A stretch of DNA of 64,000 bases, taken from Candidatus Hydrogenedentota bacterium (GTDB lineage: Bacteria; Hydrogenedentota; Hydrogenedentia; Hydrogenedentales; JAEUWI01). The first letter of the stretch is position 1; the number at the start of each line of letters is the position of its first letter. The position numbers and the translations under genes were made by a program. Below, one piece after another: positions 1 to 64,000 of this stretch. The stretch lies in the NCBI GenBank assembly GCA_034669905.1, contig JAXMOL010000007.1:32001-96000 (forward strand), read 5' to 3'. Below the pieces are notes generated by a model that saw only the letters and a list, made by a program, of their open reading frames with translations, was not told where the DNA came from and ran no database searches.

Positions 1-1
1 G

Positions 2-388
2 GAAAGCACTTTTCGGCCCAACCTGACCTCCCACGCGGGGGCCAGCGGGGTCATGCAGCTCATGCCGCCCACGGCCAAATGGCTCGCCCAGGTGGATCCC
101 AATATCGAAAACCGACACGTCGCCAACCTGGAGTCCCCGGTCAATTCCCTCCGTCTGGGGGCCTATTACATCCTGCGAATGTTTGAGCGCTCCAACGGCA
201 ATCTGGTGGACACCCTTGCCTCGTATAATGGTGGCCCGGGCAACCGGGACAAATGGCGTAAACGCTTTCCCAACCACGACTTCGACGCCTTCGTGGAGGC
301 CATCCCCTTTGAAGAGACCAAGAACTACGTGAAGAAGGTATTGGGGAATTATGCCGCCTATCGTTCCCTCTACGAGCCCGTGGGCTGA
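2..388 (+). CDS. Soluble lytic transglycosylase (SLT domain), 3' part; 5' end lies before the window
   Basis: Frame open from base 2: ESTFRP...SHAGASGVMQLMP, ASYNGGPG, ETKNYVKKV are SLT catalytic motifs. Confidence 0.9.
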   Translation, partial: ESTFRPNLTSHAGASGVMQLMPPTAKWLAQVDPNIENRHVANLESPVNSLRLGAYYILRMFERSNGNLVDTLASYNGGPGNRDKWRKRFPNHDFDAFVEAIPFEETKNYVKKVLGNYAAYRSLYEPVG

Positions 389-578
389 CCGGGAGTAGTT
401 GAGTCCCCAAAGCGCTTCGATAGGTCGTGACGTGGTGTACAGAAAGTGTTCAACGTTGAATGATTATGAGTGCCTAGTGACAACAATAAGTTGTCGAATG
501 TGGTGCCGATTGCACTGCTACCGATGGCGTAGCATTGTAACCTATTGTGAACAAGATGCTTAAGAAGTTGTGTTGAAT

Positions 579-593
579 TGGCGTAGTTCTTGC
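579..593 (+). promoter_or_regulatory. Sigma-54 (-24/-12) promoter of first PEP-CTERM gene
   Basis: TGGCGTAGTTCTTGC = GG-N10-GC; a near-identical site precedes the paralog. Confidence 0.7.
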
Positions 594-686
594 GCACTAT
601 CCCCCAGTGCGAGGAGTTTTCCCTCGTAAAGTTTTTACTGCGGTTCGCAATGGGTGAATCGCAATTATGACGGGAGTGTGTTGATA

Positions 687-1565
687 ATGAGAACCGCCTT
701 TTTAAAGTTGGGTGTTGCACTGGCCATGGGCTTGGCCGTGCTGCCAGCCTCTGCGCTGACCATCGAGACGAATGCCAATTATGAAGTAGAACACAATTTC
801 TTCGGCACGGAAACCGATTCCGATGGCCCGAACACCGCCAGTTCCGGTAGTGTCGAATCTTATGTCACCTACGGTAGTTTCATCGTTGAAGCTGGTCCCG
901 CTGAGGAAGGCGTCTCCTCAGAGGAAGAATTTGGTAGCTTTGGTGACGCCAATGCCTTCGCCGCGGATTCGGGCCGACTGGCTACGGGTGCGTATCTCCT
1001 TGCCGAAGATGACGTGTCCTCCATGGACTTTCACGCCACGACGTCCTGGTCGAATACCTTCACCAACACAACCGGTGGCAACGCTAATTTCGACTTCGAC
1101 TTCAACTTTTCCGGCGGACGCCTCGACATCGACGGCAACGGTGGTATGGCCATGTTCAGCCTGGATATCCTGTTGAACGGCAGTTCCATCTGGAACCGCA
1201 CGGCCAGCCTCTCGGGTAACGCTTCTCTCGGGACTGATGTCTTCGATTCCGGTGGTCTCGATCATATCCTGGGCGGGACGGGGAATTACGTGACCGCTTC
1301 CTTCAGCGCTTTCTCTGACAGCCTGGACCTGGGGGATTTTGCCAACGGCGATTCCTTTGAGTTGACCTATGTCATCGAATCCTGGGCGAAGACCGATGAA
1401 AACTTCAGCTACGTGAGTGCCAACGTCGGCGACCCCTTCAGCGGCGGTTTCTCCGGCGCGGTAAGCACGTCTTCCTCCGCGCCCGTTCCCGAGCCGACCA
1501 CCATGGCTTTGCTCGGCATGGGTATCGTCGGTTTGGGCGCCCGTCGTCTGCGCAAGAAAAACTGA
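687..1565 (+). CDS. PEP-CTERM sorting-domain surface protein
   Basis: Signal peptide MRTAFLKLGVALAMGLAVLPASA (ATG 687); C-terminus VPEPTTMALLGMGIVGLGARRLRKKN. Confidence 0.92.
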   Translation: MRTAFLKLGVALAMGLAVLPASALTIETNANYEVEHNFFGTETDSDGPNTASSGSVESYVTYGSFIVEAGPAEEGVSSEEEFGSFGDANAFAADSGRLATGAYLLAEDDVSSMDFHATTSWSNTFTNTTGGNANFDFDFNFSGGRLDIDGNGGMAMFSLDILLNGSSIWNRTASLSGNASLGTDVFDSGGLDHILGGTGNYVTASFSAFSDSLDLGDFANGDSFELTYVIESWAKTDENFSYVSANVGDPFSGGFSGAVSTSSSAPVPEPTTMALLGMGIVGLGARRLRKKN

Positions 1566-1601
1566 TTCGACGATACGTCGATATCAGTTGGAAGTTTGCC
1601 C

Positions 1602-1631
1602 AAGGGCTCCGCACGAAGCGGGGCCCTTTTT
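1602..1631 (+). terminator. Rho-independent terminator
   Basis: AAGGGCTCCGC-acgaa-GCGGGGCCCTT followed by TTT. Confidence 0.8.
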
Positions 1632-2018
1632 GTGCGTTGCAGGGCAAAGGGCTGTCTGCCACACCGAAATTTTGCGTTCCGGCAGCCAGTTTCAACAAAG
1701 AAGTCTTTTGGCATGCTATTTCGCGGGGGAGCTTTCGTTCGTTGAACGATACGGAGCGCATTTGCTCCAGTGCGGTGTGAAAGACGGGTCGCTGTTTAAG
1801 ATTCTCGGGTATTGGAGGGAAAGAACAGGCGCTGAGGCCCAGGGGAGTGAGCTGATTATTTGGGGGGCAGAGTGCGGGAAATAATAGTCATACGTGACCT
1901 GTTAGTAACGATTACATCTAGAAAAGTAAGGTGATTGATACATTGAAATAGACAGGATTTTCTATAGCGTAGTCCTAAGCTATTACCATTATTGATCGAC
2001 CAATAGTTCATGTTACTA

Positions 2019-2033
2019 TGGTGCAGTTCTTGC
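2019..2033 (+). promoter_or_regulatory. Sigma-54 (-24/-12) promoter of second PEP-CTERM gene
   Basis: TGGTGCAGTTCTTGC = GG-N10-GC. Confidence 0.65.
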
Positions 2034-2123
2034 ATGTTTTTTTCGACGGGGCTTCGATTTTCATTCGGAAATCGGTGGGCACCATTGGGCATCAATCAAC
2101 AAGATAGAAGGAAAAAAATAATC

Positions 2124-2972
2124 ATGAAGCGATCAGTGTGGACGTTTTTGGGGGCCATGGTTTGGGCTGTAACTATTCAGCCAGTCAGCGCGGTGAGTAT
2201 CACGGCAGACGTGCGCTATGACGTGGTTCATAATACGAACGGGGCCGAGAGTGATCGGGTAGGCCCGACGACGTCAAGCAGTGGGTACCTTGACAATGAA
2301 ATTTCCTATCTAGCGGCTTCGCCGGGTTCATCGGGAGTTTTCAGTAGGATCGTCGCGGGCTCCATCGCCGATGAAAGTGGTTGGTTGGCGGGCGGCGGCC
2401 TCATGGAATTCAATGATGACGTGACGACGATGTCCTTTCAGTCCGTTTCGAGCTGGTCGGATACCATTACCAACACGACGGGTGGAGCCGCCACATTCGA
2501 CTTCGATTTTCTCGTTACCGACGGATATCTATACGTTCAGGACGCGGGTATGGCGAAGTTTCAGCTGGAGGTTTTGGTAGATGGGGCCAGCATCTGGAGC
2601 AGCACGGCAAGTCTGGAACTCGACGGGCTGGGCAATCCCGCACTTATAGAGACCGATGGCCACGCCAGCATCATCACAGACTATGGTAGCATCGTAAGCG
2701 TTGAGTTTGAAGAGTTTTCGGGAAATATCCTGTTGGGTTCTTTGGCGCACGGTGAATCCCTGGACCTGACGTATCGTCTTTCGGTCATGGGAAGCCTCAC
2801 GCAGGAGTATTCATTCGTCAACGCCCGGGTTGGCGCTCCCAACTCGGCGGGATTCTCGGGAACCGTTAATTCAACGCCTGTCTCTGCACCCGTTCCCGAG
2901 CCCACCACCATGGCATTGCTCGGCATGGGTATTGCCGGTCTGGGTGCCCGTCGTCTGCGCAAGAAAAACTGA
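2124..2972 (+). CDS. PEP-CTERM sorting-domain surface protein (paralog of 687..1565)
   Basis: Signal peptide from ATG 2124; shared SWSxTxTNTTGGxAxFDFDF motif; C-terminus VPEPTTMALLGMGIAGLGARRLRKKN. Confidence 0.92.
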   Translation: MKRSVWTFLGAMVWAVTIQPVSAVSITADVRYDVVHNTNGAESDRVGPTTSSSGYLDNEISYLAASPGSSGVFSRIVAGSIADESGWLAGGGLMEFNDDVTTMSFQSVSSWSDTITNTTGGAATFDFDFLVTDGYLYVQDAGMAKFQLEVLVDGASIWSSTASLELDGLGNPALIETDGHASIITDYGSIVSVEFEEFSGNILLGSLAHGESLDLTYRLSVMGSLTQEYSFVNARVGAPNSAGFSGTVNSTPVSAPVPEPTTMALLGMGIAGLGARRLRKKN

Positions 2973-3015
2973 TTCGACGATACGGCGACAAGAACTTCAT
3001 CGATAGAATCTCTCC

Positions 3016-3044
3016 AGGGCTTCGCAGTTTGCGGAGCCCTTTTT
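3016..3044 (+). terminator. Rho-independent terminator
   Basis: AGGGCTTCGCA-gtt-TGCGGAGCCCT followed by TTTT. Confidence 0.8.
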
Positions 3045-3255
3045 CGCATCCAACAGGCCCATTTGATTATCCTGCACCCGTAAGGCCGTTTGTGCCTCAC
3101 GTCCGTAAGGGTGGCACCCCTGGGTAACGGAGGGACGTGTCCGCCTCAGGGTTCGAAACTCGCGTCGCGCTCCCGTTAGTCCTATAATGAATCCTTCCCA
3201 AGGCTTTATGTTTCGCAGGAGGAGTTCTGCCCTGCTGATCAACAAGGAGAGAGCA

Positions 3256-4662
3256 ATGTCGAGTAGCAAGTTGAGTCGTCGCGCCTTCCTGGCGGCAACC
3301 ACCACCACGGCGGTCACCCTGGCGGCCGCCGCGCCCAACGATGCCAAGGTGGTACCGGGCAAAGTGTCCCCCAATGAGAAACTGAATATCGCCGCCATTG
3401 GCGCGGGGGGGAAGGGCTCGTCCGATATTGGCAACTGCGCAGATCTTGGAGAAAATGTGGTTGCCCTTTGCGACGTGGACTGGGACCGGGCCAAGCATAC
3501 CTTCAACAGTATGCCCAAGGCCGCCAAGTTCAAGGATTACCGGAACATGTTGGAAGCCATGCCGGAGATCGATGCGCTGACCATTTCCACGCCGGACCAC
3601 ACCCACGCGCCGGCCGCTTATATGGCCATGAAGATGGGTAAACACGTCTACGTGCAAAAGCCGCTGACCCACACGGTCGCCGAGGCGCGGTTGCTGAAAA
3701 ACACGGCCGCCGAAATGGGGGTCACGACCCAGATGGGTAACCAGGGACACTGTGGCGATGGCGCCCGTCAGTTGTGTGAAATGATTTGGACGGGTGCCAT
3801 TGGCAACGTGAAGGAAGCCCACGTCTGGACCAGCCGCCCGGTGTGGGATAACCAGGGCATGGACCATCCCCTTCCACCGGAAGTGACGCCCGAAAATCTC
3901 GATTGGGATCGTTGGATTGGCTGCGCGCCCTGGCGTCCCTACAACAAGAAGCTGGCGCCCCACGATTGGCGCGCTTGGCAGGATTTCGGGGGCGGCTCTC
4001 TGGGCGACATGGCCTGTCACATCATGGACCCCGTCTACATGGCCCTGAAGCTGGTGGAGGCCAAGAATTACTCCGTGGAAGTGGTGATGCGCAAGGGCGT
4101 CACGACCGAGACTTTCCCGGTGGCCAGCACCATTAAGTATTCCTTCCCCGAACGGGGCGACATGCCCCCCGTGGATGTCTATTGGTACGACGGCCACTGG
4201 CCCGATCCCAACACGGGCGAAAAGGTCCACAATCTGCCCGAGTGGCCCAAGAACGTCCCGGCGGACCAGCCCTTTGGGGATCCCAAGGGCTACGGCGGTT
4301 CCAATGGCTCCTTCATGATCGGCGACGGGGGCATTGTCACGACTGGAGAATATGGTGGCGACACGCGACTCATGCCCGCTTCCTCCATGGCCGACTACAC
4401 CATGCCCGAGCCCTTCCTCGACCGCATCCCCGATGAGAATCCGTATAAGAACTGGATTGACGGCATCAAGGGGGGCTACAAGCCCGCGTCCAACTTTGAC
4501 TACTCCGGGCCCTTCACCGAGATGGTGAACTTCGGTAACCTGGTGGTTAAGTCGGGCAAGAAGCTCAAGTGGGACAACGTCAAAGGCGAGGTCACGAACG
4601 TGAAAAACGCCAGGGAAATCGTGAGTAAAGAATACCGCACGGGCTGGGAATTGCCCTGCTAG
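3256..4662 (+). CDS. Gfo/Idh/MocA-family oxidoreductase, Tat-exported
   Basis: SRRAFL Tat motif; IGAGGKG Rossmann motif; STPDHTH, HVYVQKPL, GDMACH; RBS AAGGAG before ATG 3256. Confidence 0.92.
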   Translation: MSSSKLSRRAFLAATTTTAVTLAAAAPNDAKVVPGKVSPNEKLNIAAIGAGGKGSSDIGNCADLGENVVALCDVDWDRAKHTFNSMPKAAKFKDYRNMLEAMPEIDALTISTPDHTHAPAAYMAMKMGKHVYVQKPLTHTVAEARLLKNTAAEMGVTTQMGNQGHCGDGARQLCEMIWTGAIGNVKEAHVWTSRPVWDNQGMDHPLPPEVTPENLDWDRWIGCAPWRPYNKKLAPHDWRAWQDFGGGSLGDMACHIMDPVYMALKLVEAKNYSVEVVMRKGVTTETFPVASTIKYSFPERGDMPPVDVYWYDGHWPDPNTGEKVHNLPEWPKNVPADQPFGDPKGYGGSNGSFMIGDGGIVTTGEYGGDTRLMPASSMADYTMPEPFLDRIPDENPYKNWIDGIKGGYKPASNFDYSGPFTEMVNFGNLVVKSGKKLKWDNVKGEVTNVKNAREIVSKEYRTGWELPC

Positions 4663-4683
4663 CGATGGTCGTGTGAAATCAAT

Positions 4684-4721
4684 AATCCCCGGCGCAGTCT
4701 AAGGATCGCGCCGGGGATTTT
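4684..4721 (+). terminator. Rho-independent terminator
   Basis: AATCCCCGGCGC ... GCGCCGGGGATT followed by TT. Confidence 0.75.
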
Positions 4722-4729
4722 CTATAGGC

Positions 4730-4804
4730 GGTGGGCTTGTGGGACTCGTGGGACTCGTGGGACCCAGTATTCCCACCGGTCCCAATTGTCCCACTGGTCC
4801 TACC
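4730..4804. repeat. Short palindromic element of ~9-nt GTGGGAC units and inverted GTCCCA units
   Basis: gtgggactc gtgggactc gtgggaccc, then ttcccaccg gtcccaatt gtcccactg gtcctacc. Confidence 0.6.
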
Positions 4805-4830
4805 GCGTGCAAGCTCCCGGTCACGGAGGT

Positions 4831-5796
4831 TTAACCTTCCAGGCGTTCGAAGTCGTTGCCATTCAGCTTAACCAGCTCCCGCGTTACTTCGTCGCCCTTT
4901 ACGTGGCGGACGAGATAGTGATGAAAGCGGCCGGAGGGCTCGATGCGGGGACTCAGCTTGGCACCACCCCCGGCGGTCAGGGTGTAGCGCACGCTGTCGA
5001 TGACTTCGGTGGCGTAGCCGTGGATGTGGGCCATAAACACCTCGGTCACGCCATGCTGGACGAAGAGCTGGTGGGATTCGTGCTCGTTGTTTTTGTAGCC
5101 CCGGCGGGGACGGTCGTTGACGAAGGTGGCTTCAAAGAACAAGGGGGGGATGTGATAGAACACATATTTGTGGGGGGCCTGGCTTTCGCTCAGCGCCTTT
5201 TCCAGATAGGCCATACCGTCATCGGTTACGCCTTTCTGGGTGCTGTTGTTGATGCCCACGAAAAGGCAATTGCCCATTTCAAAACAGAATTCATCACCAC
5301 CGTGGAGGGCCTTGAAGGCCGCGTAGTCCCGCCAGGCACCACGCTCGTGGTTGCCGGGTACGGAGAGCACAGGAACCGGGTCCACCAGGTCAATGAGGGG
5401 CGTGAGGCTTTCGTAGTATTCGGCAGCCGTCCCGCCCCGGACGATGTCACCCGTGTGAAAGAGGACGACCGGATTGTCTTCCTTTGCGGCGCCGAAAATC
5501 CGGGTGGCCACCTTCATGCGTTTCCGGGTATCGCCCAGCACGACGAAGGAAAAGGAATCCCCTTCGGGCATCCGCGTGTTGGCCCGGGCGATCATGGTTT
5601 CATAGCCATACTTCGGGCACAAGTCCCGTAAGGCATCGACGCCCCGACGGGAGGCAATCAGTTTGCGGGTCTGCACGACGCCCAGCCCCGCAAGGAAGAG
5701 GACGAAGACAAGGACGCCCGCCAGGGCCCCCTGGGTGTAGAAGACGAGGCCGAGGGCAATGAGACCGAGCAGGAGAACAAGTTGTTTCTTTTTCAC
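4831..5796 (-). CDS. Membrane-anchored metallophosphoesterase (calcineurin-like)
   Basis: GDT, TGDIV, PGNHE, HIP, AHIH motifs; N-terminal hydrophobic segments; GTG start 5796 with AAAGGA RBS. Confidence 0.88.
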   Translation of the reverse strand: MKKKQLVLLLGLIALGLVFYTQGALAGVLVFVLFLAGLGVVQTRKLIASRRGVDALRDLCPKYGYETMIARANTRMPEGDSFSFVVLGDTRKRMKVATRIFGAAKEDNPVVLFHTGDIVRGGTAAEYYESLTPLIDLVDPVPVLSVPGNHERGAWRDYAAFKALHGGDEFCFEMGNCLFVGINNSTQKGVTDDGMAYLEKALSESQAPHKYVFYHIPPLFFEATFVNDRPRRGYKNNEHESHQLFVQHGVTEVFMAHIHGYATEVIDSVRYTLTAGGGAKLSPRIEPSGRFHHYLVRHVKGDEVTRELVKLNGNDFERLEG

Positions 5797-5974
5797 GGGA
5801 ATTCCTTTATCAATGAGGTTGCCCGTACCAGGGCACGGGGCAACGGGAATGGGGAAGGATGTTGGACGGTCCCGGGGCGGACACACGGGGGAAACGACCA
5901 TAACACCACGTAATTATAGTGCGTGCCGGGGGAGTGAATCGAATCATGCCCCCGGGGTCCCCAGCCTGCTCCAC

Positions 5975-8080
5975 CTACTCTACGTTGATGCGAACAATGG
6001 AGGGGGCCAGGTTCGCGGCAATCTCTTCGAGGGACATGGGAGTGTTGGGCGCGCCCGCCGCTTCGGAGAGTTGTACGACGCCACCCGCTTCCACGAGGGG
6101 TAGTATCACCGTGGCCTTCACGGCGAAGTTGATGCCCTGCGAGACCGTCTGGGAAACGTCCAGGGTCTTCTGGTCATTGAGTTTCTGAGATACGATTCCG
6201 ACCCAGCGGCCATATTGGTCCAACACCGGGCCACCCGAGCTCCCCGGGTTGACGGGGGCGGTGATCTGCATGTAGCGTTGCTCGCCATCCAGCCGCTGGA
6301 GGGCGGCGATGTTCCCACTACCCACGATGGGGTCGGCACTGTCTCGTATTCCGCCGAGGGGATAGCCGAGACAGTGAATGGTGGCCCCCACGTTGGGGTC
6401 ATCGGCTGCCACAGGAATCGGCGTGCCCGTAAGCCCGTCGACCCGGAGGAGTGCCCAGTCGTTGGCGGTATCCATTGTCACCACCGTTGCGGCATACGCT
6501 GTGCCCGCGGTCGAGGTGGCCCGCACGGTGTTGCCGCCCCGCACCACGTGGGCGCAGGTCAGTACGTACCCGTCCGCGACGAGGAATCCTGTGCCGACGC
6601 CCGGCCGTCTCCCACCCAGGGCGGGGGACTGGCCTTCCGGGGGCTTGTTCCAATCGGGGATAGCCTCTGCCAGCCGTTGTTCCGGTGGGAGCGCTTCGTC
6701 CAGCCGTTGAATTTCCTCGGCCCTGGCCTCATATTCCGGGTAGACCTTATTGACATGATCCACCAGGCGATAATATTCCTCCTCCCAACCGGCAAGTTCG
6801 CGCAGGGTTTCTTCCCGATTGAGGCTGTAGGTGATGAGGGCTTCTTCCACCTGCATGTCGGGACCGAGATCCTGGGACCATTGGTCATAGGCCGTGGTCA
6901 GCCGGTTGACCCGGTTGTCAGAAATCCCGATGAGCTCATAGCCCCGGTTGATCCGATAATAGAGGGATTCGACGAGCTTTATTTCTTCCCGGACCGCTTG
7001 CCACTGGGCATAGGCTTCCTGGCGTTGGGCCTGGCGTTGCGTCTCGCTCAGCTGCTGCCACTCCAGTCCCTTGATACGCCACCGTTCTTGCTCGAGGGCT
7101 TTTTCCCGGTCGCGGCGTTCTGTTTCCTGGGCCCGGTAGTGGGCCGCGATGCGCAGTTGCTTTTCCTTTTCACGCTGGGCATCAGCCTGTGCGATAGCGG
7201 CCTTGTTCTCGTGCCAGAGTGCCAGGAGGGCCTTTCTCTTTTCCGGATCGGCCGCGAGCGTGACGGTGGCCTTGGCCTTGAGCACGGATTCGACCCGACC
7301 CGTTTCCGGAACCCGGAGGAAATACTGGGACTCACTCTCGATGGCATAGACATCGTGATACACCACGCCGTCCGCGACGACCTGATCACCACGGCCCTGG
7401 AGGGCAGGGGGAATGGGCTTGAGCGCGGGGACGATGGTCCGTTCCAATTCGGCTTCGATGGCTTCCAGGGGCGGCTCTGTCGGTTCAAAGGGCCGGAGCA
7501 ATGCTTCGGCGATCGCAGCCTGCGTGGGCGGTGTTGCGACGCCGGCCTGGCCGGTCGTTCCGGAGGGGCCTTCGAGGGGAGGTGCGACGTCTGATTGGGC
7601 ATGCTGAGGAAGCATCGCTTTCTGCCACCAGACCACGCCGCCGCTGGCAACGGTGGCGAGGAAGACAAGGAGGAGGGCCGCCGTGTGCAGGCTGTTACGG
7701 GGGGCCGCAGGGGGCGTTGCAGGGGGGGCCGCCTTCGCACGGGCGGCGGGGGGCGCCGTTTGGGTGAAGGAGATGTCGTGGGCCGCCTCGGGATCGGTGG
7801 CTTTCCACAGGCGACGGACGAGTTCCATATACTCGTTCTTAAAGCGCTGGCGGGAATCGCCCTTGAGTTGCTTATAGCGATCGTGCAGCGCCTTCGCTTC
7901 CGGAAAGACTTCATCGGACAGGCGGTAATAGCGATTCCAGAGCCGATTTTGCTCAGCGGGATCGCGGGTCACCTGAATACAGGTTATGAGTGCCTTGGCC
8001 TCTGCAAGGGCCTGAGAATTCGGCTGCATAAATACGGTATTTCCCTGAAAAAAGTCATTGCCCTCATCTACATAGTGCAT
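5975..8080 (-). CDS. Membrane-anchored coiled-coil protein with C-terminal trypsin-like (S1C-type) serine protease
   Basis: TM segment, long charged helix, GTGFLV, TCAHV, NDWALL, NPGSSGGP triad motifs; no PDZ domain; start uncertain. Confidence 0.85.
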   Translation of the reverse strand: MHYVDEGNDFFQGNTVFMQPNSQALAEAKALITCIQVTRDPAEQNRLWNRYYRLSDEVFPEAKALHDRYKQLKGDSRQRFKNEYMELVRRLWKATDPEAAHDISFTQTAPPAARAKAAPPATPPAAPRNSLHTAALLLVFLATVASGGVVWWQKAMLPQHAQSDVAPPLEGPSGTTGQAGVATPPTQAAIAEALLRPFEPTEPPLEAIEAELERTIVPALKPIPPALQGRGDQVVADGVVYHDVYAIESESQYFLRVPETGRVESVLKAKATVTLAADPEKRKALLALWHENKAAIAQADAQREKEKQLRIAAHYRAQETERRDREKALEQERWRIKGLEWQQLSETQRQAQRQEAYAQWQAVREEIKLVESLYYRINRGYELIGISDNRVNRLTTAYDQWSQDLGPDMQVEEALITYSLNREETLRELAGWEEEYYRLVDHVNKVYPEYEARAEEIQRLDEALPPEQRLAEAIPDWNKPPEGQSPALGGRRPGVGTGFLVADGYVLTCAHVVRGGNTVRATSTAGTAYAATVVTMDTANDWALLRVDGLTGTPIPVAADDPNVGATIHCLGYPLGGIRDSADPIVGSGNIAALQRLDGEQRYMQITAPVNPGSSGGPVLDQYGRWVGIVSQKLNDQKTLDVSQTVSQGINFAVKATVILPLVEAGGVVQLSEAAGAPNTPMSLEEIAANLAPSIVRINVE

Positions 8081-8114
8081 CGCTTTTATGGGCTATGTCA
8101 ACGGGTGGTGGCCC

Positions 8115-9080
8115 CTACACGGGCACGGCTACCTCGTTCAGTATATCGTCGATTATGCCCTGCTTGGTCGAGCCGTCGTACTTGGACTTGGACGTGAGGA
8201 CCAGGCGGTGGGGTAAGACGTGGCGGGCCATGCGCTGGATGTCATCGGGGAGGACGACATCCCGTCCTGCGACCAGTGCGGCGGCCTTGGCCGCCTGGAA
8301 GAGCATCAGGGAGCCGCGAGGGCTAACGCCGAGCGTAAGGCGTACATCGTCCCGCGTGCGCTTGACCAGCGCGATAAGATAGTGGGCCAGGTCACGGCTC
8401 ATATCGATCGCGCGCACCTGCTGCTGAATGGCCAGCACCTCTTCCCCCGTCATGGCTTCTTTCAGCGATTCCAGGGGGTGTCGGTCGGCCTGGGCGTAGA
8501 GCATTTCCATCTCGGCGTCATCGCCGGGGTAACCCAGGCTGAGCTGCACGAGAAAGCGGTCGAGCTGGGCTTCGGGTAGGGGATACGTGCCATGGTATTC
8601 AACGGGGTTTTCGGTGGCGATGACGATAAACGGGGCGGCCAGAATATGGCTTTGCCCTTCTATGGTGACCTGCTGCTCGCTCATCGCCTCCAGGAGTGCC
8701 GACTGGGTCCGGGGGGAAGCCCGGTTTATCTCATCGGCGAGGAGCACATTGCAAAAGACCGGGCCAGGGCGAAAGTTAAAGTTGCCATCGACCGGGTTGT
8801 AGATGGACGAACCGAGAATGTCGGCGGGGAGGAGGTCGGGGGTGAACTGAATGCGGTTGTACTCCGCACCCATGGAGCTTGCCAGCGCCTTGGCCATCGT
8901 GGTTTTGCCCACGCCGGGCACATCCTCCATCAGGATAGAGCCCCCGGCGATCACCGCCGTGATCAGCAGCTCGATGACATCCTCCTTCCCCTGAATTACC
9001 TGCGCCAGATTCTGGCGCAGGGCTTCGATGCGTTGTTGTGCGACGTCGGGCGAAATCAGATTGCTGTTGGATGCTTCCAT
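8115..9080 (-). CDS. moxR: MoxR-family AAA+ ATPase
   Basis: EDVPGVGKT, RIQFTPDLLPAD, LADEINRASPRTQSALLEAM, YPLPEAQLDRF. Confidence 0.95.
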   Translation of the reverse strand: MEASNSNLISPDVAQQRIEALRQNLAQVIQGKEDVIELLITAVIAGGSILMEDVPGVGKTTMAKALASSMGAEYNRIQFTPDLLPADILGSSIYNPVDGNFNFRPGPVFCNVLLADEINRASPRTQSALLEAMSEQQVTIEGQSHILAAPFIVIATENPVEYHGTYPLPEAQLDRFLVQLSLGYPGDDAEMEMLYAQADRHPLESLKEAMTGEEVLAIQQQVRAIDMSRDLAHYLIALVKRTRDDVRLTLGVSPRGSLMLFQAAKAAALVAGRDVVLPDDIQRMARHVLPHRLVLTSKSKYDGSTKQGIIDDILNEVAVPV

Positions 9081-9225
9081 GGACTTCTCCGCTGCTCCTG
9101 ATCATGGGACCGGCATAGTGCCGATCACGTCGCCCCATTGTAGCAAATCCATCGGGAAAGGGGGATTGAGGCCCAAGGGTCCCCCCACCCTCCCCGAAGG
9201 GCCATCCCTCGAAGTGGACGATACG

Positions 9226-9259
9226 AAAAAAAACGCCGCAATCGAATACGATTGCGGCG
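9226..9259 (-). terminator. Rho-independent terminator of the mltD-like gene
   Basis: Minus strand: CGCCGCAATCG-tatt-CGATTGCGGCG followed by T8. Confidence 0.85.
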
Positions 9260-9275
9260 GGGAGAACAGAGCAAT

Positions 9276-11513
9276 TCAGCCCTTCCGGATGAGTACCCGG
9301 TCACCAATCTGGAGCACGTGGTTCTTGGGCCACTTGTTCCACTTGAAGAGGTCGCTGATTTTGACGCCATAGCGTCGCGCGATGGTCGTGGGGTTCTGAC
9401 CCCGTGCCACCGTGTGGGTCAGCTCTTTGGAAGCTTCTGCCTCGCTGGAGGCCGCACTGCCGCTGGCACCCGTCACCTTATAGGTTTTTCCAGCACGGAG
9501 GACCGAGCGGCTGGTGAGCCCGTTGAGCGAAAGAAACTCGCGGGTGGTCATGCCATACTTCTGGGCAATGACGCTGGCACTCTCTCCCTTGCGCACCTTA
9601 TGCTCACCCGTGCTTGTCGTGTTGGAGGCCACCCGGGTTACGGGCGAGGCCGCCGGGGGGACGTCGGGCGGCAGGATGGCATCGGTCGTCGGCTCGTCCG
9701 AAGCAGACTGTGCGGCGGCGGCGGCCACGATGAGCTTGTCGCCCACCTTGATCGTGGAGCGGGCACCGAGATTGTTCCAGGAGAGGAAATCGCGTACCGG
9801 GATGCCATAGTCACGGGCGATCTTCGCGGGGTATTCTCCCGCACGGACCGTGTGATAGGTGGCACCGCTCTTTGCTGCGGGTGCCGCTGCGGCCGCAGGT
9901 GCCGCCGTCGTGATGGTCCGCTCACCCACATGGAGGGTTTCTCCCACCTTCAGGCGAGAGCGCCGGCCCTTGTTGTTCCACTTCTGCAAATCGGACACCG
10001 AGACCCGGTGGGCCTGGGCGATGTCGTACAGTGTGTCGCCCGGCTTGACCTTATACGTAACTTTTTCGGTTCGGGACGTGCCCTCGGAACGGGAGGCGGT
10101 CTGGGTCGAAGCCGTCTCGCCGCCGCCCTGACCTGTGCCCCGATAGCCGGGAATCTTCAGGGTCTGTCCGGCACGCAGTTTCCGCGCCGAGCTGATGCCA
10201 TTGTGCCGCATGATTTCACTTGCGGAAACGCCATACTTGGTCGCAATCTGGGAGACGGTCTCGCCTCGTCGTACCTTGTGGGAGCCCGCCGCATTCTTCA
10301 TCTTGGGAGTGCTGCGCAAGACGCTGGCGAAGCGGGCCTTGTCCTGGGAGGGCACCAGGATATTAAAGGTGCCCGAGGGGGGCGTGGTTTCATTCAGCAG
10401 GGCCGGATTGATTCGGGCCAGGGTGCCTTCGGGGTAGCCCAGGGCGCGATCGAGGTCGCTGAGGGCATAGAGTCCGGACACGGGCACATGAGACACATCT
10501 TCAGGCGGCTGGGGGTTGATCTTGAATCCGTAGCGCTCCGGGGAGCGGGCAACAATGAGGGTGGCGATAAACTTGGGGAAGTAGCGCTTGGTTTCGAGGC
10601 GAATGCGGTAGGACGCGGGCGGGGTCTCGAAAAGGCTGAAGAGATCGCTGTCGCCTCCATTGGATGCGATGGCCCGGGCAAGGCCACCTTCGCCCATGTT
10701 GTACGCCGTAATCGCCAACGGCCAGCTGCCGTTGAATTCCCGATTCAACACGGTCAGGTATTCGATGGCGGCACGGGTCGAGTGGATCCAGTCATAGCGT
10801 TCATCCACGTGGGAGTCCACACGGAGATTGAAGCGGCGGGCCGTGGGGCGCATGAATTGCCACATGCCACCTGCGCCGGCGCGCGATACGATTTTGGGTT
10901 GGAAGCCACTTTCCACCAGCGCGAGATAGGCCATTTCTTCCGGGAGTCCTGCCTCGCGGAGTTGTTGCGTGATGTAGGGGAGATACTTCTGGCTCCGATC
11001 CAGAAAGGTCTGGAAATTCTTCGGGTAGCTGTTCTGGATACGGTCGATTTCGGCCAGCACCTGTTCCGGAAGGGGGAAGGGGATGCTGAAATCCTGCAGG
11101 TTGCCCGAGGCATATTCGCTGCTGTCCAGCGGGCTGTAATGACGGGGCTGATACAGGGCCGCCTGTTGGGTCGACTTGTTGAGAATGGCGCCGAACTCCG
11201 TTCGCAGGGAATAGAACACCTTCGGGTCCAGATCGGCTTCCGTCAGCAGCTCCAGCATCAGCACATACTGACGCAAGGCCGCTTCTTCGTCGCCATCTTC
11301 CTGGGCCTTGTTGGCGGCCTGAAAAGCCACATCGGCATCTCGCAGCAGGTCGGTTACCGAACGGGGTGCCACGGCTTCGAGCGTCTGGCTGCCCACCGCA
11401 ATCGGCGGTACCGGGTCAAACTGCTCTACTCCTCGTGCCGACTCACCGGTCGTCGCGCAGCCGCTCACCCAAAGGGTGGCAAGGCATAGCGCAAGAATCG
11501 CGTAGTTCTTCAT
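9276..11513 (-). CDS. mltD: MltD-type lytic transglycosylase lipoprotein with five LysM domains
   Basis: Lipobox VSGC; LALVESGF, AGAGGMWQF, AYNMGEG, ETKRY; repeated H/YxVxxGE/DT LysM units; likely ATG 11513. Confidence 0.9.
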   Translation of the reverse strand: MKNYAILALCLATLWVSGCATTGESARGVEQFDPVPPIAVGSQTLEAVAPRSVTDLLRDADVAFQAANKAQEDGDEEAALRQYVLMLELLTEADLDPKVFYSLRTEFGAILNKSTQQAALYQPRHYSPLDSSEYASGNLQDFSIPFPLPEQVLAEIDRIQNSYPKNFQTFLDRSQKYLPYITQQLREAGLPEEMAYLALVESGFQPKIVSRAGAGGMWQFMRPTARRFNLRVDSHVDERYDWIHSTRAAIEYLTVLNREFNGSWPLAITAYNMGEGGLARAIASNGGDSDLFSLFETPPASYRIRLETKRYFPKFIATLIVARSPERYGFKINPQPPEDVSHVPVSGLYALSDLDRALGYPEGTLARINPALLNETTPPSGTFNILVPSQDKARFASVLRSTPKMKNAAGSHKVRRGETVSQIATKYGVSASEIMRHNGISSARKLRAGQTLKIPGYRGTGQGGGETASTQTASRSEGTSRTEKVTYKVKPGDTLYDIAQAHRVSVSDLQKWNNKGRRSRLKVGETLHVGERTITTAAPAAAAAPAAKSGATYHTVRAGEYPAKIARDYGIPVRDFLSWNNLGARSTIKVGDKLIVAAAAAQSASDEPTTDAILPPDVPPAASPVTRVASNTTSTGEHKVRKGESASVIAQKYGMTTREFLSLNGLTSRSVLRAGKTYKVTGASGSAASSEAEASKELTHTVARGQNPTTIARRYGVKISDLFKWNKWPKNHVLQIGDRVLIRKG

Positions 11514-11795
11514 GAATGCGTTAACGCTCCTAAGTTTTCTGTTGTCCCATGGGTGCCCCAAGGTGGGCACATCGCGTTCTGCCACCATCGATCGAACCTG
11601 TAAAATGGTTAACGTAACATTTAATCGATGGCGGGGTATTGTATAGGAACTAATGTATCGCGTGCGACATCAAGTCGATCGTCACGCCCTTATCTGCTTG
11701 TGCACGACATCTCGCTATGGTGTCGTGTAAGGCAATCGGACCACGGGGTTCCCAAGATGAACAAACCGGACCAGGGGCCTGTTGTGGTTTTTGCT

Positions 11796-11824
11796 AGTGT
11801 AGTCTACATCTTGGGGGGTGTCAA
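11796..11824 (-). promoter_or_regulatory. Sigma-70-type promoter upstream of mltD
   Basis: Minus strand TTGACA-N17-TACACT. Confidence 0.65.
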
Positions 11825-11881
11825 GTAACTTACACCCTATATTGTAGTGTTTTTCGCAGTTTCACCGGCAAAAAAAGACGC

Positions 11882-12970
11882 TTAATGGCAGATTCGGCGA
11901 AATGCCAGCATGCCGCCCGCCAGAAAGACGGCGTTGGAGAGCCAGGCGGCTATGAGGGGGGGCAGTAACCCGATATTCCCCAGTCCCAGTGCTATGACGT
12001 AAAGGGTAACATAGGCGAGCCCCAAGGCGATACTTAGTCCGAAGCTCAGGAAGATCCCCCCCCGCCGTACGCGCAGGGCAAAGGGGATGGCCAGCCACAC
12101 GATGACGAAGCAGAGGGCGGGCCGTGAAAATTTGGTATGAAAGTCGACCCAGGCCCGGGTGGTAGGCACCCCCATGGCCTCGGCAAACTGGAGATCGGCA
12201 TAGAGCGCCCCGGCGGTCTTGCTGTCCGAGGATTCTTCCAGGGCAAAGAGCAATTCCGGCGATTCACTAAAGGGCGCGGGAGTCTGGGTGATCCGGGCCA
12301 CTTCCTTGATGCTGGGTTCTCGCTGGATGGTAGCCCAGCGACCATCCTCCAGAATCCACAGGGCGCGTTCCGGATCCCAATAGATACGGTCGGCTCGGAT
12401 TTCCTGCATGCCGCCTTCGTGAAAGGCGTGTATAAAGACATCGGTCCCGGTGAGGGCCTGCCGATTGAACTGGAGTATGTGGCACGACCAGCCCGCATCG
12501 CCCAATTGGGTCCAGCTCGGCCCGTGGCCTTCATGGGGCATCGCCCGGCTGAAGTATTCTTCGTCGATCTGCTGGGCGGTGGCGGCCACACGGACCCCCA
12601 CGGAGTTCTCAAAGGTGAATATCCCCAGGCTAAGCAGGAGGCCGAGCACAATCGGGGCGCGGGCGATCCGTCCCATGCTTACTCCCCCCGCCAGGAGGGC
12701 CGTGATTTCCGTGTCTTGCGCCGCACGGCCCATGACAAACAAGGTGGCGACGAGAAGGCCCAGGGCCACGGTCTGAAATTTCAGCACAAAGGTGGGCACA
12801 TGGCACAGGTAGTACTGGCCCACAATGGACCATGGCACATCATATTTGTCGATGACGCGCTGGCGGGTAATTAAGAGGTCCACGAGGACGTAGAGAAAGA
12901 CAAAAACGAGTACGGTCTTGAGGAGCGTCGCCAGGATGCGCGCACCGAAGTAGCGGTCCATCCGGGTCAT
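11882..12970 (-). CDS. lptG: LPS export ABC transporter permease LptG (LptF/LptG family)
   Basis: MDRYF start, EITALLAGGVS, C-terminal PPLIAAWLSN; start overlaps the lptF stop. Confidence 0.82.
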   Translation of the reverse strand: MTRMDRYFGARILATLLKTVLVFVFLYVLVDLLITRQRVIDKYDVPWSIVGQYYLCHVPTFVLKFQTVALGLLVATLFVMGRAAQDTEITALLAGGVSMGRIARAPIVLGLLLSLGIFTFENSVGVRVAATAQQIDEEYFSRAMPHEGHGPSWTQLGDAGWSCHILQFNRQALTGTDVFIHAFHEGGMQEIRADRIYWDPERALWILEDGRWATIQREPSIKEVARITQTPAPFSESPELLFALEESSDSKTAGALYADLQFAEAMGVPTTRAWVDFHTKFSRPALCFVIVWLAIPFALRVRRGGIFLSFGLSIALGLAYVTLYVIALGLGNIGLLPPLIAAWLSNAVFLAGGMLAFRRICH

Positions 12971-14073
12971 ACGCGATCCACCCGCCAGGTGAAGAGGAGT
13001 CCGGTGGCCACCAGCGCCAGATTGGGGATCTGGGTCACCAGGATGGCCATGCCCAACGAATCGGGGACCAGGAAGCGGAGCGCGGAGCGTAGTACGAAAT
13101 AGGCGGCGATAATCGCGACCCCGCTTGCAAAGGTGTAGGAGCGACCCGAGCGGCGTGCCCGGGCGCCAACGGGTGCCGCCACGATACTGACGGCCAGGCA
13201 CATGAGGGGGAAGGCCAGGCGCTCCCCGATTTCACGGCGGATTTTGACCAATTCGATTTGGGTCTTATGATTTCCTGTCTCATCGGCCTCGCGGCGCGTT
13301 ACCTTTTCTGCAGCCCAAAGACGGGAGAGGCTCCAGCCCGAGCGTTCCGATTCGGACTCCAGGGGAGCGAGCTGGGGCAGGGTCTTGGTGGCCTTTTGGG
13401 TGTAGTTGGTGTAGGTGGTCTGGCCTGAGCCGACGATCTGAACGTCGGTCATGCGGATCCGGGGCACGCCGTTTTCGCTGAACTGCTCGGCGGTCTTGGC
13501 GTAGTAGGCCGTGACGTCGTCCCCTTCGGTCGTCAACACGATGATATTGTGCAAGACCTTGTCGCTGTCTCGCCGTTCGATATAGACCCGCCAGTCGCCA
13601 AATTCATGCATGACCCCGGTGGGGAAGACGTCGAAGGTGATACGGTGGGGCATATCGCTGGTAAGAAGTTGGTTAAGTCGTTGATAGGCCACGGGTTGTA
13701 TGCGGTCAATGACGAGGAAGCACAGGAGGCTCAGGGCGGCACCGGCGAGCATGACGGGAAGGATCATCCGTCGCAGGGGGATGCCTGCGGCCTTGGCGGC
13801 GATTAACTCACTGGTCTGGGCCATGCGCCCGAAGGTGAGCATGATACCCAGCAGAAAGGTAATCGGGAAGATAAATCCCGCCAGACTGGGCAGGGTATAG
13901 AGGGAAATGAGCGAAATATCGACCATGGTAATCTGGGCGATGGGAAGGGCTTCCATCAGCTTCCCCAATTCCTGCCCAATGGTGCCGAGCAGGATGACAA
14001 AACTGATCACGACCGAGGCCAGGAGGGCCGGGATCCAGATCTGTTTCAGGGTGTATCGCGTCAGAATGGTCAA
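12967..14073 (-). CDS. lptF: LPS export ABC transporter permease LptF (LptF/LptG family)
   Basis: ILTRY, FGRMAQTSELIAAKAAGI, RLAFPLMCL; 3+3 TM layout. Confidence 0.82.
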   Translation of the reverse strand: MTILTRYTLKQIWIPALLASVVISFVILLGTIGQELGKLMEALPIAQITMVDISLISLYTLPSLAGFIFPITFLLGIMLTFGRMAQTSELIAAKAAGIPLRRMILPVMLAGAALSLLCFLVIDRIQPVAYQRLNQLLTSDMPHRITFDVFPTGVMHEFGDWRVYIERRDSDKVLHNIIVLTTEGDDVTAYYAKTAEQFSENGVPRIRMTDVQIVGSGQTTYTNYTQKATKTLPQLAPLESESERSGWSLSRLWAAEKVTRREADETGNHKTQIELVKIRREIGERLAFPLMCLAVSIVAAPVGARARRSGRSYTFASGVAIIAAYFVLRSALRFLVPDSLGMAILVTQIPNLALVATGLLFTWRVDRV

Positions 14074-14173
14074 AATCGTGGGGGTCTTTCCGAAGGTGAA
14101 GGGGGATTATAGCAAGTGCCGCCCCCTGCGCCCAATTCAGATGCCCGGAGGCGCGGGCCCGGGGCCGCCCCCC

Positions 14174-14200
14174 TAAAGGTACCGGGGGGGATGCCGATAA
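14174..14200 (+). promoter_or_regulatory. Sigma-28 (FliA/SigD) promoter
   Basis: TAAA-N15-GCCGATAA, exact consensus and spacing. Confidence 0.8.
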
Positions 14201-14253
14201 GGATCGTGCGACGGATTTTAACATGACTCCAGCACATGGAGGAGGCCTTCATC

Positions 14254-15579
14254 ATGGGTACATCGGCCCTTTCTTCTCTGGCGAGCTATTACTCGCCTGC
14301 CCCATCTTCCCAGCCGGAATTTCCAGGGGGCGGCGCAAACCGCGCGCTTCGCACACACGCACCTTCCCCCCAACAGGCGCCGTCGGCCCGTGCCTTGCCC
14401 AATCAGGCACTGACCACTACCGATGCCTATGAAGGCGCGGTTTACCGCACCCTGGAGACCCGGCAATCATCTTCCCTCCAGTTTTCCACCTATAGTGCCC
14501 AGCTCGGAAGCGGGGAAAAGGGGGAGGGGGCCGCCGAACTGGCGTCGTCCCAGCTCACCTTCGATTTTTTTCAGGAGTCCCGTTATGAGGAGGTTTCCTT
14601 CTTTCAGCGGCGGACGGATGCTGTGGGCGCGGGGCGTGGAGCGGGGAGCCGCGAATCCTTTTTTGCGGCCCGCGAAGAAATCACCACCCGCTTCCAGCTT
14701 TCCCTGAATATTTCCGGGGCGGCCCTCAGTGGTTTTGCCTCCACGGCGGAAGGGGCGGCGGATTCGGATGCGCTGTTGGACCGCTTGACGGAGATTACAG
14801 AGAAACTGCTGGGCCAGGCCGAAGAACTGTTCAACGAGTTTTTCTCCCAGCTTGACGGCGGCAGTGGAGCATTTAATGCGGTCTCGCTGGAAGATGCCTT
14901 TAACGAGTTTCTCAGCGGACTATATGATTCGTTGGATAGCGAAATTGTTCCTTTTCTACCGCCGCCGGGTGGTGTGCCAGCAGAAGGTGGCACGGGTGGG
15001 CTGGGTGCGAAGAGCACTCAGTTGGAATTCTCCTTTAGTTTCTCGGCTTCCATCACGCGGACCGAAACCGTGGTACAGCAGGGCGATCCCATTGTGCTGG
15101 ATTTGGACGGGGACGGCGTGGAGCTCAGCACCTATCAGGAAGGGGCTCGCTTTGATTTGATCGGCAGTGGTCGCGCCCAGCAGGTGGCCTTCGTTCAAGG
15201 AGGAGATGCCTTTCTCGCGCTGGACCGAAACGGCGACGGATTGATCAACAGCGGTAAGGAACTCTTTGGGGAGCAGCATGGCGCGCGGAATGGCTTCGAA
15301 GAATTGCGTCGCTTCGATAAGAATGGCGACGGCGTGATCGACCGCAATGACGCGATCTATGATTCGCTCAAGCTCTTCGTGGACAATGGCAACGGTATCA
15401 CCGAAGCGGGCGAACTAATCGGTCTGGCGGAAGGTGGTGTTTCCGAGATTGACCTTGGGTACCGCGACGTGGACGAGCGGGCGGCCGGTGGCAATCGCAT
15501 CGCCCAGATCGCATCCTTCTTGCGCAGTGATGGCAGCCGGGGTGTGGCTGCCGATGCCTTGTTGAACTACATCGCGTAG
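14254..15579 (+). CDS. Hypothetical protein with C-terminal FrpC-like Ca2+-binding self-processing module
   Basis: GDPIVLDLDGDGVE, FLALDRNGDGLINSGKELFG, NGFEELRRFDKNGDGVID; GGAGG RBS before ATG 14254; no signal peptide. Confidence 0.75.
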   Translation: MGTSALSSLASYYSPAPSSQPEFPGGGANRALRTHAPSPQQAPSARALPNQALTTTDAYEGAVYRTLETRQSSSLQFSTYSAQLGSGEKGEGAAELASSQLTFDFFQESRYEEVSFFQRRTDAVGAGRGAGSRESFFAAREEITTRFQLSLNISGAALSGFASTAEGAADSDALLDRLTEITEKLLGQAEELFNEFFSQLDGGSGAFNAVSLEDAFNEFLSGLYDSLDSEIVPFLPPPGGVPAEGGTGGLGAKSTQLEFSFSFSASITRTETVVQQGDPIVLDLDGDGVELSTYQEGARFDLIGSGRAQQVAFVQGGDAFLALDRNGDGLINSGKELFGEQHGARNGFEELRRFDKNGDGVIDRNDAIYDSLKLFVDNGNGITEAGELIGLAEGGVSEIDLGYRDVDERAAGGNRIAQIASFLRSDGSRGVAADALLNYIA

Positions 15580-15595
15580 GACGCCGGTATAGGAA

Positions 15596-15624
15596 AACGG
15601 GACCGACGTCAAGCGTCGGCCCCG
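15596..15624. terminator. Hairpin between convergent genes (probable bidirectional terminator)
   Basis: ACGGGACCGACG-tcaag-CGTCGGCCCGT. Confidence 0.55.
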
Positions 15625-15647
15625 TGTGCCTTTTCTGTCGATGTGCT

Positions 15648-17792
15648 CTACTGAAAACGCAGGGCGTAGAGGTCGGCGTCGAAGAGTACGAAGCGCAGCT
15701 TCACCGTTTTGCCCACCAGGGTGTTGAGTTCGGCCTTGCTGTTCCACGTAACCGGGCGGGATATATCGTCTCCGAAGATCTCATCGCATTCGTCCAAGGT
15801 ATAGCCCGGAATGGGAACGCCCTTTTCATCCTGGATCTCGCAGCGGATACTGCCGGCCGCCGAAGTGGCGTAGTTGATGCTCAGGGCGGTGTCCGAGGGG
15901 CCTTCGTTACCGGTCAGGTGAAGGGGGGTAGCCCCGCCGAAGCGATTGGCTACCCGACCACCATCGACCTGCTCGAAGTCGAAGAGCAGGTCATCCGTCG
16001 TACCTTCGAGGGCGTCCATCCCATCTGCGGCCAGTGTGGCCACCTCTTCCGCCGAAAGGGCGCGGCGCAATACCAGGATGTTGTCCATCGTGCCCAGGAA
16101 GGGCTCGTTGGCACGGTTGGTGGGGGCATAGTCTTCACCCACCAAGACGTCTCCATGGGCGAATTCGAGGGCGCCCCGACCGGCGGTCCCGCCCTGGCCG
16201 ACCAACTTGCCGTCGAGATAGAGGTGGACCACGCCATCATTCCACGTGGCGAGCAGGAGGTGGGGGTCGGTGTTGCCTGCCGCCTTGCTCCAATCGCTGA
16301 GCAAGCGCTTGTCGGCTTCGACGAGTTCTCCCTCCGCGCCAAAGCGCATGCCAATCTTCGAAATGCTGGGGTCGAAGTCAAACCACATTTCGCCCTGGGT
16401 GCTCTTCACGCTGCCGCCGTTATAGGCCGAGAAGAGACGTCGGTGTCCTTTGGGGACATCCCGCACGACTGCGGCAAAGGTGGCCTGCTTACCGAGAGAT
16501 TGGGTGCCAGGAAGGGAGAGGGTGGTTGCCCGATCGAAATGCAGGGCCTGTTTCCCGTCAATGGCCGCTTCCGTCAGGGTGACCGTTTTGGGGCGCTCCA
16601 GGGTGATGGTGGCCGTGGGGTCATCGGAGAAAACCAGGGGTTTGGTGACGAACTCACCGGTTTCGCCCCCCGCGTGGATAGAGACGAAACCGTCCTGGCG
16701 AATGGTGTGACGACGCAGGTTGCAGGGCCCTACATAGTAGCCCTCGGTGGAGTAGAGGGAAATTTCGTCGGGCGTTCCCGGCAGCGTGCCTTTCGTAAAG
16801 AGCATGCCCCAGGCCGTCATGTTGTTGCGGTTGACCCAGCGGCTGTCCTGCGCACCGGGACGAATGAAGGCTTCCCGCCACCGGTCCCAATGGTTGCCAT
16901 CGCGGCTGGTCATGAAGACACCATCGGAGACACCGGGAATGGGGTGGACCCGGGTGTCGCGGCCGGGCACAAAGCGTTTGGGGAAGGCCATGAAGATATG
17001 GGGTGCACGGGGATAGGCCACGGTGGCATTCGTGTACAGGTGCTCATCGGGGGTGTCACCGAAATCGACCCACTGGGGGTCGGTCCAGTTGACGAAGTCT
17101 TTGGAGGTGCAGGTCATGATGTGGCGGACGCCGTCTTTGAAGCCCCGGTGAAAATCGACGTAGTGTCCCCGGACGTTGTCGTAGAAGGCAAGGTTTTGGG
17201 AGTCGAAGGCCCCTTTCGTAATCACCGGCGTTTCACTCACGAGCTTCCAGTGGATGGCATCGGGTGAGGTAAACGCGACAAGTCCGCCTTTCTCGCCGCT
17301 CGCGAGGGCCTTGTATTGGGCCTCGGGCTTGCAGTCGGGATTGGTATCCTTGAAGGGTGCAAAATTGTGGACGCCAATGCCTTCCCAGATGATGTTGTTG
17401 GCCGTAGAGCCTTCGAATTCGATGATACCCAGCTCTGGCTTGGTCCAGGTGATCCCATCCTGGCTCTCGGCATAACACACATATTCCGGCGTGTAGGAGC
17501 CATCCTCCGGGTTGTAACCCGCGCCGCGGAAATACATGCGAAAGCGGTCATCATCTTCGAAGACGGTCACGTAACAACTCGTATTGCCTTCCCAGGGGGC
17601 GTCGAAGGTGATGGCGACGTTCTGCGGCGTGGGTTGGTGCAAACGCTGCTCCAGGCCTTCCATCGAATCAATCAAGTAGTCATCGACCAGGGGCTCCAGG
17701 CGGGAGCCGATGTCCAGGGGAGCGGTCAGCGCGACCGGGGCGACCAACAGGAAGGTAAGGAGCGCACAGCGCTTGAGCACCAGAAAATTCAT
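15648..17792 (-). CDS. Secreted five-bladed beta-propeller glycoside-hydrolase-like protein with inserted LamG-like domain
   Basis: Signal peptide; YAESQDGITWTKP, SPDAIHW, FDSQN, TSRDGNHW blades; LamG-like HLLLATWNDGVVHLYLDG...FLGTMDNI. Confidence 0.7.
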   Translation of the reverse strand: MNFLVLKRCALLTFLLVAPVALTAPLDIGSRLEPLVDDYLIDSMEGLEQRLHQPTPQNVAITFDAPWEGNTSCYVTVFEDDDRFRMYFRGAGYNPEDGSYTPEYVCYAESQDGITWTKPELGIIEFEGSTANNIIWEGIGVHNFAPFKDTNPDCKPEAQYKALASGEKGGLVAFTSPDAIHWKLVSETPVITKGAFDSQNLAFYDNVRGHYVDFHRGFKDGVRHIMTCTSKDFVNWTDPQWVDFGDTPDEHLYTNATVAYPRAPHIFMAFPKRFVPGRDTRVHPIPGVSDGVFMTSRDGNHWDRWREAFIRPGAQDSRWVNRNNMTAWGMLFTKGTLPGTPDEISLYSTEGYYVGPCNLRRHTIRQDGFVSIHAGGETGEFVTKPLVFSDDPTATITLERPKTVTLTEAAIDGKQALHFDRATTLSLPGTQSLGKQATFAAVVRDVPKGHRRLFSAYNGGSVKSTQGEMWFDFDPSISKIGMRFGAEGELVEADKRLLSDWSKAAGNTDPHLLLATWNDGVVHLYLDGKLVGQGGTAGRGALEFAHGDVLVGEDYAPTNRANEPFLGTMDNILVLRRALSAEEVATLAADGMDALEGTTDDLLFDFEQVDGGRVANRFGGATPLHLTGNEGPSDTALSINYATSAAGSIRCEIQDEKGVPIPGYTLDECDEIFGDDISRPVTWNSKAELNTLVGKTVKLRFVLFDADLYALRFQ

Positions 17793-17956
17793 GGGGGTTT
17801 CCTTCTAAGCGGGTTGAGAGTTGTTATAACCAATTATGGTAGCCGCCAGCGCGGCAGGTGTCAAGGGGCCCCGTTACAAAGGGGTTACGGTCGTGCGATG
17901 AAGGGGCCGCTATACTGACGATAGACCAGCAACCCTACCCGAGAAAGGGGCTTTCC

Positions 17957-19510
17957 ATGATTGACCTGAAACGCGTCGTTACCCTGTGGGCCATCGTGCT
18001 CTTCGTGACCCCTCCTGCGCAGGGAGAAAATTCCGGAAAAATTGTTTCCGCCGGGCTCTTCAAGAATGGCCTCGTGATGATCGAGCGGGCCTACAACGTG
18101 CCGGGGCCGGGACATCACGAGTTTGTGGGGACCCTTTCGGCGGTGCATGGGACCCTCTCGATTACGGGGCCTGACGGATTACGGGTGCGCACGGGAACCC
18201 GCGAGGTCACCGTGGCGGCCGAAGAATTGCCCCCTGGCGGACCTGCTACGCTGATTGGGAATACCGTGGAGCTTCGTTTTCGCGATGGGACACGGGAGCC
18301 GGTATTCGGGACCTTGCTGGCAACGCCAGGCGGAGCAGTATCACGCGGAGACGATGGGGCCTTGCCTCATTCTTCGGCGCACGGTTTTTACGTGTTGGCG
18401 CTGGAGGGGGGACACCGGCGCTATATTGACCCCTCGACGGTCATAGAAATTGTGACTGGCGGGAAAGCACTGGTGTTGCCAGAAGGGAAACGGACCGAGC
18501 ATGTGCTTAGCTTTGACGTGCCCGATTCCCACGTGGGGTCAGCGACCATCTCCGTGTCCTATTTGACCCGGGGCATGGCGTGGGCACCCAGCTATAGCCT
18601 CGACACCAGTAACCCGAAGCGCCTCCGTATTACCCAGACGGCGGTAGTGCGCAATGAGCTGGAAGACCTGGATGATGCGGAACTGTCCCTCATATCCGGT
18701 TATCCCAGCGTGGAGCACGACCACGTGACTTCGCCGCTTTCCACGACGAGCACCTGGCAATCCTTCTTTCAGCAGCTGCAGCAGGGCGAATCGCCTCCGG
18801 CCGGATTTACCAATCAGATAACCAGCATTTCAAACGTCTCCACCCTCTTTTCCGCCGTTCCGCAGGGGGCCATGGGCACGGAGAATACTTCAGAAGGCCC
18901 CGATATCCACTATCAGCCCATCGGTAAGGTCTCTCTGAAACGCCAGGAAGCCATGACCCTGACGCTGGCCTCAGCGGAAGTCGCCTACGACGGGGTCGTC
19001 GAATGGAACGTGCGGCCTTCCGATCGGGAAGGGGAGGTGGCGGATGTCTGGGAGGCCCTACGGTTCAAGAATCCCTTTGCGTTCCCCATGACCACGGGAC
19101 CGGCCATGGTGGTATCCCAGGGCAAATTCCTCGGTTCTCGGACCAGCAACTGGGTGAGCGTCGGGGGCGAGGCCATGGTGTATGTGACCCGGGCGCTCAG
19201 TGTGCAGGTGGGGGTGTCGGAAGAGGAAGTGGGCGAGCGCACGGAGTTTTCCCTGGCCCGTCGGCACTACACCCAGAGTACCCTGGAGGGGACGATTCAA
19301 ATGCGGAACCTGCGGTCAGAGGCCCTGACGCTGATAGTGCGCAAGGAAGTCTCTGGTGCGCTGCTCGACGTGGAGGGTGCGCCGCAGCAGGTCGTGGGGA
19401 GTGCCGGGCCGGGACAATTGAATCCCAGCACCGAGCTCACGTGGAACCTGGAGTTGCTGCCCGGCGAAGCGAAAAGTCTGCGCTACCGCTACACCTTTCT
19501 CCGAGACTGA
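17957..19510 (+). CDS. Secreted DUF4139/DUF4140-like protein
   Basis: Signal peptide; LFKNG, SYLTRGMAWAPSY, C-terminal LTWNLELLPGEAKSLRYRY. Confidence 0.7.
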   Translation: MIDLKRVVTLWAIVLFVTPPAQGENSGKIVSAGLFKNGLVMIERAYNVPGPGHHEFVGTLSAVHGTLSITGPDGLRVRTGTREVTVAAEELPPGGPATLIGNTVELRFRDGTREPVFGTLLATPGGAVSRGDDGALPHSSAHGFYVLALEGGHRRYIDPSTVIEIVTGGKALVLPEGKRTEHVLSFDVPDSHVGSATISVSYLTRGMAWAPSYSLDTSNPKRLRITQTAVVRNELEDLDDAELSLISGYPSVEHDHVTSPLSTTSTWQSFFQQLQQGESPPAGFTNQITSISNVSTLFSAVPQGAMGTENTSEGPDIHYQPIGKVSLKRQEAMTLTLASAEVAYDGVVEWNVRPSDREGEVADVWEALRFKNPFAFPMTTGPAMVVSQGKFLGSRTSNWVSVGGEAMVYVTRALSVQVGVSEEEVGERTEFSLARRHYTQSTLEGTIQMRNLRSEALTLIVRKEVSGALLDVEGAPQQVVGSAGPGQLNPSTELTWNLELLPGEAKSLRYRYTFLRD

Positions 19511-19516
19511 GCAAGG

Positions 19517-19552
19517 CGTGCGCCGCAGCGACCGGAATCACTGCGGCGCACG
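19517..19552. terminator. Strong hairpin between convergent genes
   Basis: CGTGCGCCGCAG ... CTGCGGCGCACG. Confidence 0.6.
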
Positions 19553-19573
19553 GGATTCTCTCCCAGAGAATAG

Positions 19574-22500
19574 CTATTCGTGGAGTGACACGCCGATATC
19601 ACCCCCCGCTTCATGGGCGGTGACCACATCGGGAAGCGCATCGCCGTTGAGGTCACCCAGAACCAGGTCGACGGGCTGTTGGCCAGCGCCATAAGCATCC
19701 CCATCGGCGAAGGTCCCGTCGCCCCTGCCCACATAGACTTCAAAGGAATTGTTCAGTTCATTGCCGACGATGGCATCAGGTCGGCCGTCGTCATTCACGT
19801 CATAGAGCGAAACGGTGGTGGGGCGGGGGAGTACATCCCGCTGAAGCGTGGCCGCCAGCGTACCGTCCCCGTTGCCCAGGGCAATCAACAGGTCCGCCGC
19901 AGACGAAGCCACCATAGCCACGTCGGGATTTCCGTCGTTATTCACATCGCCAATGGCCAATCCCATGGGGCCACCAGGGATCCCCAACATGGACGGTTCC
20001 GTGAAAGTACCGTCGCCATTTCCAGGTGCAATGTAGATCCCGGCGAAGGCACCTACCACCGCATCCAGCGACTCATCGCCGTTCATGTCGACGAGGATGA
20101 TATCCATCGCATTGGGGGCGCCGACGAATGCTAACGAATCTGCAAAGGTGCCATCTCCGTTGCCCAACCGCACGGTGAGGTCGGTCGATTGCGAGAACCG
20201 TTCTACCGATACCAGATCGAGTTCACCATCACCATCGATATCACCCAGTGCCAGGACGGCGAGCCCCGTGCCCACGGTGATCGGGGTCGTGCTGGAAAAG
20301 CCGCCCATACCATCGGAGAGGAGGACGTCCACCGCGCCATCACAACAGCGGGAGACGAGGGCATCGGCCAGGGTATCGCCATTCAAATCCCCTGTCGCCA
20401 AATCTACGGGTTCGCTGGCCACCGTCGTTTCCACGCTATCCATGAATTGACCATCGCCACCGCCAAGTAGTACCGACAGGCTGTACATGGGTGAACTGGA
20501 GTTGTCACCGTTCAACACGACGGCATCCAGATTGGCGTCACTGTCCATATGGTTGAGTTCCACCCGGAAAGGCCGTGCACCCACTGCATAACGGCCGTCG
20601 TCAAAGACGCCATCCGCGGAGGCCAGGAAAATGGACACGTCGTCACTCTGGGTGTTGACGAGGGCGAGGTCGAGACTGCCGTCGTCGTTCAGATCGGCGG
20701 GCACGACCCGGTCCGGGAATTGGGCCCCATCCAGGACATCGCCCAGGGTGAAGGTGCCATCTCCCGCGCCGTTCAGAATTTGCACCCCGAATTGCTGACC
20801 GATGAACGAAACAAGGAGGTCCAGGTTTCCGTCTTCGTCCAGATCGACGGATTCCAGGAAATTTACCGAAGGCAGGGGGATATCCGAATCCAGGGTGAAG
20901 GTGCCATCGCCGTTGCCGGAGTAGATGCCCACGATATCGCCCGACAAACCGCCGCGGTTTGCTGCGATGTCCATCGTGCCATTCTTGTCGAAGTCACCGG
21001 TGGCCAACGCATCGGTACCACTACCGGTGCTGAAGACCATTTGCGCTCCGAAGGTACCGTCGCCGGCGCCGAGCAAGACGGAGACCGTGCCGCCAAAGCT
21101 GCCACTGTTGGCTGCAGCCAGATCCGGCACGTTGTCGCCATTGAAATCAGCGGCCCGGAGGAAGCGGGGCGTGTCTCCCACGGTATAGTGCACGGCCGTA
21201 TCGAAGGTGCCGTCGCCATTGCCGAGGAAGATGGACACGTCATCGGTCGCCGTGTTGGGCGTAGCCACATCCAGCTGGTCGTCGCCATTGAAGTCTGCGG
21301 CGACCACCGATTGGGGTGAGATGCCCGACGCATATTCAGTGGGGGCGCCAAAACTGCCCTGCCCATTGCCGGGCACAAAGGAAATGCTGTTGCCGAAGAG
21401 ATTGGCCGTAACGACGTCCATCGCGCCATCTTCATTGAAGTCCCCGGCCACAATGGCATCGGGATTGATGCCAATCCCGAAGTTGGGGTCGGTACCGATC
21501 AGGATGTCCGTGCGCAAGGCAAAGCTACCGTCGCCCTGCCCCAGGGCCAGGCTGAGTGTATCGGGCACCTCATTGGCCGTAATCACATCCAGGATGTCAT
21601 CGCCATTGAAGTCCGCCACCGCCAGATCGCCGGGCGTCGTGTCCACCTGTATCCGTTTCCGTGGGTAGAGCACCGCTATGGCGGGGTTCACGGTGATCAT
21701 TCCCACATCGGTGGTGCCTTCAATCACGGGAGACGTCGCTTCAGAGCGCCCAGACAGGGATTCTGTTTCGTCTTCAAAGGTGGCTGTCACGGTGATGCTT
21801 TCGTAGTTGCTCAGCGTGACCGCGAAGGAGAAGGCACCTGTTTCATCGGTTATCCCTTCGCCACCCTGGTCACTGATGACGGTGGCACCTGCGAGGGCAT
21901 CTCCCGTGCTCCGGTTGACCGTGCCCAACACCGTGGTCATGGCATCCGAGGGGATGTATTCGAGTGTGCCCGCGTCGGTGAGTCCATCAACAACGACGGC
22001 CAGCACATCGGAATTAAAGGCGTCGTCCTCCACCTGAATATTCAACGTCACACCGGCGGTGCCCGTGGGGAGAATGAGGTTGAGGGTAAAGGAGCCGGTT
22101 TCGTCGGTGATGGCTTCGCCACCCAGCGCCGTCGTGACGATCGCACCGACGACCGGGTCGCCGTTGAAGTCCAGCACCTGTCCTTCCACGGTCGTGGAGA
22201 AGAGGTCGTTGGACACGGTGACGCGGCGCACCGCGGTGGCGCTGAAATTGGTGGCCGTGACGTAGGCGGTACCTGTCGAGACCCCGCTCAGGAGGCCATC
22301 GCCACTGACGTTGATGATATCCGGGTTACTCACCCGATAGGTCGTGCCATCGGCCGCACTGCTCAGGTCGACCGGGTCTCCATTGAAGAACGTACCCGTT
22401 ACCCGAAGTTGGCTCGTACCATTTTCCGGAATCGCCAGGGCGGTAGCGCTCAGGGCCACCGTCTGCGGGAAGGGCGGGACCTCGTCACTGAAGGTCAGGC

Positions 22501-25500
22501 TGTCGAATTCGAGGGCGAAGGGTTCCCCGTTGCGGATTTGGAAGGGCGTGCTGTACACATAGCGGGTGCCCGTCTCGGTTTCCTTAAAGCCCAGTAGATG
22601 GAGAATGTCATCGCCGATAAAGTCAGGCGCCGTACCGGGGCCTCCCGGACCAAACTCATCGGGGATAGTGATATTGCCAAAGTCGACCAGACCAAACTCA
22701 TCGGCCAGCGAGATCTGGTTACTCACCATGACGGTGAATCCCGCGAGTTCCGTCGATGTCAACGTGTCAAGCGCACTTTCCGAATCGCTGATAATCTCCT
22801 GAATGCTGGTATCAAACGATGGCGCGTTGATGATCGCCAGGATGGCTTCATCGGTATCGTCGATGGTTTCAACCATCGCTGGCAGGTCCGCAAAGAGCCG
22901 GTCCAGTTCGGCGAGCTGTTCGTCGCTTAGTGGATGTTCCCCCTTATTGCTCACGATGGCACCAAAGGCGAAGATGTCGGACATGCTCTGGAGTGCGGCA
23001 CAGGTCGCGGCGAGGGCGGCTTTCTTCGGGTCGGCGTTGGCCGCCAGATCAATAAATGGATTGGCAAGATTATTGAGGGAATCAATGGTTTTCAGGACGA
23101 CTTCGCCGCTGGTGCCGAGAAAGCAATCGTTGGCGCGTCCAAAGGCTAGCGCCCTGGAGAGTGCATCAGAAAGAATCTTTGCCTTGCTGGCCCATTCAAA
23201 AGGGTTCAAGGGCAGGAATACATCCAGGCAGTTGTTGGCAATGACTTTGAGTGATTTTACGCAGGCGAAGGATTTTGAAAGGGCATCGGGCAATTGGCTT
23301 GATGTGCTGTCGAGATCGCGAAACGCCACATAGGCATCGTAGCAATCTGGCCCCCGAAAGATGATGTCGGAGCCGCAGGCGATAATCTTGGTAATCTTGT
23401 TCACGTCTTTGACCAGTGCGATAAGAAATCGAACACTCTCCTTCAAGAGCGCACCGAGATTGGCTTCACAGGATTTTACCTCTCCGGTGACCGAGTACGG
23501 GGGGCAGTTGCCGCCCCATCCCGCTACGCTGATGCCTGAGCCCCGGTCGGTAACGATTTCCGAAGCATCGTCGGAAACCGCCCCCGTGCCCACGACTTCA
23601 AAGGCACCGGTGTCGTGGTTAAAGCTGAGGAAGAAACTGGCCGTGCCTGCGGCCAGGCCCGCCATGTTGGGATAGACGATTTCCACGGGCGGGTCGAAGG
23701 TCGCTCCCGACGGCTGGAGGGTCCATGCGAAGGGCGAGGCCACCCCGTTGGGTAGTGGCATGGGGATGTCATCGGTCTGCACCTGATTCAAGGCGAGGGT
23801 CGCGGGATTCGACGGGCTGGGTTCGGATCCGTCCGGGTAGCGCATGGAGCCGGCCCGTACGATCATGCGGAGTCCTTCAATGCCGGCCACGGTAAGTTCC
23901 ACATCGGCGGTGCCGTCATAGCTCCGCGCGTTGGTGGGGTCGAGCATGGGCAGGAGTACGGGGGAGGGCAAAGAATTGGCCGCGTTGGCCACCACGGTGA
24001 CGGCGACCTCCAGATCCGGGAAGGAACCCGCATCCACTGTCGCTCCATTTAACTGTGTCGCCTGCAGTCCGCCCACATGGAGATGGCCCTGGCCCGCGGG
24101 GATGTCTTCAAAGATAAAACGTCCGTCGGCACCCGATACCACGCTGGGCACGGCCTCGCCATTGACTTCCAGCTCGCACGGTGCCCCACCCACGGGTAAG
24201 CTGGCATTGTCCAATACGATGCCCGAGAGGGTCGTTGTCATTCCATCGGTAGCGGCGACCGCAAAGGCTTCGAAGAACACCGGTGCACCCATGTTGTCGT
24301 CGAATTCCGCGACCACCATTTGCTCACCGGCATTTTCGCCCATGACCCACGCCACCTCGGCAATCCCATTGGCATCGCTTTCCACCGTGGCCACGATCTG
24401 ATCGTTGACCTGGCCGCCACCCACCATGGCCATAAAATCTACCATGACCCCGGCGACGCCGTTGTCCCCATCACTCACCCGCACCCGAAGCCGATCAGGG
24501 GCCATACCGCCTGTGGCCGCCCGCTGATTGTTGCCCATGACCAGGTTGAGTTGATTCGGCGCGCCATGTTCGGCGGAGGCGCAGAAGGTGACTTCGCTTC
24601 CCGAGAGCTCGTCGCGTACGCGAACCCGGTTGTTGCCGCACCCGGCATCGGCTCCCAGCTTCCAATACACTTGCGCCAGGCCCGCCGCGTCCGTGTTCTG
24701 GGAAAGTTGCAGCGCGGGGTCGTCGAAGGCGGCAGTCCTGTCCAGGAGGCCGTCACTGCGGACCACCCGAAAGGAGAGGACCCGCCCGACGATAGGGGCA
24801 CCGTTTTCGTCCTGCAAGGTCACCTGGATGGGAGCCTCCAGGGCGGTGCGGACCATGCCGCTTTGTCCATTGCCCGCCGTAACGTTGAGGCGGTCCCCGG
24901 TTGGCGCCACCCGCGTGACCGTAATGGTATCGGTGCGGCTGTTTCCTGCCCCATCCGTCGCCACGACCTCGAGGATGTTGTCACCCAGGACCAGGGGGAC
25001 CGATGGAATTTCAAAGGTGCCGCTCGTGCCGACGCCCGAAGCGACGTTGCCCGTGAGACCGCTGAGGGAAACGGTCAATCCGTCGAAGCCACTGAGCATG
25101 TCGGCCACACGCCCGGCGACGGTGAGAGAGTCTTCGGTAATCTGCATGCCATCTGCGGGAAAATCGATGAACACGTTGGGTGCCTGATTATCCTGTGAAA
25201 TCTCCTCCGGAACGGGCGGACTGCTGAGGCCGTTCAACGTCGCCGTCAGGAAAAGGCGGGAAATCCGATTGGGTGCGATGGCCACCGCCACGCTGAACGC
25301 CCCTTCGGCATCGGCGGTCGTCGTAACGTTGGCCACTCCGCCAGTTATCAACAGGGAAGCCTCCGCCGTCGTCGTTCCGGTCAGCGTCACGGCAGACCCG
25401 GTGACGGGCCCGGTGGGTGCCACCACGCTGGGCATGACCGGGGGCACGGCCTCGATGGTGATGTAATCGGTCTGCGTTTCCGTGTCCGTCCCGACGGCCG

Positions 25501-25831
25501 TGGTGACCTGAAGAGAGACGGCGTAGGTGCCCGGGGTGCCGTAATCGTGCACGGGGTTCTGGGCCGTGCTCTCAAGGCCGTCGCCGAAGTCCCAGGCCCA
25601 CTGTGTGATTGCGGCGGTACCGGGGGTCGACTGATCGGTGAATTGGATGAGTGTCGGAGCGGGGCCGTTGGTTTCATCGGCCGTAAAGGCGGCGGTCGGT
25701 CCGGTGTCCATGGGCATCGGATCGGGGTCAGGATCGGGATCCGGGTCGGGTTCGGTCGGAATGAGACATCCCGCAATGGAGGCCGTGTAGACAAAGAGCA
25801 CCAAGAGTGAGGCAAGGCGATGAAAGGACAT
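19574..25831 (-). CDS. 2085-aa surface lipoprotein: PKD, Ig-like and carboxypeptidase-regulatory-like repeats, central helical insert, C-terminal FG-GAP/VCBS repeats
   Basis: Lipobox IAGC followed by (DP)n linker; WAWDFGDG PKD; many DFNGDxxxDL...LGNGDGTF repeats. Confidence 0.85.
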   Translation of the reverse strand: MSFHRLASLLVLFVYTASIAGCLIPTEPDPDPDPDPDPMPMDTGPTAAFTADETNGPAPTLIQFTDQSTPGTAAITQWAWDFGDGLESTAQNPVHDYGTPGTYAVSLQVTTAVGTDTETQTDYITIEAVPPVMPSVVAPTGPVTGSAVTLTGTTTAEASLLITGGVANVTTTADAEGAFSVAVAIAPNRISRLFLTATLNGLSSPPVPEEISQDNQAPNVFIDFPADGMQITEDSLTVAGRVADMLSGFDGLTVSLSGLTGNVASGVGTSGTFEIPSVPLVLGDNILEVVATDGAGNSRTDTITVTRVAPTGDRLNVTAGNGQSGMVRTALEAPIQVTLQDENGAPIVGRVLSFRVVRSDGLLDRTAAFDDPALQLSQNTDAAGLAQVYWKLGADAGCGNNRVRVRDELSGSEVTFCASAEHGAPNQLNLVMGNNQRAATGGMAPDRLRVRVSDGDNGVAGVMVDFMAMVGGGQVNDQIVATVESDANGIAEVAWVMGENAGEQMVVAEFDDNMGAPVFFEAFAVAATDGMTTTLSGIVLDNASLPVGGAPCELEVNGEAVPSVVSGADGRFIFEDIPAGQGHLHVGGLQATQLNGATVDAGSFPDLEVAVTVVANAANSLPSPVLLPMLDPTNARSYDGTADVELTVAGIEGLRMIVRAGSMRYPDGSEPSPSNPATLALNQVQTDDIPMPLPNGVASPFAWTLQPSGATFDPPVEIVYPNMAGLAAGTASFFLSFNHDTGAFEVVGTGAVSDDASEIVTDRGSGISVAGWGGNCPPYSVTGEVKSCEANLGALLKESVRFLIALVKDVNKITKIIACGSDIIFRGPDCYDAYVAFRDLDSTSSQLPDALSKSFACVKSLKVIANNCLDVFLPLNPFEWASKAKILSDALSRALAFGRANDCFLGTSGEVVLKTIDSLNNLANPFIDLAANADPKKAALAATCAALQSMSDIFAFGAIVSNKGEHPLSDEQLAELDRLFADLPAMVETIDDTDEAILAIINAPSFDTSIQEIISDSESALDTLTSTELAGFTVMVSNQISLADEFGLVDFGNITIPDEFGPGGPGTAPDFIGDDILHLLGFKETETGTRYVYSTPFQIRNGEPFALEFDSLTFSDEVPPFPQTVALSATALAIPENGTSQLRVTGTFFNGDPVDLSSAADGTTYRVSNPDIINVSGDGLLSGVSTGTAYVTATNFSATAVRRVTVSNDLFSTTVEGQVLDFNGDPVVGAIVTTALGGEAITDETGSFTLNLILPTGTAGVTLNIQVEDDAFNSDVLAVVVDGLTDAGTLEYIPSDAMTTVLGTVNRSTGDALAGATVISDQGGEGITDETGAFSFAVTLSNYESITVTATFEDETESLSGRSEATSPVIEGTTDVGMITVNPAIAVLYPRKRIQVDTTPGDLAVADFNGDDILDVITANEVPDTLSLALGQGDGSFALRTDILIGTDPNFGIGINPDAIVAGDFNEDGAMDVVTANLFGNSISFVPGNGQGSFGAPTEYASGISPQSVVAADFNGDDQLDVATPNTATDDVSIFLGNGDGTFDTAVHYTVGDTPRFLRAADFNGDNVPDLAAANSGSFGGTVSVLLGAGDGTFGAQMVFSTGSGTDALATGDFDKNGTMDIAANRGGLSGDIVGIYSGNGDGTFTLDSDIPLPSVNFLESVDLDEDGNLDLLVSFIGQQFGVQILNGAGDGTFTLGDVLDGAQFPDRVVPADLNDDGSLDLALVNTQSDDVSIFLASADGVFDDGRYAVGARPFRVELNHMDSDANLDAVVLNGDNSSSPMYSLSVLLGGGDGQFMDSVETTVASEPVDLATGDLNGDTLADALVSRCCDGAVDVLLSDGMGGFSSTTPITVGTGLAVLALGDIDGDGELDLVSVERFSQSTDLTVRLGNGDGTFADSLAFVGAPNAMDIILVDMNGDESLDAVVGAFAGIYIAPGNGDGTFTEPSMLGIPGGPMGLAIGDVNNDGNPDVAMVASSAADLLIALGNGDGTLAATLQRDVLPRPTTVSLYDVNDDGRPDAIVGNELNNSFEVYVGRGDGTFADGDAYGAGQQPVDLVLGDLNGDALPDVVTAHEAGGDIGVSLHE

Positions 25832-26084
25832 TCCGCTTCTCCCGAATGGGGGTTGCGGCAGACACCGATTCGTACAGACAGCGAGCGACTACCGGATAGG
25901 TTGAGTCATTGCTTCTTTTCTGGCGCGCTCGATGAATCTAAGGAACGGTGCTCATCGACCACGTGCATCCACAGTGTACTGGGGAATGGGGATTTTGGCA
26001 ATTCCAGGCGTGAATTTCAGAGCGCAACGTTTCCGTACCGCGCATAACCGGTGCGAGTGTCTGTGAAAAGCTCGAATTAGCGTC

Positions 26085-28418
26085 TCAAAGTTTCACCCCC
26101 CGAAGACGGAGCGCGTTCCCCACCACCGAGACCGAACTGAAACTCATGGCAGCCGCCGCAATCATCGGACTCAACAAAATTCCAAAAATCGGGTAGAGCA
26201 CGCCTGCGGCGATGGGTACGCCAAGGGTGTTGTAGGCGAAGGCGAAGAAGAGATTCTGGCGGATGTTACGCATGGTCGCACGGCTCAGGTGCCGCGCACG
26301 GGCGATGCCGGCCAGGTTGCCCTTCACCAGCGTGATGGCGGCGCTTTCCATGGCCACGTCGGTGCCCGTGCCCATGGCGATGCCCACATCGGCCTGGGCG
26401 AGGGCGGGGGCATCGTTGGTCCCGTCGCCCGCCATGGCGACGTTGTATCCTTCCTCCTGAAGTGCCTTTACCTGCGCGAGTTTGTCTTCGGGCATGACGC
26501 CGGCATGCACCTCGTCGATGCCGAGCTCTTTGGCCACCGCCTGGGCCGTGGTTTCGCTGTCCCCAGTGAGCATGACGATGCGCAGGCCTTCCTCCCGGAG
26601 GGCCTTCAGCGCGTCCGGCGTGCTTTCTTTGATGGGGTCCGCAATACCAAGCAGGCTGGCGGGCTTGCCATCCACCGCCAGCAGCACCACCGTCTGGGCC
26701 TTCGCTCGGAGGGCTTCCGCTTCCTCGGAGAGGTGCCCGTGCTCGATAGCCTGGCTGTCCAGCAGGGCACCATTACCAAGGAACACGGCCTTGCCATCGA
26801 CCTGACCTTTCACGCCCTGGCCGGTCACGCTGTCAAAATCCTGGGCATCGGGCGGGGTGATATCCTGTTCTTTGCATGCCGCGAGGACGGCGGCGGCGAG
26901 GGGGTGCTCACTGCTCTTTTCGAGGGCACCAGCGAATCGGAGCACGTCTTCTTCGCGGAAGTCCCCCTCGGCGGAAACAGATACGACGCGGGGCTTGCCT
27001 TCGGTCAGGGTGCCGGTCTTATCCACCACGAGCACGTCCACCCGCTCCATGGCTTCCAGGGCTTCGGCGTTGCGCAGCAATACACCCGCCTGGGCGCCCC
27101 GGCCCGTACCCACCATAATAGAGATGGGCGTGGCGAGCCCCAGGGCGCAGGGGCACGCAATAATCAGCACGGCGATGGCGTTTACCAGCGCATAGGCCAT
27201 AGCGGGGGAGGGGCCCACCAGCAGCCAGATCACAAAGGTCACGATGGAGGTTGCGATGACGGCTGGCACGAAGTAACCCGCGACCGTGTCCGCCACTTTT
27301 TGAATGGGGGCGCGGCTCCGTTGGGCCTGCTTGACCATATCCACAATCTGGGAAAGGGTCGTGTCCGCCCCGACGCGGTCGGCCCGCATGATAAAACTGC
27401 CCTTGCTGTTTACCGTGCCACCGGTCACGTCGTCGTCGACGGTTTTCTTAACGGCCATGGGTTCGCCCGTAATCATGGATTCATCAATGCTGCTTTCCCC
27501 TTCCAGTACAACCCCATCGACGGGTACGCGCTCACCAGGCCGGACACGGAGGCGGTCGCCTTTCTGAAGCTCATCGACGGGCACATCTTCTTCGTCGCCG
27601 TTTTCGTTGATGCGCCGGGCTTCGCGGGGCGCGAGTTCGAGGAGGGCGCGAATGGCACCGGCCGTTTGGCGCCGGGCCTTGAGCTCGAGCACCTGGCCCA
27701 CGAGCACGAGGGTGATGATGACGGCGGCGGATTCAAAGTAGAGGGCCACCTGGCCGTTGTGCCCTTGAAAGCTATCGGGGAAAATCTGCGGGAACAGAGT
27801 CGCCACCACGCTATAGACATAGGCCACGCCCGTGCCCAGGGCAATGAGGGTAAACATATTCAGGCTGCGGTGGACGACGGACTGCCAGCCCCGCTGGAAA
27901 AACACCGCGCCCCCCCAGAGGACGACCGGCGTCGCCAGGGCCAATTGCACCCATTTGAGCCAGGGCTTCCCGAGGAGGTGTTCCAGCGGCGGAAGCATTT
28001 CACCCATGGCGATGACGAAGATGGGCAGGGTCAACGCAAGGCTTACCCAGAAGCGCCGGCGCATGTCGTCCAATTCGCTCGTGTCCTCTTCGCCACCGTC
28101 GTCCCCGTCCAGGGGTTCCAGGGCCATACCACACTTGGGGCAGGAGCCCGGGCCTTGTTGCTCCACCTCCGGGTGCATAGGGCACGTGTAGATGCGCGTA
28201 TCGTTCTTGTCGGCGACCTTCTTTTTTGTGGGATGGAGATACTCCGCAGGGGCCTCGGTGAATTTGTCTTTACACCCCGCGCTGCAGAAGTAATAGGTCT
28301 TGCCCGCGTGTTCAGCGGTGTGTTTCGCCGTTTCGGGATTCACGTCCATGCCACAGACGGGGTCTTTTTCCGTAGGGGCCCCTTGGTGGTCATCGCGTTC
28401 CGAGTGGGAATGGTTCAT
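26085..28418 (-). CDS. copA: Cu(I)/Ag(I)-translocating P1B-type ATPase with YHS and heavy-metal-binding domains
   Basis: DPVCGM...[16 protein letters not shown]...CPKCGM, TGE, CPC, DKTGT, GDGTND, YN and MSFSS motifs. Confidence 0.95.
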
Positions 28419-28528
28419 GGGTGCCTCGCTTTTGGGTTGGCCGGTGTTGCGCGCGGGAAAACGAATGGGTCCGCACGAAACCCGGCGTGGGAGGACAGTG
28501 CATCATCACATCGAAGTGGGGGTAGGCC

Positions 28529-28819
28529 TCAGCGTTTTCCAGGGCCCGCGTAGCGGATGAAGACATCCATCAGCTCTGCAATCTTCTCATCCCGTTCCGA
28601 TTCACTGCCCGAATCGAAGGTGTCTTTCACACAGGTGGCCATGTGCTCGCCCAGCACCAATTTGCTTGTCTGGGCCAGGGCGGCCTGAGCGGCGGATAGT
28701 TGAAGGAGAATATCGACGCAATACTTGCCATCTTCCACCATGCGCCGTACGCCGGCGATCTGGCCTTCGGCCCGCTTCAGGCGGTTGGCCACCTGTTTCT
28801 GTTTCTCTTCATTCAACAT
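28529..28819 (-). CDS. csoR: CsoR-family metal-sensing repressor
   Basis: RLKRAEGQIAGV, YCVDILLQ, EHMATC (C-H-C ligands); directly upstream of copA. Confidence 0.92.
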   Translation of the reverse strand: MLNEEKQKQVANRLKRAEGQIAGVRRMVEDGKYCVDILLQLSAAQAALAQTSKLVLGEHMATCVKDTFDSGSESERDEKIAELMDVFIRYAGPGKR

Positions 28820-28846
28820 GAGAATCTCCGGTTGAACTCTATCTGA

Positions 28847-28875
28847 ATTATATACCCCGGGGGGGTATCTGTCAA
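28847..28875 (-). promoter_or_regulatory. Sigma-70 promoter with CsoR-type operator in the spacer
   Basis: Minus strand TTGACA-N17-TATAAT; spacer holds ATACCCC-GGG-GGGGTAT C/G-tract palindrome. Confidence 0.9.
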
Positions 28876-28969
28876 GGGGACGGTTTCAGCCCGTTGGTCA
28901 TCCTTGTAACCGCGTCGGACCCTCGCTAGAATCAGGGATGGACGAAACGATACCAATGGAGTACCGGTG

Positions 28970-29755
28970 ATGAACACTGCGGATGCCGCCACCTTCTATC
29001 GCGAAAACGGATTCTACATGCACACCAGGCCTCTTATGGATGGGGCGGCCATTGCCGACACCATACGTGGGATGGAGGCTGTGCGCGACGGTCACTATGA
29101 AACCGGGCTGCCCCCGGAAGATTCCCCCTGGAAGCCGGGCAACGATCCCCGCACCCTGTGCAAAATAGAAATGGCCCAACAGAGCAATCGGGCCATCATG
29201 GCGGCAGTGGCCAATCCCCGTCTCGGGGCGCTGGCCGCCGAAGTGACCGGTGCATCCATGGTTCAGGCGTGGTGGGTTCAGCTCCTGATGAAACCCCCCG
29301 TGTCGCCAGCAGGTAATTTCAACACCAATGTGGGTTGGCACCAGGACGGCCAGTATTGGACCTGTTGGGAGCCCGGCAGTGAAGTCTTCACGGCATGGCT
29401 TGCCCTGAGCGACGTCACGGAAGCGGCGGGCGCCATGCGCTTCGTGCCGGGGTCACCTACCTGGGGCTTGCTCCACCAGGGCGATTTCTACGGACAGGAG
29501 CTGGAAGGACAAATCAAGGTGCCCGAGGGGAAATCCTGGAAGGAAACGGTGTGCGTGCTGCCCCCGGGGGGCGTGAGCTTCCATCACCACCTGACGCTCC
29601 ACGCCAGCGGACCCAACACAAGCGCGTCGCCCCGCCTGAGCCTGGCCATTCATCTGCGGACCGAAAAATCAACGCCAACGCCAGGGCCCCGCACGGGATT
29701 GCTCGAATTCCTGGACGACCAGGAGCGCTGCCCGGTTATCTGGGAGCGAGGATGA
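28970..29755 (+). CDS. Phytanoyl-CoA dioxygenase (PhyH) family Fe(II)/2OG dioxygenase
   Basis: KPP, WHQD, TAWLALSD, GAMRFVPGS, TLHASGPN...R. Confidence 0.9.
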   Translation: MNTADAATFYRENGFYMHTRPLMDGAAIADTIRGMEAVRDGHYETGLPPEDSPWKPGNDPRTLCKIEMAQQSNRAIMAAVANPRLGALAAEVTGASMVQAWWVQLLMKPPVSPAGNFNTNVGWHQDGQYWTCWEPGSEVFTAWLALSDVTEAAGAMRFVPGSPTWGLLHQGDFYGQELEGQIKVPEGKSWKETVCVLPPGGVSFHHHLTLHASGPNTSASPRLSLAIHLRTEKSTPTPGPRTGLLEFLDDQERCPVIWERG

Positions 29756-29766
29756 GAATTGTGAAG

Positions 29767-29916
29767 AGCCCCAGTGGGGTGGCATAGAAATCTTGGAGGT
29801 GATGCTTGCTTCGTTCTATGTCGCCCCGCTGGTACTAATACTGGCGTGATTCCACCAATGCCCAGGACTCGCTACGCTCGCCGCTGGGCTACGATATGTC
29901 GCCCACTTCGTGGACT
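29767..29916. repeat. REP/REPIN-like palindromic element
   Basis: AGCCCCAGTGGGGTGGCATAGAA inverted with TTCTATGTCGCCCCGCTGGTACT; third partial copy TATGTCGCCCACTTCGTGGACT. Confidence 0.6.
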
Positions 29917-29978
29917 ATATGAACCCGTTTCCGGGGCCTTTCTCATACCCCGGACTCTGCCATTGTTTGCTGGTTCGG

Positions 29979-33788
<3,810 letters not shown>

Positions 33789-34161
33789 GAGAATGGCCCC
33801 TGATAGTGTTTTGCCGCCAGATCACAGACGTCTCCTGGCGCGCCGCACGCCAGAATGAATAAGAAACATCTGTGACACCATTCTAGCCATTTGGAGGTGC
33901 GGAGTGTCAAGTGCCCGACCGGGGCGCCTACGGACTTTGGAGCGGATTCGCAGATGGCCCTCCAGGCTACCCTGATATCCACTCTGACGCCATCGCGGCC
34001 TTTGGCGAAACAGGGGTCAGGTATTCGGACTGCCTAGGCCGGGCTCGCATTCTGTAAATTACCCGTGTGTATACGCCATCACCCATCGTTTGCACCGAAT
34101 GTTCCCATCTTGGGGGCGCGCAGGTCAGGATTTCAGCCGTAAGTCTCCACGCGCAGTCCCC

Positions 34162-37380
<3,219 letters not shown>

Positions 37381-37508
37381 TGAATAGTCCCCTTTGGCAC
37401 TCACGTAAAGAAAGACATGGGTTGCACGGAGGGGTGGGTAATTTTGCCCCGAATGTCTACGCCCCAACTTGCCGCTTGACGGCCCTCTGCACCACCCAAT
37501 GGAGCTTC

Positions 37509-37537
37509 AGTATATGGGCAGTTGGCTATACTGTCAA
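37509..37537 (-). promoter_or_regulatory. Sigma-70 promoter of the SBBP/EG-repeat gene
   Basis: Minus strand TTGACA-N17-TATACT. Confidence 0.7.
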
Positions 37538-37619
37538 TCTCTTTATCCGTTGTGTGACGCGGGGCAAAAGACGACCGGAATATCCAAGAACCGTTTGTGC
37601 GAATCGTAGATGAGACGTC

Positions 37620-39047
37620 CTATTTCCACAAGCCCTTCAGCGCCGCCACCGTCGCATCCGTCAAGACCTGTCCGCCTTCGGAGCCTACTTCGTTGCTCTG
37701 CACAATGGCGCTGTAGCCGCCGCCGGCTTCGGCGTAGGGGGTGGGGACGTAGGTGCCGGGGCCGCAGAGTTGGATGAGGAAGGTCTGGAGCGCCGGGCTC
37801 TTGGCTTTCATCTGGATGCCGTATTGGAGGAAGAGCTCGAAGTCGTTGGTGGCGATGGCAATGTCGCCCAGGCGGAGGGTGTGGAGCTTCTGGTCGTAGG
37901 GGCGGAGTTCCCCGGCCTGCTGGCGATCATAGCGGTCGACCACACTCTGGTGCCACTTCACGCGCCGGAAATACTTCGCTTCCTTCTCCGACCATTTCAC
38001 GACCTCCTTCCTGGCGTCTTCCATTTCCTCTTTCGTGACCATTCGCTCGGGGAGTTCGACATGGGTTACTTGATGGACAAAGGGGAGGTCATCGAATTTT
38101 TCCTGCTGTGCGACGGCGTAGGTCTCTTCCCACGCATTCACCACGCGGCGGGCAATTTCCCCGATTTCGTCGAGACCACGCAATTTATTCATACGCGCTT
38201 CGGCGGCCTTGCGAATCTGCAGATGGGGCGTGTGGTCGCCCGCCGTGCTGATCCAGCCCACGACCACGAGGTCTTCGCCATGTTTCGCTTTCAGGGCCTC
38301 ACGGATGGGGTGCCAGAAGTCGGCGTTCACCTTGCTGCCGCTACCCGCGCGCTGGGCGGGACAGCCCAGACTCATGGCCGTGGCGATGAGGGTGTCGTTG
38401 GCATCCCAGAAATACAGCATCTCGATGCCGGGGTCGTCCGGTCCTTCAAAACCACGGAATCCGGGGATATGTTTCTTGCCATGCATGACCGCCGTGCCAT
38501 CGCCGTAGATCATCCGACGATTGTGGCCTACCACCGCATGGCCGAGACCCCAACCGGCCTTGGCAGGCTGGCGTTCCTTCCAGGCTTTCTCGGCGGCATC
38601 GGCAACCTGTTGGGTAAAGAAGGCGCGGTATTCCGCGGGGGTCATGACGCCTTCGGGGATATGGTAATTCCCATCCACCAGGACCGGGGCCGTGTGGGAG
38701 TGGGTCGCGCTGAGGATGAGCTTATCGATATCAAAGTCGGGAATGCGTGGGGCGAGTTCAGCGGCCACCTGCTCCGCAATGCCCCCGCGAATGGCGACGA
38801 GGCCACACGCCACGAAGATGGCCTGATCCTTCACCACGTCACCGTCCCGGGATTCGATGGCCAGGATGTTGGCCTGGACCGGCGACTCCACCTCGGTAGA
38901 AACGCGGGTGTGCATCTGCCCCGAAAGGGTTACGGGGCCATCGGGGGTGATGGAGGTGGATTCCGCGCCCACATGGAGCGTGGCAGCGTGGGTGAGTGCG
39001 GAGCCGCTGAGGGCGAGCGTCAAGACAAGAATAGCGCGATACAACAT
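37620..39047 (-). CDS. Secreted neutral/alkaline ceramidase-N-terminal-like hydrolase (uncharacterised)
   Basis: Signal peptide; SITPD, ILSATHSHTAP, NRR, LRLGDIAI, YVPT...GGGYS. Confidence 0.7.
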   Translation of the reverse strand: MLYRAILVLTLALSGSALTHAATLHVGAESTSITPDGPVTLSGQMHTRVSTEVESPVQANILAIESRDGDVVKDQAIFVACGLVAIRGGIAEQVAAELAPRIPDFDIDKLILSATHSHTAPVLVDGNYHIPEGVMTPAEYRAFFTQQVADAAEKAWKERQPAKAGWGLGHAVVGHNRRMIYGDGTAVMHGKKHIPGFRGFEGPDDPGIEMLYFWDANDTLIATAMSLGCPAQRAGSGSKVNADFWHPIREALKAKHGEDLVVVGWISTAGDHTPHLQIRKAAEARMNKLRGLDEIGEIARRVVNAWEETYAVAQQEKFDDLPFVHQVTHVELPERMVTKEEMEDARKEVVKWSEKEAKYFRRVKWHQSVVDRYDRQQAGELRPYDQKLHTLRLGDIAIATNDFELFLQYGIQMKAKSPALQTFLIQLCGPGTYVPTPYAEAGGGYSAIVQSNEVGSEGGQVLTDATVAALKGLWK

Positions 39048-39090
39048 CGGTAAGTAAACTCCTGGAAAATCTGTCGGGACCAACTGTTTT

Positions 39091-39234
39091 CACCACGAAG
39101 GTCACGGAGAACGGAGGAAGAAGATTTCACGGAACAGACTGCGAAAGTTGACCCCTTCCAGGGCAAGACAATGGCTGTCTATGTACTTCTCTTCGAGTTG
39201 TGCTTCCTTCGCGCTCTTCGTGCCCTTCGTGGTG
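39091..39234. repeat. 144-bp MITE/REP-like element with ~20-bp terminal inverted repeats
   Basis: CACCACGAAGGTCACGGAGA vs reverse complement of right arm CACCACGAAGGGCACGAAGA (18/20). Confidence 0.65.
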
Positions 39235-39252
39235 TAGCGTTTGAGGTTTGGA

Positions 39253-40698
39253 TTACTTCTTTTCCGCCCACATTTCCTTCACGGCGCGCACGGTCTCATC
39301 CACAATCACCTGTCCACCTTCGGGACCCACGTCATTACTCTGGACAATGGCGCTGTAGCCACCACCGGCTGCGGCAAGGGGGGTGGGGATGTAGGTGCCC
39401 GGTCCCGCAAGCTGGATAAGGAAAGAATGGAGTGCCGGGCTTTTGGCTTTAATCTGAATCCCGTATTGGGTGAATAATTCGAAGTCATTGGTGGCGATGG
39501 CGATGTCCCCGAGGCGGAGGGTGTGGAGTTCCATGGCGTAGGGCACGATATCCCCGCGCTGCTGGCGGTCATAGCGGGCCAATACTTTTTCATGCCATTT
39601 AACACGGCGGGAGAATTTGACGTCCTTCGACCATTTTTCGATTTCCATTTTCGCATCGTTCATTTCTTCTTCCGTCACGATACGTTCGGGCAATTGGATA
39701 GTTTCGACCTGATGCACCAGCGGAAGGTCGTCAAACTTTTCTTTCGCTGCCCCTTCATAGGCTTCTTCCCAGGCATGGATAACACGGCGGGCGATTTCTT
39801 CCAGGCGGGTCAGGCCCCGGAGTTCGCGCATGCGATCTTCTGCCTGCTTTCGGAAACGGATGTGGGGCGACTGGTCACCGGCGGCACCAATCCAGCCGAG
39901 GACAACGAGGTCCTTGCCATATTTCTCTTTCAGCCCTTCACGGACCGGGTGCCAGAAGTCGGCGTTAACTGCCCTCCGGCTTTCCACTTCCTGGGCGGGA
40001 CAGGCAATGTTCACGGCGGTGGTGATGAGCTGGTCGTCTTCGCCCCAGAAGAAGAGGACTTCCACGGCGTGGTCTTCCGGCCCTTCGATACCGCGAAAGC
40101 CATCGACACTGATGTCGCCATACATCTGGTGGTGGCCGTCTTCGAAGTAGGAGCGGCGATTATAGGCCACCACGGCATGAGACATGCCCCAGCCGGCTTT
40201 GGCGGGGCGACGGGATTTCCACGCGGCTTCGGCGGCCTCGGCCACCTGGAGCGTCAGGAAATCCACATAGGCCGTGGGCGTCATGACATCGGGGTCGTCG
40301 ACTTTATATTTGTTTTCCAACAAGACCGGGGCCGTGTGGGTGTGCGTCGCACTGAGGACGAGCTTCTGGATATCAAAGTCGGGGATGCGCGGTGCCAGCT
40401 CTTCGCGCACGCGCTCCAGCAGGCCTTCCCGGATGGCCACCAGCCCGCAGGCCACGAAAATGGCTTGCTCCACCACCGTGTCGCCCTCACGGGATTCCAG
40501 GGCCATGGCGTTGGCCTGGACTTCCGATTCGACTGAGCGTGCAATGCGGGTCGACATTTGTCCGGTCAGCGCGACCGGCATGTCGGGCGTAATGCTTGTT
40601 GTGTGGGCACCCACGTGGAGGGTGGCCGCCGTCGCGGTGGCGCTGAAGAGGACAGTGGCAAGGCAGGTGAACAGAAAACAATGGTAGCTTCGGTACAT
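39253..40698 (-). CDS. Secreted ceramidase-like hydrolase, tandem paralog of 37620..39047
   Basis: Same motifs: LSATHTHTAP, VNADFWHP, LHTLRLGDIAIATNDFELF, GGGYSAIVQSN. Confidence 0.7.
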   Translation of the reverse strand: MYRSYHCFLFTCLATVLFSATATAATLHVGAHTTSITPDMPVALTGQMSTRIARSVESEVQANAMALESREGDTVVEQAIFVACGLVAIREGLLERVREELAPRIPDFDIQKLVLSATHTHTAPVLLENKYKVDDPDVMTPTAYVDFLTLQVAEAAEAAWKSRRPAKAGWGMSHAVVAYNRRSYFEDGHHQMYGDISVDGFRGIEGPEDHAVEVLFFWGEDDQLITTAVNIACPAQEVESRRAVNADFWHPVREGLKEKYGKDLVVLGWIGAAGDQSPHIRFRKQAEDRMRELRGLTRLEEIARRVIHAWEEAYEGAAKEKFDDLPLVHQVETIQLPERIVTEEEMNDAKMEIEKWSKDVKFSRRVKWHEKVLARYDRQQRGDIVPYAMELHTLRLGDIAIATNDFELFTQYGIQIKAKSPALHSFLIQLAGPGTYIPTPLAAAGGGYSAIVQSNDVGPEGGQVIVDETVRAVKEMWAEKK

Positions 40699-40973
40699 AA
40701 TGATGATTTCCCCGTGGTAAATCGACCGTAGTTGAACGTTCCAATGGCCGTTACCATAGCACCGCCCTCGTCTACGGTACCAATCCGGGAAAAGGGACTG
40801 AAACCTCCCCGCCCATCGCCGCGTCTCATGGGCCGTGTTTCCGGAGGTTGCCTATCTGCGTCGTTGGAGCGGATAATGGGCGCTGCGGCGGAAAGGGCAC
40901 TATCGGTGCCCGACAGCACAGGAACGGTAGACCCGTTTGTTCGCAGGGTGAACCGAGACAAAGGCATAGCAGC

Positions 40974-42326
40974 ATGACGAAATCACTATTGACCCGTAAA
41001 GAACCGCTCGGCATGGCGCGTCCAATCGGATGGGGGCTGCGGATGGTGCTGGTGGGTCTCTCGGCGCTCTGCATTTCCGCCTGCGAGCATACCGGCCTGA
41101 TGAAGACCCCCAACATCTACCTGGCCACCGATCTGGATCCCTTCGCGGAATTGCCCCCGGAAAAGCAACAGGTTACGGTGGATCTGCTCTACGCCACCGA
41201 CCGTGTGCCGGAACTAGACGTGGAAGAGCCTCATGGTCGTGGGGTTCAATATGGGCACCATCGATCCGACAGCCTGGCCTTTGGGCGGGCGACGGTGGCG
41301 CTGGGCGAACACGTGACCTGGGAAGATCTCCATGAGGCGAGCCTGAGCCGCCAGCGCAACCGACGCTTCGTCCCCTTCCTGGAGGAGACGGTGGAATTGG
41401 GACGTTTTCCGGCATCGCAGAAAACGTGGATTGCGGCAGGGGGGGGCCTGAAGCCTAACGAAGAGAATCAGGCCCTTTCGCAGGCGGCCATCACCGGGAT
41501 GCAGCGTGAAGTGTCGCGCTTGCTGGAAAGCAGTGACCGCCGGGAAGCCTTTATCTTTATCCACGGTTACAACAATCAGTTCTACCATGCGTCATTGACG
41601 ATGGCCCAGCTCTGGCACTTTATGGGCCGACCCGGGGTGCCTATGATCTACTCCTGGCCCGCGGGGCGGGGGGGGCTCCGAGGTTATACGTCCGACACCG
41701 AGTCTTCTCAGTTCACGGTCTTTCACCTCAAGCAGTTTCTGCGGGCGCTGGTGGAAACACCCGGCCTCGAGAAAATACACATTCTCGCCCATAGTCGCGG
41801 TACCGACGTGGCAACCACGGCAATCCGGGAACTCATGTTGTCGTACCGTGCGGCGGGAAAAGACAGCCGGGACACGCTGAAACTGGGGAACCTCGTGCTG
41901 GTGGCCCCCGATCTGGATATTGACGTGGTGCAGCAGACCCTGGTGGCCGAAGGCATGATCGGCGTCCCCGAGCGCTTTACCGTCTATATTTCCCCCCGTG
42001 ACCGGGCCCTCCTTCTCTCCTCGTGGATGATGGACAGCGTGAAACGACTGGGCAACATCGGGGCCGAGAACCTGAGTGCCGAAGAGCGGGCCAGCATCAC
42101 GGCCGTGCCCTTGTTGACCTACATAAACGCCGACGTGAAGAGTGACATTACCGGCCATGCGTATTTCTGGACCAATCCGGCGGCCAGTTCCGATTTAATC
42201 CTGCTCCTGCGGGATGATTTGCCGCCGGGGATTAATTCTGGCCGGCCCCTGCAGCGAAAGTCGGACAACTATTGGGTTCTCCGCGATCACTATCTGCTGC
42301 GGACACCTGACCTGAAGGCCGAGTAA
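40974..42326 (+). CDS. Alpha/beta hydrolase lipoprotein (DUF900-like)
   Basis: Lipobox ISAC; LYATDR, FIHGYNN, YSWP, AHSRG, LVAPDLD, GHAYF; start uncertain. Confidence 0.85.
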   Translation: MTKSLLTRKEPLGMARPIGWGLRMVLVGLSALCISACEHTGLMKTPNIYLATDLDPFAELPPEKQQVTVDLLYATDRVPELDVEEPHGRGVQYGHHRSDSLAFGRATVALGEHVTWEDLHEASLSRQRNRRFVPFLEETVELGRFPASQKTWIAAGGGLKPNEENQALSQAAITGMQREVSRLLESSDRREAFIFIHGYNNQFYHASLTMAQLWHFMGRPGVPMIYSWPAGRGGLRGYTSDTESSQFTVFHLKQFLRALVETPGLEKIHILAHSRGTDVATTAIRELMLSYRAAGKDSRDTLKLGNLVLVAPDLDIDVVQQTLVAEGMIGVPERFTVYISPRDRALLLSSWMMDSVKRLGNIGAENLSAEERASITAVPLLTYINADVKSDITGHAYFWTNPAASSDLILLLRDDLPPGINSGRPLQRKSDNYWVLRDHYLLRTPDLKAE

Positions 42327-42383
42327 GTGGAGCGGGCGCGGCCTGCTTGCCTGGTTACGGGTCGCCGTATTTACGCAAAACTG

Positions 42384-42412
42384 TTGCGCACAGGTCCGGA
42401 ATGATTTACACT
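42384..42412 (+). promoter_or_regulatory. Sigma-70-like promoter of the Hpt gene
   Basis: TTGCGC-N17-TACACT. Confidence 0.5.
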
Positions 42413-42518
42413 CAACGAAGGCTTTCGGTGTGGTGAGACGGCGTCTTGGCTACTTCACCGTGGGCTGCTACACCCGATCGGCGATTGGTGAGTTGATAAG
42501 AAAAGCTTGGAGATGGAT

Positions 42519-42884
42519 ATGACGGAACAGGCAGGGAACGGCGCTGCGGCCATAGATTTCACCCGCATCCAGGAAACGTCGTGCGGAGACACGGAGTTCG
42601 AGCAGGAGCTTTTTCAGCTCTTCCTGGACGACAGCGCTGCGCGCATGGCGGTGCTCAAGTCGGCCCTGGATGGCAGCGACATGCAAAAAGTCCACCTGGA
42701 AGCGCACACGCTTAAGGGCGCTGGCGTCAACGTTGGCACGCTGCAGTTTCATGAGATCGCCGCTGCGCTAGAGCAACTTGATGCCGATGCAGCCGGTGTC
42801 CGGGGGCAGGAGTTGTTTGCGAACCTGGAACGAGAGTACTCCCGCGTGCACAGCGATATCACCACCTACCTCGCCACCCTGTAG
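42519..42884 (+). CDS. Stand-alone Hpt (histidine phosphotransfer) protein
   Basis: AHTLKGAGVNVG Hpt motif. Confidence 0.9.
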   Translation: MTEQAGNGAAAIDFTRIQETSCGDTEFEQELFQLFLDDSAARMAVLKSALDGSDMQKVHLEAHTLKGAGVNVGTLQFHEIAAALEQLDADAAGVRGQELFANLEREYSRVHSDITTYLATL

Positions 42885-43024
42885 CACCCCTTTCTCCGAC
42901 GGAATCGTCATGCTGATTGCCCGACGTGCTGCGGGCCCTTGCTCCCCGAAATGAGAAAAAGCACCTTCTTGTGTTGGATTCGCCGCCGTATCGCGGTACA
43001 ATCCCCCTAACAAAGGAGGCTGTT

Positions 43025-43498
43025 ATGCTTGAAGTAGAAATTCTCGGGGTAAGCCAGGCCGAAGAGCACCGTTATCCCCTGGTGCTGTTACGGCACGAGA
43101 GTCGTGTCTTGCCCATTCTCGTCGGCATTCCCGAAGCCAGTGCCATACAGCTTGGCCTTCAGGGCGAGAAAACAGCCCGGCCCATGACCCACGATTTGAT
43201 TTGCAATCTGCTTGCCGGACTCCGGGGAGAATTGATTTCCGTCAATATCTACAAGCTCGAGAATGAGACCTTTCTGGCCCACCTGAACGTGGAGCAGAAG
43301 AATAACAATGGGGAGGTCGAGCAGATTCTACGCATCGACACCCGACCCAGCGACGGAATCGCCATTGCCGTTCGTGTCGGCTGCCCCATCCTCGTGGCGG
43401 AAGAGGTCATGGACGCGGCGGCTCAGGATGCGTCCATACTCGGTGGAGATGATGAGGAAGAAGAGGAAGATGACGACGTAGACGGCGAGGAGTACTAG
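43025..43498 (+). CDS. Bifunctional nuclease family protein (DUF151)
   Basis: LPILVGIPEA, RPMTHDL, IDTRPSDGIAIAVR; acidic tail; AAGGAGG RBS. Confidence 0.92.
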   Translation: MLEVEILGVSQAEEHRYPLVLLRHESRVLPILVGIPEASAIQLGLQGEKTARPMTHDLICNLLAGLRGELISVNIYKLENETFLAHLNVEQKNNNGEVEQILRIDTRPSDGIAIAVRVGCPILVAEEVMDAAAQDASILGGDDEEEEEDDDVDGEEY

Positions 43499-43521
43499 GG
43501 GAGTCAGGCCATTCGGGCGGA

Positions 43522-44589
43522 CTACTCCGGTCGCAACAAGTCGAGAAACTTGTGGTTGGCCTTGGGAAAGGCGTAGTTCCCGAAATCCTCGGGCACAATC
43601 CATTTCAAGTCGGTATGTACCTTCGACTGCGCCTCGCCCGACAGGATTTCGCAGCGGTAGACATTGAGCGTGACCTTGAGGTGGGTGTAGACGTGTTTTA
43701 CCGAGGCGACCATGCCACCCACTTTTACCGTCACTCCCAATTCCTCGGCACATTCCCGTTCCAGTGCCGCCTGATGGGTTTCCCCCGCTTCCAGTTTGCC
43801 GCCGGGAAACTCCCACAGCCCCGCCAGCATGCCGTCCGGCCCCCGCTTCCCGATAAGGTAGCGTCCCTCGCGCTCAATGACGGCCACCACGATTTCCTTG
43901 TGGGGTACGGCCTTGCGGGGCTTCTTCACCGGCCGTTTCTCCTGCAGGCCCTTCTTCTGTGCGGCACACTCGGATAAGACGGGGCACGAGGCGCAGTCTG
44001 GCTTTCGGGGGGTGCAAATCCGGGCCCCGAGCTCCATCATGCTCTGATTGAAGTCACCCGGTGCCGACTCCGGTACCAGTGCATCTGCAATAGCCCAGAG
44101 CTTTTTTTCCGTCGCGCTCTCCCCAATCGGCAGGGCGATATTAAAAATGCGCGTGAGTACCCGTTTTACATTGCCGTCCACCACGGGGACCCGTTCATTG
44201 AAGGCAATACTGGCAATGGCGCCTGCGGTGTAGCGGCCGACGCCGGGGAGTAGCTGGAGAATCTCCGCCGACTCGGGCAGGGCGCCGTGGTGTTGTTCCA
44301 TGACCTGTCGTGCGGCCTTGTGGAGGTTTCGGGCGCGGGTGTAATAGCCCAGGCCTTCCCACAGTTTCAGCACTTCATCTTCCGACGCCGCCGCGAGTGC
44401 CGGTAAGGTGGGCAGGGCCGCAAGAAAGCGCTCGTAGTAGGGGAGTCCCTGATCGACCCGGGTCTGTTGCAGGAGGATTTCAGAAAGCCAGATATGATAA
44501 GGATCCCGGCTCTTTCGCCAGGGAAGATCCCGTGCTTCTTCCCGGAACCAATGGAGGAGTGACTTGCGGATATTCTGCGCCTGTTGCAT
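43522..44589 (-). CDS. mutY: A/G-specific adenine glycosylase with C-terminal Nudix domain
   Basis: RDLPWR, SEILLQQT, WEGLGYY, HhH LPGVGRYTA, VDGNV, Cx6Cx2Cx5C Fe-S motif. Confidence 0.95.
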   Translation of the reverse strand: MQQAQNIRKSLLHWFREEARDLPWRKSRDPYHIWLSEILLQQTRVDQGLPYYERFLAALPTLPALAAASEDEVLKLWEGLGYYTRARNLHKAARQVMEQHHGALPESAEILQLLPGVGRYTAGAIASIAFNERVPVVDGNVKRVLTRIFNIALPIGESATEKKLWAIADALVPESAPGDFNQSMMELGARICTPRKPDCASCPVLSECAAQKKGLQEKRPVKKPRKAVPHKEIVVAVIEREGRYLIGKRGPDGMLAGLWEFPGGKLEAGETHQAALERECAEELGVTVKVGGMVASVKHVYTHLKVTLNVYRCEILSGEAQSKVHTDLKWIVPEDFGNYAFPKANHKFLDLLRPE

Positions 44590-44748
44590 AATGCGGTGGC
44601 TTTCCAACGTAATGGTATTTCGTGACAGCGAATAATGTGGGCGACCGAAGGGTATTGGGAGATGCCTGTCGGGTGCTGAGGCCCTATAGTACATGGGATC
44701 GCGATCCAATTGCCTGCGCGTATGGCCCACCCACAACGAAGATGGTGA

Positions 44749-45585
44749 ATGATGGAAGAAAAAGCAAACCGGACAACCCTGCGACGCATTCAAGACAAGA
44801 CCCATGAGATCATTTTTGAGGCGGACACGCCCAAGGGGAAACTCTTTGATGTGGTGCTCATCGCCCTGATTGTTCTCAGCGTCGGCACCGTCATGTTGGA
44901 CAGCGTGGAGTCCTACAGCGAGGCCTATGGTGTACTCTTTTACCGTTTGGAGTGGGGCTTCACCATCATCTTCACCATCGAATATCTCTTGCGCCTTTCC
45001 TGCATCGAGCGGCCGTCCCGGTACGCCACCAGTTTCTTTGGTGTGGTGGATTTGCTGGCTATTCTGCCCACCTACATCAGCGTTATCTTTCCCGGCAGCC
45101 ACTACCTGCTGGTCATCCGGCTCTTACGTGTCCTCCGCGTTTTCCGTGTGCTGAAGATTGTGCAATACGTGGGTGAGGCGGATTTACTGATGAGCGCCAT
45201 TGAGGCCAGCCGACGAAAAATTACGATCTTTCTCTTCGCGGTGTTCACCATCGCCACGATTGCCGGCTCCCTCATGTATGTTATCGAAGGGGCCGAGTCG
45301 GGCTTTACCAGTATACCCCGCAGCATCTATTGGTCCGTCGTGACATTGACCACCGTGGGCTATGGCGATATTTCACCGGTCACCGCGTTGGGTCAGGGGC
45401 TGGCTACCATAATCATGCTCATGGGCTACGGGATCATTGCCGTGCCCACGGGGATTGTGACGGCCGAGATAACCCGGGCATCTGAGCGGGTCCACCTCGC
45501 GGTGCGCTCGTGCCAGTCTTGCGGCGGCGAGTTTCATGCCCGCGACGCCAAATATTGTAAGCACTGTGGGGAAAAACTCAGGTAG
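44749..45585 (+). CDS. Voltage-gated K+ channel-like ion transporter
   Basis: S4 RLLRVLRVFRVLK; selectivity filter TTVGYGD; C-terminal CxxC...CxxC. Confidence 0.93.
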   Translation: MMEEKANRTTLRRIQDKTHEIIFEADTPKGKLFDVVLIALIVLSVGTVMLDSVESYSEAYGVLFYRLEWGFTIIFTIEYLLRLSCIERPSRYATSFFGVVDLLAILPTYISVIFPGSHYLLVIRLLRVLRVFRVLKIVQYVGEADLLMSAIEASRRKITIFLFAVFTIATIAGSLMYVIEGAESGFTSIPRSIYWSVVTLTTVGYGDISPVTALGQGLATIIMLMGYGIIAVPTGIVTAEITRASERVHLAVRSCQSCGGEFHARDAKYCKHCGEKLR

Positions 45586-46747
45586 CGTCGGCTTCGGCCG
45601 TCGGGGCAACGGCCACGGAGGCCGCATACCACGTGCGGGCCAGCTGCTCTGCCGTAAAGTGGAGGTTTTCCCTGGCGGAGTCCCGCGCGATTTCCCACGT
45701 CTGTGGGCCGGGAGAGATGGGGTAGATGGCGGTAATGCCGTGTTCCAATAAGGCTTCCGCTCCCGGTAAGACCCGGCCGCCCAAGGCCAATACCGGAATG
45801 TGATGGGGCCGGGCCAGCTGAGCCAGTCCCACGGGAGTCTTTCCGAAACAACTCTGGGCGTCCAGACTGCCTTCGCCTGTAATAACCAGGTCGGCGGCGG
45901 CAATGACTTCGGGCAGGTTGCATAGTGTAGCGATCAATTCCAGGCCGCGCTCCAGTTTGGCTCCCGCAAAGGCCATGAGCCCCCCGGCCAGTCCACCTGC
46001 CGCGCCGGCTCCTTCGACGCGGAGAATGTCCACGCCCAGATCGCGCTGGATGATCTTTGCAAAATGGCCGAGGGCATGATCGAGGATGAGCACATCCTCT
46101 GCCGTGGCGCCTTTTTGCGGGCCATAGATGGCGGTGGCACCACTCGGGCCGCATAGTGGATTATTGACGTCACAGGCCACATAGACGTTTACTTCATCCA
46201 GGCGGGCGTGTCGGTTGCTGGCATCGATACGATCCAACTGCACCAGCCGGGCACCACCCCGTTCCAACTCGTTGCCCTGTTTGTTGATTAGTCGGTAGCC
46301 CAGGGCCTGCGCCATGCCGGCGCCCCCGTCGTTGGTCGCGCTGCCCCCGACTCCGATGATAATGTCGTTGACGCCTTGATCCAGCGCGTGGGCAATCAGT
46401 TCGCCCGTGCCGAAACTCGTTGTCATGCAGGGATCGCGCTGGTCATCGGGGACGAGGTCAAGCCCCGACGCGGCGGCCATTTCAATGATCGCGACCTGTC
46501 CCTCCTGGATGCGCCCATACTGAGCCGAAACCGTTTCGCCCCGCGGGCAGGTAACGTCGACCGCCACGGTCTCACCGCCGGTCGCCCGCACGACGGCATC
46601 CACCGTGCCCTCGCCCCCATCGGCCATGGGAAAGCACTGGGTGGTCGCACCGGGCATTCCAGCGAGCCATCCCGCTTCGATGGCTTCCGCCACCTCGTCG
46701 GCACGAAGACATTCCTTAAACGAATCGGGGGCTATTACTACGCGCAT
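45578..46747 (-). CDS. glxK: Glycerate kinase (GlxK/GarK family)
   Basis: APDSFKE, MADGGEGT, GGSATNDGG, GAGAAGG, ITGEG. Confidence 0.93.
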   Translation of the reverse strand: MRVVIAPDSFKECLRADEVAEAIEAGWLAGMPGATTQCFPMADGGEGTVDAVVRATGGETVAVDVTCPRGETVSAQYGRIQEGQVAIIEMAAASGLDLVPDDQRDPCMTTSFGTGELIAHALDQGVNDIIIGVGGSATNDGGAGMAQALGYRLINKQGNELERGGARLVQLDRIDASNRHARLDEVNVYVACDVNNPLCGPSGATAIYGPQKGATAEDVLILDHALGHFAKIIQRDLGVDILRVEGAGAAGGLAGGLMAFAGAKLERGLELIATLCNLPEVIAAADLVITGEGSLDAQSCFGKTPVGLAQLARPHHIPVLALGGRVLPGAEALLEHGITAIYPISPGPQTWEIARDSARENLHFTAEQLARTWYAASVAVAPTAEADAT

Positions 46748-46860
46748 AACGAGATTCCTGGAGAATTAATGTTACAATGCGGGTCCAATCGAACGGATAC
46801 TTCCAGAGCAAACACCATACCCCGTTTTTTACGTGGGATACAAGGGGACGGAATCAGATC

Positions 46861-47682
46861 ATGAAGTGGACGCGCAGAGAATTTGTCGGTGCCGCAGGCC
46901 TCCTGGCCTTCGCAGGCTGTGCACGGGTGAAACAAAGCCGCATTGGTAAATTGACCCCCGACCTCGACTTTCGTAAAGAGGGGCCCCTTCGCTTCGCGGC
47001 CCTCAACGATCTTCACCTCCTCGATTCCCGTAGTGTCGGCATCGTGGGACGCGCGGTCAATGCCATCAACAATGACGAAGACATTGCGTTCACGGTGGTG
47101 CTTGGCGATCTCACCAGTCACGGGACTTTGCGCGAAATGAATCTTGTGCGCCATGCCCTCAGCCGGTTGGACAAGCCCTACTTCTGCATCCCCGGTCCCC
47201 ATGATCTCGCGGTCGGCACCGAAGACCCCTATGAATTCTACCGGCGGGTATTTAAGAAGCCCCAGTGGAAAATGAATATGGACGGCTGGGCCTTTCTCGG
47301 TGTGGACACCAGTGGAGGGCGGGACGAATCGCTGCCCATGAGCGCGGCCAATTTGGAATGGCTCGACGCCCAGTTGGCCCACCTCGATGTAAAACGGCCC
47401 TTGGTCGTCTTTACGCACCATCCCTTGGCACCGGGCTTTGAGGGGCGGCTCGCCAATGGAGACGATGTGCTGGCGCGCCTGGAATCTTACAACGTGAAAC
47501 TCGTGCTTTCAGGCCACTATCACGGCAGCCAGGTGACGGATCACGCGGGCGTCGTTCATGTGACCACGCCCTGCTGCAGCACCAACGCCGAGAATGCGGA
47601 CGGGAGCCCCGAGAAAGGCTTTCGACGGGTGACCCTGGACAAAGACCAGATTCAACACGAATTCATAGCCGTTCCGACCTGA
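46861..47682 (+). CDS. Tat-lipoprotein metallophosphoesterase
   Basis: TRREFV + FAGC; NDLH, LGDL, GPHD, HHP, SGHYH. Confidence 0.85.
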   Translation: MKWTRREFVGAAGLLAFAGCARVKQSRIGKLTPDLDFRKEGPLRFAALNDLHLLDSRSVGIVGRAVNAINNDEDIAFTVVLGDLTSHGTLREMNLVRHALSRLDKPYFCIPGPHDLAVGTEDPYEFYRRVFKKPQWKMNMDGWAFLGVDTSGGRDESLPMSAANLEWLDAQLAHLDVKRPLVVFTHHPLAPGFEGRLANGDDVLARLESYNVKLVLSGHYHGSQVTDHAGVVHVTTPCCSTNAENADGSPEKGFRRVTLDKDQIQHEFIAVPT

Positions 47683-47700
47683 GCGCATGCGGGAGCTCCT

Positions 47701-48360
47701 ATGCTGATTGCGACCATTCTAACCGCGGTGTCACTCGTTTTGTTTCTGGGCAATAACCTGCTCGGTCTGGGAGCAGGTGCCTGGTTTAAAATGAGCACCT
47801 CCACCGGCTTCCTGGCCATGGCCATTGCGGCAGGCGCATTTCAGACCCCCTATGGACGCATGGTCCTGGTCGCCCTCTTTTTTTCCTGGTGGGGCGACCT
47901 CTTCCTCATCAGTCATCAGGAGAAACTTTTCCTGATGGGGCTCATCGCCTTTTTTCTGGGTCATGCGGGGTTCGCCGGTGCCTTTCTCGCCCATGGCGTC
48001 GATTGGAAATACACCGCCCTCAGTATGGGGATCGGCATCGTTCCGGTCCTCTTCGTGATTTCCTGGCTGAATCCCCATCTGGGGAGTATGCGCATTCCGG
48101 TCTACGCCTACATGGCCATTATTACGCTCATGGTCGCCCTTTCGATCGGAGCCTGGGGGCGGGGAGCCACCCTCCTGGTGGTGGTGGGAGCGGTCCTGTT
48201 CTATTGCTCCGATCTCTTTGTGGCCCGCGCGCGTTTTGTGACGCCGGACCCGTGGAATGGCCATCTGGGGCTTCCGCTGTACTACGTCGCCCAAATGCTG
48301 TTTGCCATCAGTATTGCCCGCGTGAATGCGGCGCAGGACGTGGCCCAAACGACGCCGTGA
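47701..48360 (+). CDS. YhhN/lysoplasmalogenase-family membrane protein
   Basis: GDLFL, FFLGH, PVYAY, LFYCSD, YYVAQ. Confidence 0.88.
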   Translation: MLIATILTAVSLVLFLGNNLLGLGAGAWFKMSTSTGFLAMAIAAGAFQTPYGRMVLVALFFSWWGDLFLISHQEKLFLMGLIAFFLGHAGFAGAFLAHGVDWKYTALSMGIGIVPVLFVISWLNPHLGSMRIPVYAYMAIITLMVALSIGAWGRGATLLVVVGAVLFYCSDLFVARARFVTPDPWNGHLGLPLYYVAQMLFAISIARVNAAQDVAQTTP

Positions 48361-48487
48361 TATTTCTCGGCCCCTATTGAGGGGGGCGCATTTGGGGTGG
48401 GGAAAACTTGTGACCAGACAAGGGTCCTATTTTCTGATAGGGTGAATGTGAGACTATTGCTGCTTTCTCAGAGAAGTGAGGTATACT

Positions 48488-48745
48488 ATGCCCGAAATTA
48501 GCCGCTTTTTAGGCATCGTAATCTACATGTAATACAAAGATCACGCTCCCGCCCATTTTCATGCGGAATACGGTGATTACACGATTACCGTGGAGATAGA
48601 GTCCGGCGTCGTTCAGGGCAAGTTTCCCCGACGGGCCCTCAATCTGGTCCTGGACTGGTATACCCGACACCAAGATGCATTGCGTGAAAATTGGACGCTT
48701 GCGCTCCAACGAAAACCCTTGAACAAGATCGAGCCACTGGAGTAA
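48488..48745 (+). pseudogene. DUF4160-family toxin gene interrupted by in-frame TAA at 48530-48532
   Basis: Manual translation MPEISRFLGIVIYM*YKDHAPAHFHAEYG...ENW...KIEPLE; precedes the DUF2442 gene. Confidence 0.85.
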
Positions 48746-48749
48746 GACT

Positions 48750-49001
48750 ATGATACCTTGGATTGTCGATGCGTCTTATATCGAAGAATACCGTATTCAT
48801 GTGACCTTCAACGATGGGGTGACAGGGGTAATCGATTTTTCCGGTGAGTTCGACGGCGAGATTTTTGAGCCACTGAAAGAAGTCGCCTACTTTCAACAAT
48901 TCCGAATCGAGGGACATACCCTCGCGTGGGAAAACGGCGCGGACTTTGCCCCCGAGTACCTGAGGAATCTGGTGAGCCCGGAAGCGAGCGTATCGCCGTA
49001 A
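48750..49001 (+). CDS. DUF2442-family antitoxin
   Basis: YRIHVTFNDG...FEPLK...F...TLAWENGADFAPEYL. Confidence 0.88.
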   Translation: MIPWIVDASYIEEYRIHVTFNDGVTGVIDFSGEFDGEIFEPLKEVAYFQQFRIEGHTLAWENGADFAPEYLRNLVSPEASVSP

Positions 49002-49025
49002 TAGCGAAAGAAAGTTAAGGGCGAT

Positions 49026-49514
49026 ATGCGCGTATTAGGATTCGATCCCGGCACGGCCACCACCGGCTATGGCGTGGTTTATGGAAAAGGCAGCCGACTC
49101 CACTATATTGCCCATGGGATTATCAGCACCCCGGCGAAGCAGCACTATGCCCTGCGCCTGAAGACGATCTACGAAGAGGCCGTCGCGCTTATCACCACCC
49201 ATAAACCCGATGCGGTGGCCATCGAGAAGCTCTACTTCAAGCAAAACGTCACCACGGGTATTACCGTGGCCCAGGCGCGGGGGGTCCTGTCGCTGGCGGC
49301 CGTGCAGGCCGATTTGCCCATCGGGGAATTCAGTCCCACCGAGACCAAGCTGGCTATCACCGGTTACGGCAAAGCCGACAAGAAACAGGTTCAGGAAATG
49401 ATTAAGATGCTGCTGAACCTGGAAAAGATCCCTCGTCCGGATGATGCGGCAGACGCCCTGGGCATCGCCATCTGCCAGATACACGCCGGACCCTCTCAAG
49501 TGTTGGAACGCTGA
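49026..49514 (+). CDS. ruvC: Holliday junction resolvase RuvC
   Basis: LGFDPG, AIEKLYF, QARG, GYGKADK, DDAADAL. Confidence 0.96.
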   Translation: MRVLGFDPGTATTGYGVVYGKGSRLHYIAHGIISTPAKQHYALRLKTIYEEAVALITTHKPDAVAIEKLYFKQNVTTGITVAQARGVLSLAAVQADLPIGEFSPTETKLAITGYGKADKKQVQEMIKMLLNLEKIPRPDDAADALGIAICQIHAGPSQVLER

Positions 49515-49618
49515 AGCCCGCGCGACGGGCGTCCTGAACCCACAACGGCCCCGAAACACTGGGTCAGCAGCGTTTCAGGGCCGGTAGGGTATACGGGGGT
49601 ACGTGACCGCCCGAAAAA

Positions 49619-49987
<369 letters not shown>

Positions 49988-50102
49988 TCATCGCTTCCCA
50001 CCGTGGCCCATCAGGCCGATTGCGGGGATGACCGCATTGCGTTCCATTGCATACACACGTCTATCGCTGGGGAGGCCCGGGGCCTCCCCAAGCGACAGCC
50101 AA

Positions 50103-51446
50103 TTACAGTAAGTACCCTTCTTCGCCGTGTTCGGCCAGGTCGAGACCCTGGCTCTCGGCTTCTTCACTGACACGGAGACCGATGGTCAGATCGATTACCT
50201 TGAAGAGTATCAGGGATACCACACCGCTGTATACCAGCGTGACGAGGATGCTCTTGATTTGTGCGAGCACCTGGGTGCCGATGGTCATGCCTTCGGAGAG
50301 ACCGGATCCGCCCAGGGACTCTGCGGCGAAGACACCGGTAAGTACGGCACCGACGATACCGCCGATACCGTGGACGCCAAAGGCGTCGAGAGAATCGTCA
50401 TAACCGCCCATCCGCTTGATGCTGGTGGCACCTAGGAAGCAGATGACGCCGGAGGCCACACCAATGGCGATGGCACCCATGGGGCCGGCCGTGCCGGAGG
50501 CGGGCGTAATGGCTACGAGGCCAGCAACCGCACCCGTGGCTGCGCCGAGGGCGCTGGGCTTGCCATGTTTGACCCATTCGATGCCCAACCACGTCAGCGT
50601 GGCGGCAGCCGTGGAAAGCTGGGTGACCAGCATGGCCATACCGGCCGTACCGTCGGCCGCCAGCTCACTACCGGCGTTAAAGCCAAACCAGCCGACCCAG
50701 AGCATACCGGCGCCCGTAATGGTCATGGTCATGTTGTGGGGGGGCATGGCGCGCTGGGGATAACCGCTGCGCTTGCCAACCAGGATACAGGCGACGAGGG
50801 CGGCGATACCGGCATTGATGTGCACCACCGTACCGCCTGCGAAATCCAGCACGCCCCAGGTGTGGAAGAGAGCGCCAGGTCCCGACCAGGCCATGTGACA
50901 GATAGGCGCGTAAACAAGCACCAACCACAGCGTGGTGAAGATCAGCACGGCAGAGAATTTCATGCGCTCTGCGAAGGCACCGCAGATAAGCGCCGGCGTG
51001 ATGATGAAGAAGGTCATCTGGAACATGATGAAGATGGTTTCGGGATAGGTGCCCGCCATACCGTCTACCGTCACGTTCTTCAGAAACACGTTGCTGAAGT
51101 TACCGACGAGGGAGTGAAGGTTGATAACCCCTTCCGTCTGTCCTTCCGAAACCCCAAAGGCCAGGCTGTAACCACAGACCACCCAGACGATACTGGCCAG
51201 GGCGACGATGGTGAAACACTGCATTAACACGGACAACACGTTCTTCGAACGGACCAGGCCGGCATAGAACAGGGACAGGCCAGGTATGGTCATAAACAAC
51301 ACGAGCACGGTGGCCACGAGCATCCACGCGGTGTCGCCCGAGTTCAATTCATCCTGCGCCTGGGCCAGTGCGGGGATACAGAGGGCTGCGCCCAGGAATC
51401 CCCATCGCATGCCAAATGCATTGCGAACACGATCTAAATGCTTCAC
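50103..51446 (-). CDS. amtB: Ammonium transporter
   Basis: GDTAWML, FQMTF, DFAGGTVVH, WFGFNAGS, DDSLDAFGVHG; GTG 51446 after AAGGAG. Confidence 0.96.
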   Translation of the reverse strand: MKHLDRVRNAFGMRWGFLGAALCIPALAQAQDELNSGDTAWMLVATVLVLFMTIPGLSLFYAGLVRSKNVLSVLMQCFTIVALASIVWVVCGYSLAFGVSEGQTEGVINLHSLVGNFSNVFLKNVTVDGMAGTYPETIFIMFQMTFFIITPALICGAFAERMKFSAVLIFTTLWLVLVYAPICHMAWSGPGALFHTWGVLDFAGGTVVHINAGIAALVACILVGKRSGYPQRAMPPHNMTMTITGAGMLWVGWFGFNAGSELAADGTAGMAMLVTQLSTAAATLTWLGIEWVKHGKPSALGAATGAVAGLVAITPASGTAGPMGAIAIGVASGVICFLGATSIKRMGGYDDSLDAFGVHGIGGIVGAVLTGVFAAESLGGSGLSEGMTIGTQVLAQIKSILVTLVYSGVVSLILFKVIDLTIGLRVSEEAESQGLDLAEHGEEGYLL

Positions 51447-51631
51447 GTATCTCTCCTTTAAATCAACGGGCGTGCAATACCTTGCGTCAGTCGAAAAAGT
51501 GAAAGGCGGATACAGAGGGGGAAATCCCAAGAGGGTACTCTCCAATGCGCCTGTCCCATTGCCGATGTGCCCCAGTTACCGTACACGCCGTTCCGGGTCT
51601 ACGGAGCACATCAATTGCCACCGCTTAGAAT

Positions 51632-51646
51632 GCAACTACCGTGCCA
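51632..51646 (-). promoter_or_regulatory. Sigma-54 promoter of amtB-glnK
   Basis: Minus strand TGGCACGGTAGTTGC, perfect consensus. Confidence 0.85.
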
Positions 51647-52002
51647 AGGCGGTGCATTCGGGGTGTGCTGTGGGAGTGGGTTTCGCTAAGTGGCTTTATT
51701 GTCATGGGGTTAGGTCGCATTCTGGCAGGTATGGGCAAGCGCCGGGCACGGCCAGGAAAGTGACCTCACCGAGTGTTTGGGCTCAAAAAGATACCAAATG
51801 GTGTGATTGGCGTGTGTGCCGTTACGAAAAGGTAGGAGGGTGGCGCTCCTGCGAGGGGCTTCCCACCCCGGGGTCGCCTGGCCGGAAGCAGGTTGAACCC
51901 GCGGGCATTTCTGGGCCATACTGCGCACCCACGATGCCATCCTTTTGTCGACCGATGGCCGAGACGCAGCCCCGCCCACGGGCCCAGGAGTTCTGTCAGC
52001 CC

Positions 52003-52392
52003 ATGCCCGGAAAAGCCGCCGCCGTAAAGTCTGGAAGTGATCTGGAAAAGAAAGTCGTTCAATTGGGACGGGATCTTGGCCTGGCCGTCGAATCGCAGGT
52101 GGCGGTGGGACGGCGAATCTGGGGGGCACGGCGCAGGATTGACGTGGTCCTCAAGCACCAGGAAACCCGGGTCAGTTTGGGCATCGAGTGCAAATACCAG
52201 GGCAGTTCCGGGTCGGCGGAGGAGAAGATCCCGGCAACGATTGACGACATTCGGGCCTGGCCCATTCGTGGTATCGTCGTCTTTGCGGGCAATGGCTTTT
52301 CGGATAATATTCGGGCCTACCTGTTATCGACGGGGAAAGCCGTCGAGTTATCCGATCTGAAAAAATGGTTGGAGTTGTATTTCGGACTATGA
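52003..52392 (+). CDS. Small PD-(D/E)XK nuclease-superfamily protein (putative restriction endonuclease)
   Basis: Helix GSDLE, then RIDVVL...IECKYQGSSGSAEEK; about 129 aa; start uncertain. Confidence 0.7.
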   Translation: MPGKAAAVKSGSDLEKKVVQLGRDLGLAVESQVAVGRRIWGARRRIDVVLKHQETRVSLGIECKYQGSSGSAEEKIPATIDDIRAWPIRGIVVFAGNGFSDNIRAYLLSTGKAVELSDLKKWLELYFGL

Positions 52393-53237
52393 CAGAGCCC
52401 CTTGCCATAGCGGGAAGCCCACGGCCCTTTCTTAAATGGGTGGGGGGGAAGCGCCAGCTCCTCCGGGAATTAGAACGGCGCGTGGCCGAGGCCCGTCCCC
52501 ATGGCCGATACCATGAGCCCTTTGTGGGGGGCGGCGCCCTGTTTTTCGATCTTTACGGCCGGGAGAAACTCGGACGCAGCAAGGCCTATCTCTCCGACAA
52601 TAACCAGCGGTTGATCCAGGCGTATTGGGGGGTTCAGGAGCACGTCGAAGAAATCATCGCCCTCCTGGAAGCCCATAAGGCCGCCCATGAAAAAGAATAC
52701 TATTACGCGATGCGGGCCCACGTGCCGGAGGATCCCATTGAGCGCGCGGCCCGGATTATCTATCTCAACCGGACTTGCTTTAACGGACTTTTTCGGGAAA
52801 ACAGCAAGGGGGAATTCAACGTGCCCATGGGGCGCTATGTGAACCCCTTGATCTGTGATGCGCCCAACCTGCGGGCCGTTTCCCGGGCCCTGCAACGCTG
52901 CACCATTCGGCACCAGTCCTTCGCCGCCGTACTCGACCGTGCCAAGGCGGGTGACTTTGTCTACTTCGACCCGCCCTACGCCCCCGTATCCAAGACCGCC
53001 AATTTTACGGGGTATCACAAGGGGGTTTTTGGCGAAGCGCTGCAGCGGGAACTGGCCGATGTCTTTCAGGAGCTGACGAAGCGGGGGGTGAAGGCCTTGC
53101 TGTCCAATTCGGACGTGCCCCTGATTCACACGCTTTACGGTAACCACACCATTGAGGTCGTTCGCGCGACGCGGCTGGTCAACAGCAACGCGAGTAAGCG
53201 CGGCAAGGTCAACGAGGTGCTCGTCCGTAACTTCTAG
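52389..53237 (+). CDS. Dam/D12-class N6-adenine DNA methyltransferase
   Basis: FLKWVGGK, EPFVGGGA, YLNRTCFNGLFR, FNVPMG, YFDPPY, LSNS; ATGA overlap with upstream stop. Confidence 0.93.
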   Translation: MTEPLAIAGSPRPFLKWVGGKRQLLRELERRVAEARPHGRYHEPFVGGGALFFDLYGREKLGRSKAYLSDNNQRLIQAYWGVQEHVEEIIALLEAHKAAHEKEYYYAMRAHVPEDPIERAARIIYLNRTCFNGLFRENSKGEFNVPMGRYVNPLICDAPNLRAVSRALQRCTIRHQSFAAVLDRAKAGDFVYFDPPYAPVSKTANFTGYHKGVFGEALQRELADVFQELTKRGVKALLSNSDVPLIHTLYGNHTIEVVRATRLVNSNASKRGKVNEVLVRNF

Positions 53238-53247
53238 GGGACGTACC

Positions 53248-54765
53248 CTATTCGATGTCGCTCAGGCTGTCGCGGATCGCGAGGATCTCATCCAGACTGT
53301 CAAAGAAGACATCGGTGATCTCGGGGTCGAACTGTTTGCCCCGCTCTTCCCGGAAAAGCTCCAGGATGCGATCCAACTCCCACGCTTCTTTGTAGACCCG
53401 CTTAACCCCGAGGGCATCAAAGACATCGGCGATACAGGTGATGCGTCCGAAAATGTGGATGTCCTTGCCCGAAAGACCGTGGGGATAACCCCGACCGTCA
53501 AAGCGTTCGTGGTGTTGGAGCGCGATGACTGCGGCCGCCTGCAAGACATGGCCCTTGGTCACCTTGAGCATGTCGTAGCCCATGGTCGCATGGGTCTTGA
53601 TAATGTCGAACTCATCCGACGTCAGTTTGCCTGGTTTGTTCAGGATGGCATCGGGAATACCCACCTTACCCACATCATGGAGCGGGGAGGCCAGGCGCAG
53701 GATTTCCGCTTCTGCCGGGGTGAGGCCGCACTTCAGCCCCAATAGCTTGCAGTATTCGGCGACCCGTTTCACGTGAAAGCCCGTCTCCTGCGAGCGGGTC
53801 TCTACGATTTCGCCCAGGGTAAACACGATTTCCCGCTGGGCATCTTCCACATCCCGGAGGAGGCGCACATTTTCCAGTGCCGCCGCCGCGTGGTTGGCCA
53901 TGATGCTGAGAATCTTGAGGTCGGCCTCGGTGAACGTTTTCTGGTTCCGCTTCTCCGTCACATTGAGCACGGCGATGACGCGGCCTTTTTCCCCTTCAGG
54001 GCCTGAAAGGGCGGAACTCTTACGTTCCAGGGGCACCGAGATAAAGGAATTGTCCCGCAGTTGCCAGCTGAGCTTGTCGACGCTGGGTTCCTGGCGGATA
54101 TCTTCGACAAAGAGGGGCTTGACGTTTTCCGCCACCCACCCGGAGATACTATTTTTTACGTGAACCGCCGCGTTGTCGTAGTCCTGGGGAAGGCCCACGC
54201 CCCGGGCGACCGTCATTTGGGTGCCGTCTTCAGAAACGAGCATGAGGGAGCCGCGCTCTGCCTCGACCCGTTGAAGGGCCGCTTCCAGCACGAACTCGAG
54301 CAGCACGTCTTCAGAGCGAATGGACGCGATGCGCTCGCTGATATTGAAGAGCTCGGTGATTTCGAGGAGGCTGGCGTTTTCGTTGGCCAGTCGGCACCGC
54401 TCCAGGGCATTGGTAACCGACATCTTGATTTCGCTGAGATTGAAGGGCTTCAAGACATAGTCATAGGCCCCCTCTTTGACGGCCGCGCGGGCCGTTTCGA
54501 GGGTGGCGTAGCCCGTCATGACAATGGGTACGAGGGCCGGAGCGACCAGGCGGGCCTTTCGGATAAGCTCAATGCCGTCCATTTCGGGCATCATGATGTC
54601 GGTGAAGAGGACCACGAAATCATTGGTCGATTGGAGCATTTCCAGCGCGGCCATGCCGTTGGGGGCAGATGCAACACTAAATCCTTCATCCGTGAGGATG
54701 TCAGACATCAGCTCGCGTATTACGATTTCGTCATCAACGATGAGAATGCGTTCCGCTTTCGCCAT
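53248..54765 (-). CDS. Response regulator REC-GAF-HD-GYP c-di-GMP phosphodiesterase
   Basis: VDDE, TDIMMPEMDG, KPF; GAF region; HDVGK, HHERFDGRGYP. Confidence 0.93.
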   Translation of the reverse strand: MAKAERILIVDDEIVIRELMSDILTDEGFSVASAPNGMAALEMLQSTNDFVVLFTDIMMPEMDGIELIRKARLVAPALVPIVMTGYATLETARAAVKEGAYDYVLKPFNLSEIKMSVTNALERCRLANENASLLEITELFNISERIASIRSEDVLLEFVLEAALQRVEAERGSLMLVSEDGTQMTVARGVGLPQDYDNAAVHVKNSISGWVAENVKPLFVEDIRQEPSVDKLSWQLRDNSFISVPLERKSSALSGPEGEKGRVIAVLNVTEKRNQKTFTEADLKILSIMANHAAAALENVRLLRDVEDAQREIVFTLGEIVETRSQETGFHVKRVAEYCKLLGLKCGLTPAEAEILRLASPLHDVGKVGIPDAILNKPGKLTSDEFDIIKTHATMGYDMLKVTKGHVLQAAAVIALQHHERFDGRGYPHGLSGKDIHIFGRITCIADVFDALGVKRVYKEAWELDRILELFREERGKQFDPEITDVFFDSLDEILAIRDSLSDIE

Positions 54766-54841
54766 AACTTCTCCCAAAGGCCAGACAGTCTTCGGCTAAT
54801 CATACCACAAATCCGCGCAAACTTCGCAAACTGTCAAGCAA

Positions 54842-56221
54842 CTACTTCATGCCGCAACGCCGCCGAGCCTGCTTCAGGGCCGCACGCACCCGACGGGGCG
54901 CCGTACCCCCCGGATTGTCCCGGCGCTTGACGATGGCCTCCGGGGTAAGTACCTGGAATACGTCCTGCTCAAAGCAGTCCGAGAACGTCTTGTAGACGCT
55001 GAGGGACAGGGCCGGCAAGGTGGTGTTTTCCTGGGTGCAATGCAACACGATCCGTCCAATGATACCATGTGCTTCGCGAAAGGGCACGCCCTTCATCACC
55101 AGGTAATCTGCCAGGTCGGTCGCTTCCATAAAGCCTTCGGCCGTGGCCTGGGCCATGGCATCCCGCTGAATGGCGATAGATGGGATCATGCGGGTGAAGA
55201 CGGCGAGGCACAATTGTACGGTGTCCGACGCGTCGAAGAGGGCTTCCTTGTCTTCCTGCAAATCCCGGTTGTAGGTCATGGGCAGGCCCTTCATCAGGGT
55301 CAGCAGGGCCGTCAGGTCGCCATAGACCCGACCCGTCTTGCCCCGCACCAATTCCGCCACATCGGGGTTTTTCTTCTGGGGCATGATGCTGGAGCCCGTG
55401 GTGAAGGCATCGCCGATTTCCACGAAAGCAAAGGCCGGGCTCGACCAGAGGATGAGCTCTTCGCTGAAGCGGGAGAGGTGCATCATGATAAGGGAAGCGC
55501 CCGCACTGAACTCGATCATGTGATCCCGGTCGGATACGGCGTCCATGCTGTTCTTGGAGATGCCGTCGAATTCGAGCAGATCGGCCACCTGTTTGCGGTC
55601 AATGGGGTAGGGGGTGCCTGCCATGGCCGCCGAACCCAGGGGCAGGATGTTAACCCGCTTGCGCAATTGGGTGAAGCGCTCCGTATCCCGGGCGAGCATT
55701 TCCACATAGGCGAGGAGGTGGTGGGCAAAGAGCACGGGCTGGGCATTCTGTAAATGGGTGAAGCCGGGAAGGATGACGTCAATGTGCCCTTCCGCCAAGG
55801 TAATAAGGGCCGCCTGCAGTTCATTGAGCAGGTCGATGATGGTGTCGATCTGGTCCCGCATCCAGAGGCGCATGTCCGTGGCAATCTGGTCATTGCGGCT
55901 GCGGCCCGTGTGGAGCCGTTTGCCCGCATCGCCGATGCGCGCGACCAAGGCGGCCTCGATGTTGGTGTGCACATCCTCCATCGCCGTATCCCAGGTCATC
56001 TCGCCGGCGGCAATGGACTTGTCGATGGCTTTCAGGCCCTGGATGATTTTTTTTACCTCGGCCTTGGCAATGATATCGCAGTCACCCAGCATGGTGGCGT
56101 GGGCGATGCTCGCCCGAATGTCCCACGGGGCAAGGCGGGAGTCATAGCTCACCGACTCTCCGAGGATTTCGACCAGGTTATCGGTCTTGCCTTCAAAACG
56201 ACCACCCCAGAGTTTGCTCAT
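54842..56221 (-). CDS. argH: Argininosuccinate lyase
   Basis: KLWGGRF, HTGRSRNDQ, PGFTHLQ, GSSIMPQKKNPD. Confidence 0.97.
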   Translation of the reverse strand: MSKLWGGRFEGKTDNLVEILGESVSYDSRLAPWDIRASIAHATMLGDCDIIAKAEVKKIIQGLKAIDKSIAAGEMTWDTAMEDVHTNIEAALVARIGDAGKRLHTGRSRNDQIATDMRLWMRDQIDTIIDLLNELQAALITLAEGHIDVILPGFTHLQNAQPVLFAHHLLAYVEMLARDTERFTQLRKRVNILPLGSAAMAGTPYPIDRKQVADLLEFDGISKNSMDAVSDRDHMIEFSAGASLIMMHLSRFSEELILWSSPAFAFVEIGDAFTTGSSIMPQKKNPDVAELVRGKTGRVYGDLTALLTLMKGLPMTYNRDLQEDKEALFDASDTVQLCLAVFTRMIPSIAIQRDAMAQATAEGFMEATDLADYLVMKGVPFREAHGIIGRIVLHCTQENTTLPALSLSVYKTFSDCFEQDVFQVLTPEAIVKRRDNPGGTAPRRVRAALKQARRRCGMK

Positions 56222-56417
56222 GCGGGTACCTCTTCCTTCATACTACCTGTGGTCCGGGTGGACCGCCCATTACCAAGCATTCCAAAATGTTCGATGCAAA
56301 CCCCTATCATAGCGGATTCTCCGGGGTGGATTCGAAAAAGGCGGGGCCATAGCTGCCGCGCTTTGTTCCAGATTTTTGTGCCGGGTACTGCGCCCGGCGT
56401 CACAAGGAGCTATTGTA

Positions 56418-57254
56418 ATGTCCTGTATTTTCCGCGCGATGTCGCTTTCGGCATTACTCTATATTTCCCTCGTCACGGGGGCGACGACCCCGCCGCCGAC
56501 CCCGGGCGTCGAAGGGTTTCATCATGGAGAGCTATCCCTTGAGCGGGGCGGGGCCCTGAACTATTACCACCGTCCGGGGGAAGGCCCCACCCTGGTGCTG
56601 GTGCCGGGGACCTGGGGCGGGATCTGGCGCTTCGAATCACTCATTACGCGCTTGCCCCCGATGATGGACATTGCCGTGGTGGAGTTGTGCTGGCAAGACA
56701 AGCGCACACCGGCCACCCTCGATATGGATATGGTGCAGATTTCCGACGATGTGCTCCGCGCTATTGAGGCCATGAAGCTCAAGCAATTCGTTATCGCGGG
56801 CCACAGTATTGGTGGCATGATTGCCGTCGAAATTGCCGGACGCGATCTGCCCGGTCTGGTGGGTGCCATCCCCATGGAAGGCTGGACCCATCACACGGTG
56901 GTCAAGACGGCCTTCGACGGCGTGGTGGTGAACAACCTGACGGAAGAGGAAGAGGCCCTTCGTGCGGCGGACCGTGCCCGGGGACTGGATCACCTCTCCG
57001 ACGCGGAGCGCCATGCCATTGGAAGCATCTGGAAAGGGTGGAATGGCTACGCCGGCCTGGAGCGCTCCACGGTTCCTATCTTGCAGCTCTGGGGCGACCG
57101 GAGTGCACCCCGTCCCGATTGGAAGGCTTTGCAGATTCCGGAACGGGACAATATCACCATCGGTTGGATTGCCAATGCTTCCCACCTTATGCTGCTGGAA
57201 GATCCCGATGCCGTAGCCCGCTTCGTGGCGGACTTTATGGCGAAGCTACGCTGA
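56418..57254 (+). CDS. Secreted alpha/beta hydrolase
   Basis: GHSIGG nucleophile elbow, WGDRS, ASH; signal-like N-terminus; AAGGAG RBS. Confidence 0.85.
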   Translation: MSCIFRAMSLSALLYISLVTGATTPPPTPGVEGFHHGELSLERGGALNYYHRPGEGPTLVLVPGTWGGIWRFESLITRLPPMMDIAVVELCWQDKRTPATLDMDMVQISDDVLRAIEAMKLKQFVIAGHSIGGMIAVEIAGRDLPGLVGAIPMEGWTHHTVVKTAFDGVVVNNLTEEEEALRAADRARGLDHLSDAERHAIGSIWKGWNGYAGLERSTVPILQLWGDRSAPRPDWKALQIPERDNITIGWIANASHLMLLEDPDAVARFVADFMAKLR

Positions 57255-57498
57255 AACGGTAGAGCCCAACGTGGGATAGGCGTCTCGCCCACCTTCGGCG
57301 CGTCGATGACCTGTCATGGCGTGTCGTGGGTGTCCGGGAATCCGATTGTCCTGGTACGTGTCTCAGGCCCTTATTAAAAGAGGGGGACGGCCCCGACGTC
57401 CGAGTGATTGCGTGTTTTTGGGGAGTACGTGCTCGCCCTCCCATCGTCATTGTCATGTCGTGGTCTACGGCGTCGGTGCAGTCCCCGCACCCTCACCA

Positions 57499-57533
57499 TC
57501 AGCTGTCAACCGTCAACTATCAACTATCAACTA
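57499..57533. repeat. 7-nt tandem repeat (TCAACTA-type, 5 units)
   Basis: tcagctg tcaaccg tcaacta tcaacta tcaacta. Confidence 0.75.
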
Positions 57534-58922
57534 TCCCAACAATTCCTTCATGCCGTCGGTCATGAGATCATCGACACTGGGGTCGCAGAAGGCCACGGAA
57601 CATTCATAGCCGCCGGTGGGGTATTCTTCTTTGGTGGGGATGTACCACGGGCCACCATCGCCATAGGCCGCCGTGGCCACGAAACGATCTTTCGCCAGGT
57701 CCTGGGCGCGCAATTGATACTCGATAAAGCACTCCGCAGGGAGGTGGAGCAGGCTGATGTCGTTGACCATCAAGGAGCTCAGCACGATGGGCGTGCCCTT
57801 TTCTACCCGCCGCAACCAACTCAGGGTGTAGGAGGGCCGGTTTCGATTCACCACCGAGTTGTCGTGATTATCGATTTCCCTGGCGAGGGCTTCCGCGTCG
57901 TATTTCTTGTTGGCCGGAGGCATAAGGTCGGCCGTGCGCCAAGCGATTTCCTTCAGAGGGACGGGCTTCAACGTGGCTTCAGAGCGGAGAATACCGGCGT
58001 ACATCTTTGCCGTCAGCTCCGCACGAACCGGGTGGGAACCGTCGTTGTATTTACCGGCAGAAATGTTGCCCGCGCATCCCGTGAAGTAGATGTGCGTGCA
58101 GTCGGGCTCTTCTGCCTGCCGCTTCTTTCGTGCGAGCCCGGCGAAATCACTGGTCACCATGCCGTCCCCGTAGTAACTCATGGGATGGGTCGCATAGTAG
58201 TGGGAAGAGACAATCTTTTCATCGCCATCGTAAAAGGCCACCGTCTTCAGGAAGGGGTCGATGATACCCTCCGGCATGGCGCGCAACTCGGGATCTTTGC
58301 AGCTGCTGCCCCGCATGGCTTTGACGGTGCCATCGGGATTGCGGGATACCCGGCGGTTGGAAGCGACTTCCTTTACCTCACCCTGGCCATGGGCCACATG
58401 GGTGACGGTGCGGGCCTTCTTCAGGCCCTCCGTAACGGCCGCACGACCGCGCGCCAGGCACTCCTGAAAATAATCCCGTTCCACAATATGGGGCAGGTCG
58501 CCCTGGGCTTCCACGATGGCCTCGGAATTCAGACAGGCAAAGGGGGCGTTGTGCTGGTGTACACACTGAACCGCGACCCGCTCGGGGGTGGTGCCCGCCG
58601 CTTCGGCCAGGGCGGTGCGCCAGGCGATGTGGGCATCGTTCAGGAGCCCGGTCCAGTCGACCGCACACAAAACGATGGGCTTTCCGGCACCCAGCAAGAC
58701 ATAGCCGATGGCCTCCAGCTTATCGTCGACTCCGACGACGGGCTTGATCCACCCGCCACAGAGGGAATGGCCTTCGGGGGGCGTCACGTCGAAGCGAAAG
58801 GGGGCGATCTGGAGCGATTCTACGGCTTGGGGGGCACCGTTGGCTTCGCCGGGGGCGAGGGTCCAACCCATAAAGGAGGCCGCGAGGGACTGGGCGAGGA
58901 ATTGTCGACGTGAGGGGGCCAT
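57531..58922 (-). CDS. Tat-exported ceramidase-N-terminal-like hypothetical hydrolase
   Basis: SRRQFL; DVTPP, VHQHNAP, SNRR, YATHP, GCAGN, HLPAECFIEY, YIPT...GGYE. Confidence 0.72.
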   Translation of the reverse strand: MAPSRRQFLAQSLAASFMGWTLAPGEANGAPQAVESLQIAPFRFDVTPPEGHSLCGGWIKPVVGVDDKLEAIGYVLLGAGKPIVLCAVDWTGLLNDAHIAWRTALAEAAGTTPERVAVQCVHQHNAPFACLNSEAIVEAQGDLPHIVERDYFQECLARGRAAVTEGLKKARTVTHVAHGQGEVKEVASNRRVSRNPDGTVKAMRGSSCKDPELRAMPEGIIDPFLKTVAFYDGDEKIVSSHYYATHPMSYYGDGMVTSDFAGLARKKRQAEEPDCTHIYFTGCAGNISAGKYNDGSHPVRAELTAKMYAGILRSEATLKPVPLKEIAWRTADLMPPANKKYDAEALAREIDNHDNSVVNRNRPSYTLSWLRRVEKGTPIVLSSLMVNDISLLHLPAECFIEYQLRAQDLAKDRFVATAAYGDGGPWYIPTKEEYPTGGYECSVAFCDPSVDDLMTDGMKELLG

Positions 58923-59191
58923 GAGAGGTGCTCCAATGTTGTTACTACAAGGTGTGCTGGAATTGCCGCTTTCCAGCCCGATACGGCCATTTAAGCAAAG
59001 TCGGGCCCATAACGCAAGCCAGCGGGGAGAATTTTGCGTGTTTCTGTGAGTTTTTCATTTGGCGAAGATTATCGTATACTTAGATAAGCATTGCCATAAG
59101 ATTCTAAATCGCCGGAAGTAGAAATTTCGGGTGGTGGGTGTTCCTCGCTTGTTTTTATCGGGGAAAACACCCGAACTGAGGAGAGCATGAC

Positions 59192-61696
59192 ATGGGGCCT
59201 GGCCCACATCAGACAAAGCGGCTTATGGAAGTTCACGGCACGGCGAATAGCCTGTGGCGGTGGGGGAGCGCTGTCGGGATGTCGGCCCTGGGTTGCATGA
59301 CGGTCTTCGCCAGTCCCCCGGCACCGGACTCCCCCCAGTTTTTTGAAACCGAGATTCGCCCCATCCTGGCGTCTTCCTGCGTCAAGTGCCACGGTGAGTC
59401 CAAGCAGAAGGGCGGGCTTCGCCTTGATACCGGTGCCACCCTGCTTGCAGGCGGTGAATCGGGTGCCGTCGTGGTGCCCGGTAATGCGGATGCCAGTGTA
59501 CTTATCCAGGCGGTGCGCTATAGCGACCTGGAAATGCCTCCCAACGAACAGCTGCCAGAAAAACAGGTTGCCGCCCTGACGGCCTGGGTAAACGCCGGTG
59601 CCCCCTGGCCCGAACATGGCGAGGCCGTGCGGGAAGCCGCAAACGTCATTACGGAAGCCGACCGTAACTGGTGGGCCTTTCAGCCCCTGTCCGATCCCCC
59701 GGTTCCCAAAACCATAGGGGACAATTGGTCCCGCAATGCCATTGACCGCTTTGTCTACCAGCGCCTCGCTGAGGAGGAAATGGCGCCGGCACCCCGGGCC
59801 GACAAACGGGTGCTGGTGCGCCGCCTGTATTTCGATCTGCTGGGCCTGCCGCCCACGCCCGAAGAAGTGGATGCTTTCGTTAATGACCCCTCGCCCTATG
59901 CCTATGAGTTGCTCGTGGATAAGTTGCTGGAAGATCCGCGCTACGGCGAACACTGGGCGCGTTTCTGGCTCGACCTGGTCCGCTATGCCGAGTCGGATGG
60001 CTGGAATAAGGATAGTTATCGGCCCCTCATCTGGCGCTACCGTGATTACGTGGTCAACGCACTGAACGACGACAAGCCCTACACGACGTTTGTGCAGGAG
60101 CAACTGGCGGGCGATGAGATTGGGGAAGACGACCCGGAAGATATTATCGCCACCGGCTACTTGCGCCTGGGGATTTACGAATACAACCAACGTGATGCCA
60201 AGTCCCACTGGAATGACATCATGAACGAAATTACCGATGTGACGGGCAATGTCTTCTTTGGTCTTTCCATGTCATGCAGTCGTTGTCATGATCACAAGTT
60301 TGACCCCCTCATGCAGCGGGACTATTTCAGTCTCCGCGCCTTTTTCGAACCGCTCATCTGGCGCGACGATATCCTCGCCGCCACGGAGGAAGAAAAATCC
60401 GCGTGGGAGGTGAAGAATGCCAAGTGGGAAGAAGCCACGGCGGCCATTCGCGCGGAGATGGATGCCCTGATCGCACCGGTCCACGAAAAGAAATGGGCCT
60501 CGACGGTCGACAAGTTCCCGCTGGATATCCAGGATTGTTTCAATAAGCCCAAGAGCGAGCGTACATCCTGGGAACATCAGATGGCCTACCTCGTGGCCCG
60601 TCAGTTTACGGACGAAGGGGGCGGTCCCCTCGCTGGCATGTCCAAAGAAGACAAGGCCAAGCTGGAAGAACTCAAGAAATCGCTCTCGGCGTTCGACGAG
60701 CTGAAGCCGGAACCTCTGCCCCCGGTAATGGCGGTGCGCGACTTTGACGGTGCCATTGCGCCGACGCTCATTCCGGAAGATTCCTCGCAGACCCCGGTGG
60801 AACCCCGTTTCCTGACCGTCCTTGCCCGCAACAACCTGGGGGAGAAGCCCCGGTTTCCGGACCAGCCCAACACCACGGGACGGCGCACCGCCCTGGCGAA
60901 GTGGATCGGGCGGGATGACAATCCCCTCACGACCCGCGTCATTGTGAACCGTATCTGGCAACAGCACTTTGGCGAAGGCATCGTGCCTTCGGCGAGTGAC
61001 TTTGGCCACTTAGGCCAGCCGCCGTCTCATCCCGAATTGCTGGACTGGCTCACCACCCGATTTGTAGAACAGGGCTGGCACTTTAAGGCCCTTCACAAAG
61101 AAATTCTTATGTCGGCCACGTGGCAGCAGTCGGTGAGCCACCCGGAAGTGGCGACCTACCTGGAAAAAGATCCTGCCGAGCAACTGCTCTGGCGCCAACG
61201 GGTTCGCCGTTTACGGGCCGAGCAACTGCGCGATGCCCTGCTCACCGTGAGTGGCGAAATGGATGCGAAAATTGGTGGGCCAAGCGTAGACAGCAAGGTG
61301 CCCCGTCGGGCCCTGTATGTGCGCAGCAAGCGGAATTCTCCCGAGCCTTTCATGTATGCCTTTGATATGGCGAATGGCCTGACCAGTGTGTCTCAGCGAA
61401 CCATCACCACGACGCCTACGCAGGCCCTGTTGATGATTAACGGCGATTATGTGTTGGCACGGGCCATTAAGTTTGGTGGACGGATTCGCCACAGTGGTTC
61501 GGAGACCTGTGCCGGCGCGCTGACCCATGGCTTCCGATTGGCCTGGGGCCGTGAGCCCACCGAGGTGGAATTGCAACGGGCCCTCGATTTTATCGGTGTT
61601 ACGGCAGAGACCAATCCGAAAGAAATGGTTTCCGCGCGCCTTATAGATTTCAGCCATGTGCTACTCAATTCCAACGAGTTTCTATATGTGGACTAA
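59192..61696 (+). CDS. Planctomycete cytochrome c / DUF1549 / DUF1553 (PSD1) protein
   Basis: FFETEIRPIL..CVKCHG, WWAFQP, RRLYFDLLGLPP, CSRCHDHKFDP, RVIVNRIWQQHFG, LLNSNEFLYVD; start uncertain. Confidence 0.92.
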   Translation: MGPGPHQTKRLMEVHGTANSLWRWGSAVGMSALGCMTVFASPPAPDSPQFFETEIRPILASSCVKCHGESKQKGGLRLDTGATLLAGGESGAVVVPGNADASVLIQAVRYSDLEMPPNEQLPEKQVAALTAWVNAGAPWPEHGEAVREAANVITEADRNWWAFQPLSDPPVPKTIGDNWSRNAIDRFVYQRLAEEEMAPAPRADKRVLVRRLYFDLLGLPPTPEEVDAFVNDPSPYAYELLVDKLLEDPRYGEHWARFWLDLVRYAESDGWNKDSYRPLIWRYRDYVVNALNDDKPYTTFVQEQLAGDEIGEDDPEDIIATGYLRLGIYEYNQRDAKSHWNDIMNEITDVTGNVFFGLSMSCSRCHDHKFDPLMQRDYFSLRAFFEPLIWRDDILAATEEEKSAWEVKNAKWEEATAAIRAEMDALIAPVHEKKWASTVDKFPLDIQDCFNKPKSERTSWEHQMAYLVARQFTDEGGGPLAGMSKEDKAKLEELKKSLSAFDELKPEPLPPVMAVRDFDGAIAPTLIPEDSSQTPVEPRFLTVLARNNLGEKPRFPDQPNTTGRRTALAKWIGRDDNPLTTRVIVNRIWQQHFGEGIVPSASDFGHLGQPPSHPELLDWLTTRFVEQGWHFKALHKEILMSATWQQSVSHPEVATYLEKDPAEQLLWRQRVRRLRAEQLRDALLTVSGEMDAKIGGPSVDSKVPRRALYVRSKRNSPEPFMYAFDMANGLTSVSQRTITTTPTQALLMINGDYVLARAIKFGGRIRHSGSETCAGALTHGFRLAWGREPTEVELQRALDFIGVTAETNPKEMVSARLIDFSHVLLNSNEFLYVD

Positions 61697-61805
61697 AGGC
61701 TATTCAGGTGTCCTTTTGTTACTTCTCTTTCAGTATGAGTTAGCGCCATTTTCTTGAACAAATACGATTTGCCCAATAAATGCCGCACGATGGAGGACTA
61801 AGAAA

Positions 61806-62369
61806 GTGAGTAAGAAACAGGAACCAGCGTATCCGAATTTTACTTGGGACGAATATTTTTGGATAACTACCGCCAGACTTCCCAGTTGGAGTGGGTGTGA
61901 TTCTCGGAATGCTCATGGAGGCAAATCAGAAGGCGAGATCGTATGGTTTTGTTTTGCACCCGAACGGAGGGGTGAGGAACCCTTAACCGAGGACGAAATA
62001 GCCTCGGTTCAGTGGATTATCGATCATGAGGAGGCGATTCATGATTCGTTGTTGCAAGGGTTGTTCAAGCACTACCCGAGCATCAGGGAATTAGAGTCGG
62101 AGAATATTGAAGAGGAAGAAATCGAAAAGCTCCTTCCCGCCGTTGATACACCTGCGGACTTCAATAAGTACATTGGAATCCATTGTATCAATGTCCATCA
62201 GATTGATGGCGGCGAAGCACCGTATTTCGGTATAGAGTTGTGGTGTCCGTGGGATGAGGATCATACCCAGGGGATATTGATGCATGGGATTGAAGTGTTA
62301 GAGGTTGGCGGCGTTGATGTGGCAGTCACCCTATACATCGCCGAGAACTATGCTAAGAAGAAGCTATAG
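61806..62369 (+). CDS. Acidic hypothetical protein (DUF6985/DUF2004-like), copy 1
   Basis: GIELWCPWDEDHTQGILMHG motif; lower GC than flanks. Confidence 0.65.
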   Translation: MSKKQEPAYPNFTWDEYFWITTARLPSWSGCDSRNAHGGKSEGEIVWFCFAPERRGEEPLTEDEIASVQWIIDHEEAIHDSLLQGLFKHYPSIRELESENIEEEEIEKLLPAVDTPADFNKYIGIHCINVHQIDGGEAPYFGIELWCPWDEDHTQGILMHGIEVLEVGGVDVAVTLYIAENYAKKKL

Positions 62370-62527
62370 GGTGAAGAAACTGTTTTTTTGTTTGGCTTAA
62401 TCACGCAAACTGGCGTCCGTCTCATCCGTGGATAAAATTGTTTGAGGCTGTCCCGGCAGTGTCTTACACTTTCTAACAAGTCTGTAACCCCGATGTTCAG
62501 AACACGGCGCATCGAGGAGCTAAGAGA

Positions 62528-63094
62528 ATGGGCGAAGAAACAAGACCAGAGTTTCCAACCTTTGCCTGGGATGTGTGTTCTTGGACAACGACCGCCCAAC
62601 TCCCCAGTTGGCATGGGTGTGGGAGCAAGAATGGCTGTGGGGAGTATTCCCGATCAGACGGGGATATTGTGGCGTTTGATTTTGCTCCCGACGACCGGGG
62701 GGATGAGCCGTTGACGGAAGCGGAGATAAACCTTGTGCGCTGGGTAGTCGACCATGAAAAAGAAGTACATGACGCGATCTTAGAGGGACTCTTTGAGAAT
62801 CATCCGGGCATCCGGGAAGAATGGCTGGAGTACATACCGGAGGGTCAAGTCGAAAGATGCGTTCCGGCGGTCGGTTCGCCCGAGGATTTTGATAATTACA
62901 TAGGCATTAACGCAATTTACGTTCATCAGATTGACGATGGCCAGGCACCCTATATTGGCATCGAGTTGTGGTGTCCCTGGGATGACGATCATACCCAGGG
63001 GATCTTGATGCATGGCACCGACGTCCTTGAGATCGGTGACGCTATGCTGGCGATTACACTGGACTATGCCACGAAGCACGCCCAAGGGAAATAG
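62528..63094 (+). CDS. Acidic hypothetical protein (DUF6985/DUF2004-like), copy 2
   Basis: GIELWCPWDDDHTQGILMHG; colinear with copy 1. Confidence 0.65.
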   Translation: MGEETRPEFPTFAWDVCSWTTTAQLPSWHGCGSKNGCGEYSRSDGDIVAFDFAPDDRGDEPLTEAEINLVRWVVDHEKEVHDAILEGLFENHPGIREEWLEYIPEGQVERCVPAVGSPEDFDNYIGINAIYVHQIDDGQAPYIGIELWCPWDDDHTQGILMHGTDVLEIGDAMLAITLDYATKHAQGK

Positions 63095-63130
63095 AGCGAA
63101 CCCGGCGTATTGACGAAGGAGAAGATTCTC

Positions 63131-64000
63131 GTGTCATCACGAATTTGCAAACAGCTTGGACAACCCCATCACGATGTGTCCCATTCCCGTCGGGAATTCT
63201 TGCGGCGCAGTGGGGTTGGTTTCGGGGCCCTGGCCCTGGGTGCCCTCATCGGACAGGAATCCAGTCATGCTATCCCGGCCAAGGTAGCCCACGCGGCGGC
63301 CCAGGCCAAGAGTGTGATCTTTCTGTTTATGGAAGGGGGCCCCAGTCACCTCGATCTGCTGGACCCCAAGCCCCTGCTCAATAAGCTGGCGGGCAAGCCC
63401 ATTCCCGAGAGCTTTAACGAGCCCATTACGGCCATGGGTGAGAAGGGCTCGCCCCTGCTCCCCGCCCCGCGCACGTGGAAACAGCACGGCGAGAGCGGCC
63501 TCTGGGCTTCCGAATGGATTCCTCATATTGCAGAGTGCGTCGATGACCTGGCCGTGATTCGCTCCTGCTGGACCAATGGCATCAACCACTCCGGTGGTGT
63601 GTGTCAGATGAACACCTGCACCAATGTGGCCGGACGGCCATCCCTGGGGGCGTGGGTAGACTATGGCCTCGGTTCGGCTAACCAGAACCTGCCGTCTTTC
63701 GTGGTGCTGTGCGACAACAAGGGGCGGCCGGTCAATGGTCCGCGCAACTGGGGCAGTGGTTTTATCCCCGCGTCCCACCAGGGCGTGCGCATTAATGGCG
63801 CGAGCGCTGAGCCCATTGCCAATCTCCATTTTCCCAAAGACCATGATGCCGAGCGGCAATACAATAAGCTGGCCTTCCTTAATGCCTACAACCGTGACCA
63901 TGCCGCCCAGCACGCCGAAGAAAGTGAACTGGAAGCCCGTATCGAGAGTTACGAGCTGGCCTTCCGGATGCAGGCCGAGGCCCCCGAAGCTGTCGACCTC
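63131..64000 (+). CDS. DUF1501 family Tat protein (5' part, runs off the window; not in ORF track)
   Basis: GTG after AAGGAG; SRREFL...GFGALAL; AKSVIFLFMEGGPSHLDLLDPKP; RPSLGAWVDYGLGS; YELAFRMQ. Confidence 0.92.
   Translation, partial: MSSRICKQLGQPHHDVSHSRREFLRRSGVGFGALALGALIGQESSHAIPAKVAHAAAQAKSVIFLFMEGGPSHLDLLDPKPLLNKLAGKPIPESFNEPITAMGEKGSPLLPAPRTWKQHGESGLWASEWIPHIAECVDDLAVIRSCWTNGINHSGGVCQMNTCTNVAGRPSLGAWVDYGLGSANQNLPSFVVLCDNKGRPVNGPRNWGSGFIPASHQGVRINGASAEPIANLHFPKDHDAERQYNKLAFLNAYNRDHAAQHAEESELEARIESYELAFRMQAEAPEAVDL

Follow-up and report, generated by a model that had tools for sequence, protein, structure and literature searches.

We describe a protein of 441 amino acids that is, by sequence and predicted structure, a member of the SPM (self-processing module) domain family known from Neisseria FrpC and not an RTX protein, and whose gene lies behind a conserved sigma-28 (FliA)-type promoter in a 64,000-nucleotide stretch of DNA from a Candidatus Hydrogenedentota bacterium (hereafter the window). 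We favor the reading that the protein serves in the swimming stage as a device for covalent attachment: it would likely be made late in flagellar assembly and would likely leave the cell in unfolded form by way of the flagellar type III channel, the SPM would fold in extracellular calcium and cut the chain at Asp278-Pro279, and the anhydride left on the N-terminal 278 residues would form a covalent bond with an amine of some partner nearby. To this whole chain of events, from promoter to bonding, we assign a probability of roughly 0.4; its individual steps differ considerably in strength, and we discuss them in turn.

The source genome is 7.44 Mb in size and 95.7% complete. The open reading frame 14254-15579 is flanked by lptF/lptG-type genes, which are divergent upstream, and by a convergent gene downstream (Table 1), and close homologues of its product are Candidatus Hydrogenedentes or Hydrogenedentota proteins by name. 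The start at ATG 14254 is preceded by the ribosome-binding site GGAGGAGG, and its Met-Gly is common to most homologues (M1 in 118/121, G2 in 102/121); an alternative start at 14236 would add six codons. The 53-nt leader contains a recurrent GCGACGGA motif, found also in orthologue leaders, which is a possible CsrA site, and the genome carries csrA and fliW adjoining each other. The hairpin between the gene and its convergent neighbor resembles a terminator when read on the minus strand, and a T-run follows it on the plus strand as well; a count of one hairpin, compared with 1.8 +/- 1.2 in shuffled sequences, is not above chance by itself. No constant neighborhood was seen among 20 orthologue loci. 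The gene is mostly solitary and its surroundings vary, with lptF/lptG divergent from it at two further loci and, in one genome (G082), a flagellin gene directly upstream on the same strand.

Table 1. Features of the 441-aa gene and its product, with positions counted from the first letter of the window.
Feature	Position	Strand	Basis or remark
Sigma-28 (FliA)-type promoter, TAAA-N15-GCCGATAA (TAAAG-N14-GCCGATAA)	14174..14200	+	exact match
Leader between promoter and start, 53 nt	14201..14253	+	sequence, orthologue leaders
Ribosome-binding site GGAGGAGG	14238-14245	+	sequence, orthologue leaders
Gene P0001, 441 aa	14254..15579	+	apparently transcribed alone
Residues 1-53, Ser/Ala/Pro-rich, candidate flagellar export signal	14254..14412	+	pLDDT, composition
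Residues 54-277, putative cargo domain, lineage-specific	14413..15084	+	homologue alignment, predicted structure
Asp278-Pro279, predicted scissile bond	15085..15090	+	equivalent to FrpC D414-P415 (6sjw/6sjx alignment)
FrpC-type SPM, residues 279-441, Pfam PF26745	15088..15576	+	phmmer, Foldseek, PF26745
Calcium site 1: D283/D285/D287/G288 with D318			equivalent to FrpC D419-G424 with D456
Calcium site 2: D324-E336			equivalent to FrpC D462-E474
Calcium site 3: D355-D366			equivalent to FrpC D499-D511
Calcium site 4: D377-E387			equivalent to FrpC D521-E532, one residue shorter
Hairpin, 12 bp	15597..15625	.	between the 441-aa gene and the convergent gene

That the C-terminal domain is an FrpC-type SPM is, on the evidence of sequence and predicted fold, practically certain. 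An earlier note on this DNA had read the C-terminal ~165 residues, beginning with the Asp-Pro at 15085/15088, as such a module and had proposed comparing profiles and structures. The part from Asp278 to the end is 164 aa long and contains all the motifs quoted there, and the comparison bears the reading out: residues 278-441 match PDB entries 6sjw and 6sjx with phmmer at E=2.9e-25 and E=1.2e-24, respectively, the next-best PDB sequence matches being short EF-hand pieces (E 0.002), and Foldseek aligns the module to the SPM structures with a TM of 0.76, E=1.8e-13 and 35-38% identity, with these same two structures the only ones below E 0.001. In the AlphaFold model the module is predicted with confidence (block pLDDT 85-97), and PF26745, a family whose Atlas name is SPM, was detected on 120/120 homologues among the matches listed. 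Pfam EF-hand matches in the protein proved to be sub-threshold pieces of the SPM and were set aside.

The residue roles described for FrpC in PMC7078468 were mapped onto the module by hand via the 6sjw alignment. By this mapping all four EF-hand-like calcium loops are present. The ligands of the fifth site are kept as E340 (FrpC D478; Asp or Glu in the family) and D434 (FrpC D579), as are the port residues L337, G339, G347 and L437, which correspond to FrpC L475, G477, G491 and L582. The residues D278, P279, D283, D318, E336, D355, D366, D377, E387 and D434 are invariant in 121/121 homologues. The T-shaped tryptophan pair of FrpC, W451/W519, is replaced by F313 (Phe in 121/121) and F375 (Phe in 102, Trp in 19), and both positions remain aromatic. 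The residue directly before Asp278-Pro279 is Gly277; in the family this position is Ser in 74, Gly in 37 and Ala in 10 of 121 sequences. Neither this glycine nor the exchange of both FrpC tryptophans for Phe appeared in the earlier note.

We next asked whether selection maintains the scissile Asp for its chemistry. At E 1e-10 or better, a search with an SPM profile reached 20,297 clusters, among them large proteins, and the best 150 of these were used. Among these best 150, 108 proteins of at least 600 aa hold 271 alignable SPM copies, and 87 of the 108 contain at least two GGxGxD repeats. Asp-Pro is found in 25 of the 271 copies from the best 150, where Ala-Pro, Ser-Pro and Pro-Pro dominate, and thus the fold does not need the scissile Asp. 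Small proteins with a terminal SPM, in contrast, keep Asp-Pro in 152/152 members of the Hydrogenedentota-type group and in 120/120 members of a distant proteobacterial group, although these 272 sequences are related by descent and not independent. This retention of the scissile Asp by the small class supports self-cleavage indirectly, and from it and the conserved ligands we consider calcium-triggered cutting between Asp and Pro probable. In a quick tree of 82 SPM rows, built without FrpC, the SPMs of large proteins fall on one side with a support of 86, which gives no order of events.

The same data bear on the possibility that the module does not cleave at all and that it serves an intact secreted protein only by driving its calcium-dependent folding or by binding calcium. 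Such a role has to be assumed for many large proteins with Ala-, Ser- or Pro-Pro, given that 246 of the 271 large-protein copies in the best 150 of 20,297 clusters lack Asp-Pro, and it is also consistent with the replacement of the Trp pair by Phe/Phe and with two small relatives (L118 and L121, among 25 loci examined) that have Glu-Pro instead of Asp-Pro. FrpC SPM fusions were cleaved minimally when Gly, Asp or Pro preceded Asp-Pro (for Gly, after 60 min), Gly at -1 thus blocking FrpC cleavage near-completely (PMC7846742), and cleavage is probably slow in those family members where Gly precedes Asp-Pro. However, Ser or Ala occupies this position in most of the family, the module retains E340 and D434 of the fifth site together with the port residues, and the Asp is found in 272/272 small proteins from two distant subfamilies with differing calcium loops. 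We therefore regard a non-cleaving module as quite unlikely, and return to the favored reading, in which the module does cut.

The second pillar of that reading is the link to the flagellar regulon. The earlier note had seen an exact TAAA-N15 promoter about 50 nt upstream; the site at 14174-14200 ends 53 nt before ATG 14254 and is the sole TAAA-N15-GCCGATAA match in the window, even when one mismatch is allowed, while shuffled versions of the window contain 0.04 matches on average, with at least one match in 4/100 shuffles. The 7.44-Mb genome contains four exact sites, namely the one at 14174-14200, a second that precedes flgM, and two at distances of ~0.45 and 2.2 kb upstream of a three-flagellin cluster, and the 20 relaxed sites in the genome include those before fliD and a fourth flagellin. 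For the orthologues, we took the 30 best loci and 17 others, representing 47 of the 73 genomes with an orthologue, and scanned a fixed segment of 430 nt placed from the Asp-Pro codon; the contigs were too short in two cases, which left 45 loci to be scored. The site is exact in 20 of them and has one mismatch in 16, two in eight and three in one. Consequently, 36/45 orthologue loci have a site with at most one mismatch compared with 1/2120 control segments around long ORFs, and 44/45 have one with at most two mismatches compared with 35/2120 such segments, 2/45 reverse complements and 10/900 shuffles.

The promoter also extends to relatives elsewhere. We scored 22 of 25 loci titled as other phyla or as no phylum, the remaining three (L115, L119 and L134) being dropped because they resemble Hydrogenedentota sequences. 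A site with at most two mismatches occurs in 13/22 of these loci and in 23/430 control segments, and seven of the nine loci without it come from a single subgroup with eight members. In Proteobacteria, a sigma-28 site was found at 9/16 small genes and at 8/121 neighboring ORFs. Membership of the 441-aa gene in the late flagellar regulon, as the earlier note had suggested, is strongly supported by this conservation of the promoter, and together with the co-occurrence described below it makes it very probable that FliA transcribes the gene along with flagellin, fliD and flgM.

The orthologue co-occurs with flagellin and fliA, which is likewise strongly supported. In the source genome FliA scores over its cut-off, and flgM and flagellin are also present. 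We surveyed 135 genomes of the phylum at a match threshold of E 1e-5 for the module and found it in 78, strongly (E < 1e-43) in 73 and weakly in five; only the strong matches are counted as orthologues. Flagellin_N was found in 109/135 genomes and FliA in 101/135. All 73 orthologue-bearing genomes have flagellin and 68 of them have FliA, whereas 0/26 flagellin-less genomes have a strong match, these 26 representing only some four or five independent losses and some genomes being incomplete. The pattern holds within families: in family f3 flagellin occurs in 2/23 genomes and the same two carry the orthologue, and in family f8 both occur in the same 8/10 genomes. The orthologue is absent from 36/109 flagellin-positive genomes, including all 14 of family f7, and the gene is therefore not needed for the flagellum. 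Carriers reached via the loci titled as other phyla have flagellin in 5/5 cases. Of 301 proteobacterial genomes sampled from the class to which an Ectothiorhodospiraceae record belongs, 33 have an SPM, 12 of them in the small form; flagellin is found in 10/12 of the latter, in 16/21 genomes with other SPM proteins and in 134/300 as background, so that co-occurrence is a weak control in this class. One exception without flagellin (G183) has a truncated small-SPM gene. A phylum-wide sample yielded matches at E 1e-40 in 5/401 genomes; four of these were new, and each of the four has flagellin. Searches of plasmids and phages gave weak SPM matches, mostly of the large or RTX type, and a viral scan gave one weak SPM locus. 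The earlier note had named several findings that would speak against it, among them lack of an SPM match, lack of fliA or flagellar genes, and homologues without sigma-28 sites; none of those tested computationally emerged.

The N-terminal part contains, as noted earlier, a Ser/Ala/Pro-rich segment and no signal peptide. Residues 1-53 are 51% Ser/Ala/Pro and are predicted to be disordered, with block-mean pLDDT of 43-48 and no secondary structure. No hydrophobic signal core was found in the protein, its best 12-residue Kyte-Doolittle mean being 0.62 in this heuristic, and at the same heuristic threshold a signal-like core was found in 0/121 and 0/120 small homologues compared with 585/1513 long ORFs. 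The following domain, the putative cargo, is predicted to form a helical bundle at residues ~94-227 (best for about 110-200), followed by a variable linker to Asp-Pro, and contains conserved QLxFxFF and QLEFxFxF motifs, the latter preceding Asp-Pro. A beta-sheet formed by the alternating QLxFxF motifs was considered and rejected, both models giving helix or disorder, with low confidence. A four-copy complex prediction for residues 55-287 scored 0.24 against a mark of 0.42, which is not evidence either way. Neither Pfam nor NCBIfam has a family for the N-terminal domain; PDB gave no fold below E 0.001 and the Atlas no usable match, although a weak fold resemblance may have escaped these searches. 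The domain's profile matches 0/120 proteobacterial small SPM relatives, which indicates that module and promoter persist but are combined with a different cargo in each lineage. In this phylum the N-terminal fragment is acidic and contains 1.9% lysine, compared with a background of 3.0%.

With regard to the export route, the earlier note had reported no RTX nonapeptides and no type I secretion genes nearby, and this stands: there is no GGxGxD nonapeptide in the protein, PF00353 was not found in the genome at its 95.7% completeness, and neither T1SS nor flagellar families were found among the 41 window ORFs, chosen from 86 listed at 150 aa or more, that were scanned against Pfam. TIGR01843 stays below its cut-off in the genome. 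A single FlhA match was found, and hence no second type III system. In Campylobacter jejuni, the sigma-28-dependent non-flagellar Feds proteins are exported by the flagellum (PMC5223770), and by analogy export of the 441-aa protein by the flagellar type III system is plausible; we hold it to be reasonably probable. Calcium binding by the FrpC SPM occurs at about 150 uM, compared with less than 100 nM in the cytosol, and the module is unfolded at low calcium (PMC7078468), a property that would suit a narrow channel and would keep the reaction extracellular.

Induced by sigma-28, the protein could instead stay and act in the cytoplasm as a regulator or as a sensor of calcium, or it could leave the cell by way of a C39-ABC/HlyD exporter or by lysis. 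The genome does encode such an ABC exporter, of the C39-peptidase type and paired with an HlyD protein, on contig C6 and unlinked to the 441-aa gene; the export signal is a candidate, and a disordered N-terminus followed by helices could equally be a binding arm. Yet at an FrpC-like calcium affinity of about 150 uM, against a cytosolic level below 100 nM (PMC7078468), the module would stay unfolded inside the cell, and the genome contains no RTX repeats and the gene no linked transporter. These alternatives to flagellar export appear very improbable, the least probable of those considered here.

If the protein is exported through the flagellum and cut outside the cell, it remains to be asked what becomes of the anhydride. 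We consider the odds slightly better than even that it is captured by an amine of a partner instead of by water. Under the alternative, export and self-cutting in calcium take place, but the anhydride is then hydrolyzed or reacts intramolecularly; the SPM would be a self-removing pro-domain, and the freed N-terminal domain would polymerize, coat a surface or signal. The conserved Asp-Pro and calcium ligands are expected under this alternative too, SPM fusions give hydrolyzed and self-cyclized products (PMC12538545), and in the proteobacterial subfamily Lys precedes Asp-Pro in 114/120 sequences and the cargo contains 5.9% Lys. Moreover, no linked acceptor gene was seen beside the orthologues, unlike the arrangement of frpD-frpC, and the flagellar partners are lysine-poor. 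On the other hand, cross-linking is on record for both FrpC and ApxIVA (PMC7078468, PMC3034196), and the low lysine content of the phylum's released fragment (1.9% vs 3.0%) fits avoidance of self-capture, although the other late flagellar proteins are no richer in lysine. Cleavage without linkage is thus unlikely in our estimation, but it deserves more weight than a module that does not cleave.

Assuming linkage, the filament was the first acceptor named by the earlier note, and this is the weakest step of an interpretation that the analysis supports in part, most strongly for the SPM and the flagellar regulon. The five flagellins of the source genome have 1, 1, 0, 3 and 0 lysines in about 270 aa, and FliD and an FlgL-like protein contain 1.3-1.4% lysine. 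The median lysine count is 3 in 36 flagellins from 14 carrier genomes and 2 in 25 flagellins from 13 non-carriers, one of 14 non-carrier stretches having yielded no whole flagellin. An enrichment of lysine in the flagellins of carriers was accordingly dismissed, the counts being alike with and without the gene. Being almost lysine-free, the flagellins make the filament a poor acceptor. A fragment linked to lysines of flagellin, the cap or the hook junction and coating the filament would accord with the co-regulation of the gene with flagellins, with the short flagellins (median 271 aa) and with the flagellin gene that adjoins the orthologue in G082; but flagellins of carriers and non-carriers are equally long and contain 0-6 lysines, and the gene is absent from a third of flagellated genomes. 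Decoration of the filament is accordingly improbable. Flagellins of 271 aa lack large outer domains. Within the favored reading, an acceptor among cell-surface, substrate or neighboring-cell proteins at or near the flagellum is more likely than flagellin itself.

The known systems closest to the module are FrpC/FrpA of Neisseria meningitidis and ApxIVA of Actinobacillus pleuropneumoniae, which share the fold, the Asp-Pro at the N-terminal edge of the module, the four EF-hand-like loops, the acidic ligands of the fifth site and the port residues. They differ in that FrpC and ApxIVA have more than 1000 residues, an internal SPM and RTX repeats, whereas the protein described here has 441 aa and a C-terminal SPM and lacks RTX repeats; neither a T1SS nor an FrpD-like partner is linked to its gene, which, unlike theirs, has a sigma-28 promoter. 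FrpC also has W451/W519 and a Tyr before Asp, in place of which we find Phe/Phe and, in the family, Gly, Ser or Ala. The C. jejuni Feds, FspA and CiaI resemble the protein in being sigma-28-dependent and coexpressed with flagellin, and they leave via the flagellar T3SS (PMC5223770); homology to them is not expected, the sections of that source drawn on here describe no self-processing module in them, and their secretion was demonstrated, whereas for the 441-aa protein we infer both secretion and route. A third set comprises proteobacterial proteins with PF28292 (DUF8379) and PF26745, annotated as 'VCBS repeat-containing protein' or hypothetical, along with Bacillota clusters in the Atlas. The proteobacterial proteins resemble ours in size (300-430 aa), C-terminal SPM, intact Asp-Pro, lack of a signal peptide and an often present sigma-28-like site, and differ in an unrelated N-terminal domain, Lys before Asp and two degenerate calcium loops. 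Cultured, non-pathogenic carriers of the small class include Sulfurimicrobium, Sulfuricella, Thiorhodovibrio and Rhabdochromatium. Such proteins are already covered by Pfam, and NCBI names the relatives 'VCBS repeat-containing' or hypothetical; we found no characterization of the PF28292 and PF26745 proteins in the literature searched, and no flagellar or non-RTX SPM proteins in the main texts of mainly open literature. The SPM was stated in 2020 to be exclusive to large RTX proteins, with activity shown only in FrpC and ApxIVA (PMC7078468).

The conservation of the promoter and the pattern of gene loss thus tie a compact, RTX-free class of SPM proteins to the flagellar regulon throughout a phylum and in relatives from other phyla. 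We tentatively suggest, and doubt it slightly more than we do the chain of events proposed for the 441-aa protein, that flagellated bacteria of several phyla carry a late-flagellar 'covalent glue', exported by the flagellum, whose calcium-activated anhydride would weld a lineage-specific cargo onto surfaces, cells or flagellar parts. The many divergent natural SPMs (20,297 clusters, large proteins included) may serve ligation tools such as NeissLock, and may include modules that work with Gly or Ser before Asp. If the proteins of the small class both cleave and link, the flagellar system would gain a covalent adhesin or surface modifier that activates itself, and the class would offer a simple test of the role of clip-and-link chemistry in bacteria that are not pathogens; if the glue reading is true, clip-and-link would be a widespread function coupled to the flagellum that extends beyond the RTX proteins of pathogens.

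The leader of the 441-aa gene that encodes the FrpC-type self-processing module (SPM) protein, i.e., the stretch between its sigma-28 promoter and its start codon, contains the motif GCGACGGA(T), which is also present in orthologue leaders; of the 32 compared, many have it approximately 8–18 nt past the -10 box. This motif may be a CsrA site that ties translation to flagellin levels. Both csrA and fliW are present in the genome from which the window derives (G000). An exact sigma-28 site without a clear open reading frame behind it is found at another locus of this genome (L222), where several ACGGA motifs occur 3' of the site and the flagellin cluster follows about 2.2 kb downstream. We consider this locus a candidate for a sigma-28-driven CsrA-binding RNA; a search of Rfam for L222 found nothing near threshold. 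The flagellins of the phylum (L191–L218 and those of G000) have a uniform length of ~271 aa, contain 0–6 lysines, and are encoded by several gene copies per genome.

Coordinates of features in the window and elsewhere in G000
Feature	Position	Details
Tandem paralogue pairs	window 654-2972 and 61806-63094	one pair of PEP-CTERM proteins, one of DUF6985 proteins
GCGACGGA(T) motif	window 14208-14217	leader of SPM gene
Three large surface-type proteins	window 19574-37467	2085, 1269, 1101 aa; PKD, FG-GAP or Ig-like domains
PD-(D/E)XK nuclease and adjoining D12-class adenine methyltransferase	window 51286-53237	
L222, sigma-28 site and ACGGA motifs	G000:C2:218890-219100	
Second SPM-like protein	G000:C37:69567-70796	divergent

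Among the other genes of the window, the run of three surface-type proteins is interrupted by a heavy-metal P-type ATPase gene, and the nuclease and methyltransferase form what looks like a restriction-modification-like pair.

Eight small SPM proteins from loci titled as other phyla or no phylum (L112, L114, L122, L124, L126, L129, L132, and L135) share the N-terminus MA(E/Q)GL and have an N-terminal domain of another kind. A clear sigma-28 site is missing in most of them, and this subgroup may use another promoter. In G183, a genome from a proteobacterial sample, the small SPM gene (L146/L179) is cut off inside the module and retains a sigma-28-like site; no flagellin was found in this genome, and the truncation possibly reflects decay following flagellar loss.

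The second SPM-like protein of G000 has Thr-Pro where Asp-Pro is expected and an apparent signal peptide. Weak matches akin to it occur in G062, G066–G069, G013, G026, G044, and G088, and matches as weak are also present in two flagellin-less genomes. Many of the proteins drawn from the best 150 of 20,297 SPM-profile clusters (P0122–P0264) are giant, up to 7,689 aa, with two to four SPM copies each. Since these copies are mostly without the Asp, the SPM fold is in wide reuse as a non-cleaving module among the giant proteins listed.
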